Source: an uncultured bacterium (GTDB lineage Bacteria > Chlamydiota > Chlamydiia > Chlamydiales > SM23-39). From it: a DNA stretch of 64,000 nucleotides. The first letter of the stretch is position 1. Each line of letters opens with the position of its first letter. Under the pieces are notes generated by a model that was not told the origin of the DNA, made no database searches, and saw only the letters and a list, made by a program, of their open reading frames with translations. The translations under genes were made by a program, and so were the position numbers. The stretch lies in NCBI GenBank assembly GCA_963716985.1, contig OY970323.1, positions 736,001 to 800,000 of the forward strand, read 5' to 3'. This document shows, piece by piece, positions 1-64,000 of this stretch.

Positions 1-355
1 GGCTAAGACGGATGTTGATGCGGTTGGCCTCTACCGTATTGTCGATGATATAGCTTCTGAAGACGAAAAACCTCATGTCTTCCGGAGGCGAGATGATCCA
101 GAAATCACCTTCTTGCCCGGTGACTAAAACGAAATCGTTTTTCTTGAGTTCTCGGACGATATGGCCATCCAGTCCCGGACGGCATCTCATGCGTACGCGG
201 TTTTTTATGATTTTTCCGGAAAAGCTTTCGAAAGAAGCGGCTGCAAGGGCGTTGCTAACTTCTTTAGGGTTTGTTGATTCTTGACTTGGAGCGGCAGCAT
301 TGCCGAGACCAAAGAGCATCAGGGTACATGTAAAATAGAAAAGAAACTTCATCAT
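1..355 (-). CDS. Exported protein with bacterial SH3-like domains, Chlamydia CT017/Ctad1-like (runs off the window)
   Basis: Manual translation: MMKFLFYFTCTLMLFGLGNA (signal peptide)...FSGKIIKNRVRMRCRPGLDGHIVRELKKNDFVLVTGQEGDFWIISPP...VEANRINIRL. AAGGAG RBS upstream. Syntenic with CT016-like and phoH. Confidence 0.7.
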   Translation of the reverse strand, partial: MMKFLFYFTCTLMLFGLGNAAAPSQESTNPKEVSNALAAASFESFSGKIIKNRVRMRCRPGLDGHIVRELKKNDFVLVTGQEGDFWIISPPEDMRFFVFRSYIIDNTVEANRINIRLS

Positions 356-469
356 CTGGATCTCCTTTAGAGCGGATATCTTCCAAAATAATCAAGAGGT
401 TTCTTTTTCACAACTATAAACCGCGTGAAACAAATCAAGTAGGGAAAAAAAGAAAAGCTCGCAACCGGC

Positions 470-1123
470 TTAACTATTCAAAACAGCTCGTAAATGTTCG
501 CAATTTTTTTCTCCGCAAGTGCACCCGAAAGGTTCTTTTAGGTGGACGCGGTATTGATCATTTGAGTCGAGAGGATTGGTGACGAGATAAAGATGATCTG
601 CCGTTTCTTTGATTTCCCATGAACGAAAGGTGAGGTCTTTATCCGAAACCTCTTCTTCGTGAGGGGAGGGGTCGGGTTTTGTCCCTCCTTTCAGAGCTCT
701 TGCAATCTGGCAATACAGGCAGTTGCAGTTTGGCTCGGCTATCGCCATCTCATCCGGCATTCCCAAAATTCTTGCAACGCCAATGATTTTTTCTAGGATT
801 TCCAAAGGGACATCAGGAGTGTTTGCCTGATCGGGATTGTGCTGCATGGCAGCGCCAAGGGTGTCCTCTCCTCCCTCTCCTAGCTGCAGTGGAAATCCAA
901 AGCGAATCTGCATGGGATTTGCTTTTTTTTCGAGAACCTGGGCATGTATGGCAAAAATATTTTGAAGCGTTGTTGGGTCTAGATGAGGGATTTCAACCTT
1001 CGATCCGCTTTTGAGCAGGACGATCAAATTGGGGCCTTCTAACGAAAGGGACTCGATGTGTTCCCAGCCGGTGGAGATGTAGGGAGGAATATGAAGAAGA
1101 GAAGCATTGATCTTGGCGTTCAT
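470..1123 (-). CDS. Conserved chlamydial protein (CT016-like) with Cys motifs and a C-terminal SWIM-like zinc finger
   Basis: LHIPPYISTGW N-terminus, CNCLYCQIA and GCTCGEKNCEH motifs; divergent from phoH as in Chlamydia. Confidence 0.8.
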   Translation of the reverse strand: MNAKINASLLHIPPYISTGWEHIESLSLEGPNLIVLLKSGSKVEIPHLDPTTLQNIFAIHAQVLEKKANPMQIRFGFPLQLGEGGEDTLGAAMQHNPDQANTPDVPLEILEKIIGVARILGMPDEMAIAEPNCNCLYCQIARALKGGTKPDPSPHEEEVSDKDLTFRSWEIKETADHLYLVTNPLDSNDQYRVHLKEPFGCTCGEKNCEHLRAVLNS

Positions 1124-1153
1124 ACGGCCATCCTTTTTTTATTATTAACCCTC

Positions 1154-1183
1154 ATTATACCATTTCTCTGACTCCACGGTCAA
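1154..1183 (-). promoter_or_regulatory. Sigma66/sigma70 promoter of the CT016-like gene
   Basis: Minus strand TTGACC-N18-TATAAT, about 30 nt upstream of the ATG. Confidence 0.65.
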
Positions 1184-1189
1184 TAATTT

Positions 1190-1216
1190 TTAGCACTCTC
1201 GCGTATCGTTTGCTTA
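1190..1216. promoter_or_regulatory. Degenerate CIRCE (HrcA operator)
   Basis: TTAGCACTC-N9-GTTTGCTTA versus consensus TTAGCACTC-N9-GAGTGCTAA: perfect left arm, 6/9 right arm. Confidence 0.6.
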
Positions 1217-1387
1217 AAAAACAATGTAATGCACTGATTGTTAGGACATTGTGTTTGATTTGCGAAAATTGTTCAAAAAAATTATCGAGAAAAAATTAAA
1301 AAAAGTTGTCTCCTTTTTCCTAATTCTTATATTTTGCCGATTTAGGTTCCAAGCGATTCCGCTGCCACCGTTAATGAAGGAGTATCC

Positions 1388-2695
1388 ATGAAGACGTTCG
1401 TTCTTGATACCAATGTTCTGCTACATGATCCCTCCGCTATCAAAAAGTTTCATAAAAATGAGGTGGTCATCCCTCTTTCCGTTTTGGAGGAGCTCGATAC
1501 GATGAAGCGTATCATGGATGAAAGAGGAAGAAACGCAAGAGCTGTGATTCGCTATATCGATTCTTTGAAAGCAGAGCATGCGGGTGAATTTTCAGAAGGG
1601 ATACAGCTTCCCGAAGGTCCGAAAGTTCGGATTTTCCTGGATAGCAAGATGAATCGGACGGATGGTTTTCCTCTTTCTTTAGAAAATTCGTCAAACAAGA
1701 TTTTGCACGTCGCCTTCTTCCTGAAAACACAAGGGAAAAGGGTCATTTTAGTCTCGAAGGATTTTGTAGCGAGAGTGAAAGCGGAAGCGATTTCTTTGGA
1801 AGCTGAAGATTATGAAAATTCTAAGGTTTCCTTTCGTGCGATCTATCGAGGGATCGAAAAAGTGGAAATGCCCAAAAGCGATATCGATCTTTTTTACAAG
1901 GACGGAGCGATTCGGTTGGAGAAAAGAGAATTTGCTCCAAACGAATATTGCTTGATGGTAAGTCCGGAGAATACTTCGGCTGTGTGCCGCTACAATGCAA
2001 AAAGCAAACAGCTCGAGCCCCTTTTGCAGCTGAAGAAAGATATTTGGGGGGTCCTTCCGCTCAATGTAGAACAAAAATGCGCGACCGATCTTCTTTTTCG
2101 CGACGATATCTCTCTCGTGACTTTAATGGGACCTGCGGGTACCGGAAAAACTCTTTTGGCGCTGGCTGCCGGAATGAGCAAGGTGTTTGATGAAGCGCGT
2201 TATAACAAGATACTCGTTTCCCGTCCCATCGTTCCCTTGGGAAAAGACATCGGATATCTTCCGGGGACGAAAGAAGAAAAGCTCTATCATTGGATGCAGC
2301 CCATTTATGACAATTTAGAGTTTCTCTGCTCCTCATCTTCTGAGAGCGGAAGCGAGTCGGTATGGGACTGGATCACGAAAAGCAAAAAACTTGAGATGGA
2401 GGCGGTTACCTATATTCGCGGACGCACTCTGCCCAAAATTTACATGATCATCGACGAGGCCCAAAACCTAACGCCCCATGAAGTCAAAACGATTATTTCT
2501 CGCGCAGGAAAGGGGACAAAGGTGATTTTGACGGGAGACCCTACGCAGATTGACAATCCCTATCTCGATCAAGATTCCAATGGCCTGACCTATGCCGTGA
2601 GCCGTTTTAAGGGGCAAAAGATGTTCGGACACATGTTTCTCGATAAGACCGAACGCTCCGAGCTTGCCGCTGTGGCCGCAGAAATTATGAATTAA
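1388..2695 (+). CDS. phoH: PIN-PhoH (PhoH2) family ATPase
   Basis: N-terminal PIN motif FVLDTNVLLHDP; Walker A GPAGTGKT; IGYLPG, YIRGR, IIDEAQN and TGDPTQID motifs. Confidence 0.93.
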   Translation: MKTFVLDTNVLLHDPSAIKKFHKNEVVIPLSVLEELDTMKRIMDERGRNARAVIRYIDSLKAEHAGEFSEGIQLPEGPKVRIFLDSKMNRTDGFPLSLENSSNKILHVAFFLKTQGKRVILVSKDFVARVKAEAISLEAEDYENSKVSFRAIYRGIEKVEMPKSDIDLFYKDGAIRLEKREFAPNEYCLMVSPENTSAVCRYNAKSKQLEPLLQLKKDIWGVLPLNVEQKCATDLLFRDDISLVTLMGPAGTGKTLLALAAGMSKVFDEARYNKILVSRPIVPLGKDIGYLPGTKEEKLYHWMQPIYDNLEFLCSSSSESGSESVWDWITKSKKLEMEAVTYIRGRTLPKIYMIIDEAQNLTPHEVKTIISRAGKGTKVILTGDPTQIDNPYLDQDSNGLTYAVSRFKGQKMFGHMFLDKTERSELAAVAAEIMN

Positions 2696-2833
2696 TTTTA
2701 GAGGAAAGAATCGGTTTGCTTCCCATTTCTTCCCTGAAGGGCAGAGCATTACGCGCTTTGCGCCTCAAAGGAAGAAATCCCTATCCACTCGTAGGATTTC
2801 ATAAATTTTCAACTATCTGCTGCACGATGGTGG

Positions 2834-3172
2834 TTATCTACTCCGGAAAAAATCTCTTTTCAGGTCTTTTTTAAGATGATAGAGAAACATTGCGCACAAA
2901 TACGAAATGGGCGGCCATAAAGGTTTTGCAAGGGAAAGTATCAAGCTGCTTAAAACAACAATGGCAATAGCGTTAGAAGAAAGAAATATGTAAGTAACCA
3001 CTTGCGCTGCTTTACAAGATCCCAAAGAGAGAAATGTCAAATTCAGAAAGACCAGAGCTGCATTGGAAACAATCAATATTTTGATCAGCACATCACAGTC
3101 TTTTTTGCTTAAAGTAATTTCGGGTCCCATTCCAAAAAACGTGCGCATACGAACAGGATAAAGCAGTTCCAT
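2834..3172 (-). CDS. Hypothetical membrane protein (Inc-like hydrophobic segments)
   Basis: 112 aa with 2-3 hydrophobic segments; start overlaps the stop of the upstream ORF. Confidence 0.5.
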   Translation of the reverse strand: MELLYPVRMRTFFGMGPEITLSKKDCDVLIKILIVSNAALVFLNLTFLSLGSCKAAQVVTYIFLSSNAIAIVVLSSLILSLAKPLWPPISYLCAMFLYHLKKDLKRDFFRSR

Positions 3173-3582
3173 CAGGTTTTTCCATCAGATACAATCTTAA
3201 TGCCAAAGAAAGCTATGCCTGCCGCTGCCAAATAAAATATTCCCGACATCCCATAGCAGGAACACATGATTGGCCAGGAAAAATCCCTATGCATAGAGAC
3301 ACATTCTCGACCGGAAAAATAGTAAAAGGCAATCGCAACAACACAGCAACTAAAGATTTTTGCTATACCAATCAGGGTGTTCGTGGCTTTTTCTGTTTCA
3401 TTAGCAGCTCCGTCTAAAACACATTGCGCAATTGGAATCGCAAGTCCGATCAATGTGCCCACGGCAGCTCCAGGAAGTCCTCCAAAAACAAGACCTCCCA
3501 ATGCACAACCGGCCACTCCTCCGGCACCGATTTTAGTTCCTGGAGAAAAAAAAACCGCAGTATTTGATGAAATTGCGTTCAT
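3172..3582 (-). CDS. Hypothetical membrane protein with glycine-zipper segment
   Basis: GAGGVAGCALGGLVFGGLPGAAVG plus further hydrophobic helices; likely start ATG 3582 (MNAISS). Confidence 0.55.
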   Translation of the reverse strand: MNAISSNTAVFFSPGTKIGAGGVAGCALGGLVFGGLPGAAVGTLIGLAIPIAQCVLDGAANETEKATNTLIGIAKIFSCCVVAIAFYYFSGRECVSMHRDFSWPIMCSCYGMSGIFYLAAAGIAFFGIKIVSDGKT

Positions 3583-4013
3583 GATTGCCCCTGTAGTTTG
3601 ATTCGCGAAAACATACAAAGAAGGATCTTTTTTTGCAAAAAGAAATTTTTTTAATCAACCACTCTTTTTCACGACGCAAATCTCTTGTTGGTTTTTTGTA
3701 GATGGAACGAATGCCTTTTAAGGCAAATAATAGTTCCAACCTGGCTGCCATTTCCACTGAGTTGTTGCAAGGGTTTCCAAAGAGACTTTTTTGAAAAAAC
3801 CGAAGAATTTTCTTTGGCTGTTCATTATTGGAGGTGGAGCGATGCGGTTAGAGTTTTCCTACGGGATTGGCATCCTTAAATTTGTGCAAGGACTTTTTCT
3901 GTTCCCAATTCTTCCTTGAAGAAGCTCTTTTCTCTGACGAATTTTGAAAAATCATTGGCAATTCAAAAAAAATATGCTATCACGTTAAGGTGTAGTTTTT
4001 GGTAGGAGGGCAA

Positions 4014-5126
4014 ATGAGCCGCAAATTTTTAGATAGTTTTTTTATTCTTTTTTTATTGGTTTTTATCAATCAGATTTTCGCCGATGAGGTGAAAATTCCC
4101 AATGAAGCCGAAAAGGCAATCACATTTAATTCCCCGGCGAGAATTGCGGTAAAAGGAGAATGGGACTTCTATCTTTCTGCCCATTTCGTTTACTGGATTG
4201 CAAAAGAAGAAGGGATTTCAGTTGCTTCTGTGAACGATTATAGTAATTTTCCTTTTGTTTTAACAACGTATCCGGTGGATACGTCTTACAAACCTGGATT
4301 TAAAGTAGCTTTTGGCATGAACTGCGGAAACTATGACAATTGGGTAGTAGGAGCAGAATATACACGTTTTCACATAGAGCATCATCAAGCATCCGCCTCC
4401 ATACCTTTAGGACAAATTGCGGCCTTCGATATGGATCCCGCATTTGTCTCATTTGAAACAACCTTGAGTGTAAATGGCAATGCCCTCGGATTTACGCATA
4501 GTGCCGGCAAGTGGAAAAACGAAATGGATTTGATTGATGTGAATTTATGCAGGGCCTTCTATTCGGGGAAAAAACTTACGTTTTCACCCTTTTTAGGTCT
4601 GCGTAGCGGGTGGCTTGATCAACATTTTTATGGTAACTATGTAGCTTATGACATTTCCAGCAGTAATCAGCCCTATCTCATTTCTTCAAAAAGCAAGCAG
4701 CATTCATGGACTCTTGGTCCCAGAGTTGGATTCTTTGGTGATTGGCTTTTAGGTTCGGGTTTTAGGCTTTGCGCAGAAGCGGCGGGTGCTATCCTTTATC
4801 AACATTTTCACAACAGTTTTTTAGATACTTTTTCAACAATCGGCTTTCTCAATACTCCCGGTTCGTATTTTAAGCAGAACAAAAACACTTTAAATCCGAA
4901 TTTAGATTGTGAATTAAGTCTTGGATATGGAACCTATTTTGCAAATAATAAATGGCATTTCGATTTAACGGCTGGTTATAGTTTTCAAATCTTTTTCTAT
5001 CAAAACAGGCTTACGGTTTTATCGGTTGACGAATCCAATGTAAGCGATAACGTTTATTTCGATGCGTATACTCCCGCTAATCTCATACTTCATGGCCTTA
5101 ACGTTGCAATGCGTTTTGATTTCTAA
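4014..5126 (+). CDS. Outer-membrane beta-barrel porin (MOMP-like, Legionella Lpg1974-type family)
   Basis: Signal peptide, YKPGFKVAFG, GPRVG and LHGLNVAMRFDF with terminal Phe; AGGAGG RBS before ATG 4014. Confidence 0.8.
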   Translation: MSRKFLDSFFILFLLVFINQIFADEVKIPNEAEKAITFNSPARIAVKGEWDFYLSAHFVYWIAKEEGISVASVNDYSNFPFVLTTYPVDTSYKPGFKVAFGMNCGNYDNWVVGAEYTRFHIEHHQASASIPLGQIAAFDMDPAFVSFETTLSVNGNALGFTHSAGKWKNEMDLIDVNLCRAFYSGKKLTFSPFLGLRSGWLDQHFYGNYVAYDISSSNQPYLISSKSKQHSWTLGPRVGFFGDWLLGSGFRLCAEAAGAILYQHFHNSFLDTFSTIGFLNTPGSYFKQNKNTLNPNLDCELSLGYGTYFANNKWHFDLTAGYSFQIFFYQNRLTVLSVDESNVSDNVYFDAYTPANLILHGLNVAMRFDF

Positions 5127-5134
5127 TCATTACC

Positions 5135-5154
5135 AGCATTATCAACATAATGCT
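5135..5154 (+). terminator. Hairpin after the porin gene
   Basis: AGCATTAT-CAAC-ATAATGCT perfect 8-bp stem just after the stop codon. Confidence 0.45.
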
Positions 5155-5165
5155 AGCAAGTTTTC

Positions 5166-5275
5166 GTGCGCCCGGCATGAAATCTTTCTGGGAGGTGAGG
5201 GTCTTCTATAGGCTTAGCGTGTCCTTGCGAAAAGAATGCGTGAAATTAATTTTGCATCTCTGTAGACTTCATGCC
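5166..5275 (+). mobile_element. Group II intron 5'-end remnant
   Basis: GTGCGCCCGGCATG, a typical bacterial group II intron start, 11 nt after a hairpin. GGCATGAA (5174-81) can pair with TTCATGCC (5268-75). Confidence 0.5.
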
Positions 5276-5288
5276 TTGAACCCGTTCA

Positions 5289-5720
5289 TTGTCTATGGAT
5301 ATTGCCGATAAAATTCGTAAAATCGAGGCCCTCATTGTAGGAGCTAAAAGTGACGGAGAACGACAGGCTGCCGAGTTTGCAAAACAACGCCTCCAAGAAA
5401 AAATCTCTGCTCAACCAATAGAGTATACTGTCAGACTCAACAGCCCTTGGAAAAAAAGACTGTTTGTTGCCATTTGCAGAAAGCACGCTCTTCACGCTTA
5501 TCGCTACATGCGGCAAAAACATACCACCACGATGATTCGAGTATCTCAACCTTTCATGGATTCGGTTTTATGGCCGGAGTTCAAAAAGTATGAAAGAATA
5601 CTCGACAAGTTAACGGACGAGATTTTAGAGGACCTCATTTCTAAAATTTACTTGGTGAAAGAAGAGGACGAAACTGTTATTGCCGGAGAACTTCCGATTA
5701 CGGAGACTGCAACTCTTTAA
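5289..5720 (+). CDS. Hypothetical protein with DUF2786-like N-terminus
   Basis: KIRKIEAL...GAKSDGERQAA N-terminal motif and WKKRLFVAICR...YRYMRQKHTT; clean 143-aa ORF. Confidence 0.6.
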   Translation: MSMDIADKIRKIEALIVGAKSDGERQAAEFAKQRLQEKISAQPIEYTVRLNSPWKKRLFVAICRKHALHAYRYMRQKHTTTMIRVSQPFMDSVLWPEFKKYERILDKLTDEILEDLISKIYLVKEEDETVIAGELPITETATL

Positions 5721-5979
5721 GTCTTTTCGGTTCGGGCAGCTTCTTAGACAGCTGTCTGTGTTTTCCGATGAACTGATTGGGGCGCGCGGTTCACCGAAAG
5801 GTTGATGACAGTAGTGTGCACGCTAAAATAAAATGCAATGAATACATTCCCATTTCTAACCGAAGTGTTCGCCGGCCCATCATGCGGCGCGCTCCCCACC
5901 CATACCAATTCTCTAGACACCCACCTCCGTCAACGCGTACACGGAATCTATCTCTAAGAGAAAATGGATTACAAAAAAG

Positions 5980-7893
5980 TTGCATTTTAAAAAAGCAGTC
6001 ATTAAATTTTTTTTGTCTTTATTGGATGTATGTATGGAATGCTCAGCCCAAGAAACTTTGGCTTTTGAATTTTTAAAAAAAGGCAATATCGGTCATGCGC
6101 GCGTTTTGTTTGAGCAATTATTGCAGAAGGGTTCCCTTGTGGCAAAAAAAGGCCTTGAGCAATGTAAAGAACAGTTCTTGCGCAAGTGTTATAAACAAAA
6201 AAAAGTAGATGATTTTTTAAGAGAGTCTGCGGGCATGGATTTTCTTGCGCCCGCCAGGGCCAGACTTTTAGGAAATAAGGCTTTGGAGGATTTGTCGCAA
6301 AAAGATAGCTTTGCAAAGTTCTTTTTGCATTCGAGTAAAAGAGATGCTTTTGTAGAAATGCGTCAAATTCCTGAGTGGAAAGAATATGCGGAAGGATGGA
6401 TCTCTTTATTAAAGTTGGACGCGGGTCGTGCCTATGCTTCTTTTCTTTCCTTAGAAAAAAAATGGCCCTATCATGCCAAACTGGGGCTTTGCCTGGCTGA
6501 TATCCTATCAAAGAAAAACCTTGAGGCGCAACAAAGAGTTGTCCATTTAAGGCCCATTATTTCTCAACATTTCCCTGAATTTACAAAAGCTTTGGGCTGT
6601 GAATCCGAGGATTCTATTATAGCGCAAAATTTGCGCTGGGGAAACCAGGAGGATTTAGAAAGGGTTTTGGAGATGCCGAACTCTTCGGAACATAGAGGAT
6701 TAATATCTTTGCGTCTGGGCGATCTGGAATGGGAAAACAAAGAAATTAGCAAAGCTAAATCCTATTGGCTTCATGCTAAAAAACTTTCAAGTGCTTTAGA
6801 AGTGGATGTGTTACAGAGACTTTTTGTTTGTGCATATGAGAGAGGGGAGGAATGCCGTGGGAATATTCATGAGCTATATCTGCTTCTTTATCGCAAAAAC
6901 AAATCTGATGCCAAAGAATTTTTGGAAACGGTGGTTTTCGAGTGTGAAAAAGCTGTAAATGGTGTTCCCGTTCCATTCTTAAAAGGAAAGTTTCAGTGGG
7001 AAAAACACGCTCCTTCCGAAGTGATGTTGCTCTATTTAAGTCAGCAATCTTTTGAGATGAAAGGATATCTACCCTATTTTGACAAGCCAAATAATGAAGG
7101 AAGGGATTTTTGGAAAGAAAACTTAAAGGTTTTGAATCAGGAATATTCCCTTTGTGAAAAATATTTAAGATTTAGAATTGACTGTGTATCTTTTTATGAC
7201 ATGCATGAAGAAAAAAGAAGAGCGTTATTTTCTTTGTTGCTAATGAATCCTTCCTTAAAAGAAGAACTGATCGGGCAGTATGTTCAAATGGCTTTATTGA
7301 CTGATGAAGAATGTATCGAGGAGGAATTAAAAAAACTTAGCGAGATTTTCCCTTCTGACTATGATTTGATGCGCCTACGAATTTATTTTGGCTTGGATTC
7401 TTTGGAAACTTTTGCTCTTGTGCTTTCGCCAACTCTTTACCGGGTTCTATGTTTACAAGTTGCTATCGATTGTGGCAAGAAACCAAAACTGCTAATGGAT
7501 TTGTCCGAATGCAAAAAAGATGCAGAAGCTTCCTTCCATCTGTTCGATGCCGTTTCACAGGGCTGTCTACCCGTAAGTAGTGTGATAAAAGTTTTCAATG
7601 CTCTGGTTGAAGAGCCACGAAAAATGTTTCGACGGATTTTTTATTATGGATTTCGGGAAATTGGACCTAAATTTATTGCCCATTGGAAAAAAAAATTTCC
7701 TACCTGTTGGGCTCCTCACTACTATAATGCTTTGCAGCTAGTGAAAAAAAACAAATTTTTTTTCGCAAAGCAGGAAATCAATGCTGCGCTGGAAAAAATT
7801 TCAAGAGAAGATATAGAATTCCACGACTTGGTGAACCTTAAAAACTTCATTGTTGGCGGAAATTTGTTTAATTTCTTGATGGAAGACTTATGA
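5980..7893 (+). CDS. Large alpha-helical/TPR-like protein, first gene of a chaperone-like operon (start may be ATG 6034)
   Basis: 637-aa ORF with TPR-like segments (AFEFLKKGNIGHARVLFEQLL; LGDLEWENKEISKAKSYW). Its stop overlaps the next ATG. Confidence 0.6.
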   Translation: MHFKKAVIKFFLSLLDVCMECSAQETLAFEFLKKGNIGHARVLFEQLLQKGSLVAKKGLEQCKEQFLRKCYKQKKVDDFLRESAGMDFLAPARARLLGNKALEDLSQKDSFAKFFLHSSKRDAFVEMRQIPEWKEYAEGWISLLKLDAGRAYASFLSLEKKWPYHAKLGLCLADILSKKNLEAQQRVVHLRPIISQHFPEFTKALGCESEDSIIAQNLRWGNQEDLERVLEMPNSSEHRGLISLRLGDLEWENKEISKAKSYWLHAKKLSSALEVDVLQRLFVCAYERGEECRGNIHELYLLLYRKNKSDAKEFLETVVFECEKAVNGVPVPFLKGKFQWEKHAPSEVMLLYLSQQSFEMKGYLPYFDKPNNEGRDFWKENLKVLNQEYSLCEKYLRFRIDCVSFYDMHEEKRRALFSLLLMNPSLKEELIGQYVQMALLTDEECIEEELKKLSEIFPSDYDLMRLRIYFGLDSLETFALVLSPTLYRVLCLQVAIDCGKKPKLLMDLSECKKDAEASFHLFDAVSQGCLPVSSVIKVFNALVEEPRKMFRRIFYYGFREIGPKFIAHWKKKFPTCWAPHYYNALQLVKKNKFFFAKQEINAALEKISREDIEFHDLVNLKNFIVGGNLFNFLMEDL

Positions 7894-8180
7894 ATCCTTA
7901 TATTATTTTAGATGTTCCTTTTAATGCAGCCGATGAGCAAATTAGGCAGGCTTTTTATAAAAAATTAAAGTCCGGAGATAAAAACGAAATTACCAAAGCC
8001 TATTCTTTGATTAAAGATGAAAAGTCGAGAAAAAAGTTTCGTTGGCTCTCCATTCCTAGTTATTACGTAAATATTTCGGATTGTTACGAGATGACTTCTG
8101 AAAAAATGGAAAAGATTGCTGGTGAAGTTGCTTTTTTGTCCGAATGGGAGCTTGGAAGGGATTTTTATGGACCTTTATGA
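7890..8180 (+). CDS. Small J-domain-like protein lacking the HPD motif
   Basis: MNPYIILDVPFNAADEQIRQAFYKKL...EITKAYSLIKDEKSRKK matches J-domain helices I, II, III and IV; no HPD. Confidence 0.75.
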   Translation: MNPYIILDVPFNAADEQIRQAFYKKLKSGDKNEITKAYSLIKDEKSRKKFRWLSIPSYYVNISDCYEMTSEKMEKIAGEVAFLSEWELGRDFYGPL

Positions 8181-8736
8181 AGATCAGAGAATTCCCACTC
8201 TTTATGACTTTGTCTTATCAAGTGAAAAAATGGCAACGGAGATTAGAAAACAAAATAAAGAAATAAAAATTCTTTCCTCTCTTTTACAAGAGCAAAATGA
8301 AAGAGAAATAGTCAAAAAGGAGGACATCTCTTCAATAAAAACGATTCTTCAAATAGCTGACTCTTTGTTTTATCTTTCCGATGCTATCCAAAAAACTTCC
8401 GCGGCAATACTTACAGCAATTTCTTCAGGTATTTGGTTTTTTAATTTTGGGAGAAAAGGGTGGCGGCATCAAATGAAAGGTTTGCTGGATTCTTTAATTG
8501 AAGGAGTTGAACTAATCGAGGTCAAGAATCGAACGATTTTGGAGGATTTAGATATCGAGATGATATCTCCCCTTGTGGGAGAAGAATTTTCACCCAGCAT
8601 CCATAAGGCTGTTGAACAGCTTACTGGAAAGCCGGGGCGGATTGTCAAAGTATTACAAAAAGGCTATCGGTATAAAGAGAGAATTCTTCGTTATGCTCAG
8701 GTGGCGGTAGGAATAGAAACAAAGGAAAGATCATGA
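8167..8736 (+). CDS. GrpE-like nucleotide exchange factor (paralog)
   Basis: C-terminal GEEFSPSIHKAV...IVKVLQKGYRYKERILRYAQVAV GrpE signature. Confidence 0.85.
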   Translation: MDLYEDQRIPTLYDFVLSSEKMATEIRKQNKEIKILSSLLQEQNEREIVKKEDISSIKTILQIADSLFYLSDAIQKTSAAILTAISSGIWFFNFGRKGWRHQMKGLLDSLIEGVELIEVKNRTILEDLDIEMISPLVGEEFSPSIHKAVEQLTGKPGRIVKVLQKGYRYKERILRYAQVAVGIETKERS

Positions 8737-10433
8737 AAAAGAGCAGGTGTGTGGGAATTGATCTTGGAACAACCAATTCCGAGGTAGCTATTGTTGTGGA
8801 TGGAAAAGTTCAAGTGATTGCGATAGACGGATCTTGTATTATGCCATCTGTTGTTTCCCTCGATTCGAAAAATAAAATTCTTGTAGGGTCTTTAGCGTTA
8901 AACAACCGTTTGGCGGCTCCTGATCATACGGTTTCTCTTATCAAGAGGAAGATGGGAAAAGATGAGCTGTTGTCTTTGGGAGGTAATAATTATACTCCTG
9001 CAATGATCTCCAGTCTCATATTATCCAGGCTAAAATTAGCTGCTGAGGAATATTTGAAAGAACCTGTAACCCAGGCTGTCATTACGGTTCCGGCTTTTTT
9101 TAATGAGCGGCAACGAGCTGCAACTAAAGAAGCCGGAGAACTTGCAGGATTTGAAGTTTTGCGCCTTTTGAATGAGCCTACTGCTGCTGCCAGGGCGTAT
9201 AATTTTAAGAAAGCTACCGAAGAGACTTGTTTGGTTTATGATTTGGGTGGAGGAACCTTTGATGTCTCTATTGTGCAATTTTCTGATGGCATTATGGAAG
9301 TTCGTGCAAGCAATGGGGATACGGAGCTTGGCGGTTCTGATTTCGATCGAATGATTGCCGAAAAAGCTAACGCAGAATTTATTGAAGAGCATGGGATTGA
9401 TCTGAGCAAAGATATTTTAAGCTGGAATCGCCTTTTGATTGCAGCTGAAAAGGCAAAGATAGCTCTTTCCACGGAAGCTTATGCTGATATGATCGAAGAA
9501 TTTATCTATCAAAAAGATGGAAAATCCTACCACCTGAATTTCAAGATGACAAGAGTGGCGTTTGAAAACATGGTAGGGCCTATTTTGGAAAAAACACTGA
9601 ACTCGGTAAAAAAATCCATGGAGCAGGCTTGCTGTAAAGCAGAAGATTTACATCGTGTAATTCTTGTTGGGGGTTCTACTTACATTCCTAAAGTGTCTCA
9701 GCTTTTAGAAAGGGAATTGAATATTCTGCCTCAAATAGCCATTAATCCTTCTACGGCCGTTGCTCAAGGAGCTGCTATCGAGGCTGCAAATCTTACGGGT
9801 GAAGAGATCGGCTCTTTAATGGTTGATATCACGCCACATAGCTTAGGAATAAAAGTTTTTGCTGATGACCATATGGAAAATGCTTTTCTTATTCGTCGCA
9901 ATACTGTGCTTCCTGCGGTAGCTTCGCAAATTTTTTCCAAAGTTCATGAGGATCAGGATGTTGTGGCCATTTCCGTATATCAGGGAGAGTCGCTTCATTT
10001 GGAGCATAATCAATTTTTGGATGAGTTTCAGCTGACAGGCCTGGCTGAAAGTTGGGATTCAGATATTTGTGTGAAATTTGAATTGGATCGCAGTGGTCTT
10101 TTGATTGTCTCTGCAACTGACGTCGATACGGGTAAAAAGGTCAACAAGACAATTCAGCAAGCATCAAAAATGAGCATGAAAAATGTCCATTTGGCAGATT
10201 TAAGCAAATTGGATTTTGCGATCCAAGAACAATCTTTTGTCGAAGAAACTCTGGAAAAAGAGGAAAAAAAATCTTTAAATGAAGAAATCATACAAAGAGC
10301 TATGAATATTCTCCGTAAGAAAAAGGTTAGCGCAGAAGAAGAAAAGTCGATTCTGCAAGAAATCGAGAAGATCAAAGCTGGCGATAAAGATGCCGAAGCG
10401 AAACTAAAAGAGACGCTCTATTATCTGGATTAG
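8733..10433 (+). CDS. Hsp70/DnaK-family chaperone paralog with shortened lid
   Basis: GIDLGTTNS, AVITVPAFF, LNEPTAAA, VYDLGGGTFDVS, LGGSDFD and ILVGGST motifs; linker LMVDITPHSLGI; 566 aa. Confidence 0.93.
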   Translation: MKKSRCVGIDLGTTNSEVAIVVDGKVQVIAIDGSCIMPSVVSLDSKNKILVGSLALNNRLAAPDHTVSLIKRKMGKDELLSLGGNNYTPAMISSLILSRLKLAAEEYLKEPVTQAVITVPAFFNERQRAATKEAGELAGFEVLRLLNEPTAAARAYNFKKATEETCLVYDLGGGTFDVSIVQFSDGIMEVRASNGDTELGGSDFDRMIAEKANAEFIEEHGIDLSKDILSWNRLLIAAEKAKIALSTEAYADMIEEFIYQKDGKSYHLNFKMTRVAFENMVGPILEKTLNSVKKSMEQACCKAEDLHRVILVGGSTYIPKVSQLLERELNILPQIAINPSTAVAQGAAIEAANLTGEEIGSLMVDITPHSLGIKVFADDHMENAFLIRRNTVLPAVASQIFSKVHEDQDVVAISVYQGESLHLEHNQFLDEFQLTGLAESWDSDICVKFELDRSGLLIVSATDVDTGKKVNKTIQQASKMSMKNVHLADLSKLDFAIQEQSFVEETLEKEEKKSLNEEIIQRAMNILRKKKVSAEEEKSILQEIEKIKAGDKDAEAKLKETLYYLD

Positions 10434-10435
10434 CG

Positions 10436-10810
10436 ATGCAATGTCCGATCTGCAATTTTTTCCATTCTCTCCCTGTTAAGGTTTGTAGTCGTTGTGGCGC
10501 TAACCTCTTTTTGTTAAAAAAAACAAAGGAGGTGGTCTTGACCGGAAAAATTGGTCATATTCTTACCGATTATGTAGGCATTTATAAAAATGATTTTGGA
10601 ATTGTAAATGTTGAGCTTTCAAAAGACAAAATTCAGGCAAGTTTTCAACAAGAGAAGATATTTCTTGCGCATTGTTACCACAATGTATTTGTCGAGCAAG
10701 AAGAAAAAGCTGTTTTTTTTCAATTTTTCGATAACCTCGAAGGAGTGATTGATCGTGTTACGGTTTTTTTTGAAAAAGAGAACGCTACGGAGTTTTTGAA
10801 AATGCTATGA
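10436..10810 (+). CDS. Zinc-ribbon protein with DUF3471-like C-terminal region
   Basis: CPIC-x9-CSRC, followed by LTDYVGIYKN..GIVNV...L.H....F; starts 2 nt after the Hsp70 stop. Confidence 0.5.
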   Translation: MQCPICNFFHSLPVKVCSRCGANLFLLKKTKEVVLTGKIGHILTDYVGIYKNDFGIVNVELSKDKIQASFQQEKIFLAHCYHNVFVEQEEKAVFFQFFDNLEGVIDRVTVFFEKENATEFLKML

Positions 10811-10904
10811 ATTATCAATCTGCTTACAAAACAAATGACCCGTTGACGATGAGCCCCCTGGGAAAAATTCAAAAATGCTATTTTTCTTAAAAAAAACTTC
10901 TAGG

Positions 10905-10949
10905 TGATCGATTTGACGAGGGGGATGGGTTAAACCATCCCTACTCTAC
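10905..10949 (+). mobile_element. Group II intron 3'-end remnant (lower domain V plus domain VI)
   Basis: GATTTGACGAGGGG-GATGGG-TTAAA-CCATCCC-TACTCTAC: DVI hairpin with a bulged A 7 nt from a terminal AC. Confidence 0.6.
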
Positions 10950-11000
10950 CCCCGGAGATCTTGGACATTGTCGGTATCATAATCCTTAAAAATTGATCCG

Positions 11001-11558
11001 TCAGGAATGTTGGGTAAAGTAGTTTAATTTTTTTAAGAAAGAATCAAATTTTTGGGGATGCCCTTCCCGAATAGACCACCTCTTAATTTCTCGAAGATCA
11101 ATTTTTTGAGAAATCTCTTTGCAAAGTGTTATGGCCTGATCTAGAGCCTGGTTGTCGCCCCAATGATAAAAGCTGGCAAGACGATCTTTCACACTATCTG
11201 TGGGAGTGAGCATTTTGATAATTCCTAGAGGAGTTTGACGATCTTCAAAATGATGGATCGGCTCGTTTCCAATGGAAACAGGAGGTGAAACGAATTCGAT
11301 AAAATATTGGCAATGGGGATGGCTGAAATATTTCCCTTTCTTCTGAAAGTCCAACTCATTTAAGGCTTTTGCAACTGTTTTCATGTCTTCGTAGGTTACA
11401 TAATCCAAGTCATAGGATTGATAGCGATTATGAGAATAAATGGAAACACAAGCGCCGCCTACTAAAACACTTTCTATCCCATGCTTTTTTAATTTTTCCG
11501 ATACGATGGCAGCAAGCTCTTCAAGGGTAATTTCTTTATCATTGATCTTTTTGTTCAT
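11001..11558 (-). CDS. Nucleotidyltransferase-fold protein, putative type IV-like TA toxin
   Basis: VLVGGACVSIYS...SYDLDYV (GG...DxD) Pol-beta superfamily motif. Confidence 0.7.
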   Translation of the reverse strand: MNKKINDKEITLEELAAIVSEKLKKHGIESVLVGGACVSIYSHNRYQSYDLDYVTYEDMKTVAKALNELDFQKKGKYFSHPHCQYFIEFVSPPVSIGNEPIHHFEDRQTPLGIIKMLTPTDSVKDRLASFYHWGDNQALDQAITLCKEISQKIDLREIKRWSIREGHPQKFDSFLKKLNYFTQHS

Positions 11559-11890
11559 AGAGGTTTTCCTTTTTTCCGAGGTCTTTTCCTGATCATCGGT
11601 TCATAATATTTATCCTTTATCTCTTGGGGGAGAAATGCATAAGCTTTTGTAAGAAAAGCTTTCAATTCTTGCAAAAAGGGATATCTGGGATTGAATTGAT
11701 ACCAGCGAGTTTTTCCTTCCAAAAAACTGACAATGATACCACCGGTTTCTAATCGATCTAAAACCTTCTGAAAGGGAGACAAGGCTTGTCCAAAAGTTCG
11801 GCGCAACTGTCCTCCATAACAACGATCATTGATCAAAAGATAAAAAAGAACTTTTTCTACGTTCTTCCCTCCGAAAATTGACTCTAGCAT
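11555..11890 (-). CDS. Winged-helix DNA-binding protein, putative antitoxin/autoregulator
   Basis: LSPFQKVLDRLETGGIIVSFLEGKTRWYQFNPRYP wHTH; ATGA overlap with the NTase gene. Confidence 0.75.
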   Translation of the reverse strand: MLESIFGGKNVEKVLFYLLINDRCYGGQLRRTFGQALSPFQKVLDRLETGGIIVSFLEGKTRWYQFNPRYPFLQELKAFLTKAYAFLPQEIKDKYYEPMIRKRPRKKGKPL

Positions 11891-11899
11891 AATGAACTT

Positions 11900-11936
11900 A
11901 CCTATATTTTAGGTTATATAACCTATAATATAGGTT
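11900..11936. promoter_or_regulatory. Tandem palindromic operators upstream of the wHTH-NTase operon
   Basis: ACCTATATTTTAGGT followed by AACCTATAATATAGGTT. Confidence 0.6.
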
Positions 11937-12012
11937 GAATGTTTATGAGGCAATTCAATTTTTTTAGCCTTTGTTAAGAACTGATAGAGGAGGAGGTTGA
12001 ATGTAATGTCAT

Positions 12013-12080
12013 TAAAAAGAAAAAGGCCGAGTTCGATAACCCGGCTGGAATGGAGGTGGGGATATGCATTCGGAACTTTT
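12013..12080 (-). repeat. tmRNA-3'-end junction repeat, copy 1 (att-like)
   Basis: AAAAAGGCCG...CCGGCT hairpin + TGGAGGTGGGGATA + TGCATTCGGAACTTTT; compare the tmRNA end at 22345-22395. Confidence 0.75.
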
Positions 12081-12108
12081 TCTTAGAAAAAAATCAAGAT
12101 TCCCGAAT

Positions 12109-12387
12109 TTAAATTAGGTGTTTGAGTTTGCCGTTTTTTTGGAGTGCTTTGCGTTGTTTTGTCCAATCCCACCAATTGGAAGATTCTCCTGTAGCAGCTT
12201 CATGAATAATTGCTGCAAAAACGTCCCATACGCAGGGATCTTGCCTTTTTTGCGTTCGCCTTTCGAGCTCTTTGAATAAGAAGGTCGGATCTTTAAGTGC
12301 TAGTTCTTCTACGGTATTGATTCCCAGAATGGATAAGTCTTTAAGGGTTGCTTTTCCTACATTTTTCAGGTCGATTAATTTTTTCAT
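12109..12387 (-). CDS. Helix-hairpin-helix protein (Cdd1/pathogenicity-locus family)
   Basis: LKNVGKATLKDLSILGI, QDPCVWDVF and NWWDWT motifs. Confidence 0.8.
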   Translation of the reverse strand: MKKLIDLKNVGKATLKDLSILGINTVEELALKDPTFLFKELERRTQKRQDPCVWDVFAAIIHEAATGESSNWWDWTKQRKALQKNGKLKHLI

Positions 12388-12390
12388 CCT

Positions 12391-12441
12391 ATTGGCAGCG
12401 CGGAAACCCACTCCTTTAGGGGTGGGAGGAAGCGCTGCTCC
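12391..12441. mobile_element. IS200/IS605-type terminal hairpin remnant
   Basis: GCAGCG..AAACCCACTCCTTTAGGGGTGGGAGGAAGCGCTGC imperfect palindrome. Confidence 0.5.
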
Positions 12442-12456
12442 TTTGTTAATTGTTAA

Positions 12457-12735
12457 CCCAAGTTTGCAGGCCCTCCTCGGAGAAGCCAGAAAAGTGGGGC
12501 ATATTCGGCACTACATCTTGAATTTCACAAGATCGTTTTGCGCGCTCCAAGAATTTGGGAAGATAGTCCCAAAGCTTTATATAATTCCCCCTGTTCGCCT
12601 TCAGCTTTCGAGGAACTGCGATGATACAGAATTCTCCCATTCTCCATGTTAGCTTGCGTGGTTACTCTAATCCGAGATCTCATGATTTTCCGCACTGTCT
12701 TCCAATGATAATGAATTCCTTTCTGCTGTAATTGA
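12457..12735 (-). pseudogene. IS1634-like transposase C-terminal remnant with terminal sequence
   Basis: YHWKTVRKIMRSRIRVTT...RSSSKAEGEQGELYKALGL resembles an IS1634 C-terminus; truncated at the junction repeat. Confidence 0.6.
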
Positions 12736-12750
12736 TAAAATGAATTGAGA

Positions 12751-12828
12751 ATAAAAAAGGCCAGGAATTTTCCTGGTCTTTTGGTATTTTTGGAGGCGGA
12801 GAGATGCATTGCAGAACTTTCAACTGGA
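12751..12828 (-). repeat. tmRNA-3'-end junction repeat, copy 2 (best preserved)
   Basis: ATAAAAAAGGCCAGGAATTTTCCTGGTC + TGGAGGCGGAGAGA (13/14 identical to the tmRNA end) + TGCATTGCAGAACTTTCAACTGGA. Confidence 0.85.
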
Positions 12829-13107
12829 TCGAAGCACTGAGAGCATTCAAATCCCAGGGAAATTGCACGAAATTTTCCAGTCATTGATTCTTAGTTATTT
12901 GTGTTTTTCAAACTGAGATCCAGTTGGGTTTGGAGATATGTTTGAAGAAGCACAAAATGTGCTTTTTGAGAGGAGAACTTTTTACGATAAAAAAAACAAG
13001 AAATTCTTCATGCAATCTCCCTGGTAAGAACGTGAAAGAAATGATCTTTTTTGAGTGAAAATTCATATAAAGGGGTTGGACGCAATACCTAAGCGGCAAA
13101 TAATTTA

Positions 13108-13749
13108 TCATATAATCGTCCTGGTATCTTGGCTCATCGCCTTGAGTTGATTATTTGCTTTGTTCCATTTTTCATCGATCAGATGTCCGCCATTTACAAA
13201 TAAAAAATACAAAGCAACAGCAGGAAAATTAAGGATAATCTCGAGGCGCTTCATAATCTCGCTTCCCAAAATGCGATTTCTTTCTAAAGCATTCAACGAA
13301 GCTTGTGAAAACTCAAAAACTGCTGCAAATTCACGAGTAGTTAATCCCAGAGATTTTCTAAAAGTGATCACATCTTTAATTGTTACTTTTCGTTCAAAGA
13401 TGGGGAAAAAAATGAATGAAGAGGGGCCTTTTCTGCCAATTGTAGATAAAAGAATAAGAGGATCGCGCTCTTTAGGATCCACCCCCATAGCCAAACAATA
13501 TTCCGGGTAGGCAGGATTTTGAAGAGAAGGGATGCGATCTTCCAGCGAAGGGAAGAGATGTGTGGAAACAAACTCTTTTTGAGTTAAGGGGAGCTCTGGG
13601 CCAAGCGGGATAACATTTTTTGCTTTAAAATAGTGGTCATCATAGGTAAAAACTAGTTTTTTTTTCCTTCGATATAGGGCTCCGACAGGTAGCATTGTTC
13701 TGCGTTTTTCCAAAAATATACGAACTCCAATAATTTTTAAACTTTGCAT
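13108..13749 (-). CDS. HipA N-terminal (HipS-like) domain fused to an XRE HTH, putative antitoxin
   Basis: VGAL...FTYDD.Y...PLGPELPL...LFPSLEDRIP, then FRKSLGLTTREFAAVFEFSQASLNALER HTH. Confidence 0.8.
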   Translation of the reverse strand: MQSLKIIGVRIFLEKRRTMLPVGALYRRKKKLVFTYDDHYFKAKNVIPLGPELPLTQKEFVSTHLFPSLEDRIPSLQNPAYPEYCLAMGVDPKERDPLILLSTIGRKGPSSFIFFPIFERKVTIKDVITFRKSLGLTTREFAAVFEFSQASLNALERNRILGSEIMKRLEIILNFPAVALYFLFVNGGHLIDEKWNKANNQLKAMSQDTRTII

Positions 13750-14639
13750 AGCTCCTCGCTTCGGCTTGTAATGAGACGCAAAAGAGCTTTTTGTCTTTTT
13801 TCACTAAGGTAACTTTTATCAAACAGGCTTTTAATTTTTTCTAATGAAAGCTGCTTTCGAAAACGGTCGACGACATCTTCATAACCCAGGCGATTCCATT
13901 CTCGGACATAATCTTTCATTGTTGGTTTGTCAGTTTCTTTAGTAAAGATAGCTCCTCTTGGTTGAAAATCTGCCCCCAATATGGAAGGGTCTTCTAAAGC
14001 TAAGGACGAGGGATTATCGTAAAAAGGAGTTAGGTGCATTGCTTTTGCAGATCGAATAAAACCTAAATTGCGGCCATGACGATCGTGATTCCCTATCAAA
14101 CTATCTGCCAAGGTAAGATAAGCAAACCTCTCTTGTTCAGCTCTTCTTCCGGTCTGCTTTCCAATGATATCAACAAGATTTTCACAATCGTAACTCATTT
14201 TGCTTTCTACTAGATGATAAAGATGAACGAGATTAGAGCTTGTTAATTCGGACATGAAATTTTTAGTAACAAAACAAAATTGATTTTCTGGAAATCTAAC
14301 TAAATAATAATCTGGTATGTGTATATTTAAGTTTTCAAAGATCTGATTGCATAAAAATTCTGTAGCAGGTAGCTCGGGGTATTCTTTCTGTTGAACTTTT
14401 AGAATATAGCTAACGTTCCCTAAGCGAGTAGAATATTTGCGATAAGCACCATTAAAAAAACTTATAGTTAATCTTTGATTTTCTTGCAGGTCGAGGGATT
14501 GGGATCTGGCAATAAGATCTAAAAATTTACAATCTTCGTGCAAACCAAACCATTCTTTAAAGCAACGATTATGTAGTCCATAACAAGATTCTTCATTCCT
14601 AGAGAGTGGTTGATGACAGTAACAACAAAAAATTTGCAT
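13737..14639 (-). CDS. HipA-family kinase (HipT-like, lacking the N-subdomain), putative toxin
   Basis: SFFNGAYRK, YILK, E.LCNQI, LIGNHDRHGRN and LTPFYD motifs; N-terminal CCYC..H..C; RBS before ATG 14639. Confidence 0.85.
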   Translation of the reverse strand: MQIFCCYCHQPLSRNEESCYGLHNRCFKEWFGLHEDCKFLDLIARSQSLDLQENQRLTISFFNGAYRKYSTRLGNVSYILKVQQKEYPELPATEFLCNQIFENLNIHIPDYYLVRFPENQFCFVTKNFMSELTSSNLVHLYHLVESKMSYDCENLVDIIGKQTGRRAEQERFAYLTLADSLIGNHDRHGRNLGFIRSAKAMHLTPFYDNPSSLALEDPSILGADFQPRGAIFTKETDKPTMKDYVREWNRLGYEDVVDRFRKQLSLEKIKSLFDKSYLSEKRQKALLRLITSRSEELCKV

Positions 14640-14670
14640 TGTGAGTTGTCCTTTCTTTTCATCATAAACA

Positions 14671-14719
14671 TGATACAATATTGTGTCAAGTTAAACATGA
14701 CACAATGTTGTGTCATGTT
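14671..14719. promoter_or_regulatory. Two tandem palindromic operators upstream of the hip operon
   Basis: TGATACAATATTGTGTCA and AACATGACACAATGTTGTGTCATGTT. Confidence 0.7.
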
Positions 14720-14820
14720 ATTTCTATATTGTTAATAATGAAAGGTTTGGCGCTGAAAAAATGGGCATGTCTTATCTGGGATTTGGACTTATTTTGCTCT
14801 CTTTGAACACAGTGGCATTT

Positions 14821-14866
14821 AAAAGAAAAAGGCCGAGGGGAGATGCATTCAGAACTTTTCAGTGGG
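14821..14866 (-). repeat. tmRNA-3'-end junction repeat, copy 3 (internally deleted)
   Basis: AAAAGAAAAAGGCCGAG + GGGAGA + TGCATTCAGAACTTTTCAGTGG. Confidence 0.7.
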
Positions 14867-15120
14867 ATAAGATTAAAACACCCATGAGTGCGCCTTCATC
14901 GCCTCACAATAGTCCATGAAAAGCCCTCTTGGATCCAAGATCAACAAATGTTGGCAAAATTTTAGCACAAGGCGCAGATCTGCTCGCTATAAAATGTTAT
15001 GAAGAGTTTGATTAAAAATGTTGGCAGCGCAGACAGACCGCGTATGCCGAGGATATTGCGTTACTTGAATCTCTCATAGATAGAGCAAAGTCAGCAGAAG
15101 ATATTTCTGAAAGACGGTGA

Positions 15121-15152
15121 ATAAAAAGGAGCATTCAGAACTTTTGACTGGA
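15121..15152 (-). repeat. tmRNA-3'-end junction repeat, copy 4 (further deleted)
   Basis: ATAAAAAGG + AGCATTCAGAACTTTTGACTGGA. Confidence 0.6.
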
Positions 15153-15211
15153 GAGGTTCCTCAATTCCAACTATGATAATTTCTAAAATTTAGTTTCAGA
15201 GGATTCTAGCC

Positions 15212-15394
15212 GTGTCAAATGGTGAAATCATTCTTTATACCACTGAAGATGGTCAAACTTCCATCCAACTTAGAGCCGAAGAGGGCACTGTTTGGTTAAC
15301 TCGAATGGAAATCGCAGACCTTTTTCAAACCACGCCGCAAAATATAACTCTTCACATACAAGGAGTTTGCGATGAAAACGAGGTGGATCTGGCG
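15212..15394 (+). pseudogene. RhuM-family protein N-terminal fragment, truncated by a MITE
   Basis: EIILYTTEDGQTSIQL...TVWLTRMEIADLFQTTPQNITLHI is the typical RhuM N-terminus. Confidence 0.8.
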
Positions 15395-15518
15395 GGCCTT
15401 GTTCACTTCGAGAGGGAAAACTTTCGATCAGTGGATGGCACAAGTCAGCAAAGTCGCCCTCATCATTGAAAAACAAAGTCAGTCGCATTAACAACTGACC
15501 GAAGAAGTGAACATGGCC
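15395..15518 (-). mobile_element. 124-bp MITE, copy A (IS1595/ISPna2-like ends)
   Basis: TIRs GGCC(A/T)TGTTCACTTC; inverted copy of 15721-15844. Confidence 0.9.
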
Positions 15519-15720
15519 ATATTGGATAGTAAGGGTGAAAGAGGACCTCCTTGCGGAGTTCCTTCTTCCGTAGGTTTTACAAGACCATCCTCCATAACTC
15601 CTGCTTGTAAAAATCTTCTTACCAGTAGGAGGATCTTTTTATCTTTTACCTGTCTTGCTATTCTTGCCATAAGCATATCATGATTAACCCTGTCGAAAAA
15701 CTTTTCCAAGTCAATGTCTA
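15519..15720 (-). pseudogene. Inverted internal fragment of a group II intron reverse transcriptase
   Basis: DIDLEKFFDRVNHD...GTPQGGPLSPLLSN on the minus strand; the frame continues on the plus strand after MITE copy B. Confidence 0.9.
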
Positions 15721-15844
15721 GGCCATGTTCACTTCTTCGGTCAGTTGTTAATGCGACTGACTTTGTTTTTCAATGATGAGGGCGACTTTGCTGACTTGTG
15801 CCATCCACTGATCGAAAGTTTTCCCTCTCGAAGTGAACAAGGCC
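15721..15844 (+). mobile_element. 124-bp MITE, copy B
   Basis: Same TIRs as copy A. Followed by TCCAATAT, whose reverse complement abuts copy A (8-bp TSD). Confidence 0.9.
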
Positions 15845-16584
15845 TCCAATATTATGCTGGACGATTTTGATAAAGAGCTCGAGAAAAGAGGCTTACGGTT
15901 TGTGAGATACGCGGATGACTGTAACACATACGTAAAGTCCGAGAAAGCAGGCAAACGTGTAATGGAAGCAACTGTAAGATATCTAATAGAAGAGCTCAAA
16001 CTCAAAGTCAACCAAAAGAAAAGTGCTGTAGATAACCCATGGAACCGTAAATTTTTAGGTTTTACTTTTACAAAAGAAGAAAATCAGATTACGGTTCATG
16101 GAAGTCGAGTGAAACGTTTAAAAGACAAAATAAGAGACTTAACCCAAAAGATGAGGGGCAGTAAGATCACCGATAGTATTCGGAAGAAAATAATGCCTAT
16201 CACTAGAGGCTGGGCTAATTATTTTGGCATAGCAGAAACACGTAGCATTTTTAAGACGTTGGATGGATGGATCAGACGTAAGATACGTGGGATTCTTTGG
16301 AGACAGTGGAAGACTCCTCATACTCGATATAAGCGTCTGAAAGCAGCGGGTCTAAAAGAGAGGGAAGCAAAGATAACGGCACATAGCAGTAAAGGTCCAT
16401 GGAGAATGTCCAGGGCACCTGGTGTGCATAAAGCTTTGTCGAACGAGAAGATCGAAACGATGGGTTATATATCAATGATGAGTATCGTTCAGGCTAGGTC
16501 ACAGTAATCATGAACCGCTGTATACGGTTCCGTACGTACAGTGGTGTGAGAGGACGGGGGCTTTAAAACCCCCTCCTACTCGAT
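15845..16584 (+). mobile_element. 3' part of a class C group II intron (RT C-terminus with YADD, maturase domain, DV-DVI)
   Basis: RYADD, FLGF and GWANYF motifs, stop at 16507; DV GAACCGCTGTATACG...CGTACAGTGGTGTGAGAGG; end CCTACTCGAT. Confidence 0.9.
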
Positions 16585-16636
16585 CGCTCGTCTTCATAAA
16601 AAATCTATCAATTCATTTGTCGGGACCTATAGTGCG

Positions 16637-16758
16637 ATTTTCGATGATGGGGAGCTGGAGTCGACTCGAGTTTGTCGGAAATTCCGACAAACTGCCGATG
16701 ACGGAAAGCTCTATGACGTAATTCACTACAACCTTGAGGGAACTCACCTTTTTTATTA
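16637..16758 (+). pseudogene. Second RhuM-like fragment
   Basis: Manual translation IFDDGELESTRVCRKFRQTADDGKLYDVIHYNLE. Confidence 0.6.
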
Positions 16759-16848
16759 AATTAAGAAGAGTCAAGATATTAGAGCGGGTTTTCCTCAGTA
16801 TGTCCATTTTTTCTGGACATGCTGAGGAAAAAATGCATAATAAAAGTT

Positions 16849-17466
16849 ATGGACTTTAATTTATTTAGACAAGAAACCGATTCGGAAGTATTTGATTATC
16901 AGTATCTTGCGGATCATTTTAGGAATTTAAAAAAACCAAGAGACAAGGTTACCTCTTTAGTTGCTGAAGGTAAGGTTCTTAGGGTAAAAAAGGGAATTTA
17001 CGTTTTTGGTGAAAGGTGGCGCAAAGCTCCTCTTTCATTAGAGATGGTGGCTAATGTGCTCTACGGTCCTTCTTGCGTTTCCTTTGAATATGCTCTGACT
17101 CGCTATGGTCTTCTTGCTGAGAGATCATCTGTGATCACATGTCTGACGATTGGCGATACGAAAACCTTTCAAACGCCGCTTGGAATCTTTGAATACCGAG
17201 CAACTGATAGGGAAAAATTTAAAATAGGCATAGAATATAGAGACTTGGGAAAAGAGGGAGGGTATCTGATCGCATCGAAAGAAAAAGCATTGGCGGATTT
17301 TGTATATCGAACACCTGGTATCCGAACTTTAGGGCAACTCCGCTATTATCTTTTTGAAGAAATGCGAGTGGATAAAACAATATTCGAGAAGTTAAATAAA
17401 GACGTTTTTCGCGCGATTGCAAAAGTTTATAAAAAAAAGAGCATTATGCTGCTGAGTCAATTATGA
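16849..17466 (+). CDS. AbiEi-like type IV TA antitoxin
   Basis: LRVKKGIYV, YGPSCVSFEYAL..YGL and ASKEKALAD motifs. Confidence 0.8.
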   Translation: MDFNLFRQETDSEVFDYQYLADHFRNLKKPRDKVTSLVAEGKVLRVKKGIYVFGERWRKAPLSLEMVANVLYGPSCVSFEYALTRYGLLAERSSVITCLTIGDTKTFQTPLGIFEYRATDREKFKIGIEYRDLGKEGGYLIASKEKALADFVYRTPGIRTLGQLRYYLFEEMRVDKTIFEKLNKDVFRAIAKVYKKKSIMLLSQL

Positions 17467-18335
17467 GCCAAGTCATTGAAGAAATGTTAAAAAATTACAC
17501 ACCTCGATCTAAAACTGATTATGAAGGCGCTATTCAGGAGATCATGCAAGAAATTACCTTGATGGGTTTGTGGAGGAGAAAATTTTTTGAACACGCAGCT
17601 TTTTATGGTGGAACCTCCCTTCGCATTTTGTATGGACTCAATCGATTTAGCGAGGATCTCGACTTCTCTCTTCTTAAACCAAATCCCCATTTCAATCTTC
17701 TGCCTTTTTTGAATGCGATTGAAGAGGAGTTGGAAATTTCGGGATTAAAAGTCACTGTGGATCATAAAATCAAACATCCTGAAGGATCGATCAGCTCCGC
17801 TTTTTTAAAAACGGGGACTTTGGAGACATTCATCCGGATTGGTTTAGATGAACAGCTAAAAAAAAATACGCAATCGACTGAGGTGATTAAACTGAAGCTT
17901 GAGGTCGACATTAATCCACCTCCAGGCTTTGAAACCGAAATCCGCTATCTTACAAGACCCTTTCCTTTTTCCGTGCGTACCTACGTTCCGGAGGATTTAT
18001 TCGCAGGAAAAATGCATGCCCTATTATGCCGACCTTATAAACTGAGAGTGAAGGGGAGAGACTGGTACGATCTCATTTGGTATATCTCCAAGGGATTTCA
18101 TCTGAACTTAACACATTTAGAAATGCGGATGCGGCAGTCTGGGCATTACAAAGAAAAAACCTGCCTCGCGCCAGAACAATTTTTGGCCTTAATGGAAAAT
18201 AAAATTGCTGGACTCGATGTGAAGGCTGCTCAAGAAGATCTCTGGCGGTTTATCCGCAATCCGCGTGAGATCGAAGGGTGGTCTAAACCATTTTTCCAAG
18301 ACCTCTTGAAACAGATTCAGTTTGTTCCAAATTGA
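17463..18335 (+). CDS. AbiEii/AbiGii nucleotidyltransferase toxin
   Basis: FYGGTSLRILYGLNRFSEDLDFSL, KLEVD, AGKMHA and KGRDWYD motifs; ATGA overlap with the antitoxin. Confidence 0.92.
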   Translation: MSQVIEEMLKNYTPRSKTDYEGAIQEIMQEITLMGLWRRKFFEHAAFYGGTSLRILYGLNRFSEDLDFSLLKPNPHFNLLPFLNAIEEELEISGLKVTVDHKIKHPEGSISSAFLKTGTLETFIRIGLDEQLKKNTQSTEVIKLKLEVDINPPPGFETEIRYLTRPFPFSVRTYVPEDLFAGKMHALLCRPYKLRVKGRDWYDLIWYISKGFHLNLTHLEMRMRQSGHYKEKTCLAPEQFLALMENKIAGLDVKAAQEDLWRFIRNPREIEGWSKPFFQDLLKQIQFVPN

Positions 18336-18510
18336 TAATCTCGACTTTATACATTTTTCGGGCGCATTCCCAAATTGTGGGTAGCAGAGTGAGTAAAAAA
18401 AATTCTTAATAAAAATGCCCCTAATACCCAAAAATAGCTATGGGCGCAAAATCCCGTTGGATTTCAGCATTTGGCATCCCGTTTCTGTGCTTGCTCAAGT
18501 CGCTTGACGT

Positions 18511-19327
18511 TCAGCAGCAAGCTGCTTGATTAAATTGTTGATGGACTGGGATTCCGATCAAGTGATCGGGTAGTTTTGGCATCTTGATAAGACGCTTGAC
18601 AATCGGGTGCAATTTGCCCTCCCTTTGTTCTGCATGTCTCAGCTTTTTCCTGACTTGCTTGGCTTCAATTTGAGCAAATCGTTCCGCAAGAGTATCGCAG
18701 CCACCCAAGATGATCTTTTCATACTTCTTGTTCTGAAGGTTTTTTATCAGCGGCGTATCGGCGAGCATGGTGGTCAATACATGCCCCAAAGTTTTCCCGC
18801 CTGTGCGCTTCCTGGAACCGCGATTAATCTCACGGAAGAATCTCTCCATCAAATTATTTGTTCGCTGTGGTTGGATCGTTATTGTCTGTCCTGCCTTCGT
18901 CGTTACAGCGATTGGTTTTGTGAAGAGCTTGTCCCAGTACTTTTTGATTTGTTGCACCATTTTTCTGCAGACCTGATCAGCTAGGCATTTCTGTTGTATC
19001 TCCTGAGAATTGATGAACTTTTTGACTTCCGCTTCCATGACTCCCATGTCGCAAGTCAAAGCATCGTCATTGAGCCCATCTGAACCTCCCGGCTCAGCAA
19101 TGCGCAGAATCTTTCGAAGCCGCTCGAAGTACTTCACTTTTTGCTCCATTTCAGCAACATGTTTCATCAGCATGGGGTTTTCAAGTACGGCATCCAATTC
19201 TTCTTGCACCCTCTGCAGATATCCATGAGACGGTGGTACGGCGTGAATGAGTGTTCTGACTTTTTGCATCCGCTGAATAAAAATAAGTTTTTCTCGATCG
19301 AAAGGGAAGCCATAGCCGGATAACTCT
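18511..19327 (-). pseudogene. 5'-truncated transposase (unclassified/ISNCY-like)
   Basis: ELSGYGFPFDR upstream of the listed ORF, KYWDKLF and QRTNNLMERFFR; the frame is cut at the IS200 left end. Confidence 0.65.
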
Positions 19328-19461
19328 CAATAGGTAAGCCACTGGTTTGACCAGTGGACTCTCAAGGCTTGGCCTTAAAATTCAGTAAAGAAGGAAACGA
19401 CAAACATATCTATACTCCTTTGGATGGCTTAGCGAGTCAACCAAAAGGAGTATAGAATATG

Positions 19462-21376
19462 GTGCGCCAAGAGAAGCTGCGCACTTCTACTGGTGAAAGT
19501 CCAGGCATAAAAAGTGGATAGCCACCACATTATGTAGCGAATCTTGCAACTCCGGAGGTAACAAAAGAGCTGAAGCGTAGATAGCGAAACATTCGAGCCA
19601 AAACCGTGAGGTGAATGCGTTAAGTCTCGAGAGGTATATCGTGCAAGCCGAAACTTTCGTATTAGGAGCAGGCAACAGATGGGAAGCGGGTCAAAATGGC
19701 GAAACCCTGCGATCATCAAGCACCGGGATATTAAGCATTGGCGAGCTTGTAGAGAAGTGTGACGGAACTTGGGAAGTCCTTATTGCTCTCCGAAGGGAGT
19801 ATTTGTGGTTCAAGCGCCATGAACGTAAGACTGCAAAGATGGGATAAGGATGGCGGAGTCCACCATAGTAGCGAGGAACCGAGTAACGATCGGGGAGCAA
19901 AGGGTGGATAGAACAGAAACGAACGAAAAGGTGGAAACAATGTCTGTACACAGCAAAGACAGATATACAGTGTCAATGAAGCTGGATCGTATAGGAGATC
20001 TTTCGGCAGGAAATCATGATCTGGTGTTCAATAATCTGGGACATCTTATCAACGAGGAAATGCTGATGAGAGCATTTGCACAGCTTGATGGAACTAAAGC
20101 TGTAGGAATTGATGGTATAACAAAAGAAGCATATGGCAAAAATCTGGAGGAAAATCTCCGAATGCTCGCTGCGAAAGTGCATCGGGCGCAATATGCGCCA
20201 CAACCATCAAAGATAGTTGAAATACCCAAAGCAGATGGAGGCAAAAGACCTCTGGCAATATCCTGCATAGAGGACAAATTGGTGCAGATGGCAGCGGGAG
20301 AGATTTTGAACAAAATCTATGAACCGCTCTTTCTGCCGAGTTCTTTTGGATATAGGCCCGGGAAAAGCTGCCATGATGCTATTACCGCTTTGCACCAAGC
20401 AGTATACGAGTGCAAAGATGGCGCTCTATTGGAGATTGATATTCGGAAGTATTTTAACTCTATTCCACATATGGAAATGGAGGCTATACTACAGAAGAAA
20501 ATCAACGATCCAAAATTCCTGAGGCTGATACATATTCTGTTGCAAGCAGAAACCATCACAAACGATGGGGTAGTGCAAAAGAATTTAGTCGGATGCCCAC
20601 AGGGATCGGTCACTTCACCGATTTTATCAAATATCTACCTACATGAAGTGGTGGATAGTTGGATAGAATCCATTCGAACATATCTCAAGGGAAAGATCTT
20701 TCCGATTCGTTTCTGCGATGATATGGTATTTGTATTCGAATGCAGTGAAGATGCGGAAAGGTTCTATAGAGCGTTTACCCAAAGGTTGCAGAAATATGGA
20801 CTTGCGGTTCACGAAGACAAGTCGCATCTGCACTCCTCGGGATCGAAAAGAATAGCAGAAATGGCGGCCAAGAAACAAAAGCTGCCTGTTTTCAAATTTC
20901 TGGGATTTACCTTCTTCTGGGAAAAAGCGCAGAAAGGGAACTTCTGGAGATTAAAAGTCCGCAGCAGAGGAGATCGGAAGCACTCGAAACTTCAGGGATT
21001 ATCAAAATTTCTGAAAGAGAATAAAGCCATGAAAACCTTGATAATGTTTCAACAGATACTGCCAATCATCAAAGGGTGGATCAACTATCATGCAGTGACC
21101 GACAACTCTAGAGCGGTAAACGGATTTATCTTCCAATGCGAAAGAGCTATCTTCAAATGGATCAACAGGAAAGGTGGCAGAAAGAAAATGAGTTGGGAGA
21201 AATTCGAGAAAGTTCTGGAAAAAGTGGGCTTTCCAATGAAGTGGAAAATCAAATGCATCATAGGAACTCCTAAGGTAATCAAAACCTAAAAGGACTGTTC
21301 GGGAGCCGGATGCGGGAAACCTGCAAGTCCTGGTTCTGAGGAGGGGGAAGCGGAGCAATCCGCTCCTCTACTCACC
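19462..21376 (+). mobile_element. Apparently full-length group II intron
   Basis: 5' GTGCG; DV GAGCCGGATGCGGGAAACCTGCAAGTCCTGGTTC; DVI with bulged A at 21370; removal restores the tnpA frame. Confidence 0.88.
19850..21289 (+). CDS. ltrA: Group II intron reverse transcriptase/maturase, no endonuclease domain (true start may be 19940)
   Basis: KAVGIDG, IPKADGGKRPL, SFGYRPG, EIDIRKYF, GCPQGS, RFCDD, FLGF and GWINYH motifs. Confidence 0.93.
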   Translation: MAESTIVARNRVTIGEQRVDRTETNEKVETMSVHSKDRYTVSMKLDRIGDLSAGNHDLVFNNLGHLINEEMLMRAFAQLDGTKAVGIDGITKEAYGKNLEENLRMLAAKVHRAQYAPQPSKIVEIPKADGGKRPLAISCIEDKLVQMAAGEILNKIYEPLFLPSSFGYRPGKSCHDAITALHQAVYECKDGALLEIDIRKYFNSIPHMEMEAILQKKINDPKFLRLIHILLQAETITNDGVVQKNLVGCPQGSVTSPILSNIYLHEVVDSWIESIRTYLKGKIFPIRFCDDMVFVFECSEDAERFYRAFTQRLQKYGLAVHEDKSHLHSSGSKRIAEMAAKKQKLPVFKFLGFTFFWEKAQKGNFWRLKVRSRGDRKHSKLQGLSKFLKENKAMKTLIMFQQILPIIKGWINYHAVTDNSRAVNGFIFQCERAIFKWINRKGGRKKMSWEKFEKVLEKVGFPMKWKIKCIIGTPKVIKT

Positions 21377-21814
21377 AACGATACAACATCGTCATATAAT
21401 AGTTTAGCCCATTCCAGGTGGGATTGCAAATTCCACGTGGTATTTATCCCAAAATGCAGGAAAGAGAAATTGTATGGTCAAGTAAGAAAATTTTTAGGTC
21501 CCGTTTTTCGAGAATTGGCTCGTCAAAAAGAATGCACAATTATGGAGGGGAAAATGATGCCTGACCATGTCCACATGTTGATTCAAATTCCTCCCAAGTA
21601 TCCAGCCGCATCAGTGATAGGGTACATAAAAGGAAAAAGTGCAATCGCAGTTGCTCGTCAATTTCGTGGTAAAAAGAGAAATTTCACAGGAGAACAGTTG
21701 TGGGCTCGAGGGTATGCAATATCAACCGTTGGATTTGAAGTAGAGAAAATCCGAGCATACATCAAAGATCAGGAGCGCTTAGACAGTCAAAATGAAGAAG
21801 AGGGTTCGTTTTAA
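21377..21814 (+). CDS. tnpA: IS200 Y1 transposase, exon 2 (exon 1 is the ATG at 19459-19461)
   Basis: NDTTSSYNSLAHSRWDCKFHVVFIPKCR...DHVHML (HUH)...YIKGKS...WARGY...YIKDQ. Confidence 0.9.
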   Translation, partial: NDTTSSYNSLAHSRWDCKFHVVFIPKCRKEKLYGQVRKFLGPVFRELARQKECTIMEGKMMPDHVHMLIQIPPKYPAASVIGYIKGKSAIAVARQFRGKKRNFTGEQLWARGYAISTVGFEVEKIRAYIKDQERLDSQNEEEGSF

Positions 21815-21844
21815 CATCTAAAATTAAAGCTCGTTAGGCCATCT

Positions 21845-21943
21845 GCAGCCCTTGGGGCTGCTCACTACCATATCCAGGCAAGTCCAAGTGGCTTGGTAAA
21901 AAAAGTTGTTAGGAGTTCCTTGGCAGCCCATAGGGCTGCTCAC
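21845..21943. repeat. Two REP-like palindromes in the IS200 right end
   Basis: GCAGCCCTTGGGGCTGCTCAC (21845) and GCAGCCCATAGGGCTGCTCAC (21923). Confidence 0.7.
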
Positions 21944-21981
21944 AACTATCAAGCCCCTCGCTTTGCGAGGGCGTCATGACT

Positions 21982-22328
21982 GCCGTTTTTAGGTTCAACG
22001 TGATCGCGTAGGATGTGTTCGATGAGATTTTTATAAACCCATTGGAGGTACCATGGAAGATTAATTAAGCTGCTTTCATCGAATGCAAAATAGTCTTCTT
22101 CTCCGCAAAAGCTATCAATTGACACTGGGATTGGTGGACGGTTGGTTTTTTTATCAAACCTAGTGCTCTGTCATAGTTAAAATTTAGGATTATAAGTTTG
22201 GCAACGGTCGGCATAAACTCAAGTCAATTTATCCTAAAATTAAAGAATGGCAGAGCACTAGCAGTTTGTTTTTCATTGATTCCAAAGTTTCTAATGTGAA
22301 ATTGCGGAACGTAGTGTCCATATGCCAT
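21982..22328 (-). pseudogene. DUF4238-like gene, interrupted by a MITE and truncated by IS200
   Basis: MAYGHYVPQFHIRNF start. Removing the MITE restores ...QTARFDKKTNRPPIPVSIDSFCGEEDYF... Confidence 0.7.
22163..22258. mobile_element. 96-bp MITE with TA target duplication (IS630-like)
   Basis: TA|GTGCTCTGTCAT...ATGGCAGAGCAC|TA in a CTAG context; excision restores the reading frame. Confidence 0.8.
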
Positions 22329-22344
22329 TACTATTTTTCCTTCT

Positions 22345-22372
22345 ATAAAAAAGGCCGGGAGATTTCCCAGCT
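22345..22372 (-). terminator. tmRNA intrinsic terminator
   Basis: Minus strand AGCTGGGA-AATC-TCCCGGCC-TTTTTT. Confidence 0.75.
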
Positions 22373-22381
22373 CTGTAATTT

Positions 22382-22744
22382 TGGAGGTGGAGAGAATCGA
22401 ACTCTCGTCCTCAGTAAACTCCATATTCATGACTACATGCTTAGCATCTTAGGGTAGATCGACTTTGCTGCAAGACGCAAGCACTTCAAGTCGAGCCTTC
22501 TTTCTTTGTCTCGAAGGGCTCCTAAAAGAAGAAGAGAAAAACCTTCATGCCAGGGTCGTGACGGTAGATCCCAAGACTCCTGGTCAGGTCTATGGGCTAC
22601 CGAGCGCATAAAACTGTTAGGTCTTACGCAGCCAATGCCAATTTAGGTTCGGCAATTAATGTTTTATCGGATTTTTAAGAGGCCAACCGACGTCCTCTGC
22701 ATGCCACGGATACTTTATTTCCGAGTCGAAACCGTTACACCCCC
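22382..22744 (-). ncRNA. ssrA: tmRNA; tag reading frame AEPKLALAA* at 22653-22624
   Basis: 5' GGGGGTGTAACGGTTTCGAC; 3' GGACGAGAGTTCGATTCTCTCCACCTCCA; tag ends in LAA; next to ileS as in Chlamydia. Confidence 0.95.
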
Positions 22745-22886
22745 GTTTTTTCTCTCTTTATTGTACCATAATAAAGCTTTTTTGCATAGACGGGAGGTCT
22801 TAGAACATGAACTACTTACAAGCTCTTTTTCCTCTGGATCTTATGTGTAGCATCTGCTATAAAAAACTTGTCATTTTGGAGATATT

Positions 22887-25800
22887 ATGCTGCATTTCAA
22901 CTCTAAAGAGAGTTTTCCTGAGAGAGAAGAGAGGATTTTGGCCTTTTGGCAGAAGGAAAAAATCTTCGAAAAATCCTTAGACAAAAGAAAGAATTCTCCT
23001 CTTTATTCCTTTTACGACGGACCTCCTTTTGCCACCGGACTTCCCCATTATGGCCATCTTTTGGCAGGGACGCTCAAAGACGTGATCCCTCGTTATAAAA
23101 CGATGAAGGGCTATCTGGTCCCTAGGCGCTTTGGCTGGGATTGCCATGGACTGCCCGTTGAAAATGAGATCGAAAAGGAAAAGAACCTCTGCGGTGTCAA
23201 CGCGATTGAAGAGTTTGGAATTGCTCGTTTCAATGAGGAGTGCGCCAAGATTGTCTTGCGCTATACCTCCGAATGGAAAAAGACTGTTTTTCGGATGGGC
23301 CGCTGGGTCGATATGGAGAATACCTATCGCACTATGGATCTTGACTTTATGGAATCGGTCTGGTGGGTCTTCAAACAGCTTTATGACCAAGGGATGATCT
23401 ACGAAAGCTATAAGGTGATGCCCTTTTGCTCGCGTTTGGGCACACCTCTGTCCAATTTTGAAGCGAGTCAAAACTATAAAGAAGTAGATGATCCCTCCTT
23501 AACGATTGCCTTTGCGGCAGAGGAGGCAAATACCTACTATCTGGCTTGGACAACTACCCCATGGACCCTGGTGGCGAATCTGGCCCTGACCGTGGGAGAA
23601 GATATTGATTACGTAAAGGTTCGGGAGAAAGAATCGGGACGGTTTTACATACTTGCCCGCGAGCGCATAGGATCTGTTATCAAGGGGGAGTATGAGGTGA
23701 TCTCTCATTTTAAAGGCAAAGATCTCAAGGGCCGGCACTACCGGCCTCTGCTTCCCTATTTTGCCCACCTCAAAGAAAAGAAAGCCTTTCAGATTATTAC
23801 CGATGCCTTTGTTTCGCTAGAAGAGGGAACGGGCATCGTCCACACAGCGCCTGCGTTTGGAGAGGCGGATTTTTATGCTTGCAAAAATAGTGGGATCGAA
23901 GCGATGGCCTGTCCTGTGGATACCAACGGGAAATTCACAAAAGAAGTTCCCGATTATGTTGGCCTCGAGGTAAAAGAGACAGACAAGCCGATCATTCGTC
24001 GTTTGAGGGAAGAGGGAAAACTCTATGCGCAAGCCACGATCCACCACCGCTATCCTTTTTGCTGGAGAACAGATACCCCCCTCATCTATAGAGTCATCAA
24101 TTCATGGTTTGTCGCGGTTGAACCTCTGCGAGAAAGGCTGTTAAGGGCCAACGCAAAGATCCATTGGGTTCCCGGACATATCAAAGAAGGCCGTTTTGGC
24201 AAATGGCTGGAAAATGCTCGCGACTGGGCGATTTCTCGCGCTCGTTATTGGGGCACCCCGCTTCCTATTTGGAAAAGCGAGGAGGGAGATCTTCTCGTCA
24301 TGGGAAGCATTGCGGAATTGGAAAAAAAATGCGGCCAAAAAATCACGAACCTGCATCGACAGTTCATCGACGATCTGATCATTCATCATAATGGAAAAAA
24401 ATATAAACGCGTTCCCGAAGTGTTTGATTGCTGGTTTGAATCGGGCTCTATGCCCTATGCGCAAAACCACTATCCTTTTGAAAACAAAGCCCAAACAGAA
24501 AAAGCCTTTCCTGCAGATTTTATCGCCGAGGGGCTTGATCAGACGCGCGGCTGGTTTTATACGTTAACCGTTCTTTCCGTTGCCCTTTTTGATCAGCCAG
24601 CGTTCAAGAATGTGATTGTGAACGGCATCATCTTAGCCGAGGATGGCAATAAGATGTCGAAGAGGCTCAAAAATTATCCCGAGCCCGAAACGATCATCCA
24701 TCGTTACGGCGCCGATGCGATCCGCCTCTATATGATGCAGAGCCCTGCAGTGAAAGCAGAAGATTTGCGCTTTTCTACTGCCGGCGTGGAGCTTGTCTTA
24801 AGACAGCTTTTGATTCCTTTTTGGAATGGTTTTGCTTTTTGGAGCACCTATGCAGCGATTTACAAGTGGAAACCTACTGCCTCCTCTTCGCCTCAAGCGG
24901 CCATCGATCGTTGGATCTTGTCTTTATCGCAAAAGCTGATCATGGATGTAGAAACTGCTTTAGAAGAATATGACCTTTCCAAGGCGACGGGGCCGCTTTT
25001 CAGCTTTGTGGACGATCTGACCAACTGGTACATTCGAAGATCTCGATCGCGCTTTTGGGCTGATGAAGACAGCCAAGATCGAAGAGAGGCATTTGCAACT
25101 CTTTATTCCGTTCTGATCACTTTTTGCCAGGTAGCCGCTCCCTTTATTCCTTTTATTGCCGAAGCGGTATTTAAAGAGCTCAAAGAGGATGTTCTTTCCG
25201 TTCACCTGACCGATTTTCCCGTTTATGAGGAGAAAAAAAGAGATCTTCTTTTAGAGGCCGAGATGTCTTATGTCAAACGGGCGGTGAGCATTGGTCATGC
25301 CCTCCGAAAGGAGCATAAGATCAAGGTGCGCCAGCCGCTTTCCATCGCTCATGTGATTGCTGCCGATCCCACGATTCTTGGCTCGCTGCAGAGCCAAAAA
25401 AATCTCATTGCTGATGAGCTGAATGTCAAAGAGGTGGTTTTTCATTCCGATGAGAAGAAGTTTTTAACGCTACACGTCAAGCCCAATTTCCGCATACTCG
25501 GAAAGAAGGTAGGAAAACTTCTGCCTATCGTTCAAAAATTTCTCGGATCTCTTCCCTTATCTCAGATCAAAGCCCTTCAAAAAGGGGAGCCCCTTTCTTT
25601 AAAAATTGAAGGAGAAGAGCTCATTCTTAGCTCTGAGGATGTAACGATCGAGCGAGAGATCAAAGAATCTATTGCCGCAGCTTCCGACGATCAAATTGCC
25701 CTGGCCCTGGAAACTCATCTGAGCGAAGAGTTGAAAGAAGAGGGCCTTGCTCGGGAGATTGTGAATAAGATCAACACGATGCGCCGCGACCAGGATTTTC

Positions 25801-25982
25801 TGGTGACCGATCGCATTCATGTGGTGATGGACACAACCGATGTAGTTAAAAAATGTTTTAACAAGTATCAAGACTATATCCGAAATGAGGTGCTAGCTGT
25901 AAGCGTTCGCTTTGCTTTCATCTCGGGAGAAGAGTGGGACCTCAATGGAGAAAAAGCTATTGTATCGGTTCAAAAGGCTTAA
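22887..25982 (+). CDS. ileS: Isoleucine--tRNA ligase (type 2)
   Basis: DGPPFATGLPHYGH, GWDCHGLP, WTTTPWTL, EGLDQTRGWFY and KMSKR motifs. Confidence 0.98.
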   Translation: MLHFNSKESFPEREERILAFWQKEKIFEKSLDKRKNSPLYSFYDGPPFATGLPHYGHLLAGTLKDVIPRYKTMKGYLVPRRFGWDCHGLPVENEIEKEKNLCGVNAIEEFGIARFNEECAKIVLRYTSEWKKTVFRMGRWVDMENTYRTMDLDFMESVWWVFKQLYDQGMIYESYKVMPFCSRLGTPLSNFEASQNYKEVDDPSLTIAFAAEEANTYYLAWTTTPWTLVANLALTVGEDIDYVKVREKESGRFYILARERIGSVIKGEYEVISHFKGKDLKGRHYRPLLPYFAHLKEKKAFQIITDAFVSLEEGTGIVHTAPAFGEADFYACKNSGIEAMACPVDTNGKFTKEVPDYVGLEVKETDKPIIRRLREEGKLYAQATIHHRYPFCWRTDTPLIYRVINSWFVAVEPLRERLLRANAKIHWVPGHIKEGRFGKWLENARDWAISRARYWGTPLPIWKSEEGDLLVMGSIAELEKKCGQKITNLHRQFIDDLIIHHNGKKYKRVPEVFDCWFESGSMPYAQNHYPFENKAQTEKAFPADFIAEGLDQTRGWFYTLTVLSVALFDQPAFKNVIVNGIILAEDGNKMSKRLKNYPEPETIIHRYGADAIRLYMMQSPAVKAEDLRFSTAGVELVLRQLLIPFWNGFAFWSTYAAIYKWKPTASSSPQAAIDRWILSLSQKLIMDVETALEEYDLSKATGPLFSFVDDLTNWYIRRSRSRFWADEDSQDRREAFATLYSVLITFCQVAAPFIPFIAEAVFKELKEDVLSVHLTDFPVYEEKKRDLLLEAEMSYVKRAVSIGHALRKEHKIKVRQPLSIAHVIAADPTILGSLQSQKNLIADELNVKEVVFHSDEKKFLTLHVKPNFRILGKKVGKLLPIVQKFLGSLPLSQIKALQKGEPLSLKIEGEELILSSEDVTIEREIKESIAAASDDQIALALETHLSEELKEEGLAREIVNKINTMRRDQDFLVTDRIHVVMDTTDVVKKCFNKYQDYIRNEVLAVSVRFAFISGEEWDLNGEKAIVSVQKA

Positions 25983-26096
25983 AAAAAAGATATTCGGTGC
26001 AAAGCGCCTTGAAGATGTGAAAATCCTACATTCTTAAAAAAGAAAACCGGCTCCTGGAAGGGAACCGGCAGTGACTTATGGAAAGAGAGAGTATTT

Positions 26097-27035
26097 TTAA
26101 GAACGTGACGCTTGTCTTGTTTCGGTTTGTGCTACAGTCGCCACCTTCTTTCCGAAGCCGGTTGCGTTAGAAACATATGCGCCAATTGCAGATTGGGCTA
26201 CATAGCCGGCAACTGCGCGGGCTCCGGTTGCGATTTGTGGTGCGAAATACCATCCGGCAAAGCCTATGGATGCTACGACTGCCGTGCCTCCAATTGCCGC
26301 CGTGATGTAAGGATGCCTTCTTACAAAATTAGGAGCTGGTGCTACAACTACCGGTTTTCTGAATTTAGACAAGGCCCACTCGAGCATAGGCTGAACCCAC
26401 TGGATCAATTGTCCGCCATAGAGTTTATTGAATACCCATGAAAGGGAGGCGAAAAGAAGTGTTAGTCCATAGAAAAGAGTGGCGGGTATGGCAGTGAGAA
26501 GTTTGCGACCCAATTTCAAGACGCTAAAAAGCAGGATGAAGGCAGATTCAATCATTCCTACTATTATCGTAGCCGAAAGAGCGAATAATTTGGACAAAAT
26601 GTTATTGCCGAGTGCGGATGTGCGACCTAAGATATGGTAGATACCTTTCAAGTGAGTGATCAATGCGCTAGGATTCTTGATCAACCATCCATTATTGAAA
26701 TTGACCAGATTAGTTAAAAAGAAACCTGAATTGATTTCTTTTAGGCACATATCTGTTGGCATGCAAACTGCGCTAAAGTCTTTCGCGCATTTTTTTCTTA
26801 AATCTTGTTTTTCGATAGCAATGAGGTCATCGTTGCTTGTTGATTTTGCAATTCTTTGATAAGCATCATTAATTCTTTTAAGAGATGCCTTATATTCAGC
26901 TTCATTTTTTGGGTGAAAATTAAATTGAATTCTGTCTGCTTTTGTGCCAAGAGACTGTTGGATTCTAATATTCGCAGATCGAAGATCTGCCGTTGAGACC
27001 GGTGTTGGCCGAAACATAGATGATATAAATGACAT
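26097..27035 (-). CDS. Hypothetical membrane protein (Inc-like, candidate T3SS substrate)
   Basis: Ser/Thr-rich N-terminus without a signal peptide, bilobed hydrophobic region, extra C-terminal TM; AT-rich upstream region. Confidence 0.6.
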   Translation of the reverse strand: MSFISSMFRPTPVSTADLRSANIRIQQSLGTKADRIQFNFHPKNEAEYKASLKRINDAYQRIAKSTSNDDLIAIEKQDLRKKCAKDFSAVCMPTDMCLKEINSGFFLTNLVNFNNGWLIKNPSALITHLKGIYHILGRTSALGNNILSKLFALSATIIVGMIESAFILLFSVLKLGRKLLTAIPATLFYGLTLLFASLSWVFNKLYGGQLIQWVQPMLEWALSKFRKPVVVAPAPNFVRRHPYITAAIGGTAVVASIGFAGWYFAPQIATGARAVAGYVAQSAIGAYVSNATGFGKKVATVAQTETRQASRS

Positions 27036-27290
27036 AATTGCTCCTTCTTTTTATGTATTTTTTATTAATTTGTTAAACGTTTTGTTTTTGATTGTTTGGC
27101 TATAATAACAGAGTTGTTTTTACTAATCAATGGAATTTTTTTCTAAAATATTGATTATAAAAAACTTATAAAAATATAATTTTAAGTTTGTGGAGTTTTT
27201 GTAATTAAAATTTAAGTTCTGTGGGATGAAAAAAGAATTCATCAGGAGAAATTTTTTCAGAATAATAAATAAAATTAAAAAAATGGACAG

Positions 27291-29096
27291 TTAAAATTTT
27301 AAAGGCTTGTTTAGATAGCGGCGATAGAATGCAAATGACCCGATGCTGATGAAAATAAATCCTCCCCAAACAATCAGGTGGGGAAGCGCGAGGAAGCGGG
27401 TAGATGGCTGGGCAATTTTGCCGAAATGGCTCAGAGGCCAGAAAATCCAGAACGCTTTTCCACGAATATTGGCTTGGGGAACAAACCCAAAATCCCGACA
27501 GTCGGAGCTCATAGGATGATTGTCCCCCAAAGCAAGATACTTTCCGGGGGGGATGACTAGGCCATATTTATTGATGAATTCTTTATCCAATTTCCCGTCA
27601 GGAGCAAGGGGCGGTTTTTGGTCGATAAAAGGGTGATAACTGGTCGATAAAGAGGCTTTTTCCTTCTCTTGAAGGACAAAGGAGGACAGCTCTTCTTTCA
27701 GGAGAATAGGGTTTCCCATGAGGAAGAGATCTCCGTTCCGGAAATAGGCATACCTCGAAGGATTCAACACGATTTCAGCTTGGTAGTTCCACCGAATGCC
27801 AAAGTTATATAATATAGCGATCTGTTTTGGGTCTTTCCTGTAGAGGGGATGGGAGGAAGAGAGCCGAAAAGAAATGCCGAGGGGATAAATCGAATAGGCG
27901 GCTCCATTGAAGAATTCATAGGCACCGTCCGGAACGTCTAAGAGTGGGGAATCGATAATGCCGTGTGAATCGATACGAACAGCCTTTTTATTTTTGACGA
28001 CAAACCGAGAGGTAGTTATATGCTCCAAAATTTTTTCCAAGTGCTTGTCCGAGAGCGGAATAAGTGATGTGCTGGTAGAAAGCAAGGCATCGGACTTTTC
28101 CAATACATCGTTACGTAGCTTTGCACGATGAGTATCGGGGTGGTGCATGAGTAGAAGATAATAGGAAGAACGTTCTTTGGGGTGATAGGGTTGCGCATCT
28201 TTTTCCGATATAATGCAGGAGGTGGCAAAATTTTGAAATCCCCAGAGTTCGTAATAATGTTTGATCAGCGAGCTGTTTTTTACAAGGCTGCTTGGGAAGG
28301 GAAAAAGCTCTTCGCGCAGTTCCCCTGAAGGGGTTGGAGTCAGACTAATGATGGGTTCGTTAAATTGATACAAAAATTGCGAGGGAATAGGGGAGTTGTT
28401 GGGAAAGTTTCCTTCAAAACGAATGAAGGGGACATGCTCGATCTTCTCAAACCAGGGTTTGTTAAAATCTTGAATCTCTTCTCCATCCTTATCAAATCCA
28501 TAGAGCTTGCCTCCATAGAAATAAAGGATATCTCCCGGTTTTCCAACCAGTCTTTTGACATACTGTTTTTTCCCTGGAAAGAGAAGGAAATAGGTGGTGT
28601 CTGCATTTGGAATTTCCATCTTGTCTCCGGAAAAAACGATGATGTTTCCTCGTTTGAGAAGGGACGGGTCAAAATAATAATGGGAGGTTCTTCCGAGCGT
28701 ATTCACTCCAAAAGCGGATTTTGAAACGACAAGATAGTCTTTTTCCTTGAGCGTTGGACGCATCGATCCTGAGGGAATGATGTAAAATTCTAAACAGGTC
28801 TGCCTCACCACAATAGCTACGCAAAGAGCAAAGAGAAGCGCGCCCAAGAAATCCAGCGTTTTATCAAAAATATTTTTGGGAAGATATTCATAAGCGAGCT
28901 GATTTGCTTGCCTGGCGAGTTGATTGCTTGAATCGTGATCTGTTGCTTGAATTGCTTGCTCAAGGGACAAGAGAAGCATTTCCATCCGTTTTTTTTGCAT
29001 ATCCAGAAGCTTTTTTTTCTTTCGCTTATAGAGAGAGAAGGTCTGTTTTAGAATCTTTTGGCACTTACCTAAAGAATAAAGCCTTTGATTACTCAT
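27291..29096 (-). CDS. lepB: Signal peptidase I (long chlamydial type)
   Basis: IPSGSMRPTL, YVKRLVG.PGD and LGDNHPMSSDCRDFGFV motifs. Confidence 0.95.
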   Translation of the reverse strand: MSNQRLYSLGKCQKILKQTFSLYKRKKKKLLDMQKKRMEMLLLSLEQAIQATDHDSSNQLARQANQLAYEYLPKNIFDKTLDFLGALLFALCVAIVVRQTCLEFYIIPSGSMRPTLKEKDYLVVSKSAFGVNTLGRTSHYYFDPSLLKRGNIIVFSGDKMEIPNADTTYFLLFPGKKQYVKRLVGKPGDILYFYGGKLYGFDKDGEEIQDFNKPWFEKIEHVPFIRFEGNFPNNSPIPSQFLYQFNEPIISLTPTPSGELREELFPFPSSLVKNSSLIKHYYELWGFQNFATSCIISEKDAQPYHPKERSSYYLLLMHHPDTHRAKLRNDVLEKSDALLSTSTSLIPLSDKHLEKILEHITTSRFVVKNKKAVRIDSHGIIDSPLLDVPDGAYEFFNGAAYSIYPLGISFRLSSSHPLYRKDPKQIAILYNFGIRWNYQAEIVLNPSRYAYFRNGDLFLMGNPILLKEELSSFVLQEKEKASLSTSYHPFIDQKPPLAPDGKLDKEFINKYGLVIPPGKYLALGDNHPMSSDCRDFGFVPQANIRGKAFWIFWPLSHFGKIAQPSTRFLALPHLIVWGGFIFISIGSFAFYRRYLNKPLKF

Positions 29097-29161
29097 ACGT
29101 CATTGGTTGGTGAAGCGGAGTAAAATGAGAATACGAGATGCTTTTTTTTGAAGCAACCCAT

Positions 29162-30160
29162 TTAATTGTCTTTCCAAAGAAAAGGCAGTCTTGAGACAGC
29201 CGCAAGTTCCTGTTTTTTTTCTGGCACTAAGACCCAATAATAAAGATGATCTTTTTGGAGGGTTTTGCTCAGGTCTTTAAATGAGAGGGACAAGGTGGTG
29301 AGATGTTCCTCTTTTTTGAGAGAAAAAGAGAGGGGGATAAGCTCTTTTTTAGAAACGGCTTCTAAAGCATAGAGAGAAAAATTTTTATAAAAAGTAGGGG
29401 CGGCGACAAAAATTTGAACTTCTTTTTTCTCGATCTTTTCTCTTCCCACAAAACGGGGCCGGGAGGGAGGGAGCTCCTTTTGCAAAGAGGTCAGATTTTT
29501 CCCCATGTCGATTCCTCTTAAGATGAGGCTCAAGTGCCCTGCGTCTACTTCCATCCAGAAGGGAAAGGCGGAGAGGTTCATGCGATCAAAATAGAGCTCG
29601 AGTCTTTTGGAGGAAAGTTCGGTTTGATCGTCCGGCCACCTAGCTTCAAAAACGTCAAAATCCTTTTTTTCTAGCTCCTTGCCATCGACAACAAGAGGAG
29701 GAATCCAGAGCGATCGCAAGTCGGCCTCTCCTTGCATGGGAGAAGGTCCTAGGCGCTTCCGTCGATCATTCGGAAGCACGGAAAGGGGTAGCTGCAAAAG
29801 AGTGGAAAAAAAACTTTCGTCCCGAGGGATATCAATCCAGGAATTTTCGTCATAAGAGTAGCACTGAAGAATATGGCCTGTACCTAAATCGATTTCAAAG
29901 GCAAGCCAGGAGCTGTGCAGAGGGGCGTTTTTTGCCACCCATTCTCTCCAAGAGAGCGATTGTTTTTTTCTCTCTGCTTGGGGAATGGAAATTTCCTCCA
30001 AAACGATCCTCCCTTCAGAAATGGCTCTGACCAGAAGAAGGGTGTAGGTTTTGTTTTGATGAGTGACGATGAAATCGCCGGTAGCGGCAGTCTCAAGTTT
30101 TTCCCGAAGAGAAAAACCCGAACAGATCAAAAAAAGAAGGACAGAAAAAACAAGTCTCAT
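29162..30160 (-). CDS. Conserved chlamydial exported protein (CT021-like)
   Basis: Signal peptide, GDFIV...LEEISIP motif; position upstream of lepB. Confidence 0.65.
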   Translation of the reverse strand: MRLVFSVLLFLICSGFSLREKLETAATGDFIVTHQNKTYTLLLVRAISEGRIVLEEISIPQAERKKQSLSWREWVAKNAPLHSSWLAFEIDLGTGHILQCYSYDENSWIDIPRDESFFSTLLQLPLSVLPNDRRKRLGPSPMQGEADLRSLWIPPLVVDGKELEKKDFDVFEARWPDDQTELSSKRLELYFDRMNLSAFPFWMEVDAGHLSLILRGIDMGKNLTSLQKELPPSRPRFVGREKIEKKEVQIFVAAPTFYKNFSLYALEAVSKKELIPLSFSLKKEEHLTTLSLSFKDLSKTLQKDHLYYWVLVPEKKQELAAVSRLPFLWKDN

Positions 30161-30233
30161 GAAAATGATTGTAAAAAAGAAGACAAAAAAAAGAAATGTC
30201 CGTTATACAGAAGATAGAATTTTTTTTTGAGGT

Positions 30234-30614
30234 TTGGCAATGCGTAGACATATTTTAATGTTTTTTTGTGTGACCATGGGCTTTTCCCTTGCCCTCACGG
30301 CTTTAAGTGGTGCGAATAAGGGAGCTTCTAGCACAACTCTATCAGAAGAAATGAAATGGGATGATGTAGGAAAGATCGATCAGAGAATTGGAGAGCTAAG
30401 ACAGATGAAGAGAGGGTATGAGTCTAAGGCAATTTATCATGACAATCAGGCGCAAAGGCTCCAATTTGATCAAGGGCAGTTATCTCTCGCTCAAAGACAT
30501 ATGAAGCTCGCCGATGCAAATCGCGATGTTGCGAAAAAAATCCAAGAGGAGATTGATCAGCTGCAGAAGAGAAAACAGGCTCTTTTGCAACAACGATCGG
30601 CTCCACAATCATGA
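30234..30614 (+). CDS. Hypothetical exported coiled-coil protein
   Basis: Signal peptide plus heptad-rich helix; overlaps the pncB start. Confidence 0.6.
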   Translation: MAMRRHILMFFCVTMGFSLALTALSGANKGASSTTLSEEMKWDDVGKIDQRIGELRQMKRGYESKAIYHDNQAQRLQFDQGQLSLAQRHMKLADANRDVAKKIQEEIDQLQKRKQALLQQRSAPQS

Positions 30615-32056
30615 TTTATAAAGAATCGCTATCGCTTTTAACGGATCTTTATCAACTGACGATGGCTTACGGGTATTGGAAAGCAAAAATCCAAGATCGC
30701 GAAGCCGTCTTTCACATGGTGTTTCGTAAACAGCCCTTTCAGGGGATGTTTGCTCTTGCTGCCGGGTTGGAGTATGTGATCGATTTTATCGAGCAGTTTC
30801 GCTACGCTCCAAGCGATCTTGATTATTTGCACTCGCTAAAAACCTCTTCCGGCAAACCACTTTTTGAGGAGGCATTTTTAGACTACTTGTCGCGGCTCGT
30901 TTTTTCCCTGGATATCGATGCACCTCCTGAAGGGACTCTGTTGTTTCCCCATGAACCTTTGATTCGCGTCAAAGGGCCTATTTTACAGGCGCAGCTTTTG
31001 GAAAGCCCTCTTCTCAATATGATTAATTTCCAGACGCTTATTGCAACCAAAGCCTCTCGCATTTGTTGGGAAGCTTTTCCGGCAGATGTGGTTGAATTTG
31101 GGATGAGACGGGCGCAAGGAATCGACGGCGCTCTTTCGGCAAGCAGGGCCGCATTCATTGGAGGGTGTGAGGGAACGTCGCATCTTCTTGCCGGCAAGCT
31201 CTTTCATATTCCCGTTCGGGGGACTCAGGCGCATAGCTGGGTCATGGCTTTTGAAAAAGAAGAAGAAGCTTTTTCTGTTTTCAACGACATCCTTCCCGAA
31301 AACTGTTTTATGCTGATCGATACCTATGATTCGATCGAAGGCGTGAAAAAAGCGATCAGGGTAGCCAAGAGACAGAAAAAAAAGCTTTTTGGCGTGCGCC
31401 TAGATTCCGGGGATTTGGCCTACTTAAGCAGTGAGATTCGTAAAATTTTAGATCACGAGGGCTTTTTCGATACAAAAATCATGGCGAGCAACGAATTGGA
31501 TGAGTATTTGATCCGGGATATGAAGCAGCAAGGGGCGAAGATTGACGTCTATGGAGTAGGGACCCATCTTGTCACCGGCAAAGATCAGCCGGCACTCGAT
31601 GGAGTCTACAAGCTTTCTGCGATCCGCTCTGCAAACGGGGAATGGGAATACAAGGTGAAAATTTCCGAACAGACGGCTAAGACGACAACTCCGGGCATAC
31701 TGCAAGTGAGAAGATTTTTCGATAAGGAATACTACTATGCCGACGCGATCTTTGATGAAAACAAAAAAAAACCCTCTTCTTGGACGCTTGTGGACACGCG
31801 CGATCCTGCGATCCAAAAAACCATTCCGAAGGAATTGGACTTTCAAGATCTCTTGGTCCCCATCTTTCGAGCGGGAAAATGCGTCTATAAAAAACCCCTG
31901 CTTTTAGACATACGCCAGAGGGCAAAAAAAGAGCTTGAGAAGCTGCCGCCTACCGTTCGCCGTCTGGTAAATCCGCAGAGCTATCAAGCAGGCTTTGAAC
32001 AATCCCTCTTCGAGACCAAGCGTTCGCTTGTCAAAAAAATGAGAAAGAGCGGTTAA
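30611..32056 (+). CDS. pncB: Nicotinate phosphoribosyltransferase
   Basis: LLTDLYQLTM, EFGMRRAQG, GTQAHSW, LIDTYD, GVRLDSGDL and YGVGT motifs. Confidence 0.95.
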   Translation: MIYKESLSLLTDLYQLTMAYGYWKAKIQDREAVFHMVFRKQPFQGMFALAAGLEYVIDFIEQFRYAPSDLDYLHSLKTSSGKPLFEEAFLDYLSRLVFSLDIDAPPEGTLLFPHEPLIRVKGPILQAQLLESPLLNMINFQTLIATKASRICWEAFPADVVEFGMRRAQGIDGALSASRAAFIGGCEGTSHLLAGKLFHIPVRGTQAHSWVMAFEKEEEAFSVFNDILPENCFMLIDTYDSIEGVKKAIRVAKRQKKKLFGVRLDSGDLAYLSSEIRKILDHEGFFDTKIMASNELDEYLIRDMKQQGAKIDVYGVGTHLVTGKDQPALDGVYKLSAIRSANGEWEYKVKISEQTAKTTTPGILQVRRFFDKEYYYADAIFDENKKKPSSWTLVDTRDPAIQKTIPKELDFQDLLVPIFRAGKCVYKKPLLLDIRQRAKKELEKLPPTVRRLVNPQSYQAGFEQSLFETKRSLVKKMRKSG

Positions 32057-32078
32057 GATCGCCTTTCTTGATTAATGA

Positions 32079-32420
32079 TTAGGTTTTTGCCTTTTTGATC
32101 AAGCTGATCGCCACGATCCCCGCGCCAAGAATAACAGCAGCAATTCCTCCCACATAGAGCCTATGGGCCATTTGTTCATAGGATTGGACCTGCTGCTCTC
32201 CTTCCTTTATTTTTTCCTGGCCCGCGTCAGTGACTTGCTTGCCCACTTCTTTTGCAACGGGGTTGAGTGAAAAGAGAGTGTTTGCCTGATTGATCTGCTT
32301 TTGCGCCTTGGAAATTTTGTTCTTTCCGGCATGGACTTGTTCGGTTATGTAATTGGAAAAAAGATACATAGATATACCGGCTATAAGAATGATGATTCCT
32401 AAAATTCTTTTCAAATTCAT
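32079..32420 (-). CDS. Small two-TM hypothetical protein
   Basis: N- and C-terminal TM helices; AGGAGA RBS. Confidence 0.65.
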   Translation of the reverse strand: MNLKRILGIIILIAGISMYLFSNYITEQVHAGKNKISKAQKQINQANTLFSLNPVAKEVGKQVTDAGQEKIKEGEQQVQSYEQMAHRLYVGGIAAVILGAGIVAISLIKKAKT

Positions 32421-32659
32421 GGCCTCTCCTGTAAAGCTTGCACTCATTTCTTTATTTATCGAAGGAGTGTTAAAAAGTAAAGCGATCGCTGGTTTTTGAG
32501 CAGATTTTTTTGGCCATTTTCACAATTTCGTCACTTGATGTCTTGGTACCCATCCCATTCTGTCCTCGAGACTTGCGAGCTCGGAATGATGGTTGATGAC
32601 GAAATGATGAAAGAGGCCCAATGAGACGATGGTGCTTTCTTTCAGACGAAATGAAGGAT

Positions 32660-32956
32660 CTACTGGCTTTCAAGAAACTGGGAAAGTAATTTTTTTCCCT
32701 TTTCCAGAGAGAGATCGGTGAGTAGGATTCGTTTCAGCCGGGAGGTGTGTCCTTTGAGGACATGGACACTCGATTTAGGAAGTGCAAAGACAGAGGCAAG
32801 AAGCTCGACCAACTCCTCGTTTGCCCGGTTTTTTTCCGGGGCTGCGTGAAGTCTAATTTTGAGATGATCCCTCTCCCATCCGAGGATCTTTTTTTGTTGG
32901 GAATGGGGTGTTATTTTTACTAAAAATTCAACCCCGCGATTGGTTGCTTGCAGCAT
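32660..32956 (-). CDS. DUF167/YggU family protein
   Basis: VKITP...LKIRLHAAPEKNRANEELVELLA...GHTSRLK. Confidence 0.85.
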   Translation of the reverse strand: MLQATNRGVEFLVKITPHSQQKKILGWERDHLKIRLHAAPEKNRANEELVELLASVFALPKSSVHVLKGHTSRLKRILLTDLSLEKGKKLLSQFLESQ

Positions 32957-33121
32957 AATCTTTGACACAACTGTTTTTCTTATGATATACTTTAGAAAAT
33001 TTTTTGAGTAAAAACATGGATTTATTTTCTTTTTCCTTTTGGGCTCATTATCATCCCCGGTAGGGGGCCGTTCTTTTTTTCTTCTCTCTTTTCGATCATT
33101 TTTAACAATTAGGAAAAAGCA

Positions 33122-34312
33122 ATGAAAAACATGCAACAAATTATCAGTTCTTCTCTCTTGATTGCCGGATGTGCAATCGGAGCGGGAATGCTTGGCATTC
33201 CTTTGATTACGCAGTCGGTGGGATTTGTTCCTGCCATGGCCATCACCTCGGCTGTTTGGCTTTTCATGATGATGACGGGCTTATTATTTCTCGAAGCCAC
33301 TCTTTGGATGCCGCCGGGCGCCAACATTCTTTCTATGACCCACCGTTTTTTGGGAAGAGGAGGAAAGATCCTGAGCGGCGCGACATTTCTCTTTCTTTAT
33401 TACTGCTTGATGGTGGCCTATTTTTCTGCAGGCTCGCCCCTTTTAGGCTCTTTTTTAACGATGGTCACAGGAGCTGAGCTTGGGGGATTCTCTTTGAATC
33501 TTTTCTATGGCGCGCTTTTTGCATTTCTTGTGGGGGCCGGGTTGAAATGGATCGATCGGGCCAACTATGTTCTCATGCTTGGCCTGATCGCTTCTTATGT
33601 GGGCCTTATCGTTGTAGGATCTCCTGCCGTAGAAACAAAAAGGCTGATGGGACAAAACTGGTCGCAAATCTTATGGGCGACTCCCATCCTATTTTCTGCT
33701 TTTGGCTATCACAATGTGATTCCCTCTCTAACGACCCACTTTGAGAGCAAGGGAAGGGTGATGCGCCTTTCGATCTTTTTCGGAACGTTGTTGACCCTGG
33801 TTGTCTATGCTCTCTGGCAATGGCTGATCATCGGCTCCGTTCCGGAAGAGCTCCTCAAAGAATCTCTCCAAAAAGGAGAGCCGGTGACCTTTGCGCTTGT
33901 GAGACTAACAGGCCATCGCTGGATCGTAAGTCTTGGCAGCGCATTTAGTTTTTTTGCCATCGTGACTTCGATGCTTGGGGTCTCTTTTTCACTGGTCGAT
34001 TTTTTGGGAGACGGGCTCAAAATGAGAAGAAAAGGAATGCATCGCTGGATTTTGTGCGCTGCCACTTACATCCCCCCATTGATCGTGACCTCCTTGAACC
34101 CTTCGCTGTTTCTTTTGGCGATCGGTATTGCGGGGGGTTTTGGAGAAGCCTTTTTGAATGGCATCCTGCCTGTTTGGCTTGTTTGGCAGGGGCGCTACAA
34201 ACAAAAATTGGCCTCTGAAGTTCGTTTGGGAGGAAAGGCTTTTTTATTGTTTCTCTTGATCGCGGGAGCGGTTGTGATGGTGGTAGAATTTTTTGCTCTT
34301 CTGCATTTTTAA
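33122..34312 (+). CDS. tyrP: Aromatic amino acid permease (TyrP/Mtr family)
   Basis: LLIAGCAIGAGMLGIP and FGYHNVIPSL motifs; about 11 TM segments. Confidence 0.85.
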   Translation: MKNMQQIISSSLLIAGCAIGAGMLGIPLITQSVGFVPAMAITSAVWLFMMMTGLLFLEATLWMPPGANILSMTHRFLGRGGKILSGATFLFLYYCLMVAYFSAGSPLLGSFLTMVTGAELGGFSLNLFYGALFAFLVGAGLKWIDRANYVLMLGLIASYVGLIVVGSPAVETKRLMGQNWSQILWATPILFSAFGYHNVIPSLTTHFESKGRVMRLSIFFGTLLTLVVYALWQWLIIGSVPEELLKESLQKGEPVTFALVRLTGHRWIVSLGSAFSFFAIVTSMLGVSFSLVDFLGDGLKMRRKGMHRWILCAATYIPPLIVTSLNPSLFLLAIGIAGGFGEAFLNGILPVWLVWQGRYKQKLASEVRLGGKAFLLFLLIAGAVVMVVEFFALLHF

Positions 34313-35664
34313 GGCTTTCTACTTTCCGGAGAGAAAAAGAGGGTCACTCGGCCCTCTTTGTCGATCTGATAGGCGGCTTGATTCAAATCGAGCGGGTGTT
34401 CGTTTGCAAATTGCGATGCTTTCTGAAAATCGAGGGAGATCTTTGGATCCAATAGACCGAGCTCTACTCTCTCGTATGCATCTTTGAGAATTTGCGCCAG
34501 AAGAGGGAGCGCAAGGCCTACGGTATTTTTCAACTTTTCTTTTGTGGTGGATCCGGAAGAGGGACTGTTGAACACGTTCATGAGAAAATGCGACAAGCAG
34601 GTGGGTGCGGCTTGCAATGCTTTTTTTTCCTGGAATTGCAAAAGGATCGATTCTCTTTGGGCATAAGAAAGCCCGTGAAAGGCTTCTTTTAAAAGAGCTC
34701 CTTCATGAGGGGAAAAAAGGCGCAAGAGAGCGGCAATGCGGACGAAGGAATAATCGGAGGATTTTTTGAGCTCCAGGTGGAGCTGGTTTGTTCTTTTCTC
34801 GATGCAATAAAAGTAGGCGTCCTCCTCTTGTTTTTTGGGAAGTAGAAGCAAACGGCAGCTTTCTCGAGTGGTTTGGAATGCAAGATAGGCCTCTTCCGTA
34901 AGCGCGAGGGAAGAAGAGGTGTCGAAATGGGCGAGTCCTCCTGCAAGGGTGCAGAGATAGACCAGGAGGCTGAAATCAAACGAGAGACATCCGTTTTTTT
35001 GCGAAGAGAGCTTTTCTTTGATGGACCGGAACATCTCTTTGCCCCCTTCCAGGTAAAAGATCGGGCCAAAATTGCCAAAGTGGGCAGAGGCGGAAAAAAA
35101 CTCGCTCTCCTCTTCGGAAAAGAGAGAAAATGAGGGGAAAAGCGTAGGCTTTTGCCGACATGCGGAAAGAAATGCTTTTGGGAAGCTATCGGAGGCGTTT
35201 ATACCAAAAGATGCGCGGAATTTTTCACTTTTTTCCAGGCCTTGCAGCAAAAGCGCTTTTTCGAACAGGGATTGCATTGTAGCTTTCGACAATTTTGGAT
35301 GGCCTTGAAGGATTTGAAGAGATAGCCGATGGAGGGCTAAAAAGTTCTCTTTTTGCAGGCAAAAAGAGGCAGGCTGGCCATGCGTCATCGCTTCATAGGA
35401 TCTGTCGCTTCCCTCTATTATCCACTCAAAACATCTGAGCGACAACAAGATCTGGCCCCATTCGACGCATTCTTGGGAAAGGTTTTCTTCTTTGGGCAAG
35501 GAGCTTTCAGTTCCCTTGAGAAACAAGAGTTCGGGCATCTTCTGAAAATAGGAACAGGTGTTTGTCGTTTGCTCTGCAGCCGGTGGTGTTTTCTCAATCG
35601 GAAGAGGAAGCGTGCAAAGCGTTAAAAAAAGAAACATGGCCGACTTCCTATTTGCTAAAGCCAT
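34309..35664 (-). CDS. Hypothetical protein
   Basis: 451-aa ORF with no recognised motif. Confidence 0.6.
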   Translation of the reverse strand: MALANRKSAMFLFLTLCTLPLPIEKTPPAAEQTTNTCSYFQKMPELLFLKGTESSLPKEENLSQECVEWGQILLSLRCFEWIIEGSDRSYEAMTHGQPASFCLQKENFLALHRLSLQILQGHPKLSKATMQSLFEKALLLQGLEKSEKFRASFGINASDSFPKAFLSACRQKPTLFPSFSLFSEEESEFFSASAHFGNFGPIFYLEGGKEMFRSIKEKLSSQKNGCLSFDFSLLVYLCTLAGGLAHFDTSSSLALTEEAYLAFQTTRESCRLLLLPKKQEEDAYFYCIEKRTNQLHLELKKSSDYSFVRIAALLRLFSPHEGALLKEAFHGLSYAQRESILLQFQEKKALQAAPTCLSHFLMNVFNSPSSGSTTKEKLKNTVGLALPLLAQILKDAYERVELGLLDPKISLDFQKASQFANEHPLDLNQAAYQIDKEGRVTLFFSPESRKP

Positions 35665-35771
35665 TGTAGAAAAGAGTTTTTTTTTGTCGAAGAGAAGTTT
35701 TTGAAAAAATTTTATAGGAGGAAAGTTGTCTTAAGGTTATTTTAAGAAAAAAAGAGAAAAAGGTAGATGCC

Positions 35772-36119
35772 ATGGACCATCTGGAAAATTACGGACATAT
35801 TCTAGGACAAAATCCCCACAAGTATTTTCATAACCTATGTATTGAATTTAAAAAGATCCTGCAGAAATCCAAAGATCCCGCTCTATTGGAAATTGAAATG
35901 GAAAAATTGATCAATGCAAGTAAGCAGATGAAGTGGAAGACAGAAAAAAAAGAAATCTGGAAAAAGGACGAAGGGGAAAAAGTCCTTTGTAAGGTTTGGA
36001 ATGAATTTTCTCGTTACATGCAAGAGCTCAAGAAAAATCCCAAAAATGCGGTGGCCAAAGACCTGATGGACTCCCTTTGGGAAGTGGAGCGTTTGCTTGC
36101 GAGTTTAAAGGTTGTTTGA
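35772..36119 (+). CDS. Hypothetical helical protein
   Basis: 115-aa ORF with RBS, directly upstream of hcp. Confidence 0.6.
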   Translation: MDHLENYGHILGQNPHKYFHNLCIEFKKILQKSKDPALLEIEMEKLINASKQMKWKTEKKEIWKKDEGEKVLCKVWNEFSRYMQELKKNPKNAVAKDLMDSLWEVERLLASLKVV

Positions 36120-36145
36120 GTCTTTTTGAACAAATGGAGTTCTCT

Positions 36146-37777
36146 ATGTTTTGCTATCAGTGTGAACAGGCGTTTGAAGGAAAAGGATGCAGGGTTTCGG
36201 GAGTTTGCGGCAAAGATCCCACAACCGCAGCGCTGCAAGATCTTTTAGTCTATGCCGTAAAAGGGGTCGCGCAATATGCCCATCGAGCCGCTGCATTTCG
36301 GATTCGAGACATAGAGGTGGATAATTTCATCATTCAGGCGCTCTTTGCAACTGTTACCAATGTGGATTTCGACCCCAGAAGAATTGCTGATTTGATTATG
36401 CAAGCGGCCCGGATGAGAAAGAAGATCGAATCTTTGTACAAAGAAGGGGCTCCAATTGCCGAAAAACTCGTGGGGCCGGCAGCCCTTGAAGTGAAGGACT
36501 CGATCGATGCAATGCTCGATCTTGCCAAGGAGATTTCTATCCCCAAAAGAGAAGAAAAGTGGGGAAGCGAGTTTTCTGCGCTTGCGGAGCTGATTACCTA
36601 TGGCTTGAAGGGGGCGTGCTCCTATTTGCATCATGCCCTGATCTTCGGAAGAAGAGACATTCATGCCTATGCGATCCTTTGCGAAGCGCTCGATTTCCTT
36701 AGCTCCGAGCAGTTCACGCAAGCAAATCTTATGTCCTGGGTCTTCAAAACGGGGGATCTCAATTATCGCGCCATGGAGCTTTTAGATCGCTCCCACGTTG
36801 AGAGCTACGGTCATCAAAGACCGACCTCCGTCCGCATCACTCCCGTAAAGGGAAAGGCCATTGTCATCTCCGGCCACGACATGAAAGATCTCGAAGATCT
36901 TTTGAAACAGACGGAAGGCAGAGGCATTAATATCTATACTCATGGAGAGATGCTTCCTGGCCACGCCTATCCAACGTTAAAAAAATATTCTCATCTCGTC
37001 GGTAACTATGGAGGCGCTTGGCAAAATCAGCACAAGGAATTTTCCGAGTTTCCGGGATCGATTCTCATGACGACCAACTGCTTGCAAAGGCCGCAACAGG
37101 TATATCATGATCGTATTTTTACAAAAGGACTTGTGGGTTGGTCTGGCGTGCGTCATATTCCTGATGGAAATCTGTCCCCTTTGATTGAATCGGCGTTAAA
37201 ACAAAAAGGGTTTGAAAAAGAGGAAAAGCCGGAGTTTATCACCATCGGATATGCAAGAGGGAGTGTCCTATCCTCCCTCGATCGCATTGCCTCCCTTATA
37301 CAATCGAAGAAGATTCGCCATTTTTTCATGATCGGCGGATGCGACGGCGCCAAAATGGGGCGAAGCTATTATACCGACTTTGCCAAGTTAGTGCCAAAAG
37401 ACTGTATGATTTTCACACTCGCCTGCGGAAAATATCGTTTCAATAAACTCGCATTTGGAAAAATAGAAGAGTTTCCCCGTCTTCTAGACGTAGGTCAATG
37501 CAACGATGCCTATTCTGCACTGCAAATTGCAAGTGCGCTTGCGGCCAGGCTCAAGTGCAGCCTCAATGAGCTCCCTCTTTCCTTTATCTTTTCCTGGTAT
37601 GAACAGAAAGCGGTCGCGATTCTTTTGACTCTTTTGAGTCTCGGCATTCGCAATATTCGCTTGGGGCCCTCGCTTCCCGCCTTCATGACTCCGAGCCTAT
37701 TGAAGCTCTTGCATGAGAAGTTTCAGATAACGCCGATTACAACAGCAGAGGCGGATCTTCGCTCGATTTTGAAATGA
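36146..37777 (+). CDS. hcp: Hybrid cluster protein (hydroxylamine reductase)
   Basis: MFCYQCEQ...GC...GVCGK, SGHD, YTHGEMLP, GGCDG, GQCND and SWYEQKA motifs. Confidence 0.96.
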   Translation: MFCYQCEQAFEGKGCRVSGVCGKDPTTAALQDLLVYAVKGVAQYAHRAAAFRIRDIEVDNFIIQALFATVTNVDFDPRRIADLIMQAARMRKKIESLYKEGAPIAEKLVGPAALEVKDSIDAMLDLAKEISIPKREEKWGSEFSALAELITYGLKGACSYLHHALIFGRRDIHAYAILCEALDFLSSEQFTQANLMSWVFKTGDLNYRAMELLDRSHVESYGHQRPTSVRITPVKGKAIVISGHDMKDLEDLLKQTEGRGINIYTHGEMLPGHAYPTLKKYSHLVGNYGGAWQNQHKEFSEFPGSILMTTNCLQRPQQVYHDRIFTKGLVGWSGVRHIPDGNLSPLIESALKQKGFEKEEKPEFITIGYARGSVLSSLDRIASLIQSKKIRHFFMIGGCDGAKMGRSYYTDFAKLVPKDCMIFTLACGKYRFNKLAFGKIEEFPRLLDVGQCNDAYSALQIASALAARLKCSLNELPLSFIFSWYEQKAVAILLTLLSLGIRNIRLGPSLPAFMTPSLLKLLHEKFQITPITTAEADLRSILK

Positions 37778-37842
37778 TCAGAGAAGTTTTTGCTTTTCTT
37801 TGCCTCAAAGAGATATAGTTCCTCATGACTTTTGGAGTTTTT

Positions 37843-39378
37843 ATGCAACTGATCCTGGATGAATATTTTCAAAAAGCGCTCTCTTTTTTAGAACAATCGC
37901 AAGAGAGTCTTTTCTTGACGGGAAGGGCCGGGACCGGAAAGTCCACCCTTCTTTCCTATTTTATCGAGAAGACAAAAAAAAATATCGTGGTCCTGGCCCC
38001 GACGGGGGTCGCAGCTCTGAATGTAAAGGGAGAAACGATCCACTCCTTTTTTCATTTCAAGCCCGGGGTGACATCTGAAGATGCGAAAAGGGAGGCAAAA
38101 AAGATCAAAAAGGTAGGTTTTTATCGATCGATTGAGATCATCATCATTGATGAAATTTCGATGGTCAGGGCCGACCTTCTCGATTGCGCGGATATCTTTT
38201 TAAAGACCCTCTTTTCGAGCAAAAAACCCTTTGGAGGCATACGCATGGTCTTCATAGGCGATCTCTACCAGCTTCCTCCACCTGTTTCAAAGGAAGATCG
38301 TGAATATTTTGAGGAGTTTTATGAAACTCCCTATTTCTTTTCTGCCCAAGTGATGAAGGATCGCTCCTTTTGTCCGCATTTTATCGAGCTGGAAAAGATT
38401 TATCGACAGAGCGATGAGACCTTCATCTCCCTCCTCAACAGCATTCGTAAAAATTCTCTTTCCGAAGAAGAACTGACCCTTCTAAACAAGCGCTTTCTTC
38501 TGCCCGAAAAGGACGACGGGTGTCTCTATTTGACCACCACCAACGCACAGGCAACCAAAATCAACGAAGAAAAATTATGCGCTTTAAAGGGCAAGCTCTA
38601 TGAATATGTTGCAGATATAGAAGGGAATTTCGATGCAAAAGCATTGCCGACCGATTGCTCTCTTAAGCTAAAGGTGGGTGCGCAGGTGATCTTTTTGACC
38701 AATCAGAGCGAAGGTCTTTGGGTCAATGGAACCATTGGAAAAGTGATGGGCATCGACCAAGATCGGATTTTTGTCGAAACGGAAGGGGGGAAAGAGGTCC
38801 AAGTCAAACGATTCAACTGGACGCTTTACAAATATGAGTTTGATGCAAAATCAAAAAAGATGTTCCAGGAAGAGGCGGGATCTTTTCATCAATATCCCTT
38901 AAAACTTGCCTGGGCGCTGACCATTCACAAAGCGCAAGGAAAAAGCTTTGACAAGGTCATTCTGGATTTAGAGAGGGGCTCTTTTGCCCACGGCCAGACC
39001 TATGTCGCGCTCAGCCGCTGTCGAACGATGGAGGGGCTCTTTTTAAAAAAACCGCTGCAAAGGGGGCATATCCTTATGGATCTGCGAGTGGTGAAGTTTT
39101 TGACGCAGTATCAGTATGCACGTGCGGAAGAGATCTGCTCGACGGAGGAAAAAGTCGCTCTCATTCAACAAGCCATCCAAGAAAAAAAATTCCTTCAGAT
39201 GGTCTATTTGAAAAGCGACGATCAAAAATCCTTTCGAAAAATTCTTCCCCATTTTGTAGGCGATATGGAGTATCAAAACAAAAAATATCTAGGCATGGAA
39301 GCCTTTTGTTCCGAGCGAAATGAAAATCGCGTTTTTCGGATCGATCGCATTTTGGAATTAACTATTGCCGGAACTTAA
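37843..39378 (+). CDS. Pif1/RecD-like SF1B helicase with C-terminal WYL domain
   Basis: GRAGTGKS, APTGVAA, IIDEISM, GDLYQLPP, TIHKAQG and YVALSR motifs; C-terminal ...YLGMEAFC..RNENRVFRIDRI. Confidence 0.88.
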   Translation: MQLILDEYFQKALSFLEQSQESLFLTGRAGTGKSTLLSYFIEKTKKNIVVLAPTGVAALNVKGETIHSFFHFKPGVTSEDAKREAKKIKKVGFYRSIEIIIIDEISMVRADLLDCADIFLKTLFSSKKPFGGIRMVFIGDLYQLPPPVSKEDREYFEEFYETPYFFSAQVMKDRSFCPHFIELEKIYRQSDETFISLLNSIRKNSLSEEELTLLNKRFLLPEKDDGCLYLTTTNAQATKINEEKLCALKGKLYEYVADIEGNFDAKALPTDCSLKLKVGAQVIFLTNQSEGLWVNGTIGKVMGIDQDRIFVETEGGKEVQVKRFNWTLYKYEFDAKSKKMFQEEAGSFHQYPLKLAWALTIHKAQGKSFDKVILDLERGSFAHGQTYVALSRCRTMEGLFLKKPLQRGHILMDLRVVKFLTQYQYARAEEICSTEEKVALIQQAIQEKKFLQMVYLKSDDQKSFRKILPHFVGDMEYQNKKYLGMEAFCSERNENRVFRIDRILELTIAGT

Positions 39379-39386
39379 AAGAGTTT

Positions 39387-41141
39387 TTAGCGCACGTTTT
39401 TTTGTTTCTTGAGATAGGCCTGTATTTTAGCTACTTTAAGCGTGTTGAGGACATCCTCTTTTCGAAGCCATCCTTTTCGAGCAATTTTAACGCCGCTTTG
39501 AACGAATGCAAGATCCTCGGTAGAGTGCGCATCGGGGTTGATCATTGTTTTTAGCCCCTTGTCTCTTGCTTTATGCCAGAGGCGCCAGTCCATATCGAGC
39601 CGCATCGGGTGGCCATTGAGTTCGATGATTTTTCCATTGGCGATGCAGGCATCGATGATTTTGGCCGCGTTGATCTGATAGGGCTCTCTTTCCAATAAGA
39701 GCCTGCCTGTCAAATGGCCGACGATGGTGGAATAGGGATTCTCAATGGCTTTGATCATGCGCGCTGTCATGGTTTTTTCATCTAATTGAAAGGATCTGTG
39801 GATCGAGATGATGACAAAGTCGAGCTCTTTGAGAACATCATTTGGAAAATCAAGCTTTCCGTCATTTAAAACGTCGCACTCGATCCCGGAAAAGATGTAG
39901 GGAGAAAATTTTTTTAACCGATTGATCTTGTCGATTTTTTCGGCCTGCTCGATCAGAGACTTTTTTCGCATTCCATTGGCTTGGAAACTCGACTCGGAAT
40001 GGTCGGAGATCCCGATATACTCCCAGCCCATTTCTTCAGCGGCTTTGACCATTTCTTCCAAGGTGTTGTGGCCATCGGAGCTAGTGGTATGGCAGTGAAA
40101 AGCGCCCCGAAGATCCGTCTCTTCGACCAAACGGGGAATTTTGGCTTTTCCCGCAGCTTCTATTTCACCCATGTTTTCGCGAATCTCCGGAGGAATATAG
40201 CAAAGTCCCAAAGCTCGATAGATCGCCTTTTCTGTTGGGGCTTTTTTTAGGTTTTTAGGAAATAGGGGTCGATGGTCTTTATCCAAAGGATCTAGACCAT
40301 ATTCACTGAGAATATAGCCGCGCTCTCTTGCGCGGCGCCGCAGTTCAATATTATGCTCTTTAGATCCCGTAAAATAGAGCAGGCCAAAACCAAACTCCTT
40401 TTCGGGCAATATCCGAAGATCTACCTGGATTTCATCTTTTAATCGCACCGAGGCTTTGGTGGGCCCCTTGGCCAGAATTTTCTTGATGAAGGGCTGTTTG
40501 GTAAACCATTCCATGACTTGTAGAGGCTTAGATGATGCGACTAAAATGTCCAGATCTCCCACCGTTTCAAGCCCTCTGCGAAAACTTCCGGCAATTTCCA
40601 CTTTTTTTACATTCTTTACATGCAAAAAATCCTCGATGATCGGCCCTGCGATGGTTTGGGCATCCCACCAGAGCATCCGCTTTCCATAGATTTTGATCTT
40701 TGCAATACCATTCAATAAATTACTTTGCGTTTTTTCGCCGAACCCCGACAATTGGGCCACCTTTCCCAATTTGCAGGCTTTTGTCAGGTCCTTTACGGAC
40801 CGAATGTTGAGTTTTTCATAGAGAATTTTTACTTTTTTGGCGCCCAGTCCCGGTATGTTCAACAGCTCGAGCAGGGGAGGCGGTATGGACTTTTTTAATT
40901 TTTGATAAGCGGGAAGAGTGCCCGTTGTGACGAGCGTAGTAATTTTTTGTGCAATCCTTTGTCCGATCCCCGGGATATTTTCCAGCTTTTTTTCAGAGAC
41001 CAAGGTTTCAATATCTTCATTTAATGCTTCGACGGCCCTTGCCGCATTATGGTAGGCGCGAATTTTGAAGGGATTGTCGCCTTTGAGGGCAAGAAGCGTG
41101 CCCATTTCATCCAAAATATCTGCAATTTCATGTTTGTCCAT
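39387..41141 (-). CDS. polX: DNA polymerase X with PHP domain
   Basis: NPFKIRAY, IPGIG HhH, AGSFRR, GDLDIL, FTGSKEHN, HCHT..SDG and DAH motifs. Confidence 0.95.
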   Translation of the reverse strand: MDKHEIADILDEMGTLLALKGDNPFKIRAYHNAARAVEALNEDIETLVSEKKLENIPGIGQRIAQKITTLVTTGTLPAYQKLKKSIPPPLLELLNIPGLGAKKVKILYEKLNIRSVKDLTKACKLGKVAQLSGFGEKTQSNLLNGIAKIKIYGKRMLWWDAQTIAGPIIEDFLHVKNVKKVEIAGSFRRGLETVGDLDILVASSKPLQVMEWFTKQPFIKKILAKGPTKASVRLKDEIQVDLRILPEKEFGFGLLYFTGSKEHNIELRRRARERGYILSEYGLDPLDKDHRPLFPKNLKKAPTEKAIYRALGLCYIPPEIRENMGEIEAAGKAKIPRLVEETDLRGAFHCHTTSSDGHNTLEEMVKAAEEMGWEYIGISDHSESSFQANGMRKKSLIEQAEKIDKINRLKKFSPYIFSGIECDVLNDGKLDFPNDVLKELDFVIISIHRSFQLDEKTMTARMIKAIENPYSTIVGHLTGRLLLEREPYQINAAKIIDACIANGKIIELNGHPMRLDMDWRLWHKARDKGLKTMINPDAHSTEDLAFVQSGVKIARKGWLRKEDVLNTLKVAKIQAYLKKQKNVR

Positions 41142-41443
41142 GAGCAACACCACGCGATGGGTCTTTTTTCTACGTATAAACGTACGTATAAACGTAAGGG
41201 CGCTCTCTCTTCAATAAAAATCAAAAATTTAGAACTGTGGAATGGAAATTTTTTTTGTTGATGATTTTCTTGGGACAGTTGTCCATCTTAAGCATTATTT
41301 GTAAAAACAAAATTTTTTTGTTAATTACAATTTCCTTTTTCTGTGTTAATTTTTTTAAAAGACAGGTCTTCTTGACTATATGTTTGTTATTTGCTATTCT
41401 TATTAAGAAATAACCAAAAACCAACAATAAAAGAGGTTTTTTT

Positions 41444-42046
41444 ATGTCAAGTATAGCAAATAAACTTAACTTTTTGGGACCTCTCGCGGGTTCTTCCTGG
41501 ACAAATCCTTGGTATCGTCCATTTACGCCGCAAGCAGAAAAAGCAGGTATGTCTTATGGATTGCATGCGGCAACGGATCTTTCACGTCATGCGAACAATA
41601 TGAAAGATGGACATGTTAAAACCATGGCGAGAGTAGTTGCCTTTGCAGTCGACTGTTTCACATCGATCTTCGGCAATCCGGTTGCTCTCTTGTATAACGG
41701 TACAATTGGAGCTGCTAGAAACATGCTCATTCGTAGGGACAATAGAAAAAGTGAAAGAAAAGTCCTAGAAGCGAGAACATCTTGGAAGCCTACTTCTTAT
41801 AGAGCGTTTGCTACTTATACTGTTTTAGCCGCTGCTGGAATTGTTCTGGCTGTTGCAGCAATGAAAATGAATGCTACACACACTACACCTTCTAATAATA
41901 CTACACACACTACACCTTCTAATAATACTACACTTCCTACGCCTCCTAAGACTCTGTGTGTACCTAAAACTACATGCTCGAGACCTCATTGGTATTCATC
42001 ACTTTCTACTACCAAATGTGTAACAACTGTGTGCCCAAAAGTATAA
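41444..42046 (+). CDS. Membrane protein with Thr/Pro/Asn-rich repeats and Cys-rich tail, copy 1
   Basis: 200 aa; TM segment followed by (THTTPSNNT)-like repeats and 4 Cys. Confidence 0.8.
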   Translation: MSSIANKLNFLGPLAGSSWTNPWYRPFTPQAEKAGMSYGLHAATDLSRHANNMKDGHVKTMARVVAFAVDCFTSIFGNPVALLYNGTIGAARNMLIRRDNRKSERKVLEARTSWKPTSYRAFATYTVLAAAGIVLAVAAMKMNATHTTPSNNTTHTTPSNNTTLPTPPKTLCVPKTTCSRPHWYSSLSTTKCVTTVCPKV

Positions 42047-42085
42047 TTTGTCCTTGACCACAGTCGAGGCAAAGAATCGTTAAAA

Positions 42086-42117
42086 GAAGAAAGCCAACCA
42101 TTAGGGTTGGCTTTTTT
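42086..42117. terminator. Bidirectional intrinsic terminator (related copy at about 43132-43162)
   Basis: AAGAAAGCCAACC-ATTAG-GGTTGGCTTTTTT. Confidence 0.8.
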
Positions 42118-42489
42118 ATTGTCCGTATTTTTGCCATGACATTCGTTGCAGACGTTTAAGGGGGATTTTGATTCCTTGGCCAATTGCCCGCCTCTCCTGA
42201 GGGCGTTGTAGGGGATGGCGACGTCCAAAAGAGATTTGGTGTCATAGTTGAGAAGGCGTTTTTCCGATTCGGTTTGCCACTGTTGAATAAAAATTTTTTA
42301 TTATTATTGTTTTTTTTGTCTCCAAGCACATCTCAGGATAATTTGTAAAAACAATTTTTTTTATTAACTATATCTTCATTGTTTATTTGTTAATTTTTTT
42401 TAAAACACAAGTTCTCTTGACTATATGTTTGTTGTTTGCTATTCTTTATTAAGAAATAGCCAAAAACCAACAATAAAAGGGGTTTTTTT

Positions 42490-43092
42490 ATGTCAAGTAT
42501 AGCAAATAAACTTAATTTTTTAGGGCCTCTCGCGGGTTCTTCCTGGACAAATCCTTGGTACCGTCCATTTACGCCACAAGCAGAAAAAGCAGGCATGTCT
42601 TATGGATTGCATGCGGCAACGGATCTTTTACGTCGTGCGAACAATATGAAAGACGGATATGTTAAAACCATGGCGAAAGTATTTGCCGTTGCTATCGACT
42701 GTTTCACATCGATCTTCGGCAATCCGGTTGCTCTCTTGTATAACGGTACAATTGGAGCTGCTAGAAACATGCTCATTCGTAGGGACAATAGAAAAAGTGA
42801 AAGAAAAGTCCTAGAAGCGAGAACATCTTGGAAGCCTACTTCTTATAGAGCGTTTGCTACTTATACTGTTTTAGCCGCTGCTGGAATTGTTCTGGCTGTT
42901 GCAGCAATGAAAATGAATGCTACACACACTACACCTTCTAATAATACTACATACACTATACCTTCTAATAATACTACACTTCCTACGCCTCCTAAGACTC
43001 TGTGTGTACCTAAAACTACATGCTCGAGACCTCATTGGTATTCATCACTTTTTACTACCAAATGTGTAACAACTGTGTGCCCAAAAGTATAA
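42490..43092 (+). CDS. Membrane protein with Thr/Pro/Asn-rich repeats and Cys-rich tail, copy 2
   Basis: 200 aa, near-identical to copy 1. Confidence 0.8.
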   Translation: MSSIANKLNFLGPLAGSSWTNPWYRPFTPQAEKAGMSYGLHAATDLLRRANNMKDGYVKTMAKVFAVAIDCFTSIFGNPVALLYNGTIGAARNMLIRRDNRKSERKVLEARTSWKPTSYRAFATYTVLAAAGIVLAVAAMKMNATHTTPSNNTTYTIPSNNTTLPTPPKTLCVPKTTCSRPHWYSSLFTTKCVTTVCPKV

Positions 43093-43145
43093 TTTGTCCT
43101 TGAGCACAGTCGAGGCAAAGAATCGTTAAAAGAAGAAAGCCAACC

Positions 43146-44684
43146 TTAGGGTTGGCTTTTTTTATTGTCCGTGTTTTTGCCTGTATATTCTTTGCAAACG
43201 TTTAAGAGGGATTGTGATTCCTTGGCCGATTGCCAGCCTCCCCCGAGGGCTTTATAGAGGATCACGACGTCCAAAAGAGATTTGGTATCATAGTTGAGAA
43301 GGATTTTTTCCGACTCGATCAGCTTCTGTTCGGCAGTGAGATAATCGATCACGTTCACGAGGCCCTTTGTATAGCGCGCATTGGAGAGGTCTGCAAAATT
43401 TAGGTTTTTTTCTACGCTCATTTTTTGATTTTTAGAGGTAGACAGATCCTCTTGATAGTTTTTTATGGCGCTTTCCGTTTCGGAAAGAGCGTTCAAGATG
43501 GTTTGCTGATAGGTATAGGCCGTCATAGCCGTTTCGGCTCTTGCAACTTTTAGATTGCCCACGAGCTTTCCTCCTTTAAAAATAGGAAGGTTGATATCTC
43601 CCCCGTACATCCAAGTCTTGCTGGGCAGTTGAAAAAAATTGCTCAGCTTTAAAGATTGAAGACCGGCATCTAGCCCTAAGACAATCGTGGGGTAAAAATC
43701 AGCAACGGCCACTCCGATGTTGGCAACGGCCTCAGCGAGATCCCTTTCTGCTTTTCGGATGTCCGGACGGCGTCGCAAAAGATCGGACCTGATCCCGATT
43801 GCAATGGCAACGGGTGCTTGAGGCAGAGGTTTTTCTAAGAGAAGCTCTTTTGTAAAGGTTTCGGGCAGCTCTCCTGTAAGAGTAGAAAGTGTATAGATAG
43901 ACTGATAGATTTGAGCGATCAAAATGGGCAGATCCGCCCGAGCGGCTGCCAGCTCTGCTTCAAAGCTGTCTAGATCGAGAAGATTTTTGTATCCATCTTG
44001 GTAGCTTTTTTTCAGCACACTTACGCTTTGCTCGAGAATGGAAATGTTCTTTTCTACCAAATTTTTCTGTTTTTGAAAGCTTCTGATTTCGATGTAATTT
44101 CTCGCAATTTCTCCCATCACGGAAATGAGTATGTCGTTTCTCTGTTCGATCGAGCTGCCGATGGCGGCAGAAGCTGCTTGCACCGATCTTCGGGTTTTGC
44201 CGAAGAGATCGAGTTCCCACGATACGTCGAAAAGCGCATTGAACAGATTTTGGATCTGAAAAGCGTGTGCTGTCGGAGCCGCAGCTCCTGCTTCCGTGAC
44301 GATGGGTCCATTTTTACTATATTCGGTTCTCGATCCATTGGCATCAAAACCTACTTGGGGATAGAATTTTGAGGCTGCCACTTGGCGTTGCGCTCTTGCT
44401 TTCAGGATGTTGGCCTCTGCTCTGAGCAGATCTTTATTGTTTTCCATTCCACGCTCTATGTATTTGGTGAGCAGAGGGTCTTGAAACACTGTCCACCACG
44501 CTGCGCTGGGCTCTTCTTTTAAGAAAGAGACCTCCGGGCTATTTTCTTCCTGCCAGTCTTTGGAAATATTGTTGGCGGGTTTTTTGTAGTTAGGGCCGAC
44601 CATACACCCGCTCATCGCAGCGCTGAAAGAAATGAGCATGCAGGTGATTTTCAAAGAATGTTTTTTGATAGAATTGAGCTTCAT
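43146..44684 (-). CDS. Efflux outer-membrane factor lipoprotein (NodT/TolC family)
   Basis: Lipobox SGC-MVGPNY, SWELDLFG, LLRRRPDI and LYKALGGGW motifs. Confidence 0.92.
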   Translation of the reverse strand: MKLNSIKKHSLKITCMLISFSAAMSGCMVGPNYKKPANNISKDWQEENSPEVSFLKEEPSAAWWTVFQDPLLTKYIERGMENNKDLLRAEANILKARAQRQVAASKFYPQVGFDANGSRTEYSKNGPIVTEAGAAAPTAHAFQIQNLFNALFDVSWELDLFGKTRRSVQAASAAIGSSIEQRNDILISVMGEIARNYIEIRSFQKQKNLVEKNISILEQSVSVLKKSYQDGYKNLLDLDSFEAELAAARADLPILIAQIYQSIYTLSTLTGELPETFTKELLLEKPLPQAPVAIAIGIRSDLLRRRPDIRKAERDLAEAVANIGVAVADFYPTIVLGLDAGLQSLKLSNFFQLPSKTWMYGGDINLPIFKGGKLVGNLKVARAETAMTAYTYQQTILNALSETESAIKNYQEDLSTSKNQKMSVEKNLNFADLSNARYTKGLVNVIDYLTAEQKLIESEKILLNYDTKSLLDVVILYKALGGGWQSAKESQSLLNVCKEYTGKNTDNKKSQP

Positions 44685-45790
44685 TCCAATCTCCTTCGGA
44701 AAAAAAAGCCGGAAAATACAATGTTAAAAAAGCCGATCACAACCATCGGCCATAGATTGCTGAGCACAATGCCAAGCGGCATCTGTTTGAAAAAAATGCC
44801 CTTGGAAATGACCAGCATGTATTTCATGGGAATCAAATAGGTGATCGGCTGCAGCCAAGCGGGCATGTTCTCGATGGGTGTTGCAAATCCGGACAAGATG
44901 ACGGCGGGCGTGAGGAAGAGAAAACTGCCAAGAAGCGCTTGCTGCTGTGTTCTCGATAGAGAAGAGATAAAGAGTCCGATTCCGCTGATGGAAGCAACAA
45001 AGATGAGCAAACTGAAGAGGTATAGGAGAATTGATCCCGTGAAGGGTACCTGCAGAATGAGAGTGCCGATTGACAGCATCGCGCATCCTTCGATGCTGGC
45101 GATCAGTATGCCGGGAAGGATTTTGCCGATGACAATTTCAATCGGGACCAGAGGGGAGACCAGAAGCTGGTCGAAAGTGCCGAGCTCTCTTTCGCGGGCC
45201 ACCGATTGCCCGGTAACCACAAGGCAGGTTACCATGGACAAAAGCACGACAAGAGAGGCGATATTGTACCAATAGTAGATGATGTTTGGATTGTACCAGT
45301 TTCTAGGCTCCAGCCGGACGTTTTCTTGAAAGATCTCTTCTCTGGCCTCGATATCATTATTGAACTGATAGAGAATGCTTGTTGCATAGCCCGCTAAAAT
45401 CTGTGCCGTGTTGGATTTTCTTCCATCCATGATGAGCTGCACATTGGCAGGCTTTCTTGCGTCGAGATTGCGGGAAAACTGTTCATCGATCGACACAACC
45501 ATTACTCCTTTTTGATTGTCGATAAAGGGAGCGATCTCTTCGACTCCCTTCAAATAGATGATGCGGCTGAAGATGGGAGATCCTTGGAATCGCTCCGTGA
45601 GCTCAAATCCCTGCTCTCCATTGTCGCGATTCAAAATGCCGATGGGAACGTTTTTTACGTCGAGTGTGGCCGCATAGGCAAAAATCAAGAGTTGCACGAG
45701 AGGAGGAAGGAAAATGGAGAATCGGCTTTTCGGATCGCGCAAAACGGCTAAAATTTCTTTCCAAATCAGAGATCGAATGCGATTCCACAT
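44681..45790 (-). CDS. ybhR: ABC-2 transporter permease (YbhR-like)
   Basis: DGRKSNTA, ARERELGTFDQLLVSP and LSGFATPIENMP motifs. Confidence 0.85.
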   Translation of the reverse strand: MWNRIRSLIWKEILAVLRDPKSRFSIFLPPLVQLLIFAYAATLDVKNVPIGILNRDNGEQGFELTERFQGSPIFSRIIYLKGVEEIAPFIDNQKGVMVVSIDEQFSRNLDARKPANVQLIMDGRKSNTAQILAGYATSILYQFNNDIEAREEIFQENVRLEPRNWYNPNIIYYWYNIASLVVLLSMVTCLVVTGQSVARERELGTFDQLLVSPLVPIEIVIGKILPGILIASIEGCAMLSIGTLILQVPFTGSILLYLFSLLIFVASISGIGLFISSLSRTQQQALLGSFLFLTPAVILSGFATPIENMPAWLQPITYLIPMKYMLVISKGIFFKQMPLGIVLSNLWPMVVIGFFNIVFSGFFFRRRLE

Positions 45791-45791
45791 A

Positions 45792-46967
45792 TCAGTCCAG
45801 CCTTTTCACTGTTTTCCGAGCCACGAAAAGCAAAAAAACAACTCCGATAAAGGTCATGACGGCCATATTGTAGAAGAACATCGACCAGACATTGCCGACC
45901 AGAAAGATGGTTTGCAGGCATTGGACAAAGTATTTTGCGGGAATCAGATAGGTGAACAGTTGAATCGGAAAGGGCATGCTGTAGATTTCGAAAAGAAATC
46001 CGGACAAGATATAGGAGGGCATGAAGGCGGCAATCAGTGCAATTTGCGAGGCGATCATCTGGTTTTTGGCAAGCGTTGATACCAAAAGGCCAAATCCAAG
46101 CGCCGTGAATAGGAATATAGATGAAATGAGTCCAAGCACGAGATAGGACCCGCGCATCGGAAGTCCAAATCCTAAGACCGAGATGGCGGTGCAAAGGGCC
46201 ATGGAAAGCATTCCCAGAAAAAAGTAGGGAATGATTTTTCCGAGAACGAGCTCTACGATTCCAACGGGCGTGGACATCATCGATTCCATCGTTCCTCTCT
46301 CCCATTCTTTGGCGACGACCATCGCCGTTAAAAGCGTGCCGATCAGAGTCATGATAATGGCTAAAGCTCCCGAGAGGAGAAAATAACGGCTCTCCAGCTC
46401 TTCATTGTACCAATATCGTGGCTGTGGGTTGATCAGCGGATATCCGTGAAAATTGCGCGTCAGCACCTCCTGCTGCATCCAGTTTTGAAAAACTCCTTGC
46501 GCATAATTTTGTACGAAATTTGCCGTATTGGGCTCGCTGCCGTCGCCAACGACCTGGATGGGGGCAACTCGATCGGATCGATGTCTAAAAGCGGAAAAAT
46601 AGGAGGGAACAACGATGAATCCCCGAATGTCTCCTCGAATGATTGCGTCCCCGAGCTCGCCTCTCTGGCGGACCATTGTGACGTCGAAGTAGCGAGAATC
46701 GGTGATCGATTTTGCAAAGCTCTGCACATCGGGCGCCGTATCTTCTAACACGAGGCCGATGCGCAGGTGGTTCATATCTAAGGAAACGCCATAGGCATAT
46801 AAAAAAAGCAAAAGTATGGGCAAAAAAATGCTAATCAGGAAAGTGCTTGGATCCCGAAGCATTTGAAACGCTTCTTTTTTGATCAAGGCCCTCAGCCGTC
46901 GTTTACGGCCCTTCGAGAGTTCTTTTAAAAGTGGGTCAGAGGGGGTTTTTTGCATCATGCTCTTCAA
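45792..46967 (-). CDS. ybhS: ABC-2 transporter permease (YbhS-like)
   Basis: DGSEPNTANFVQNY and AKEWERGTME motifs. Confidence 0.85.
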   Translation of the reverse strand: MKSMMQKTPSDPLLKELSKGRKRRLRALIKKEAFQMLRDPSTFLISIFLPILLLFLYAYGVSLDMNHLRIGLVLEDTAPDVQSFAKSITDSRYFDVTMVRQRGELGDAIIRGDIRGFIVVPSYFSAFRHRSDRVAPIQVVGDGSEPNTANFVQNYAQGVFQNWMQQEVLTRNFHGYPLINPQPRYWYNEELESRYFLLSGALAIIMTLIGTLLTAMVVAKEWERGTMESMMSTPVGIVELVLGKIIPYFFLGMLSMALCTAISVLGFGLPMRGSYLVLGLISSIFLFTALGFGLLVSTLAKNQMIASQIALIAAFMPSYILSGFLFEIYSMPFPIQLFTYLIPAKYFVQCLQTIFLVGNVWSMFFYNMAVMTFIGVVFLLFVARKTVKRLD

Positions 46968-48669
46968 TTAGTTTGATGAACGCGTCTTTTAATGTTGGAT
47001 TGGGATTTTCTTCTGTTTTGGAAACATCCTTCAAATCATCGGGATTTCCCATATAAACGATTTTGCTTCGATAGACGAGAGCGATGCGATCGCAATATTC
47101 TGCCTCGTCCATGAAGTGGGTGGTGACCATAACCGTAATGCCCTTTTCCACAAGGGCATTGATGTGGTTCCAAAATTCTCTTCGAGTCAACGGATCGACG
47201 CCCGAGGTGGGCTCGTCTAAGAACAAAATTTCCGGGCGGTGCATGCAGGAACAGGCCAGGGCAAGCCGTTGCTTGAAGCCGAGAGGCAAAGATTCCGCTG
47301 TAGTATTGAGATATGGATCGAAGTTGAAAATGTGGATCATCTCGTCGATTGCCTTTTTTTGTGTGGGTCCGGAGAGGTTGTAGACGCCGGAAAAAAAGAT
47401 CAGATTTTGCATCACGCTCAAGCTGCCGTAGAGAGAAAATTTTTGCGCCATATAACCGATTTGCGCGCGCGCTTTCCCCGGAGCTTTTTGCAAATCCAGA
47501 TCATTCACCGAAGCTTTTCCTTCTGTGGGTTTGAGCAGTCCGCACATCATTTTAAAAGTGGTCGACTTCCCGGCGCCGTTGGGACCGAGCAGGCCGAAAA
47601 TTTCTCCTCTCCGTATTTGAAAGGAGATTTGCGAGGCGGCGGTAAAAGAGCCAAATTTTTTCGTAAGATTTTCTGTGACTATGACGATTTTGGATTTGTT
47701 GTTGATCGAAGGAAGTAGAGTCGCAAGTTCTGATTTTCCTCCGGGACCTCCTCCTAAAATATCGATGAAGGCATCCTCAAACCTTGGGGCGGCATCTTCC
47801 AGCTTCGCATCGCCATTGACATGGAGTTCTCGAATGTTGAAAGAAGAGGGATCGGGGATTTTTAGCACAACGCGGACGTCTTTGCCTTGAATGACTCCAT
47901 CGATCACGTTTTTTTGGCACAGAGCTTTGGACAAAACTTGGCGGCGCCCTTTTGCGATGTTAGTGATTTTAAAGACGCGGCCCTCGACTCTTCTTGTCAG
48001 ATCCTGCGGCCTGCCACTATAGAGCAGATGCCCTTCATTTAATAAAAGGACGGTATTGCACTCTTCGGCCTCATCCAAATAGGAGGTGCTCCACAAAACC
48101 GTGATGCCCTGGTGCAAAAGATCTTGGACCATCTTCCAGAGCTCTTTTCTGGAAACGGGGTCTACGCCGGCGCTGGGCTCGTCTAATAGCAAAAGCTTTG
48201 GTTTTCGGAGAAGGGCGCAGGCAAGTCCGAGTTTTTGCTTCATACCGCCCGAAAGATCGCCTGCGAGTCTTTTGGTAAAAGGCTCAAGATTGGTAAATTT
48301 TAAGAGTTGTTTAAAGGAGGCGATGCGCTTTTCCCCGACGACTCCGCTCAAATCGGCATAGAGATTTAGATTTTGGAGAACCGTCAAATCTTCGTAGAGG
48401 CCGAATTTTTGGGGCATATAGCCTGTCAGATAGTGGATATGATTGGAATCCTTGATGCTGTCATGCCCCTGAACGGTAATATGGCCCTGCGTGGGCAGTA
48501 AAAGTCCGGCCATCAGGCGGATCAAAGTGGTTTTTCCGGCGCCGTCCGGCCCTACGAGTCCTACGATTTCGCCCTTTGGAATGGAGGCGGTAATTTCTTT
48601 TAGCGCAGGCGTTAATTGGGAGGAAAATTGCTTGGAAAGGTTGTGAATTTGGACGAAATCCTCACTCAC
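46936..48669 (-). CDS. ybhF: Dual-domain ABC ATPase (YbhF-like)
   Basis: Two Walker A motifs (GPDGAGKTT, GPNGAGKST); LSGGMKQKL and LPLGFKQRL signatures. Confidence 0.9.
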   Translation of the reverse strand: MSEDFVQIHNLSKQFSSQLTPALKEITASIPKGEIVGLVGPDGAGKTTLIRLMAGLLLPTQGHITVQGHDSIKDSNHIHYLTGYMPQKFGLYEDLTVLQNLNLYADLSGVVGEKRIASFKQLLKFTNLEPFTKRLAGDLSGGMKQKLGLACALLRKPKLLLLDEPSAGVDPVSRKELWKMVQDLLHQGITVLWSTSYLDEAEECNTVLLLNEGHLLYSGRPQDLTRRVEGRVFKITNIAKGRRQVLSKALCQKNVIDGVIQGKDVRVVLKIPDPSSFNIRELHVNGDAKLEDAAPRFEDAFIDILGGGPGGKSELATLLPSINNKSKIVIVTENLTKKFGSFTAASQISFQIRRGEIFGLLGPNGAGKSTTFKMMCGLLKPTEGKASVNDLDLQKAPGKARAQIGYMAQKFSLYGSLSVMQNLIFFSGVYNLSGPTQKKAIDEMIHIFNFDPYLNTTAESLPLGFKQRLALACSCMHRPEILFLDEPTSGVDPLTRREFWNHINALVEKGITVMVTTHFMDEAEYCDRIALVYRSKIVYMGNPDDLKDVSKTEENPNPTLKDAFIKLIEEHDAKNPL

Positions 48670-49520
48670 TTGTCCTCCCCTTGATTTTTTTCAATATTCA
48701 GCTTCACCGTGACGGGCATTCCCTGCTTCAGGAAATGATCGGGATTGTCCACGTAGATGCGCAAGCGATAGACAAGGTCGGTGCGCAGAGAGGTTGTTTG
48801 CACTGTTTTTGGCGTGAATTCCGCCTCGGGAGAGATAAAGCCGATCTTCCCTTTATAGATCGGGCCGCCTTTGGTATCGGTGATGATTGCAGCGCTCATG
48901 CCATAATAGATTTGGCCCAAGTGGGGCTCTTCCACATAGGCGCGAATCCAAACGGGAGAGGCGACGGAAAGAGTGTAGACGGGTTCTGATGGCTGCAGGA
49001 CGGATCCCGGCTCTCGTATGCGAGTGAGGATGGTGCCGTCCGTTGGCGCGAATGCTTGCGTGTATCCAAGATTGTCGAGCGCGACTTGTAATTCGGCTTC
49101 TGCCGCAGTTAAATTGGCTGCGAGTGCATCGCGGCTTGCTGTAGCGTCATCCAGATCCTCTTGAGAAACGCCGCCGAGGCCGATCAAATTTTGTCTTCGA
49201 TCGACCAGCACCTCGGCATTTTTCAAATTGACCCGGACTGCCTCTGCATTGGCAGACGCGAGCCGTACCTGGCTGTTATAAGGGGTTTTGTCCAGTTGGG
49301 TCATCAAGGCTCCCTTTGTAACGAAATCTCCTTCTTCAAAAACGAGCTCTTCGACCTGTCCTGGGACGCGGAAGGCGATATCGACCTGCCGCACGTCGAC
49401 GTTCCCATAGAGGAAGAGTTCCTTTTCGTTGCGCAGTGTCTTGGAAAAAAAATAATAGGTGAGGCCAACCGCCCCTGCGATGGAAACCAAAAAAATGAGA
49501 ATGATGAACATGCGCTTCAT
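48666..49520 (-). CDS. ybhG: HlyD-family membrane fusion protein (YbhG-like)
   Basis: YGNVDVRQV, AEFTPKTVQT..LRTDLVYR and GMPVTV motifs. Confidence 0.88.
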   Translation of the reverse strand: MKRMFIILIFLVSIAGAVGLTYYFFSKTLRNEKELFLYGNVDVRQVDIAFRVPGQVEELVFEEGDFVTKGALMTQLDKTPYNSQVRLASANAEAVRVNLKNAEVLVDRRQNLIGLGGVSQEDLDDATASRDALAANLTAAEAELQVALDNLGYTQAFAPTDGTILTRIREPGSVLQPSEPVYTLSVASPVWIRAYVEEPHLGQIYYGMSAAIITDTKGGPIYKGKIGFISPEAEFTPKTVQTTSLRTDLVYRLRIYVDNPDHFLKQGMPVTVKLNIEKNQGEDK

Positions 49521-49744
49521 CTTAAAATCATGAATGTGTCGACTTAATTGTTCTCATATAAGGATATTAGAATGTTTTCAATGATTTTTTTGCATTTTTT
49601 TTAAGCTTGCTAAAAATGTTTTCGCATTAGATTAAAAAATATCAAGAATGTTGATTGCCGAAAAGATCTCGATTTTTCATTTGTAAATAATCTAAGCAAA
49701 TAATAATTAAAAGAGATGAAGGCAACGTCCCAAGAGGTAGAGGC

Positions 49745-51130
49745 ATCGCGAACCTTTTTGTTAAGAAGACACCCGCCCATCTGAATCGGTCTGCGAAAGA
49801 AGGATCGCTGAAGAAGTGTTTGTCTGCTTTTGATTTGGCGGCGATTGGATTCGGCTCGGTGGTCGGAACGGGAATTTTTGTGGCCACGGGGCAGGGAGCC
49901 CATCTTGCTGGTCCGGCCGTTTTGATCTCTTTTATCATTGCTGCGGTCACGGCGGGGCTTTGTGCTTTAACCTATTCCGAACTCGCTTCCATGTTCCCAT
50001 CGGCCGGAAGTACCTATTCCTATGCCTACGTGGCCTTTGGCGAAATCATTGCCTGGATGATCGGCTGGAACTTGATTCTGGAATATTTAGTCGCGGCAAG
50101 CGCCGTTGCTTCGGCTTGGTCGGCGATTGTTGTGAGTCTTTTGAGAAATGCCGGAATTCCTATTCCAAACCTCATTTCGGATTCACCCCTCGATGGCGGA
50201 ATTGTGGATCTCTTTGCAGTGCTTGTCACTTTTTTTGTGACGGCTCTTTTGTATATTGGCATTAAAGAGAGCGCTCGAGCAAACAACTTGATCGTGATAT
50301 TGAAGATTTTGGTCATCCTTCTATTTGTTGTTTTGGGATTTTCCCATATCGAGCTGCCCCATTTCAAGCCGTTTACTCCTCTTGGATGGCAGGGGGTGAT
50401 GCAGGGAGCTGCGATTATCTTCTTTACCTATTTGGGATTCGATGCAGTTTCTACTGCGTCTGAGGAGACAAGAAATCCCAAACGCGACGTTCCGATGGGA
50501 CTGATGCTCTGTTTGGCTGGTGTGATTGTGATTTATATTTTGGTTGCAATCACTCTTGTAGGAATGGTTCCCTATCAGCTCATCGACGTCAAAAATGCTC
50601 TGCCCTCGGCTCTTGCAAGAGCGGGCATCCAATGGGGAAGCGCCCTTGTGGCGGTTGGCGCCATTGTGGGAATGATTTCCACTCTTCTCATCACGCTTTA
50701 CGGACAGGTCCGCATTTTCATGGTCATGGCGCGAGACGGTCTTCTGCCCAAAACCTTTGCAAAAATTCACCCGCGCTACAAAACGCCTCATATTTGTACG
50801 GTGGTCTCGGGTCTTGTTGCGGCGATCATTGCGGGAGTGCTTCCGCTTCCTTTGATCATTGACCTTTGCAATATCGGCACCCTTTCGGCATTTATCGTGG
50901 TTTCCATCGGCGTGATCGTGCTTCGCAGAACGATGCCCAATTTTGAGAGGAAGTTTCGCTGTCCCGGCGTGCCCTATACTCCTTTGATCACCAGCTTTTT
51001 TTGCCTTTTCCTGATGGTCCATCTACAAAAGATTACCTGGATCAACTTCACACTCTGGCTCATTGTTGGCCTTTTCATCTACTTCTTCTACGGAATGCGC
51101 CGCAGTCACCTGCAAAAAAAACAAAAATAA
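49745..51130 (+). CDS. APC-family amino acid permease; apparent start is a non-canonical ATC at 49745
   Basis: GSVVGTGIF, AGSTYSY, GFDAVST.SEE and MARDGLLP motifs; the frame is open upstream of TTG 49820 with NLFVKK...LKKCL. Confidence 0.9.
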   Translation: MANLFVKKTPAHLNRSAKEGSLKKCLSAFDLAAIGFGSVVGTGIFVATGQGAHLAGPAVLISFIIAAVTAGLCALTYSELASMFPSAGSTYSYAYVAFGEIIAWMIGWNLILEYLVAASAVASAWSAIVVSLLRNAGIPIPNLISDSPLDGGIVDLFAVLVTFFVTALLYIGIKESARANNLIVILKILVILLFVVLGFSHIELPHFKPFTPLGWQGVMQGAAIIFFTYLGFDAVSTASEETRNPKRDVPMGLMLCLAGVIVIYILVAITLVGMVPYQLIDVKNALPSALARAGIQWGSALVAVGAIVGMISTLLITLYGQVRIFMVMARDGLLPKTFAKIHPRYKTPHICTVVSGLVAAIIAGVLPLPLIIDLCNIGTLSAFIVVSIGVIVLRRTMPNFERKFRCPGVPYTPLITSFFCLFLMVHLQKITWINFTLWLIVGLFIYFFYGMRRSHLQKKQK

Positions 51131-51297
51131 TCTGAAAAAAATCCGGGGAAAACTCTCCGGACAGAACGAGCTTTTTTCTTTCTTTAAAAATCCCCTTTAT
51201 TTTCTTATCAAATTTTTAAAAAAATCTTTATGAATTGACAAACAAAAATTTATTTTTTACTTTTTTTGCGTTTCAATTTTTCACAAAGGAGGGTGTT

Positions 51298-51702
51298 ATG
51301 GATATTGATGTAATAAGTTCAGATTCGATTCAAGACACAAGCTATGGTGAAGAAGTACAAAAAGAGGATTTCGAAGAAAAAACTTCCTCGATTTCTTCTT
51401 TTGCAAAAAAACGCATTGAGGCGAGTGTGCATCCGGCAGGTTCCTTGAAAGCTCCGGTTGTTTTATGCGCATCGAGTCGAGAAGAGAATCGCAGGGATTG
51501 GGATTGGGAATGGGATGCTGGCTTGGGTTGGGACCATAAAAACGGCGATAGCTTCAAAAATGATCGAAAAGAACTAGATGTTGGAGTGACCGCATCCCAT
51601 AAAAATGAAAAAGGGGATACCGATATGAAAGGTAGTGTGACCTTTGGAAGAGATAATCAGGGGAATATGTCGGGCCGAGTGGATATTGGAAGCAAATATT
51701 AA
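51298..51702 (+). CDS. Hypothetical protein
   Basis: AAGGAGG RBS; acidic N-terminus; beta-rich C-terminus. Confidence 0.55.
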   Translation: MDIDVISSDSIQDTSYGEEVQKEDFEEKTSSISSFAKKRIEASVHPAGSLKAPVVLCASSREENRRDWDWEWDAGLGWDHKNGDSFKNDRKELDVGVTASHKNEKGDTDMKGSVTFGRDNQGNMSGRVDIGSKY

Positions 51703-51721
51703 TTTCCGATTGAACTGAAAA

Positions 51722-51751
51722 ATTTAGGGGTGAATGATTTCACCCCTAAAT
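51722..51751. terminator. Hairpin/terminator
   Basis: ATTTAGGGGTGAA-TGAT-TTCACCCCTAAAT. Confidence 0.65.
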
Positions 51752-51778
51752 GGAATCAAAAAAAGGAGAGGAAAATAG

Positions 51779-52696
51779 ATGAAAAAAAATTATGTTCGCC
51801 TCGCTGGCCTCCTCATTGTTTTAGGGTTTTTTTCATTGATCGCGTGGTATATTTTTGCTCCGAGAAATGTTTGTAATATTCCCATTGAGTTTTTAGACGA
51901 TTATGATGCGGCCTATACAACCATAAAGATAGAAGGTCAAAAATATTTTCTTCTATTTGATACAGGATCGTCTTACCACTCTTCACTTAAAAAAGAGATT
52001 TTGGAAAAACTAAAAAAAACACCGCATGGAACGATTTTTTGGTACGACTTTAAAGGAAACCGATATGAATCGCCCAACTATATCCTCCCCAAGATCTCTA
52101 TTGGGAAAGCCGTTTTTACCAATATGTGGGCGCGTGAGCGTAGTATGGAGTGTGTTCGAAATAGGAGGCATTCAAAAGATCCCAGAGCATATGAAGAATA
52201 TGACAAGAAGATTGACGGCTCTTTGGGACCCGATTTATTTGCAGCAGTACATTTTTCGCTCTTTTTGGATCTGGGCCAAAAAAAAGCCTTCTTGATCAAG
52301 GATATTCACCGCTTTCATGAAGACGGAATTTCTATTAAAAATATGATCAAAGTTCCAATAAAAAACATGTATTCCGGGCTTTGCATCCAAGTGGAGACAG
52401 ATGCGGGAAAAAAATATTTCGTTTTAGATACCGGCGCTACGAGAAATTTTATTAAAGATTCCCTTGCGGAAACGAAGCTTTATAAAGAATCTCATCCGGA
52501 AGAGAAAAATTTCACCTATTCCAAGTTTGTGATTGGCGATAAGGATTTTGGCGGCGAGAAGTTTTATCTTTTAAATATTGGTCCTCACGTAGAAGGCGTT
52601 GATGGAGCTTTGGGAATGAGTTTTTTTAAGAAATATGTCGTTTTATTCGATTTCCCAAACAGCGTTGTCTATATCGGACCGAGTCAAAAAAAATAA
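51779..52696 (+). CDS. Membrane-anchored double retropepsin-like aspartyl protease
   Basis: Two D-T-G motifs (LFDTGS, VLDTGA) each followed by a DGxLG motif; N-terminal TM. Confidence 0.8.
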   Translation: MKKNYVRLAGLLIVLGFFSLIAWYIFAPRNVCNIPIEFLDDYDAAYTTIKIEGQKYFLLFDTGSSYHSSLKKEILEKLKKTPHGTIFWYDFKGNRYESPNYILPKISIGKAVFTNMWARERSMECVRNRRHSKDPRAYEEYDKKIDGSLGPDLFAAVHFSLFLDLGQKKAFLIKDIHRFHEDGISIKNMIKVPIKNMYSGLCIQVETDAGKKYFVLDTGATRNFIKDSLAETKLYKESHPEEKNFTYSKFVIGDKDFGGEKFYLLNIGPHVEGVDGALGMSFFKKYVVLFDFPNSVVYIGPSQKK

Positions 52697-52828
52697 AAGA
52701 GGCTGTTTTGAATTTCATTGGGAAACATTGTGGTGGACTGCGGTTGCAGGTAAGTTTTGCAGCGCAAGAAGCTGGCAAAGATTACATTCGACTGCTTGCT
52801 TTGATTCGATTTCCTGATGAAAATTTTT

Positions 52829-53932
52829 TCATGAACTTCGAGCAGTAAGATTTAATCTATAACGAGTATGGCGAAGTTCGCCTGTTTTCACTAGCGCACC
52901 TTTTTCGACAAGATCTGTTAAATCGCGTGTAGCTGTTGCTCTTGTGGTTTTTGTGATTGCGATATAATTTTCGGCACTCAGCCCCCCCTGAAAGCCATTT
53001 GGACCTTCGGCAAACATTCTTAGCAGAACCTTTGTTTGACGTGGATTGATTTGTCCGGAAAGAGCATGCAGCATCTTTGATTTTTCGATTAAGAAATAAA
53101 GCAGGCTCATCGATTCTTCATGTGCTTGTAAAACTGCATGGGCAAAAAATTCTACCCAATGTTGCACTTCCAAAGTTCGGTTACACTTTTCAAGGGCAGA
53201 GTAGTACTCTTTTTTCTGCTTTTCTAACATCTTGGAGATGGCAATCAAAATGGGTTGCCCCACGCCTTGAGAAAGAATCTTTTCTGCCAGAACACGGCCC
53301 ATTCTTCCATTGCCATCTTCGAAGGGGTGAATGCTTTCGAAATACATATGGGCAATGGCTGCCTGTGCCAGAATTGATCCGGAGGGGCTTGCAGAATGAA
53401 ACCAATCAATAAATGCTTCCATTTCAGAGAAGACTCTTTTTGAAGGGGGAGCTTCAAAGAAAACTCTCGAAGAATCATAACGATTGGAAACGATTTGCAT
53501 CGTCTCTGCATGAGTGCGATACTTTCCGCAATCGGTAATGCTGGATGAATCTTTAAATAGCATTGAATGCCACTGCCAGAGCATTTCATGCGTCAGCGGC
53601 TTATCAAATGTTTCATACACATTGCAAAGAAGTTGCGCCATCCGAGATTCTTTATCATTTTCTTGCCTTAGGGTAGTAGGGAATCCGAGGTGCTGCTTGA
53701 TGGAGGATTGCAAACTTTCTCGATTCAGGACTTCTCCTTCAATTCGGGAGCTTTCAAGACCTTCCGAACAAAGAATTTCAACGATAAAATGATTGTATTC
53801 TTGCTTCTCTATCGTTTTTAGATATGCAAATGCGCTGCCCACCCCCAAAAGAAATTGTCTTTCCAGTGCGGATATTTGATCAGGATCAAAATGAAATTTT
53901 GGCCAATCGGGCAGCTCCCAGTTCCAAGGCAT
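52829..53932 (-). CDS. Fic family protein (DUF4172 N-terminus, C-terminal HTH)
   Basis: HPFEDGNGRMGR; SSRIEG inhibitory motif; W.WELPDWP N-terminus; TRATATRDL HTH. Confidence 0.93.
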   Translation of the reverse strand: MPWNWELPDWPKFHFDPDQISALERQFLLGVGSAFAYLKTIEKQEYNHFIVEILCSEGLESSRIEGEVLNRESLQSSIKQHLGFPTTLRQENDKESRMAQLLCNVYETFDKPLTHEMLWQWHSMLFKDSSSITDCGKYRTHAETMQIVSNRYDSSRVFFEAPPSKRVFSEMEAFIDWFHSASPSGSILAQAAIAHMYFESIHPFEDGNGRMGRVLAEKILSQGVGQPILIAISKMLEKQKKEYYSALEKCNRTLEVQHWVEFFAHAVLQAHEESMSLLYFLIEKSKMLHALSGQINPRQTKVLLRMFAEGPNGFQGGLSAENYIAITKTTRATATRDLTDLVEKGALVKTGELRHTRYRLNLTARSS

Positions 53933-53950
53933 GAGTGATAGACCTCTCTT

Positions 53951-53985
53951 CTATAACTCATTTTGTACATAAAAATGAGTTATAG
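53951..53985. promoter_or_regulatory. Palindromic operator upstream of fic
   Basis: CTATAACTCATTTT-N7-AAAATGAGTTATAG. Confidence 0.65.
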
Positions 53986-54127
53986 GGCAAGATTTTATGA
54001 ATCATCGGCTGTGTGTTGATCATAAGCCTTTTATATTCTGTTTGATGCAAAATTATAAATGAAGCTTTTCTGCAGAAAAAAGGGATTATTCGGGAATATG
54101 AAGCGAGCAGGAGATGAATCTAAATTG

Positions 54128-54592
54128 CTAAGATCGAATCTTTTTAACAAATTCTTCTAATTTGCTCATATAGGTCCCGCTGTCAATTGTTTTGGCTTGA
54201 AAATCGACCTTGGCGACCACTTGCCCAATTAACAATTCCATTTGCGATAAAGCTTTCTCGCAACCGGGCGCTCCTTGAGTGCAAAAAATAGCGACTTTTT
54301 TGAAGTTTTTTTGATTTTCTTCAATATAGGTTCTCATGGCGGGAGTCATCGTGTTTGCCCAGACAGGAGTGCCCAAAATGACGAGATCATATTTTTGAGG
54401 ATCTTTGTGAAATTCGATCGTGGTTTTGTTTTTTCTATACGCATCTTTCCCGGAGACAAGCCAATTCCAGAAACCCTTTCGATTTTTCTTGTCGATGATT
54501 TCTTCTGTATCGGCGCGGAGGTGCTCAGCAAGAGCGTTTCCTACTGTTTTTGTATGGGATGTTCTGGAATACCAAACGACCAAATATGACAT
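54128..54592 (-). CDS. Flavodoxin-like protein
   Basis: YSRTSHTK, LGTPVWA and FCTQG motifs. Confidence 0.85.
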   Translation of the reverse strand: MSYLVVWYSRTSHTKTVGNALAEHLRADTEEIIDKKNRKGFWNWLVSGKDAYRKNKTTIEFHKDPQKYDLVILGTPVWANTMTPAMRTYIEENQKNFKKVAIFCTQGAPGCEKALSQMELLIGQVVAKVDFQAKTIDSGTYMSKLEEFVKKIRS

Positions 54593-54873
54593 AAAGCTTT
54601 CCGCAAGATTTGTTTTGCTTCTAAATAAGTTCACATGTGGGTCTCCTGTCCATGGTTACACAAACTTTCTTTAAACTTGCTCATCACTCTATACTGCGCA
54701 CTCTTCTAAAACGGGATGATCGTCGGTCTTACGACAAACGATCTCACCAATGATGTTATCGGTGATGATGCAGACCAAGCTTATAATCGGGCGTTTAGCA
54801 CCAATGCATTTCCGGCCTTTAAAGTCGTTGAAAGTTTGCTTGATTACCTGTAAGTTTTAGTTGATTTTTGTTT

Positions 54874-56283
54874 TTAGCAAGCTACTAGCCCATATCCTAG
54901 TTCTCGTGCTCGTTTCTGCAATGACAATAGCTGTCTTTCTTTATATGCCTGTTCGTATGCAGCTTGTCCAACTTCTGTAAAATTTTTGCGCTCTTTCAGC
55001 ATCGTATACAGAATTTTTGCAAGTTTATGTGCTGTCGCTGTGATCGCTTTTGGAGCACCGAGTCTTGATCGCATCCTACGAAAATAGGCGCCGAGGGCTG
55101 TTTTGGAGCGGTAAAGGGCATTGGCTGCTAAGCGTAATGCTTGTGCTGCCCTGTTGGCAGTTGGCTTGGTCTTGCCGCTCAAAATCTTGCCACCGGAAAT
55201 TTTGTTGCCGGGACAAAGCCCAAGCCAAGAAGCAAAATGTTTCGCACTCGGCCATTTGGACATATCCATGCCAATCTCTCCTAGAATTTTTATAATCCCA
55301 TTCACGTCCAGTCCGGGAATGTCAGTCAAGTTGACGTGAAGAATTCTTTCGAGAGAACCTTCTGCTTCAAAGTGATATGGACTGAGGTTGTATTTCGTCT
55401 TTTTCTGTGTTCCTCGCCCATTTTTACTTGAATGTTCTGCAGGAGTCGATCTTGGAGCCGGCATATTTTTTTTCGGTTGCGCTTCTTCCCATTTCTTCAG
55501 TACTTGCTCTATAGCCTCTTCGCACTCCAAAGCCTGTTGATGGAAAAAATCATAGGCTGCAAGAGCGTGTTTCAGCGCCAGTAGATGTTCCTCCCGATAG
55601 TTGCCATCGAGAGCTTTTGCAATTTCTTTTTCATCTTTTTTGCATCGACGATCTCGATATTTTGCTAAGACTAAGGGAGATCGTTCTCCAGAGACAATCG
55701 CTCGTATAATATTCATGCCTGTAGCGCCCGTAATGTCACTCACTACGTGATTGAGTTGGAGATTCATTTGCACGAGGGCTTTGTGCATCAATTGTACCTG
55801 CTGAGAGGCCAATTCAAACAAGCGACTTCTCTGTCTCACATATCCGCGAAGTATGACTCCTTCATCATCGGGGCGAAATGATCCTCTAAGTAATCCGTAG
55901 GCGTGTAACTGTTGGATCCATTGGCAATCTTTTACATCGGTTTTTCTACCCGGGACTGTTTTGAGGTAATATGCATTTACCAGCATGACATCTATCCCTG
56001 CCTGGGCCAAGATATCGTAAACCGGAATCCAGTATACTCCGGTAGATTCCATTGCTACGCTCCGGATCTCATTCTGTTGGATCCAGGCAAGCATGTTCTT
56101 GAGATCCTCTGTGAAGGTTAAATACTCGCGTATTTCTTGGTGCCCATCGGGAAAACCGATACAAATGAATACAGAGCTGGCTCCAATGTCTATACCGGCA
56201 ACACACGGATTTATGGGAGCCAATCTAAAATTAGATGCAGATGCAGGTTGAGTTTTTGGATATTTTTTGGTATTTTTTTTCAT
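54874..56283 (-). CDS. IS110-family transposase/recombinase
   Basis: GIDIG, AMESTGVYW, GRKTDVKD, WLGLCPGNKISGGK and ATAHKLA motifs. Confidence 0.93.
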   Translation of the reverse strand: MKKNTKKYPKTQPASASNFRLAPINPCVAGIDIGASSVFICIGFPDGHQEIREYLTFTEDLKNMLAWIQQNEIRSVAMESTGVYWIPVYDILAQAGIDVMLVNAYYLKTVPGRKTDVKDCQWIQQLHAYGLLRGSFRPDDEGVILRGYVRQRSRLFELASQQVQLMHKALVQMNLQLNHVVSDITGATGMNIIRAIVSGERSPLVLAKYRDRRCKKDEKEIAKALDGNYREEHLLALKHALAAYDFFHQQALECEEAIEQVLKKWEEAQPKKNMPAPRSTPAEHSSKNGRGTQKKTKYNLSPYHFEAEGSLERILHVNLTDIPGLDVNGIIKILGEIGMDMSKWPSAKHFASWLGLCPGNKISGGKILSGKTKPTANRAAQALRLAANALYRSKTALGAYFRRMRSRLGAPKAITATAHKLAKILYTMLKERKNFTEVGQAAYEQAYKERQLLSLQKRARELGYGLVAC

Positions 56284-56444
56284 GACAAACCTCTTTAGTT
56301 GATGTTGTTTCAAATAATCGCGTCGATCATTCTACAGAGGTTTGTCATTTTTTGGGGGTTTTACCGTATTCTTGTGACCTCACTTATTTTTAGATGTTGC
56401 CAGAGACACAGTCCCGGTGAGGAGCTTATAAGGATAACACAACC

Positions 56445-56792
56445 CTATTCTTTTTCGATGCCAATAAATATATCGAAAACAATTTTTTGTTCATCCGCTG
56501 CTCTTTCATCGTAGATTTCGTAATCGGTATCATAACAACGCTTTCCACCCAATTCTTTCGGGGACATTTTCCAAATTTCATTCCATGCCTTTACGAGAAC
56601 GTCCGGCATTGGAGCCGGACCGGGGTGAATTTTGCGTAGCTTTGTTTAGGGATCGTTAGTTTCACAAATCCTTTGGGCAAAGCTTCATCAAATGATCCAA
56701 CCTTTCATTGTATCAAGCTCTTGTTGATAGCTGGTGTGTACACAAATTCCAACCAATTGAATTTCAGGCTTCTCTATTATGGCTTGCCGCAT
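56445..56792 (-). pseudogene. GyrI-like small-molecule-binding protein, disrupted
   Basis: N-terminal EKPEIQLVGI..TSY, then stop/frameshifts; C-terminal PGPAPMPDV..AW..IW...DYEIYDER...DIFIGI. Confidence 0.7.
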
Positions 56793-56943
56793 GGTTTGAT
56801 TCCTTTTAGTTGGACAACTCTTTGACGAGTAGACCAAGTGCAGAATTTCAGGTTTGATGAACTTCCTTGCAAGGTCTAGTTGTCGATGCGATTCTTTAAT
56901 AGAAACCAGATTCTTGGAAATATAAAAACCCTGTTCAATTTCT

Positions 56944-57651
56944 TTAAAAAAAGCGATCGTAGACATACCTGGGCATCCACTTCAAGATCCATGCGATGAG
57001 TCTCCATCTTGGGGTAATGTATGCATGAACCTTTTTCCTTCGAATCGCTTGGAAGATCATCTCTGCTGCTTGTTTGACGGGAGTTACCCAAAATAAACCT
57101 TCGCCCTTCGCCATTGCTGTATCAACAAAACCGGGTTGGATATCAGTTACGAACACCTGCTTGTTTTGCTTAAAAACCTGATGCCGAAGACCCTCCAAGT
57201 AGTTCGAAACAAAGGCTTTGGAAGCACTATAACTTCCCCCTCCTCGAAGAGCTGCAATCGAGGAAATGCCCACTAAATGGCCTTTTCCTTGTTTCAAAAA
57301 ATGCTGCATAAAAACATTGGCTATTGAGCAAAAACCCAGAACGTTCACTTCGATTGTCTGCCTTTCTTTCTCCCAATCGAGTTCTGGATTCAAAAACCCC
57401 ACGCCTGAGCTCAAAATAGCAAGATTCACGCCTCCTATTTCTTGAATGAGGGCTTTCACCTGATCCATTGCTTCTTCTGTATGAGAAATATCCACTTGTT
57501 TGATGGTTATTTGCGACGGAAATTCCTTTTGTAGGGAAAGAAGAAGCTCTTTGCGGCGGGCGATCACACCTATTTCATAGCCCTCTTTAGCGAGAATTTC
57601 TGCAAGTTCTCGTCCCATTCCCGAAGAAGCGCCAATGATGATTGCTTTCAT
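56944..57651 (-). CDS. Short-chain dehydrogenase/reductase
   Basis: GASSGMG, ISSIA, YSASK and PGFVDT motifs. Confidence 0.92.
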   Translation of the reverse strand: MKAIIIGASSGMGRELAEILAKEGYEIGVIARRKELLLSLQKEFPSQITIKQVDISHTEEAMDQVKALIQEIGGVNLAILSSGVGFLNPELDWEKERQTIEVNVLGFCSIANVFMQHFLKQGKGHLVGISSIAALRGGGSYSASKAFVSNYLEGLRHQVFKQNKQVFVTDIQPGFVDTAMAKGEGLFWVTPVKQAAEMIFQAIRRKKVHAYITPRWRLIAWILKWMPRYVYDRFF

Positions 57652-57839
57652 CCTATTTGACAGCGCGAAAAACCCATTCTTTCAAGGACTGGGAAAGCGC
57701 TGCTCCACTGTTTATCAGTTTATCAAACATACCAGATCACTGCTCGAGTTTTATTTTCAGATTTATTTTTAAAGCGATGATTTCTACGTTGAATGGATGT
57801 AGCATTGCCTTGATAAGGAATCAGAGTGGGAAATGAAGC

Positions 57840-59987
57840 ATGAGAATATCGGTGCGAACATGGATCCTATCCTTTTTGCTGATTGAATCCATTCATGCAG
57901 AAAATGTGAATTTCGCGATTGTCGGCGGCGGCAGTGGCAGCGGGGTTGGCTATGCAGGCGTTTTGGGGCCTCATAGCACGACATCTCCCCAGGCAATCCT
58001 TCTTCCGCCAAATACTCCCTCGGTCCGAACGGTTGCGATCAATCATGCCGGCATTTGCCTCATCGGCTGCGGCAATGCGAGCGGAAACAGCTATGCCGCC
58101 AGGATCTTGCCCAGTAGCGTAATTCCCCAAACACTGAATCTACCTGTGAATAATCTAGCCCGGGGTGTGGCGATCAACAATTTGGGAGTTGGTTTTGTCG
58201 GCTGCGGCGATGTGAGTAATGGGTATGCTGCCCGCATCGGGCCAAATAGCATAGATCCTCAGGTAATCAATCTTCCTCCTGGCACGAATGGCATCCGGAG
58301 AGTTGCGATCAATGATGCCGGCCTTGCCATCATTGGCGGATCCAACCAATTAAGTCCAAATACCGGATATGCTGCTTATGTTTTGTCCGATAGCACAACT
58401 CCACAGCAGATCGGGGGAACGGACAACATCAACTACGTTGCGATCAATCATGCCGGCACAGCTCTCATTGGCGGTGGCGACCCTAACGGTTATGCCGCTT
58501 TTTTTGTGCCGTATAATAGCACACCTCTCCAAACGTTTACACCTTCTGCGGTTATTTATGCTGTTGCAATCAATGACGCCGGCATTGGCATCATCGGTGG
58601 CTACGACGGCTCCAATGGATACGCCGCATTTGTGGTGCCAAATAGCAGGTATCCCCAGGTGATTGCAACCAATATTCCCATTTGGGGCGCCGACATCAAC
58701 CGGGCCGGTGTAGGGATCATTGGCGGCGGTACAACGCGTGGTTATGCTGCACTTGTTGCTCCAGATGGCACTGTAACTTCGCTCGCGCTTCCCGATACCG
58801 TTACTTATCCCATTCTGGACGTTGCGATTAATGACCAAGGTGTCAGCATCATCGGCGGCGAGGACTTGAATGGCAACAGCTATTGTGCGCTTGTTGCGCC
58901 CAACGGGACTCTTACGCCATTGACTCTCCCACCTGGAAGCGGCGTCAATTTTGTTGCGATCAATGATTCATTTATTTCATCTGTCGGACCTTACTCGAGC
59001 GCGGTGAATACACAATTGGCTGCTATCTATGCTCTGGAAACGCGGCTCATGATGCAAAAATTGGAGATGCCCAACGTGTCCGGCGAGATCGGCTATCTTC
59101 TGGCCGACGCAAATGATGACATGAGCGCCATCTATCGAGAAAAGCCGCAGCGCAAAAAATCCATTTGGACCACTTCTTTTGGCGATCATGTGCATTTCAA
59201 AGAAAGGGGAAAAATCCCTTCTTTTTCAAATGAAATCGGGGGGATATTAGCGGCTCTCGATTACCATGAGCCCGATCTATTGCTCGGCGGCGCCTTGGGG
59301 TATGCGTTTAATTATATTCATTATGGAGAAGGCCAGGGCCACGGTCATCTGCAAGAAGAAACAGCTTGCTTTTATAGCGCGTTTAAAAAAAGCGTTGCCA
59401 GGATCCAGGCTGTATTATGGGGAGGGTATTATCAGGTATATAACGAACGCCATGTGCTTTCGGTGATTACCTCAACAGCGCATTTTTCCGGATGGATTTT
59501 AGCGCCTCAGGTCGAAATCGCGCTGCCGTTTGCCCTTACGCACAATCGCCTGGGTTGGATCGAGCCTTTTGTCATGATGAATTGGGTCAATGGCTGGCAG
59601 GATCATTTTACGGAAAAAGGCGCTTCTGGCTTTAACCTTGTCATGAAAAGCCTCTACTCTTCTCTTTTGCAAAGTGAACTTGGACTGCGTTTTTATGAAC
59701 ATTTTGATTACAGCTGGGGCAGATTTTCTCTCGTTGAGAAGCTGAGCTATGTCAACCAAGTGCCTTTTCATATTCGAAGAGCCAATACTTACTTTCTGAT
59801 CCCAACTTCTCCATTTCCAATCGAAACCGGCAATTCGCGGATACAAAATCTTGGCGGAATCCAGCTATGCGGCCAATTCTCGCCAAATAATTCATCTTAT
59901 CCTTCAGGAAGCCTGTCATTCCAGGGATTGCTCGGCTCTTCTTATCAATCCTATTTTGTGAATTTGGAGGTCAGGAAAAACTTTTGA
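57840..59987 (+). CDS. Autotransporter-like protein with repeat passenger and C-terminal beta-barrel
   Basis: Signal peptide; about 8-9 VAINxxGxxIIGG..GYAA repeats; C-terminal barrel ending in Phe. Confidence 0.8.
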   Translation: MRISVRTWILSFLLIESIHAENVNFAIVGGGSGSGVGYAGVLGPHSTTSPQAILLPPNTPSVRTVAINHAGICLIGCGNASGNSYAARILPSSVIPQTLNLPVNNLARGVAINNLGVGFVGCGDVSNGYAARIGPNSIDPQVINLPPGTNGIRRVAINDAGLAIIGGSNQLSPNTGYAAYVLSDSTTPQQIGGTDNINYVAINHAGTALIGGGDPNGYAAFFVPYNSTPLQTFTPSAVIYAVAINDAGIGIIGGYDGSNGYAAFVVPNSRYPQVIATNIPIWGADINRAGVGIIGGGTTRGYAALVAPDGTVTSLALPDTVTYPILDVAINDQGVSIIGGEDLNGNSYCALVAPNGTLTPLTLPPGSGVNFVAINDSFISSVGPYSSAVNTQLAAIYALETRLMMQKLEMPNVSGEIGYLLADANDDMSAIYREKPQRKKSIWTTSFGDHVHFKERGKIPSFSNEIGGILAALDYHEPDLLLGGALGYAFNYIHYGEGQGHGHLQEETACFYSAFKKSVARIQAVLWGGYYQVYNERHVLSVITSTAHFSGWILAPQVEIALPFALTHNRLGWIEPFVMMNWVNGWQDHFTEKGASGFNLVMKSLYSSLLQSELGLRFYEHFDYSWGRFSLVEKLSYVNQVPFHIRRANTYFLIPTSPFPIETGNSRIQNLGGIQLCGQFSPNNSSYPSGSLSFQGLLGSSYQSYFVNLEVRKNF

Positions 59988-60020
59988 GGGCAATCAACTA
60001 AGGAATTGTGACAAAACAAG

Positions 60021-60671
60021 TTAAAAACTTTTAGCTGTGTCCTGTGTGAGTGCAGCGATAAGAAATTTCATTGCATATTCCCAGTTAGCCGAAAGTGCCC
60101 TTTTCGCAGCATCTTCATTTCCGTCCCGGAGTGAAGTAATAATGTTCTGATGATGTTTGTATGAGTGTTCAAGCTGTTCGCTTTTTGCCATATAGCAATG
60201 CTCGTAGCAGCTAATCCGCAGGCGCAGTTCAGCGATCATTCGTAGAAGGGTTTTGTTTCTGCATAGTTCTGTAAGTCGACGATGAAATTCACGATCAGCG
60301 AGCGACGCTTCATGCGGAGATTTACGCTTGCGATATAGGGTTTCGTTGATCATCTCTAATTCTTTTATTTGAGTTTGTATAAGCGGAAATGCCAGGAGCA
60401 TCGCGTGGGTTTCAAGAAGAATAAGAAGGGGATAAAGATCTTCGATTTCTTTTACGCTCAGTTCCTTGATCGTATATCCGACGTTTGGCTCGGATTTCAC
60501 AAGTCCTGATGTCTCTAGCGAAATGAGCGCTTCGCGCAACGGAGTGCGGCTGACCTTAAGAATGTGCGTGAGTGAAATTTCCTTTACGCGCTCTCCGGGC
60601 TTCAGCTTTCCAGAGAGTATGAGTTCAATCATCTTTTCGCGAACAGAGTCTCTTAAAACTTCATAGTCCAT
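60021..60671 (-). CDS. GntR (FCD) family transcriptional regulator
   Basis: LKPGERV...VSRTPLREAL..LETSGLV and DREFH motifs. Confidence 0.9.
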   Translation of the reverse strand: MDYEVLRDSVREKMIELILSGKLKPGERVKEISLTHILKVSRTPLREALISLETSGLVKSEPNVGYTIKELSVKEIEDLYPLLILLETHAMLLAFPLIQTQIKELEMINETLYRKRKSPHEASLADREFHRRLTELCRNKTLLRMIAELRLRISCYEHCYMAKSEQLEHSYKHHQNIITSLRDGNEDAAKRALSANWEYAMKFLIAALTQDTAKSF

Positions 60672-61599
60672 ATCGTCCTGGCAGTATTGTTTGCTTCCAA
60701 TCGTTTGCTCGTAATTGCTTGTGGGATACGCAGGGCACACTCAACAAAGCTGCGGCTTGTCGTGCATATTCTTTATATGCCGACTTTAGTCCAGTGTGAA
60801 AGACAATAAGCTCTGGCGCATGCAAACAGCTTTTTGCTGCGGCAACTAATTTTGCTTCTGCTCCAGGTAGATTGTACTCACCGCAAGCGAGCCATTGATT
60901 GGGAAGATGGTGTTCGATCACAGCGCCACTTTGAAAAATAATTTCAGTTGCGCTGGGCTCAAAATGGATTCCGCCAAGATAAATTGCTCGGGGTCTATTA
61001 AGCTTGCAAAACTCTGCAATTCTTCCGAGAGCTCTTACCAATACGCCTTGGGCGCTAGCATTCGTCCAATCATCGGGAGAAGATCCTATTTCAAAATCGA
61101 ATACCGGTGCTTTCACCTGCAAAAGTTCTGCTGCTGGGCGCTCATACACAAGACCCGACCAATGGCTTGCCTCAAAAAGAGTTCGAAAATCTGTAAGATT
61201 AGCGGAAGCTCGCTCATCTTCTATTGCCATAAGGGTTGCAGCGAGTAGCTCTCCACAAGTTGCACCGAATATTCCAGATGGGACATCGGCAGTGCTGTGT
61301 GCACAGAATATTTTTGTCGGAGAGTTTGTACCCGCATGCCAATTGACAAGTCCGATCATATCGACGTCGGGAAATTGCGCGTTTAATTCACCGGCAATCT
61401 CTGGATATAACGCACTCGCTACGTGGCGTGTTTCTGCAAAAAAGAGTTGGTGGCCGTTGACTTGTGTGCGAAAGACATTTTTTCCTCCGACAATAATCGG
61501 CGTTGCGAAAGCTGCATAATGATCTTTTACTTGGTGAAGTAGAGCGGGGGCCACTGGATCAATGGTTGGATTGGAACAAAAAAGAAAAAGAAATTTCAT
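60661..61599 (-). CDS. D-aminoacyl-tRNA deacylase of the archaeal/plant DTD2 (GEK1) type, divergent
   Basis: NWH, FCAHST, FEASHW, FEIGSSPDDW and LGGIHF parallel the DTD2 motifs SxH, TxH, EATHH, EIGS..W and GGxHY. Confidence 0.7.
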   Translation of the reverse strand: MKFLFLFCSNPTIDPVAPALLHQVKDHYAAFATPIIVGGKNVFRTQVNGHQLFFAETRHVASALYPEIAGELNAQFPDVDMIGLVNWHAGTNSPTKIFCAHSTADVPSGIFGATCGELLAATLMAIEDERASANLTDFRTLFEASHWSGLVYERPAAELLQVKAPVFDFEIGSSPDDWTNASAQGVLVRALGRIAEFCKLNRPRAIYLGGIHFEPSATEIIFQSGAVIEHHLPNQWLACGEYNLPGAEAKLVAAAKSCLHAPELIVFHTGLKSAYKEYARQAAALLSVPCVSHKQLRANDWKQTILPGRYGL

Positions 61600-61688
61600 G
61601 AATTCCTCTCGATTGTATGCAATATGCAAGAATTGTATACAATTTAAGAGTTCGAGGCAAGCTGGTTTTGGAGCGAATCGCTCTTATT

Positions 61689-61812
61689 GGCCATGTTCAC
61701 TTCTTCGGTCAGTTGTTAATGCAACTGACTTTGTTTTTCAATGATGAGGGCGACTTTGCTGACTTGTGCCATCCACTGATCGAAAGTTTTCCCTCTCGAA
61801 GTGAACAAGGCC
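61689..61812 (+). mobile_element. 124-bp MITE, copy C, with perfect 8-bp TSD
   Basis: CTCTTATT flanks both ends; near-identical to copies A and B. Confidence 0.93.
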
Positions 61813-62010
61813 CTCTTATTGTGTGAGATTGTGCAAGGTGGTTGGTATTGGATAGAGATTGAATTACTGCACCAATTAACTTCTCGTAACTTTTTCAAGA
61901 AGAATCTGTTGGAAAAAACTGAGACCAATTGGAAGGCTGTTTTTATATCTTTGAGGCAATAACACAAGTCATTGATTATCAGGTAAGTAATTGTTTAGAT
62001 ATGAGTGGTT

Positions 62011-62027
62011 GACCGACTGTCGGTCGG
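62011..62027. promoter_or_regulatory. Putative TetR operator palindrome
   Basis: GACCGAC-T-GTCGGTC overlapping a TTGACC...TATAAT promoter upstream of tetR. Confidence 0.6.
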
Positions 62028-62061
62028 TAATGTATAATTGCGCCCATCTAAAAGGAGCGTT

Positions 62062-62682
62062 ATGGTAAGAGTGGTAAAAAAGCCAGAGGAACGGCGTCGT
62101 GAGATTGTGTCCGCTGGTCGGAATCTGTTTCTCAAGCAAGACTTTGAAAATACGACGATGCAGGATGTAATGACAAAGCTGCAGATCGCTAAGGGAACGG
62201 TTTATCATTACTTCAAATCCAAAGAGGAGTTGTTGAAAGCTGTCGTTGAGGATATGGTAGATGAATACATCGCCGTGGTGGAGAAGGCGTTGAACGAATG
62301 CCAAGGCAGCGCTCTCGATAAAATGCGAGTGGTATTTGCTGCTGGAAAAGTCGCTCCTTGCCAGATGGAAACAATGGATAATCTGCATCGTACTGGCAAC
62401 ATAGGAATGCACGTGCGTCTCTTGGCTGTCACTCTGTCCAGGTTGGCCCCGCTCTACGCTCGCATGATCTCTCAGGGATGTAAGGAAGGACTTTTTCGTA
62501 CAGACCATCCACTCGAGTGCGCAGAAATTCTGTTAGCGGGTATCCAATTTGTTACGGATGTGGGTTGCTACCCATGGAGTCAGCAAAATTTAGACCGTCG
62601 GGCTCAAGCCATTCCTGCATTGATTGAAAATCAGCTGCAGGCGCCGAAAAACGCCTTTAGTTTTTTGATCAAACAAAATTAG
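62062..62682 (+). CDS. TetR/AcrR family regulator
   Basis: TTMQDVMTKLQIAKGTVYHYFKSKEELL HTH; AAGGAG RBS. Confidence 0.92.
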   Translation: MVRVVKKPEERRREIVSAGRNLFLKQDFENTTMQDVMTKLQIAKGTVYHYFKSKEELLKAVVEDMVDEYIAVVEKALNECQGSALDKMRVVFAAGKVAPCQMETMDNLHRTGNIGMHVRLLAVTLSRLAPLYARMISQGCKEGLFRTDHPLECAEILLAGIQFVTDVGCYPWSQQNLDRRAQAIPALIENQLQAPKNAFSFLIKQN

Positions 62683-62689
62683 CTCAAAA

Positions 62690-63277
62690 ATGAGGCTTGT
62701 CATGAATCTTTCTTATTCCTACCATCCAATGCCGCTTCTTCTGATTACAATTTTAATACCGTTAGCTCATTGCTTCATTGCAGCTTACTTGAGCTGCAAG
62801 GGATGGGAACAATTTCAGACGTTCCTTGTGCTTTTTGGTATGTGTGTGCCATGCATTGCCGCGCTTGTTATGATTTTTGCTTCACATAACGACATGCTCA
62901 TTCGGGATTTTTGGGAGAGGCTTCTGTTCTTCAAAATTAGCTCCGGCTACCTCATGATAATCCTATTACTGCCTCTATGCACTGTTTTATTGGCTACAGG
63001 TTTATCATTGTTTTTTGGTTATTCTACCGATCAATTTTCACTCGCGAGTGATTGCAGCGTTAAGAAAGGATGGCATATTCTCGGCATAGCCATGCCTTTA
63101 TTATTGGCTCCCTTCATTGAAGAGCTAGGCTGGCGGGGGTATTGGGTGGACAGTCTTAGAGCCTATTTTAATTTATTTACAACATCAGCAATATTTGGCT
63201 TTCTTTGGTCCGTGTGGCATCTGCATCTGTTCTTCGTTAAAGGGTACTATCAAGATCCTCGACTTTGCAACTTTTAG
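62690..63277 (+). pseudogene. CPBP (Abi/CAAX) intramembrane protease, 3'-truncated by IS701
   Basis: EELGWRGY and W..WHL motifs present; later motifs missing; the last residues derive from the IS end. Confidence 0.75.
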
Positions 63278-63286
63278 CGGCTTAGT

Positions 63287-64000
63287 TCAGGCCGCCTGAA
63301 GCACTCGTCTTACTATATCATCCATCCAATCCACCATTTCTGGAGTAATATTTTCCACGGAAGGGGTGATTTTAGCCTTCCCGGAAATTAAATTATCCCT
63401 CCATATTACCATGCGCACGGCCCTCAACATATCGGAAAATGTGACGTGCTCTTTTTGGTGCCAAGCAGTTGCCTCTACCTTAAGCAAATTTACCTGTCCC
63501 AATCGATTTGCCATTAGGCATACGCAACTATATAACCCCATCAGTATGGGGGTCGATCGGGCTATCGCTCGATCCGACCATTGCCGCTGAGTCTCTACGC
63601 CAAGATGTTCACGTGTTTCTTCGAATGTGACCTCAAGTCCCCAGCGATCGATAAATAACTCTATCATACGTTCTGGCGTCATGCGTGGATCTGTGCTCAT
63701 AAGAGGTAGAGGGTCGAGTTTTCCTGTAGGATCTACCACCAAAACCCATCGGATGGGTATAGGAGTTGCTCCATCGGCTCCCCACATACATGTGTTAGAC
63801 AGCACGCGAGCTACCCGTTTCTCTCCGCCGTAACCGACTACTTCCATTTCTTTCCAGGGCAATCCCTTCAGAGATAGCATCTCTTTAAAATTTTTCAATT
63901 TGACGCCTTTCTGTGCAGTACGTCCCCTTTGGCCGGGACGCTTTTCGGCCGGGAAATCGAACAGGGCTGCATTCATTTTCAGTCGCGAAACAAGAGTCAC
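63287..64000 (-). CDS. IS701-like transposase (5' part outside the window)
   Basis: RWGLEVTFEETREHLGVETQRQWSD and TFSDML motifs. Confidence 0.8.
   Translation of the reverse strand: MTLVSRLKMNAALFDFPAEKRPGQRGRTAQKGVKLKNFKEMLSLKGLPWKEMEVVGYGGEKRVARVLSNTCMWGADGATPIPIRWVLVVDPTGKLDPLPLMSTDPRMTPERMIELFIDRWGLEVTFEETREHLGVETQRQWSDRAIARSTPILMGLYSCVCLMANRLGQVNLLKVEATAWHQKEHVTFSDMLRAVRMVIWRDNLISGKAKITPSVENITPEMVDWMDDIVRRVLQAA

Follow-up and report, generated by a model that had tools for sequence, protein, structure and literature searches.

A patchily distributed five-gene Hsp70 module with a loop-less J-like protein in a tmRNA-anchored island of an uncultured chlamydial bacterium

The window analysed here, a stretch of 64,000 nucleotides from contig OY970323.1 of an uncultured, likely environmental chlamydial bacterium (assembly GCA_963716985.1), carries an operon that encodes, in this order, a TPR scaffold, a J-like protein, a GrpE, an Hsp70 and a zinc-ribbon protein (Table 1). 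These five genes form a conserved unit apart from the housekeeping DnaK, DnaJ and GrpE. With moderate confidence, we regard them as a mobile, self-contained Hsp70 set, in which a loop-less J-like protein is predicted to be clipped by its tail to the TPR scaffold, and in which the Hsp70 would hydrolyse ATP without an HPD trigger and remodel a specific client. The module is an accessory trait and does not serve general protein folding; its most likely purpose is to remodel or take apart a single protein complex when some stress sets in. J proteins are regarded as needing HPD in order to fire Hsp70, and a 2026 review terms it enigmatic whether those without HPD are an accident or were selected (PMC13254874).

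Table 1. Features of the module and of the surrounding island (positions within the window)
Feature	Position	Strand	Remarks
Distal copy of tmRNA 3'-end junction repeat	3826..3843	.	18/19 identical to copy elsewhere in genome
Two short relic repeats upstream of scaffold	5731..5834	.	each with diverged copies elsewhere in genome
TPR-like alpha-solenoid scaffold, 619 aa	6034..7893	+	ORF open from TTG 5980; homologues, structure model
J-like adaptor, 96 aa	7890..8180	+	J fold, HPD loop deleted; conserved C-terminal motif
Cassette-specific GrpE, 189 aa	8167..8736	+	from ATG 8167; 206 aa from TTG 8116
Specialised Hsp70, 566 aa	8733..10433	+	ATPase site intact; short C-terminus ending LYYLD
Zinc-ribbon protein, 124 aa	10436..10810	+	CPxC...CxRC
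56-nt relic directly downstream of module	10953..11008	.	87.5% identical to part of 1.7-kb element
Nucleotidyltransferase + HTH-like pair, TA-like, outside module	11001..11890	-	
Junction repeat (terminator-like hairpin + tmRNA 3'-end copy), proximal side of module segment	11997..12080	.	
Further junction repeat copies	12751-12820, 14803-14865, 15131-15151, 22345-22395		
HipA-type pair, PADLOC PDC-M03-like, outside module	13108..14678	-	only HipA_C found in genome
AbiEi-AbiEii pair, outside module	16819..18335	+	
tmRNA gene, anchor of module-bearing island	22382..22744	-	synteny PhoH..tmRNA-ileS-lepB in G073

All five tightly coupled ORFs described in the first-pass annotation are present on the plus strand (5980-7893, 7890-8180, 8116-8736, 8733-10433 and 10436-10810). 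Overlaps of 4 nt connect the scaffold with the J-like protein (7890-7893) and GrpE with Hsp70 (8733-8736), the ORFs of the J-like protein and GrpE overlap too, and a gap of 2 nt (10434-10435) lies between the Hsp70 and zinc-ribbon ORFs. For the scaffold, ATG 6034 is the more probable start, since query residue 19 is the first one covered by the public gene call P0126; the protein then comprises 619 instead of 637 amino acids. Likewise, ATG 8167 is the more likely start of GrpE (189 amino acids), because a GGGA sits 5 nt upstream. GrpE and Hsp70 were recognised by their Pfam families (scores 71.5 and 456.8, respectively), and no Pfam family matched the large scaffold ORF. The GrpE shares an N-terminal motif with the other cassette GrpEs. 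Relatives of the zinc-ribbon protein comprise only about 45-60 amino acids around and after the ribbon, and its DUF3471-like C-terminal tail is peculiar to the window copy. A scan for promoters and terminators was uninformative (14 and 7 sites vs 12.6 and 5.8 in shuffled sequences).

As noted earlier, neither hrcA nor a CIRCE element precedes the operon: the ORF upstream is not hrcA according to a Pfam scan, and no CIRCE-like match occurs at positions 5501-6040 (up to 6 mismatches to the consensus). The housekeeping dnaK of this genome lies in an hrcA-grpE-dnaK operon, the arrangement that the first-pass annotation gave for chlamydiae (G000:C1:~590 kb; gene identities read from translations) with a CIRCE-like site at 592249. 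The host genome encodes a single canonical DnaJ.

The absence of HPD from the J-like protein was confirmed and goes back to deletion of the whole loop, helix II (residues 15-28) and helix III (31-41) being connected by a turn of two residues. The match to the DnaJ Pfam family (26 bits) lies under the cut-off of 27.8. The AF2 model is a J fold, nearly all Foldseek matches listed for it are J domains (best E 0.01), and a PDB sequence search with the protein also yielded J-domain matches (E 3.5e-6); the tail had no sequence match among solved PDB chains. Across 33 homologues, which are about 31-49% identical to the query, the J fold is kept throughout, with P3 and A37 invariant and Y38, I41 and R47 near-invariant, and HPD occurs in none (0/33), the loop being deleted. 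The helix II-III hairpin comprises 15-20 residues in this clade, 22 in five related cassettes with a PPx-type motif and 28 in DnaJ with HPD, and forms a graded natural series (28, 22 and, without the loop, 16 residues). Most homologues have a hairpin that is acidic or carries little net charge (-4 to +3). A C-terminal motif of the ELAFLSxWELG type is more conserved than the J core (0.78 vs 0.52).

The Hsp70 has intact ATPase motifs, as the first reading had stated (residues equivalent to DnaK D8, K70, E171, D194 and T199), and K70, E171, T199 and D393 are invariant across 63 distinct clade Hsp70s, which are about 46-57% identical to the query; J sequences are tied to their own Hsp70 gene in only 7 loci, and it was the tree that placed the remaining Hsp70s in the loop-less type. 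The lid is indeed short, with 85 amino acids past DnaK residue 507 compared to 132 in DnaK and 83 in HscC. The protein is 39% identical to the DnaK of the same genome and scores 464 bits against the NCBIfam model prok_dnaK (cut-off 822). A single clade of this Hsp70 with the chlamydial DnaK was rejected (p-AU 9.5e-6), so that it does not group with the vertically inherited DnaK. The proposal of a dedicated, non-housekeeping Hsp70 module is upheld by this rejection, together with the missing signs of decay discussed below. The Hsp70-type clade has 100% SH-aLRT and a stem of 0.69. Cassette Hsp70s sit on the HscC side of the tree, where a branch with 99% SH-aLRT joins HscC, the metagenome locus L117 and the cassettes in a quick tree with HscC as a long branch (1.75). 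The Hsp70 tree also conflicts with the host family (p-AU 0.0015).

Residues E350, M363, Q298 and S454 of the window Hsp70 correspond to Q378, L391, D326 and D481 of DnaK. Position 378 is E in all 63 clade members and Q in all related cassette-type Hsp70s (23/23) and DnaKs (35/35). L391M occurs in 59/63, and the linker reads GSLMVD in the window protein vs the canonical DVLLLD. D326 is kept in 0/63 clade members, where it becomes M, Q or E, vs 22/23 related cassette-type Hsp70s and 34/35 DnaKs, and at position 481 the clade has S in 59/63, where the others have D or N (58/58). Judged from the alignment, residues of the J contact (Q378E, L391M) and both residues of the ATPase clamp are therefore changed in the clade. 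These substitutions count as one event and not as 63, since they are shared by descent along one stem. The J-docking site is only partly changed, because R167, E217 and P419 are kept in 62, 63 and 63 of the 63 Hsp70s, respectively. Of the substrate-signal residues, I438, V440, L484, P143 and K70 are kept, and D148 is replaced by E. In DnaK, the mutations D481A and K414I raise basal ATPase activity 80- and 25-fold (PMC8215388); the clade carries D481S and D326 to M, Q or E instead of these published mutations.

The scaffold belongs to a family of which 65 homologues were found and which diverges fast (24-38% identity). Its structure model is all helical (pLDDT 90), TPR_2 was matched in 20/46 family members, and fold searches returned generic TPR solenoids only (TM about 0.2; best match Z 10.8 at rmsd 27.5 over 449 residues). 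A complex model of scaffold and J-like protein reached a score of 0.73, the best of three controls 0.00; the mark used was reached by 116/157 solved and 2/215 mismatched pairs and is roughly applicable here, where own alignments were used. In the model, the J tail (residues 48-94) contacts the N-terminal half of the scaffold, the runs agree in at least 79% of the contacts, and the partner pLDDT is at least 79. Interface columns are more conserved than the remaining scaffold N-terminal half (0.50 vs 0.41, p=0.009), in a test that is partly circular, as models of this kind are themselves driven by conserved columns. The modelling supports docking of the conserved tail in the N-terminal half of the scaffold. 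The module had been suggested to serve the large helical protein, then taken as 637 amino acids long. A physical link, by way of the J tail, is supported by the complex model. Since the link runs through this tail, the large protein is, on the model, more likely a scaffold than simply a client.

Taken as a mechanism, with the J tail bound to the scaffold N-terminal half, as predicted, the shortened hairpin of helices II and III would be left exposed. The Hsp70 is altered at residues that face HPD and at two clamp contacts that restrain ATP hydrolysis in DnaK; recruitment to the scaffold plus encounter of the client may then suffice to fire it. Client choice would fall to the zinc-ribbon protein and to the C-terminal half of the scaffold, which stays free in this scheme, and the private GrpE would reset the Hsp70 cycle. 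The module is a small, soluble, four-protein test case for J function without HPD. As the hairpin series is accompanied by matching Hsp70 changes, the HPD question can be addressed by ATPase assays and residue swaps.

The gene order is kept in all seven loci of the same phylum (the window and six other genomes); contig ends truncate three of these loci, and a further one is spread over two contigs. The operon is thus more than a chance arrangement. The order TPR-J-GrpE-Hsp70 also occurs on two cyanobacterial plasmids and in 3 of 80 metagenome loci listed, which carry the universal Hsp70 motifs; L117 has a different GrpE-Hsp70-J/TPR arrangement, and most other metagenome loci listed are dnaK. 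The module is patchy, being present in 4/400 genomes (G005 left out), and 39 weak matches (E of at least 6.6e-6, mostly at profile positions 500-660) were discounted as generic TPR. Six loci found in GTDB contigs with the Hsp70 as query (38-42% identity) were discarded, the five with enough sequence being ordinary dnaK. No relative was found in viral contigs by a weak search with a single Hsp70 query, the best 20 of 40 matches in phage records are at DnaK level (at most 42.5%), and a plasmid search with P0069 gave no match at E<=1e-100. A search of family f9 with the J alignment as query gave 0/129, no positive genome being among those covered. We found no published description of the module; the survey of bacterial J proteins by Barriot et al. 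2020 may list the family.

In the window, the module lies in an island anchored at the tmRNA gene, and the distal junction repeat is likely the outer island edge. The relic repeats upstream of the scaffold are possibly scars of IS ends, and the 1.7-kb element to which the downstream relic is related has seven copies in the genome. The GC3 of the operon (0.30-0.36) is in the lowest 7% of 1146 long ORFs. Horizontal mobility of the module is supported, and the suspected mobile association was borne out by the patchiness, the tmRNA island and the conflict between tree and host.

The strongest competing explanation, which we consider possible but clearly less probable, is an anti-phage or anti-mobile-element system, whose scaffold recognises an invader protein that the Hsp70 unfolds or traps, or whose Hsp70 triggers neighbouring toxins. 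It agrees with the mechanics of our favoured explanation and differs in purpose. The rarity of the module and its tree conflict fit this idea, as do the HipA- and AbiE-type cargo of the island and the fast divergence of the scaffold. TA genes lie within 3.5 kb of 4/7 loci, whereas 2-5% are expected per genome (four families, first four genomes), and a fifth locus has the PADLOC candidates PDC-S01 and PDC-S27 at 3.6 and 6.2 kb. Hsp70-like parts in conflict systems have precedent in three publications (PMC7159879, PMC11090510, PMC12642450). However, the TA families were picked after the first loci had been seen, and only one of the three later loci has a TA pair. The TA neighbours also differ from locus to locus, which shared insertion hot spots would lead one to expect, and a broken ParE follows even the housekeeping dnaK. 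The G487 locus lies among housekeeping and polysaccharide genes, and no defence gene is among the immediate neighbours scanned at the three metagenome cassettes. PADLOC 2.0.0 (library from 2023) matched 0/5 module genes at E<=0.01 and none of five non-chlamydial scaffold or zinc-ribbon proteins, and in none of the five proteins was an effector family found, be it nuclease, TIR, protease or another. Defence, as proposed earlier, is a possible role. A more far-reaching version, which we put forward as speculative, is that placing the loop-less J on its TPR scaffold is all it takes to fire a pre-loosened Hsp70, in an effector-free immune module that travels between chlamydiae and would disassemble an invader's protein complex. 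If the module protects against phages, it would be a defence system built only of chaperone parts.

It is rather unlikely that the J-like protein, in the manner of mitochondrial Pam16, only tethers or inhibits and does not engage this Hsp70, so that the host DnaJ triggers the Hsp70 or the latter is a passive holder. This would agree with the statement, in the review mentioned above, that loss of HPD abolishes Hsp70 stimulation in all tested systems except HPE (PMC13254874), and with a mostly neutral or acidic hairpin, whereas DnaJ docks by positive charge (PMC8215388). R167 is also kept in the Hsp70, and a canonical DnaJ is available in the genome. However, Q378, the binder of the HPD aspartate, is E in every clade member and the VLLL linker is replaced, which would disfavour canonical DnaJ, and the J fold itself is kept in all homologues.

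It is very improbable that the machine acts at replicating DNA by means of a sliding-clamp motif in the tail of the scaffold. The scaffold of a Nostoc plasmid does end in QELF, but a loose clamp-like pattern was seen within the final 25 residues of 3/46 family members and not in the window scaffold, and for the studied clade this reading was rejected as unsupported by sequence. The low GC3, the IS-like relics on both sides and the long branches in the Hsp70 tree could suggest a decaying passenger with the loop loss as a sign of decay, yet this is most improbable and no sign of decay was seen, given open frames in the loci read, the invariant ATPase residues, the same deletion in 33 divergent J proteins with an invariant tail and, as a weak point, synonymous changes in 5/6 coding differences of low-depth contigs.

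Among known systems, the favoured Hsp70 set with its scaffold-bound J partner resembles HscC of E. coli with DjlB and DjlC, encoded at ybeQ-ybeR-djlB-ybeT-ybeU-djlC-hscC (PMC8215388). Like HscC (550-580 amino acids in that source), the window Hsp70 is short and specialised; both have a deletion that leaves two residues in the span of DnaK 76-101, as do 9/35 DnaKs, and a short C-terminus, and they share the side of the tree. The HscC criterion of an insertion of 4-8 residues in loop L1,2 (PMC8215388) compares with +3 in the window Hsp70 and +4 in 53/63 relatives and in HscC. Both systems have a private J partner with altered HPD and helical-repeat neighbours. In contrast to HscC with 8 residues, the GrpE-signature loop has 14 residues as in DnaK, and the module has its own grpE gene. 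DjlB and DjlC are large, tail-anchored and carry HPE, whereas the J partner of the module is small, soluble and loop-less, and none of the five module genes is of the membrane-anchored DjlB/C type. Unlike the HscC locus, the module has its five genes in one orientation as a single unit, a 619-aa scaffold and a zinc ribbon among their products, and Q378E and D481S were not found in HscC.

With the canonical DnaK-DnaJ-GrpE system the module has three families in common, and the ATPase site, R167, E217, P419 and the substrate-signal residues are kept. It differs in lacking HrcA/CIRCE, HPD and a disordered tail, in its altered linker and clamp, and in being rare and mobile. As in the type IV or pseudo J-domain proteins Pam16 and DnaJB13, described in the same review (PMC13254874), the J fold is recognisable without HPD. 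Like these, the J-like protein is likely an adaptor that acts through a second binding element. Unlike them, it has the loop deleted instead of substituted, is bacterial and is paired with its own altered Hsp70, and the module encodes no functional Pam18-like partner such as accompanies Pam16. HscB carries HPD. In logic, the module may resemble HscA-HscB-IscU, where a rigid J-partner complex brings in a dedicated Hsp70 by positioning (PMC10939069); unlike the HscA system it has a GrpE, and gene context and client are unrelated.

The GAP1-N2 DO-GTPase systems (PMC7159879) also have Hsp70 and GrpE genes next to zinc ribbons and to proteins with a fused DnaJ or TPR part, in a context proposed to be one of conflict. 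In contrast to them, neither the module nor its surroundings showed a DO-GTPase, GAP1, tubulin or FNIII protein (no GTPase among 18 window ORFs scanned; GAP1 judged by the large neighbours having other families). The related cassettes L040-L042, L045 and L046 have the same gene order and Hsp70 branch and carry PPE, PPD or PAH in place of HPD. They keep a 22-residue hairpin, Q378, L391, D326 and D/N481, and they lack the ELAFLSxWELG tail motif; the studied clade has gone one step further.

The five genes are a real, conserved and mobile specialised Hsp70 system. Five tightly coupled ORFs had been described here in the first-pass annotation, and both the ORFs and their coupling were confirmed at the locus. 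Pfam recognised GrpE and HSP70 domains, a DnaJ domain scoring 26 bits, below the cut-off of 27.8, and a weak DUF3471 tail in the zinc-ribbon (fifth) protein; the large scaffold ORF had no Pfam match. The likely starts are ATG 6034 for the scaffold (619 aa) and ATG 8167 for GrpE. The order scaffold-J-GrpE-Hsp70-zinc ribbon was kept in 7/7 loci of the phylum, with the G197 locus divided between two contigs and the scaffolds of G348, G499 and G482 interrupted by contig ends.

A strong scaffold orthologue was present in 4/400 genomes of the phylum, counting the window's own genome (2/103 in its own family; 1/29 in family f3), and a search with the J alignment detected 3/73 genomes in family f6 and none of 129 in family f9. 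Contigs with near-identical DNA occur in soil and peat metagenomes of three studies. Judged by the source labels on its nearest Hsp70 homologues, the genome is probably that of an environmental chlamydia. Beyond the phylum, TPR-J-GrpE-Hsp70 cassettes were found on Nostoc and Acaryochloris plasmids and in 3/80 metagenome loci; three of these five cassettes (2 plasmid, 3 metagenome) possessed a zinc-ribbon gene. Three plasmids of one Acaryochloris strain (NZ_CP071718.1, NZ_CP071719.1 and NZ_CP071720.1) each encode the J protein and the Hsp70 of the cassette; in two cases the Hsp70 match is split into two pieces. Protein searches yielded 65 scaffold homologues, 33 J homologues and about 60 Hsp70s with at least 46% identity over most of the length, followed by a wider group with Planctomycetota-type labels. 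No paper describing the five-gene unit was found in full-text searches of the literature.

The housekeeping dnaK was found in hrcA-grpE-dnaK, as had been stated for chlamydial dnaK, and has a CIRCE-like site; its product is the only other full Hsp70 of the genome (39% identical to the module Hsp70), which also encodes one canonical DnaJ. Likewise, no CIRCE-like site was found upstream of the module. In a quick IQ-TREE analysis (LG+G4, 46 rows), the window Hsp70 fell into a 14-member clade (100% SH-aLRT, stem 0.69) among related cassette Hsp70s. The cassette-type Hsp70s and E. coli HscC shared one branch (99%), HscC being long and its placement unsure. Chlamydial DnaKs formed a separate clade, in agreement with a FastTree with 97 rows, and the grouping of the window Hsp70 with chlamydial DnaK, a check proposed in the first-pass annotation, was rejected (p-AU 9.5e-6; 22 rows). 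Since P0069 and P0073, two protein matches in the clade, bear Planctomycetota labels, the clade extends beyond the chlamydiae. A pairing of the two cassette Hsp70s that share a host family, chosen post hoc after the first trees, was also rejected (p-AU 0.0015; 22 rows). In the tree, the module Hsp70 shares its side with the Hsp70 of a different accessory unit, located at the metagenome locus L117 (table).

The J-like protein matched J domains both by its model and by sequence, and the claimed lack of HPD held: HPD or a PD/PE variant occurred in 0/33 homologues, and the hairpin is shortened. Measured from the helix II aromatic to the helix III tyrosine, the hairpin comprises 28 residues in DnaJ, 22 in the five non-chlamydial cassette J proteins, which carry FPPE, NPPD, YPPE and FPAH (twice) at the HPD site, and 15-20 in the 33 homologues (16 in 23/33). 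In the AF2 model, helices 15-28 and 31-41 are separated by a two-residue turn. At the level of sequence, a deletion of the HPD loop is shown. The tail is the best conserved part of the protein (6/8 invariant columns; mean conservation 0.78 vs 0.52 for the J core).

The scaffold model is all helical (pLDDT 90.2, pTM 0.73) and its structure matches were generic TPR solenoids; TPR_2 matches were obtained in 20/46 family members. A complex model of scaffold and J-like protein scored 0.73, the best of three controls 0.00; the score mark is reached by 116/157 solved and 2/215 mismatched pairs, and is roughly applicable here (own alignments used). At least 79% of contacts were shared between runs, with a partner pLDDT of at least 79. 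The predicted interface sets J residues 48-94 against scaffold residues 39-304, and 7/24 columns conserved at 90% or more, two of them the invariant D230 and R262, lie inside this interface of 69 residues. Helices II and III of the J-like protein are not among the named interface parts, which is no proof of their being free. By sequence, solved chains matched the J core and generic TPRs only, so there is no apparent recall of a similar complex. The model supports binding of the J-like protein to the scaffold, short of showing it.

PMC8215388 and PMC13012618 give H33-L391, P34-P419 and D35-R167 and Q378 as DnaJ-DnaK contacts, and D481-I168/R167 and K414-D326 as clamp contacts within DnaK. The residue counts at these positions cover the clade (63 members), related cassette-type Hsp70s (23) and DnaKs (35) after removal of three duplicates, more distant homologues and DnaK loci being included in the alignment as subsets only. 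Position 378 is E in 63/63 clade members and position 391 is M in 59/63; all 23 cassette-type Hsp70s and 35 DnaKs have Q and L. D326 was retained in 0/63, 22/23 and 34/35, respectively, and position 481 is S in 59/63 clade members and D or N in 23/23 and 35/35. The catalytic residues K70, E171 and T199 are invariant. Changes of the Hsp70 on the side facing the J protein are shown, as read from the alignment. Because all of them map to one stem, they count as one event, and the retained R167 (62/63), E217 and P419 (both 63/63) speak against a clean story of changed J contacts. We infer that this Hsp70 would be fired without HPD.

R56 is replaced by N in 63/63 clade members, E264 mostly by R or Q and K55 mostly by V or L. 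These positions presumably pair in salt bridges of the nucleotide cleft, which look lost in the module Hsp70. Their loss would be expected to accelerate the release of ADP, but the module nevertheless retains a GrpE of its own. This GrpE carries a conserved motif at its N-terminus that the housekeeping GrpE lacks, and it may serve a structural function. The Hsp70 ends with (Y/F)(Y/F)L in 51/63 clade members, 19/23 cassette-type Hsp70s and 0/35 DnaKs. This motif may serve in docking to the scaffold or to the zinc-ribbon protein, whose gene begins 2 nt after the Hsp70 end.

Features of the module surroundings and of related loci (G, genomes, G000 being the window's own; L, DNA loci)
Locus	Feature	Position	Strand
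window	tmRNA gene	22382-22744	-
window	copies of tmRNA 3' end	22375, 12784, ~12050	
window	partial junction copies	14822-14865, 15131	
window	degenerate copy of tmRNA 3' end	3826-3843	
window	porin gene of the Legionella_OMP family, which has many paralogues here; same island segment as module	3999-5126	
window	orphan 143-aa ORF, same island segment as module	5289-5720	
window	(Y/F)(Y/F)L at Hsp70 end	10415-10433	
window	36-nt near-palindrome upstream of HTH-nucleotidyltransferase pair	11900-11935	
window	perfect 124-nt inverted repeat, 202 nt between arms, inside broken group II intron maturase region	15395-15844	
window	group II intron reverse transcriptase, then IS200-type transposase piece	19850-21814	
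G000	second cluster, ~1 Mb from window: three copies of tmRNA 3'-end junction repeat; no tmRNA called	C1:1738700-1743100	
G000	ParE-like gene with internal stop, just downstream of housekeeping dnaK	C1:587738-587986	
L170 (G031, another family)	AbiEi-AbiEii pair directly adjoining PhoH	13787-15359	
L117	different accessory unit: GrpE-like, short Hsp70, N-terminal J domain (HSPE) fused to TPR repeats	2970-6616	
L038 (G068)	Fic gene adjoining module; PADLOC SoFic, E 1e-39	13690-14964	
G000	TA neighbour: genome's sole HipA_C		
G068	TA neighbours: genome's sole HipA_C, Fic	72 nt upstream; directly downstream	
G348	TA neighbour: genome's sole ParE, with Phd		
G499	TA neighbour: Phd-PIN		

Judged by the positions of the tmRNA 3'-end copies, the island is stacked and the module occupies its distal segment. 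The five genes have a GC3 of 0.30-0.36 vs a genome median of 0.478, and short relics of repeated elements occur on both flanks. In G073, a genome of the same family, PhoH ... tmRNA-ileS-lepB follow in the same order as in the window, and the tmRNA site has its own junction repeats and other cargo (RhuM, Fic); no tmRNA was present in the stretch read around five other relatives. As the DNA examined around the six other module loci of the phylum also contained no tmRNA, this gene is one landing site and no component of the system. The distant junction-repeat cluster may be a piece of the array that has been displaced, and the 36-nt near-palindrome is a possible operator.

The module had also been proposed as a candidate stress or anti-phage system. 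None of the five genes matched PADLOC and no effector family was found among them. TA modules lie within 3.5 kb in 4/7 loci. The chance of such proximity is 2-5% per genome, calculated with four families for the first four genomes, the families having been picked after those loci were seen; among the loci found later, 1/3 had a TA pair. PADLOC candidates lay 3.6 and 6.2 kb from the module in G197, and no TA or PADLOC candidate occurred among the ORFs read or scanned in G487 and on the visible side of G482. The neighbour pattern is as compatible with shared insertion hot spots as it is with defence. Fic genes are common in G068 (10 in the genome); in eukaryotes, Fic enzymes reportedly AMPylate the Hsp70 BiP.

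With HscC, the module Hsp70 has its length and the deletion of 76-101 in common, whereas it differs in keeping the GrpE-signature loop. By the criteria of GrpE and partner, the module belongs to neither HscA nor HscC; it presumably works like dedicated machines of the HscA/HscC type.

Follow-up and report, generated by a model that had tools for sequence, protein, structure and literature searches.

Junction repeats behind the tmRNA gene of an uncultured member of the Chlamydiales, probable scars of insertion by elements of a large serine recombinase family

The window (the whole stretch of 64,000 nucleotides that was analysed, genome positions 736001-800000) includes the tmRNA gene ssrA (22382..22744, minus strand, tag AEPKLALAA; ARAGORN and Rfam RF00023, 153.6 bits), the integration target, and four junction copies that lie between 12013 and 15152, all on the plus strand and facing ssrA. 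A full junction comprises a terminator, the final 14 nt of tmRNA in reverse complement, and a 21-nt arm that is not part of ssrA. Copy 1, the outermost (12013..12085), is complete, with a predicted terminator hairpin (12045-12026, minus strand), the tmRNA end (TGGAGGTGGGGATA) and an arm of which the 3' half has diverged; copy 2 (12751..12828) is also complete, with a two-way terminator (predicted hairpin at 12776-12761, minus strand), the tmRNA end (TGGAGGCGGAGAGA) and a 1-nt insertion in the arm. The tmRNA ends of these two copies differ by 1-3 changes from the last 14 nt of tmRNA. Copy 3 (14821..14866) retains the start of a terminator of the copy 1 type, about 6 nt of the tmRNA end and an intact arm, and copy 4 (15121..15152) has a perfect arm from which the tmRNA end has been wholly deleted, followed by a promoter-like site (TGGAGA-17-TATGAT, 15149-15177) that leads into a RhuM fragment. 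At the live junction (attL, 22345..22395, minus strand), the last 14 nt of tmRNA, which are shared with copies 1 and 2 and lost from copies 3 and 4, are followed by a terminator evidently brought by the newest unit, according to sequence reading and alignment; a TAA codon directly precedes the tmRNA end in the recombinase frame, so no recombinase tail is present there. The 14-mer GCATTCRGAACTTT occurs three times in the window with at most one mismatch (0.10 expected), a number reached in none of 100 shuffles. Sequence reading and alignment thus confirm the four composite copies in one orientation that the first-pass annotation had described, together with the partial and complete deletions in copies 3 and 4, and both the junction anatomy and the excess over chance support its view of the repeats as attachment-site junctions at the tmRNA 3' end.

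The junctions delimit units with unrelated genes (Pfam, tblastn), in agreement with the earlier proposal of separate cargo in each interval. Unit 1 encodes a Cdd1 (helix-hairpin-helix) protein (12109..12411, minus strand; PF11731, E 5e-24), and unit 2 has three genes on the minus strand (12908..14678; Pfam): a HipA_C kinase-like gene (13737-14678), a HipA N-terminal domain fused to an HTH (13108-13749), and, after this fusion gene, a 67-aa ORF, with a promoter and palindrome at 14661-14719 (promoter and hairpin scan). Both units (12086-12750 and 12829-14820) have a junction at each side and no recombinase. Unit 3, described previously as a 250-bp relic, contains a remnant of the RhuM C-terminus (14944..15093, plus strand; residues 283-333 of full RhuM, 43% identity by tblastn, E 3e-5), and unit 4 begins with only the N-terminal 60 residues of RhuM (15212..15391, plus strand; 75% identity by tblastn), the start codon being 81 nt past the arm as in other RhuM cassettes. 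This RhuM gene is truncated by the 3' fragment of a group II intron (15833..16584, plus strand), which consists of a C-terminal reverse transcriptase/maturase ORF and domains V-VI (Pfam; Rfam RF00029). Beyond it are an AbiEi-like/AbiEii toxin-antitoxin pair (16819..18335, plus strand; PF08843, E 5.6e-32; PF13338 weak) and an ORF (18511-19269) that had been assigned to DUF4238 and instead matches DUF2813 weakly. A DUF4238 gene is present in the displaced array at 1.739 Mb. Later invaders occupy 19496..21814 on the plus strand: a group II intron encoding a 479-aa reverse transcriptase (19850-21289; Rfam RF02005, Pfam) and an IS200-type Y1 transposase gene (21437-21814; Pfam). Outside copy 1, a DUF2204-type nucleotidyltransferase gene and a small partner gene (11001..11890, minus strand; Pfam, clustering) probably represent an older unit; each of the two families was found by clustering beside arms in 7 other loci, among the junction loci listed.

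Differences in the location and content of such arrays were identified within the genome and between relatives. The genome contains six exact copies of GCATTCRGAACTTT (none of the reversed control), three of them outside the window: one after a tRNA-Tyr end (669458) and two after a tmRNA end (1740528 and 1742976), while copies with one mismatch (665283 and 667297) each follow a tRNA-Tyr end. The arm therefore follows tmRNA or tRNA-Tyr ends at two further loci of the genome, and the junctions at 1.7405 and 1.7430 Mb are complete. The expectation that the motif would be tied to ssrA stands in so far as the motif follows tmRNA ends in this genome, but it serves tRNA-Tyr as well. A genome of the same genus (G001), at about 79% DNA identity and the only one of the genus compared, has one unrelated unit of 1.2 kb at ssrA, and its content is entirely different from that of the window; the comparison of cassette content that had been suggested thus reveals a difference, for which the tmRNA end and a junction are the breakpoints. 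The two genomes have no more than about 36 nt of the distal tRNA-Tyr junction in common. In another relative (G040), a block of junctions with the tmRNA core is found inside the tRNA-Tyr array.

At least 245 distinct junctions were collected from chlamydia-type genomes and metagenome contigs, a sample biased by its queries (the arm itself, and for the metagenome scan a tmRNA-type core plus arm). Their consensus, among the matches listed, is TGGAGGTGGAGAGAc followed by GCATTCAGAACTTTTgAtTgG, and the arm is identical across families, whereas the P' side, just beyond the tmRNA end, is not conserved between units. Terminator-like hairpins follow the core in 118 of the 245 junctions, among the matches listed, versus 7 of 245 in shuffles. 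The median spacing between junctions is 1557 bp, and 78% of 69 intervals are no longer than 3 kb, again among the matches listed. A search for whole cassettes common to unrelated genomes gave a single pair (L092 and L285, 90% identity); neighbouring units match as well, so these are probably related strains. Viral contigs searched with core plus arm yielded no match. The possibility that the arm is part of a small RNA was rejected: the element of about 200 nt that follows the arm in several loci (L127, L117, L078 and L111) has no Rfam family, and its first part continues the tail of a recombinase gene.

That gene encodes a large serine recombinase (LSR). In one relative, an ORF (L275 12712-14199) encodes a 495-aa protein with the Resolvase, Recombinase and Zn_ribbon_recom domains in the order typical of LSRs (PF00239, PF07508, PF13408), a weak match to the catalytic domain of TP901-1 integrase, and near its N-terminus an ARVSS motif, the serine of which we take to be the nucleophile. 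The gene ends inside the live tmRNA 3' end, where the tail reads ...NWRWRESNSRP; at junctions it reads ...NWRWRDAFRTFDW, as in a second, frameshifted copy (L275 5012-6564), in which core plus arm are translated as NWRWRDAFRTFDW. The element with the intact gene has its distal limit at an arm-plus-core junction 7.7 kb away. Thus, the arm is the 3' tail of an LSR gene that reads across the attachment site, as the first-pass annotation had guessed, and serves both as a half-site and as the end of the enzyme's coding sequence. Among 30 loci fetched with the 495-aa protein, the 3' end of the LSR gene touches or runs into that of a convergent gene in 21 (tmRNA in 12, tRNA-Asn in 4, tRNA-Tyr in 3, tRNA-Met in 1 and tRNA-Ala in 1), and the family or pieces of it are present in 44 of 150 genomes of the order. 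Among the matches listed, no LSR remnant of 20 aa or more was found at 199 of 207 junctions (96%) or at 49 of 57 live ends; remnants are present at 8 of the 207 junctions and 4 of the 57 live ends of relatives, and the full gene at 4 of the 57.

No recombinase of this kind accompanies the array in the genome under study. A genome-wide profile search for PF00589 and PF00239 gave no match within 736001-800000 (the nearest PF00589 match is at genome position 804454), and a scan of 22 ORFs between 8.7 and 26 kb found no recombinase except for the group II intron reverse transcriptases and the IS200-type transposase, so that the absence of an integrase from the window, noted at first sight, is borne out. 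The only PF00239 match in the genome is a 205-aa open frame at 1.917 Mb. The 495-aa LSR had no match in the whole genome, a single contig that is 99.5% complete, and tblastn with four LSR fragment ORFs gave none in the window and only one in the genome, at a tRNA-Tyr junction where a 45-aa tail remnant (665249-665383) is the only trace of the LSR. The six tRNA-type tyrosine integrases of the genome belong to tRNA-Met clades and are associated with tRNA-Met sites that have a 45-nt repeat; none is at this ssrA.

The repeats of the window are probably scars left when elements of a single LSR family, widespread among the Chlamydiales, inserted repeatedly and site-specifically into the ssrA 3' end. 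The attP of an incoming circle would have three parts: the arm, a duplicate of the final 14 nt of tmRNA, and the sequence that follows in the element itself, in many cases a terminator. A crossover where T-loop and T-stem meet, expected to fall between the arm and the 14-nt tmRNA end, would give the tmRNA gene the incoming 3' end and displace the old 3' end outward, with the arm now before it; repeated insertion would build an array of which the outermost unit is the oldest. Where an element encodes the enzyme, its LSR gene occupies the tmRNA-proximal end, convergent to tmRNA, with its last codons across the site. From the sequences we infer both that an LSR of this family would catalyze the insertion and the exact place of the proposed crossover. 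With no recombinase in the window units and no LSR of the family found in the genome, the units could move only if an LSR were supplied in trans, which is plausible, and excision would also need a directionality factor, for which small ORFs beside the LSR gene, such as one of 172 aa at L275 12163-12681, are possible candidates. Parts of the stretch are present in 12 sequencing runs from 4 studies, and the contigs of 4 public runs, which cannot show rare forms, contain no true joint of an excised or circular form. A joint from 12024 to 14840 was considered as an excision and rejected because its shorter side comprises just 20 letters and 37 letters between the sides match, by eye, the paralogous junction at 1.743 Mb.

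With two of the four junctions lacking the tmRNA part and both RhuM cassettes reduced to relics, the array appears partly decayed rather than active, and in this genome it is most likely a static, partly decayed record. It is unlikely that an integron-like system operates here now, with cassettes that lack a recombinase being excised, shuffled and re-inserted by an enzyme from elsewhere in the cell or from a co-resident element. The completeness of copies 1 and 2 and of the junctions at 1.7405 and 1.7430 Mb, the large majority of junction-bounded units that keep the arm without an LSR remnant (among the matches listed) and the identity of the arm across families would accord with such activity, and a plasmid, if there is any, would be outside the single-contig assembly; but the LSR is unmatched in a nearly complete genome with a 205-aa open frame as its sole serine recombinase match, the tyrosine integrases fall in tRNA-Met clades, and the region has been invaded by introns and an IS element in addition to its decay.

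It is considerably more doubtful that the junctions arose through tRNA-type tyrosine integrases encoded by P4-like elements (integrase and primase-helicase), which also occupy tmRNA and tRNA-Tyr sites in relatives. At four junctions of one genome (G041), 150-330 nt separate the tRNA-Tyr core from an integrase gene of this type, the order in another (G137) is tmRNA, integrase, about 17 kb, then arm plus core, and the outer side of 24 junctions, among the matches listed, has a shared 190-nt module with TGCGTAA repeats that match the tmRNA-integrase interval of G137. However, the core always separates the integrase and the repeats from the arm, and both thus belong to a neighbouring, older unit. 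Tyrosine-integrase elements have a distal junction of their own, composed of TGCGTAA repeats, about 70 nt and a 24-nt tmRNA end that includes the T-loop, without the 21-nt arm (G000 1738673-1738769; L291 8091-8185), and tyrosine-integrase sequence of any kind is found in just 3 of 148 junction-bearing loci, among the matches listed. The arm, moreover, is LSR coding sequence; with the LSR ORF spanning core and arm, and the integrase on the outer side of the core, the tyrosine integrase was dropped as the enzyme. Because the 190-nt module is part of the tyrosine-integrase elements, the site is used by two or more element families, and a tyrosine integrase may have inserted some of the units.

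Scarcely credible is an origin without any dedicated recombinase, through the host enzyme XerC/XerD or through homologous recombination between junctions after DNA uptake: two genomes with arrays (G001 and G016) do have only two PF00589 matches each, in open frames of Xer-like length (281-321 aa), and the presence of part of the genome's ssrA array 1 Mb away, together with the block in G040, suggests recombination between junctions, but duplicated tmRNA ends are beyond homologous exchange and are explained directly by an LSR. A whole-genome search with two dif consensus motifs (up to 8 mismatches) gave no convincing site, the region of the terminus (placed at about 1.2 Mb by GC skew) was scanned for palindromes and gave no dif-like site, and no 11-6-11 dif-like layout was seen in the junction on reading by eye.

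Insertion by LSR elements has its closest known counterpart in the ssrA islands of Dehalococcoides, which have the serine integrase DsiB. According to McMurdie et al. (2011; PMC3146451), these islands follow one another in tandem downstream of ssrA, and direct repeats of its 3' end form their limits. A conserved non-ssrA motif immediately precedes each repeat, the insertion point is in the T-loop region, and a large serine recombinase gene on the reverse strand adjoins attL; 15 of 31 have no integration module and were proposed to be cis-mobilizable elements. The chlamydial array likewise consists of tandem units behind ssrA, delimited by copies of its 3' end in direct orientation, with the 21-nt non-ssrA arm on the island side in all four copies. 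It differs in that no LSR gene is beside attL in this genome, although one is in relatives, the likeness being one of layout. The chlamydial units are far smaller (median spacing 1.6 kb among the matches listed, versus islands of about 12 kb in Dehalococcoides), lack the six-gene integration module described there, and have a recombinase remnant at far fewer of the junctions listed. Also unlike Dehalococcoides, the chlamydial arm serves both tmRNA and tRNA-Tyr, the enzyme family is found at tRNA-Asn, tRNA-Met and tRNA-Ala as well, and the recombinase ORF overlaps the target gene, so that integration would change its C-terminal tail. No tyrosine integrase gene is beside this ssrA, in contrast to islands of the Islander type.

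Serine-recombinase ssrA islands with integrase-less units are thus already known from Dehalococcoides. CIMEs, as defined in PMC5704250, are decayed ICEs or IMEs that keep attL and attR without integration or transfer genes, in tandem with related elements at a tRNA-type 3' end. Units 1 and 2, flanked on both sides and without a recombinase, resemble CIMEs, with the inner junctions 3 and 4 damaged; the recombinase traces at just 8 of the 207 junctions listed demonstrate decay for few units, compared with the definition of CIMEs. Integrons are one-directional arrays of mostly one- to three-gene cassettes without recombinase genes at a fixed site, each cassette ending in the same recombination site, and the genes carried often encode toxin-antitoxin pairs, acetyltransferases and defence functions; their attC sites are imperfect palindromes recombined as folded single strands. 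The chlamydial array is similar in its one-way, recombinase-less cassettes, fixed site, shared recombination site and classes of cargo, but there is no intI adjoining it and no attI, its site coincides with an RNA gene end, its enzyme is of the serine recombinase class, and the only hairpins, instead of a folded attC, are tmRNA terminators that differ in sequence between units. The label of integron-like array given at first is therefore replaced by that of serine-recombinase ssrA islands with integrase-less, CIME-like units.

Genes that span their own attP are known for tyrosine recombinases (Mx8 intP/intX and the SSV1 integrase), in which integration cuts off the 3' end and alters the C-terminus. 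The chlamydial enzyme, in contrast, is an LSR, and its new tail is translated from the strand opposite to a tmRNA or tRNA gene. An LSR gene in a free or overtaken element would encode the tail ...WRWRDAFRTFDW..., and a copy at a live tmRNA or tRNA would encode the antisense tail ...WRWRESNSRP. It is possible, and we propose it only tentatively from the sequences, that this tail swap could report integration, and that a minority of such driver elements might service an order-wide pool of recombinase-less cassettes of one to three genes at ssrA, tRNA-Tyr and other tRNA genes. No account of such arrays in Chlamydiae was found in the literature searched, including passages of PMC5010888.

The result in the window is in itself modest, a decayed instance of a system with a published parallel in Dehalococcoides. 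The analysis points to a candidate enzyme, a compact LSR that apparently inserts at tmRNA and tRNA gene ends and whose gene extends over its own site. Because large serine recombinases need only short sites (PMC12286644), the proposed mechanism could be tested directly in E. coli and might be useful as a tool. Throughout the order, small cassettes accumulate behind tmRNA, and behind tRNA-Tyr, via a very conserved site of 35 bases, and the cargo at these landing sites includes toxin-antitoxin, RhuM, acetyltransferase, hydrolase and regulator genes. Environmental chlamydiae have amoebae and others as hosts, and to our knowledge the route by which they gain accessory and defence genes is poorly understood; obligate intracellular bacteria such as these are thought to have few routes of gene exchange. 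If driver elements do service a pool of cassettes, these intracellular bacteria would possess a system comparable to the integron but driven by a serine recombinase.

The tmRNA gene ssrA (22382-22744, minus strand) is followed by a terminator (22345-22375), and the four same-orientation junctions that the first-pass annotation placed behind it are present, all on the plus strand, but two of them are damaged. In plus-strand order a complete junction consists of a terminator hairpin for the minus strand, the reverse complement of the last 14 nt of tmRNA, and a 21-nt arm (GCATTCAGAACTTTTGAYTGG). Copy 1 (12013-12085, the outermost) and copy 2 (12751-12828, with a 1-nt insertion in the arm) are complete, with one to three changes in the tmRNA part, but copy 3 (14821-14866) retains half of the terminator and little of the tmRNA part, and copy 4 (15121-15152) lacks the tmRNA part wholly. 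With at most one mismatch, the 14-mer core of the arm occurs three times in the window versus 0.10 expected, a count reached in 0 of 100 shuffles. At the live end, the 3' end of the intact ssrA gene, the frame that reads DAFRTF has a TAA immediately before the tmRNA end. About 85 nt past the ssrA terminator, a 30-nt word (22232-22262) with at least 25 occurrences in this genome coincides with the points where public contigs break off (22160 and 22262); the word probably marks the end of a multi-copy IS200-type element with its transposase gene at 21437-21814.

Unit 1, as the intervals between junctions are called here, carries a Cdd1 gene, and unit 2 a HipA-like pair (13108-14719) of unusual layout: a HipA_C kinase-like gene precedes a fusion of the HipA N-terminal domain (Couple_hipA) with HTH_3, and a strong promoter-like site (TTGACA-17-TATGAT, 14689-14661) overlaps a 26-nt palindrome (14694-14719). 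Both families of this layout also adjoin arms at two other loci (L187, L237). Unit 3 is a 250-bp relic derived from the C-terminal end of a RhuM gene, and unit 4 (7.2 kb) starts with a RhuM gene reduced to its first 60 codons (15212-15391) and further contains an AbiEi/AbiEii pair, an IS200-type transposase gene and an ORF resembling DUF2813 instead of the DUF4238 originally assigned. Within this one interval are two group II introns, each from a different family: a 3' fragment (15833-16584, Rfam RF00029 plus a maturase ORF) and an apparently complete intron (19496-21400, RF02005 plus a 479-aa reverse transcriptase), of which the latter is multi-copy to judge from the depth and loose ends of public contigs. 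As noted at first pass, the window has no integrase: genome-wide searches for PF00589 and PF00239 gave zero matches inside it.

The genome, a single contig of 2.07 Mb and 44% G+C that encodes an ATP/ADP translocase, as chlamydiae do, possesses six exact copies of the arm and none of the reversed control. Three junctions (665283, 667297 and 669458) lie downstream of tRNA-Tyr, the last 15 nt of which precede the arm, and identity to the RNA gene begins at the T-loop/T-stem boundary in the tmRNA and tRNA-Tyr cases alike. The first unit of this tRNA-Tyr array (654418-669480, outside the window; locus L009), about 3 kb long, ends in a tRNA-Tyr fragment beginning at the anticodon loop, a different junction type, and the three arm-type junctions come next; cargo of the array comprises IS66, a Schlafen/AlbA_2 ATPase, a group II intron reverse transcriptase, hydrolases and an outer-membrane beta-barrel protein. 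Two further tmRNA-end junctions (1740528 and 1742976) are oppositely oriented and located 1 Mb away from ssrA, in a displaced set that ends beside the ATP/ADP translocase gene and is roughly as distant from the skew-defined terminus as ssrA is; this set may be a piece of the ssrA array relocated by a large (~1-Mb) inversion through the array. It occupies 1738673-1743010 (outside the window; locus L010, 5673-10010) and contains TGCGTAA repeats in front of a 24-nt tmRNA end, followed by DUF4238 and NYN genes and the two arm-type junctions; TGCGTAA with the 24-nt tmRNA end is the junction type of tyrosine-integrase elements, also seen at L291 (8091-8185). A tRNA-Met hotspot (858784-970107, outside the window) contains five displaced 45-nt tRNA-Met fragments, some with a tRNA-like 5' half in front that has its own TATGAT box, and six tyrosine integrase genes.

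Across the order Chlamydiales the exact arm 14-mer has 42 occurrences in 16 of 41 genomes (reversed control, 0). The site is not exclusive to ssrA, as it also occurs behind tRNA-Tyr. Among the matches listed from a scan of the genome collection, 47 of 86 distinct ones have a tmRNA or tRNA-Tyr end in front, and the remainder are chance matches in other phyla. With the arm itself as query, and with many incomplete MAGs among the genomes compared, at least 245 distinct junctions were gathered after de-duplication, at least 206 of tmRNA type and at least 39 of tRNA-Tyr type, a ratio biased by the pattern used for the metagenome search. The consensus of the 245 listed is TGGAGGTGGAGAGAc followed by GCATTCAGAACTTTTgAtTgG, and a terminator-like hairpin comes after the core (the RNA-gene part) in 118 of them versus 7 of 245 in shuffles. 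Successive junctions are a median of 1557 bp apart (69 intervals among the matches listed; 78% at most 3 kb). Cargo in relatives is varied (acetyltransferases, toxin-antitoxin pairs, hydrolases, regulators, methyltransferases), the commonest being RhuM (24 ORFs in 23 loci, among the matches listed; for example, L291 8913-9932 and L039 15966-17261). The placement of RhuM is fixed, its start codon lying 69-88 nt past the arm in 10 cases and, in 7 opposite-strand cases, its stop codon (...KF, then TGA) lying within the arm.

The same-genus relative G001 has one 1.2-kb unit at ssrA, unrelated to the window units, and at the distal tRNA-Tyr junction the two genomes have about 36 nt (arm plus core) in common, with different flanks on both sides; thus, content varies and the breaks fall at junction sites. 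In one genome (G040, locus L043, 11585-14871), a tRNA-Tyr array includes, between two of its tRNA-Tyr copies, a pair of junctions whose cores are of tmRNA type, which suggests exchange between tmRNA and tRNA-Tyr arrays via the common arm.

Tyrosine integrases, a tRNA-adjacent family of which is found in 60 of 151 genomes of the order, adjoin tRNA-Tyr cores or tmRNA in G041 and G137, and G137 has in common with 24 junctions an outer 190-nt module containing TGCGTAA repeats. Three points count against this family as maker of the arm junctions: position (its features are always on the core side away from the arm, and therefore belong to the neighbouring older unit), junction type (the distal junction of its elements is of a separate kind that lacks the arm) and rarity (any tyrosine-integrase sequence occurs in only 3 of 148 junction-bearing loci, among loci listed).

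A Resolvase-domain ORF family in relatives, of large serine recombinases (LSRs), reads across the junction site. An intact LSR gene at locus L275 (12712-14199) encodes 495 aa comprising Resolvase, Recombinase and zinc-ribbon domains; it converges on tmRNA and runs about 30 nt into that gene, giving the tail ...CPTNWRWRESNSRP. A second, frameshifted copy at this locus ends at a junction, reading ...CPTNWRWRDAFRTFDWSRVKIP... across core and arm. The early suspicion that the arm was the tail of a recombinase ORF crossing its own att site is thereby borne out: because LSR ORFs read through core and arm, the arm natively encodes the recombinase tail, and it may constitute one half-site of the LSR's attP. 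About 200 nt after the arm are conserved in L127 (2290-2580), L117, L078 and L111, the first part continuing the LSR tail (SRVKIPSVLTSS...) and the remainder being conserved non-coding sequence with zero Rfam matches. A search of the order with the 495-aa LSR detected whole or partial members of the family in 44 of 150 genomes, with zero matches in this genome and in G001; the only LSR trace here is a 45-aa tail remnant (665249-665383) at tRNA-Tyr junction 665283. As computed from the coordinates of LSR matches and RNA-gene calls, 21 of the 30 loci returned have a convergent RNA gene that the LSR 3' end adjoins or overlaps (tmRNA, 12; tRNA-Asn, 4; tRNA-Tyr, 3; tRNA-Met, 1; tRNA-Ala, 1), no such gene being called in the other nine.

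LSR presence was counted solely in loci fetched via the arm, comprising 57 live tmRNA or tRNA-Tyr ends and 207 junctions. Adjacent LSR sequence of at least 400 aa was found at 4 live ends and 1 junction, sequence of 100-399 aa at 1 and 2, remnants of 20-99 aa at 3 and 5, and none at 49 and 199, respectively. Upstream in the DAFRTF frame the open stretch has a median of 15 codons and reaches 100 codons in only 4 of the 251 listed junctions.

The junction anatomy and the overlap of LSR gene and site are shown, and the following mechanism is proposed. A circular element would have the order arm, tmRNA end, and the element's own downstream sequence, and the LSR, as putative catalyst, would exchange strands at the boundary of arm and tmRNA end. 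The tmRNA gene would acquire the incoming 3' end, often plus a new terminator, and the displaced old end would shift outward, behind the arm; recombinase-less units may have moved in trans. Large serine recombinases are reported (PMC12286644) to integrate with just two short sites and to depend on a separate factor for excision.

The closest system in the published material consulted is that of the Dehalococcoides ssrA islands, for which excerpts of PMC3146451 describe a 20-bp ssrA repeat with a conserved 15-bp motif beside it, insertion in the T-loop, a 540-aa serine recombinase on the reverse strand beside attL, and 15 of 31 islands that lack an integration module and are put forward as cis-mobilizable elements. 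The chlamydial arrays resemble these islands in all five respects (repeat, adjacent motif, T-loop insertion, reverse-strand recombinase and integrase-less units), but their units are much smaller, the enzyme is nearly absent, several RNA genes are used, and the LSR ORF overlaps the target gene, so that the LSR tail is swapped. The cis-mobilizable element concept, as outlined in part of PMC5704250, fits the recombinase-less chlamydial units too, and the array is not an integron, contrary to the comparison first drawn. The literature searched yielded no paper on such arrays in Chlamydiae. The array in this genome is read as a static, decaying record: searches found no cognate LSR, damage affects two junctions, only relics are left of two RhuM cassettes, and introns and an IS have invaded.
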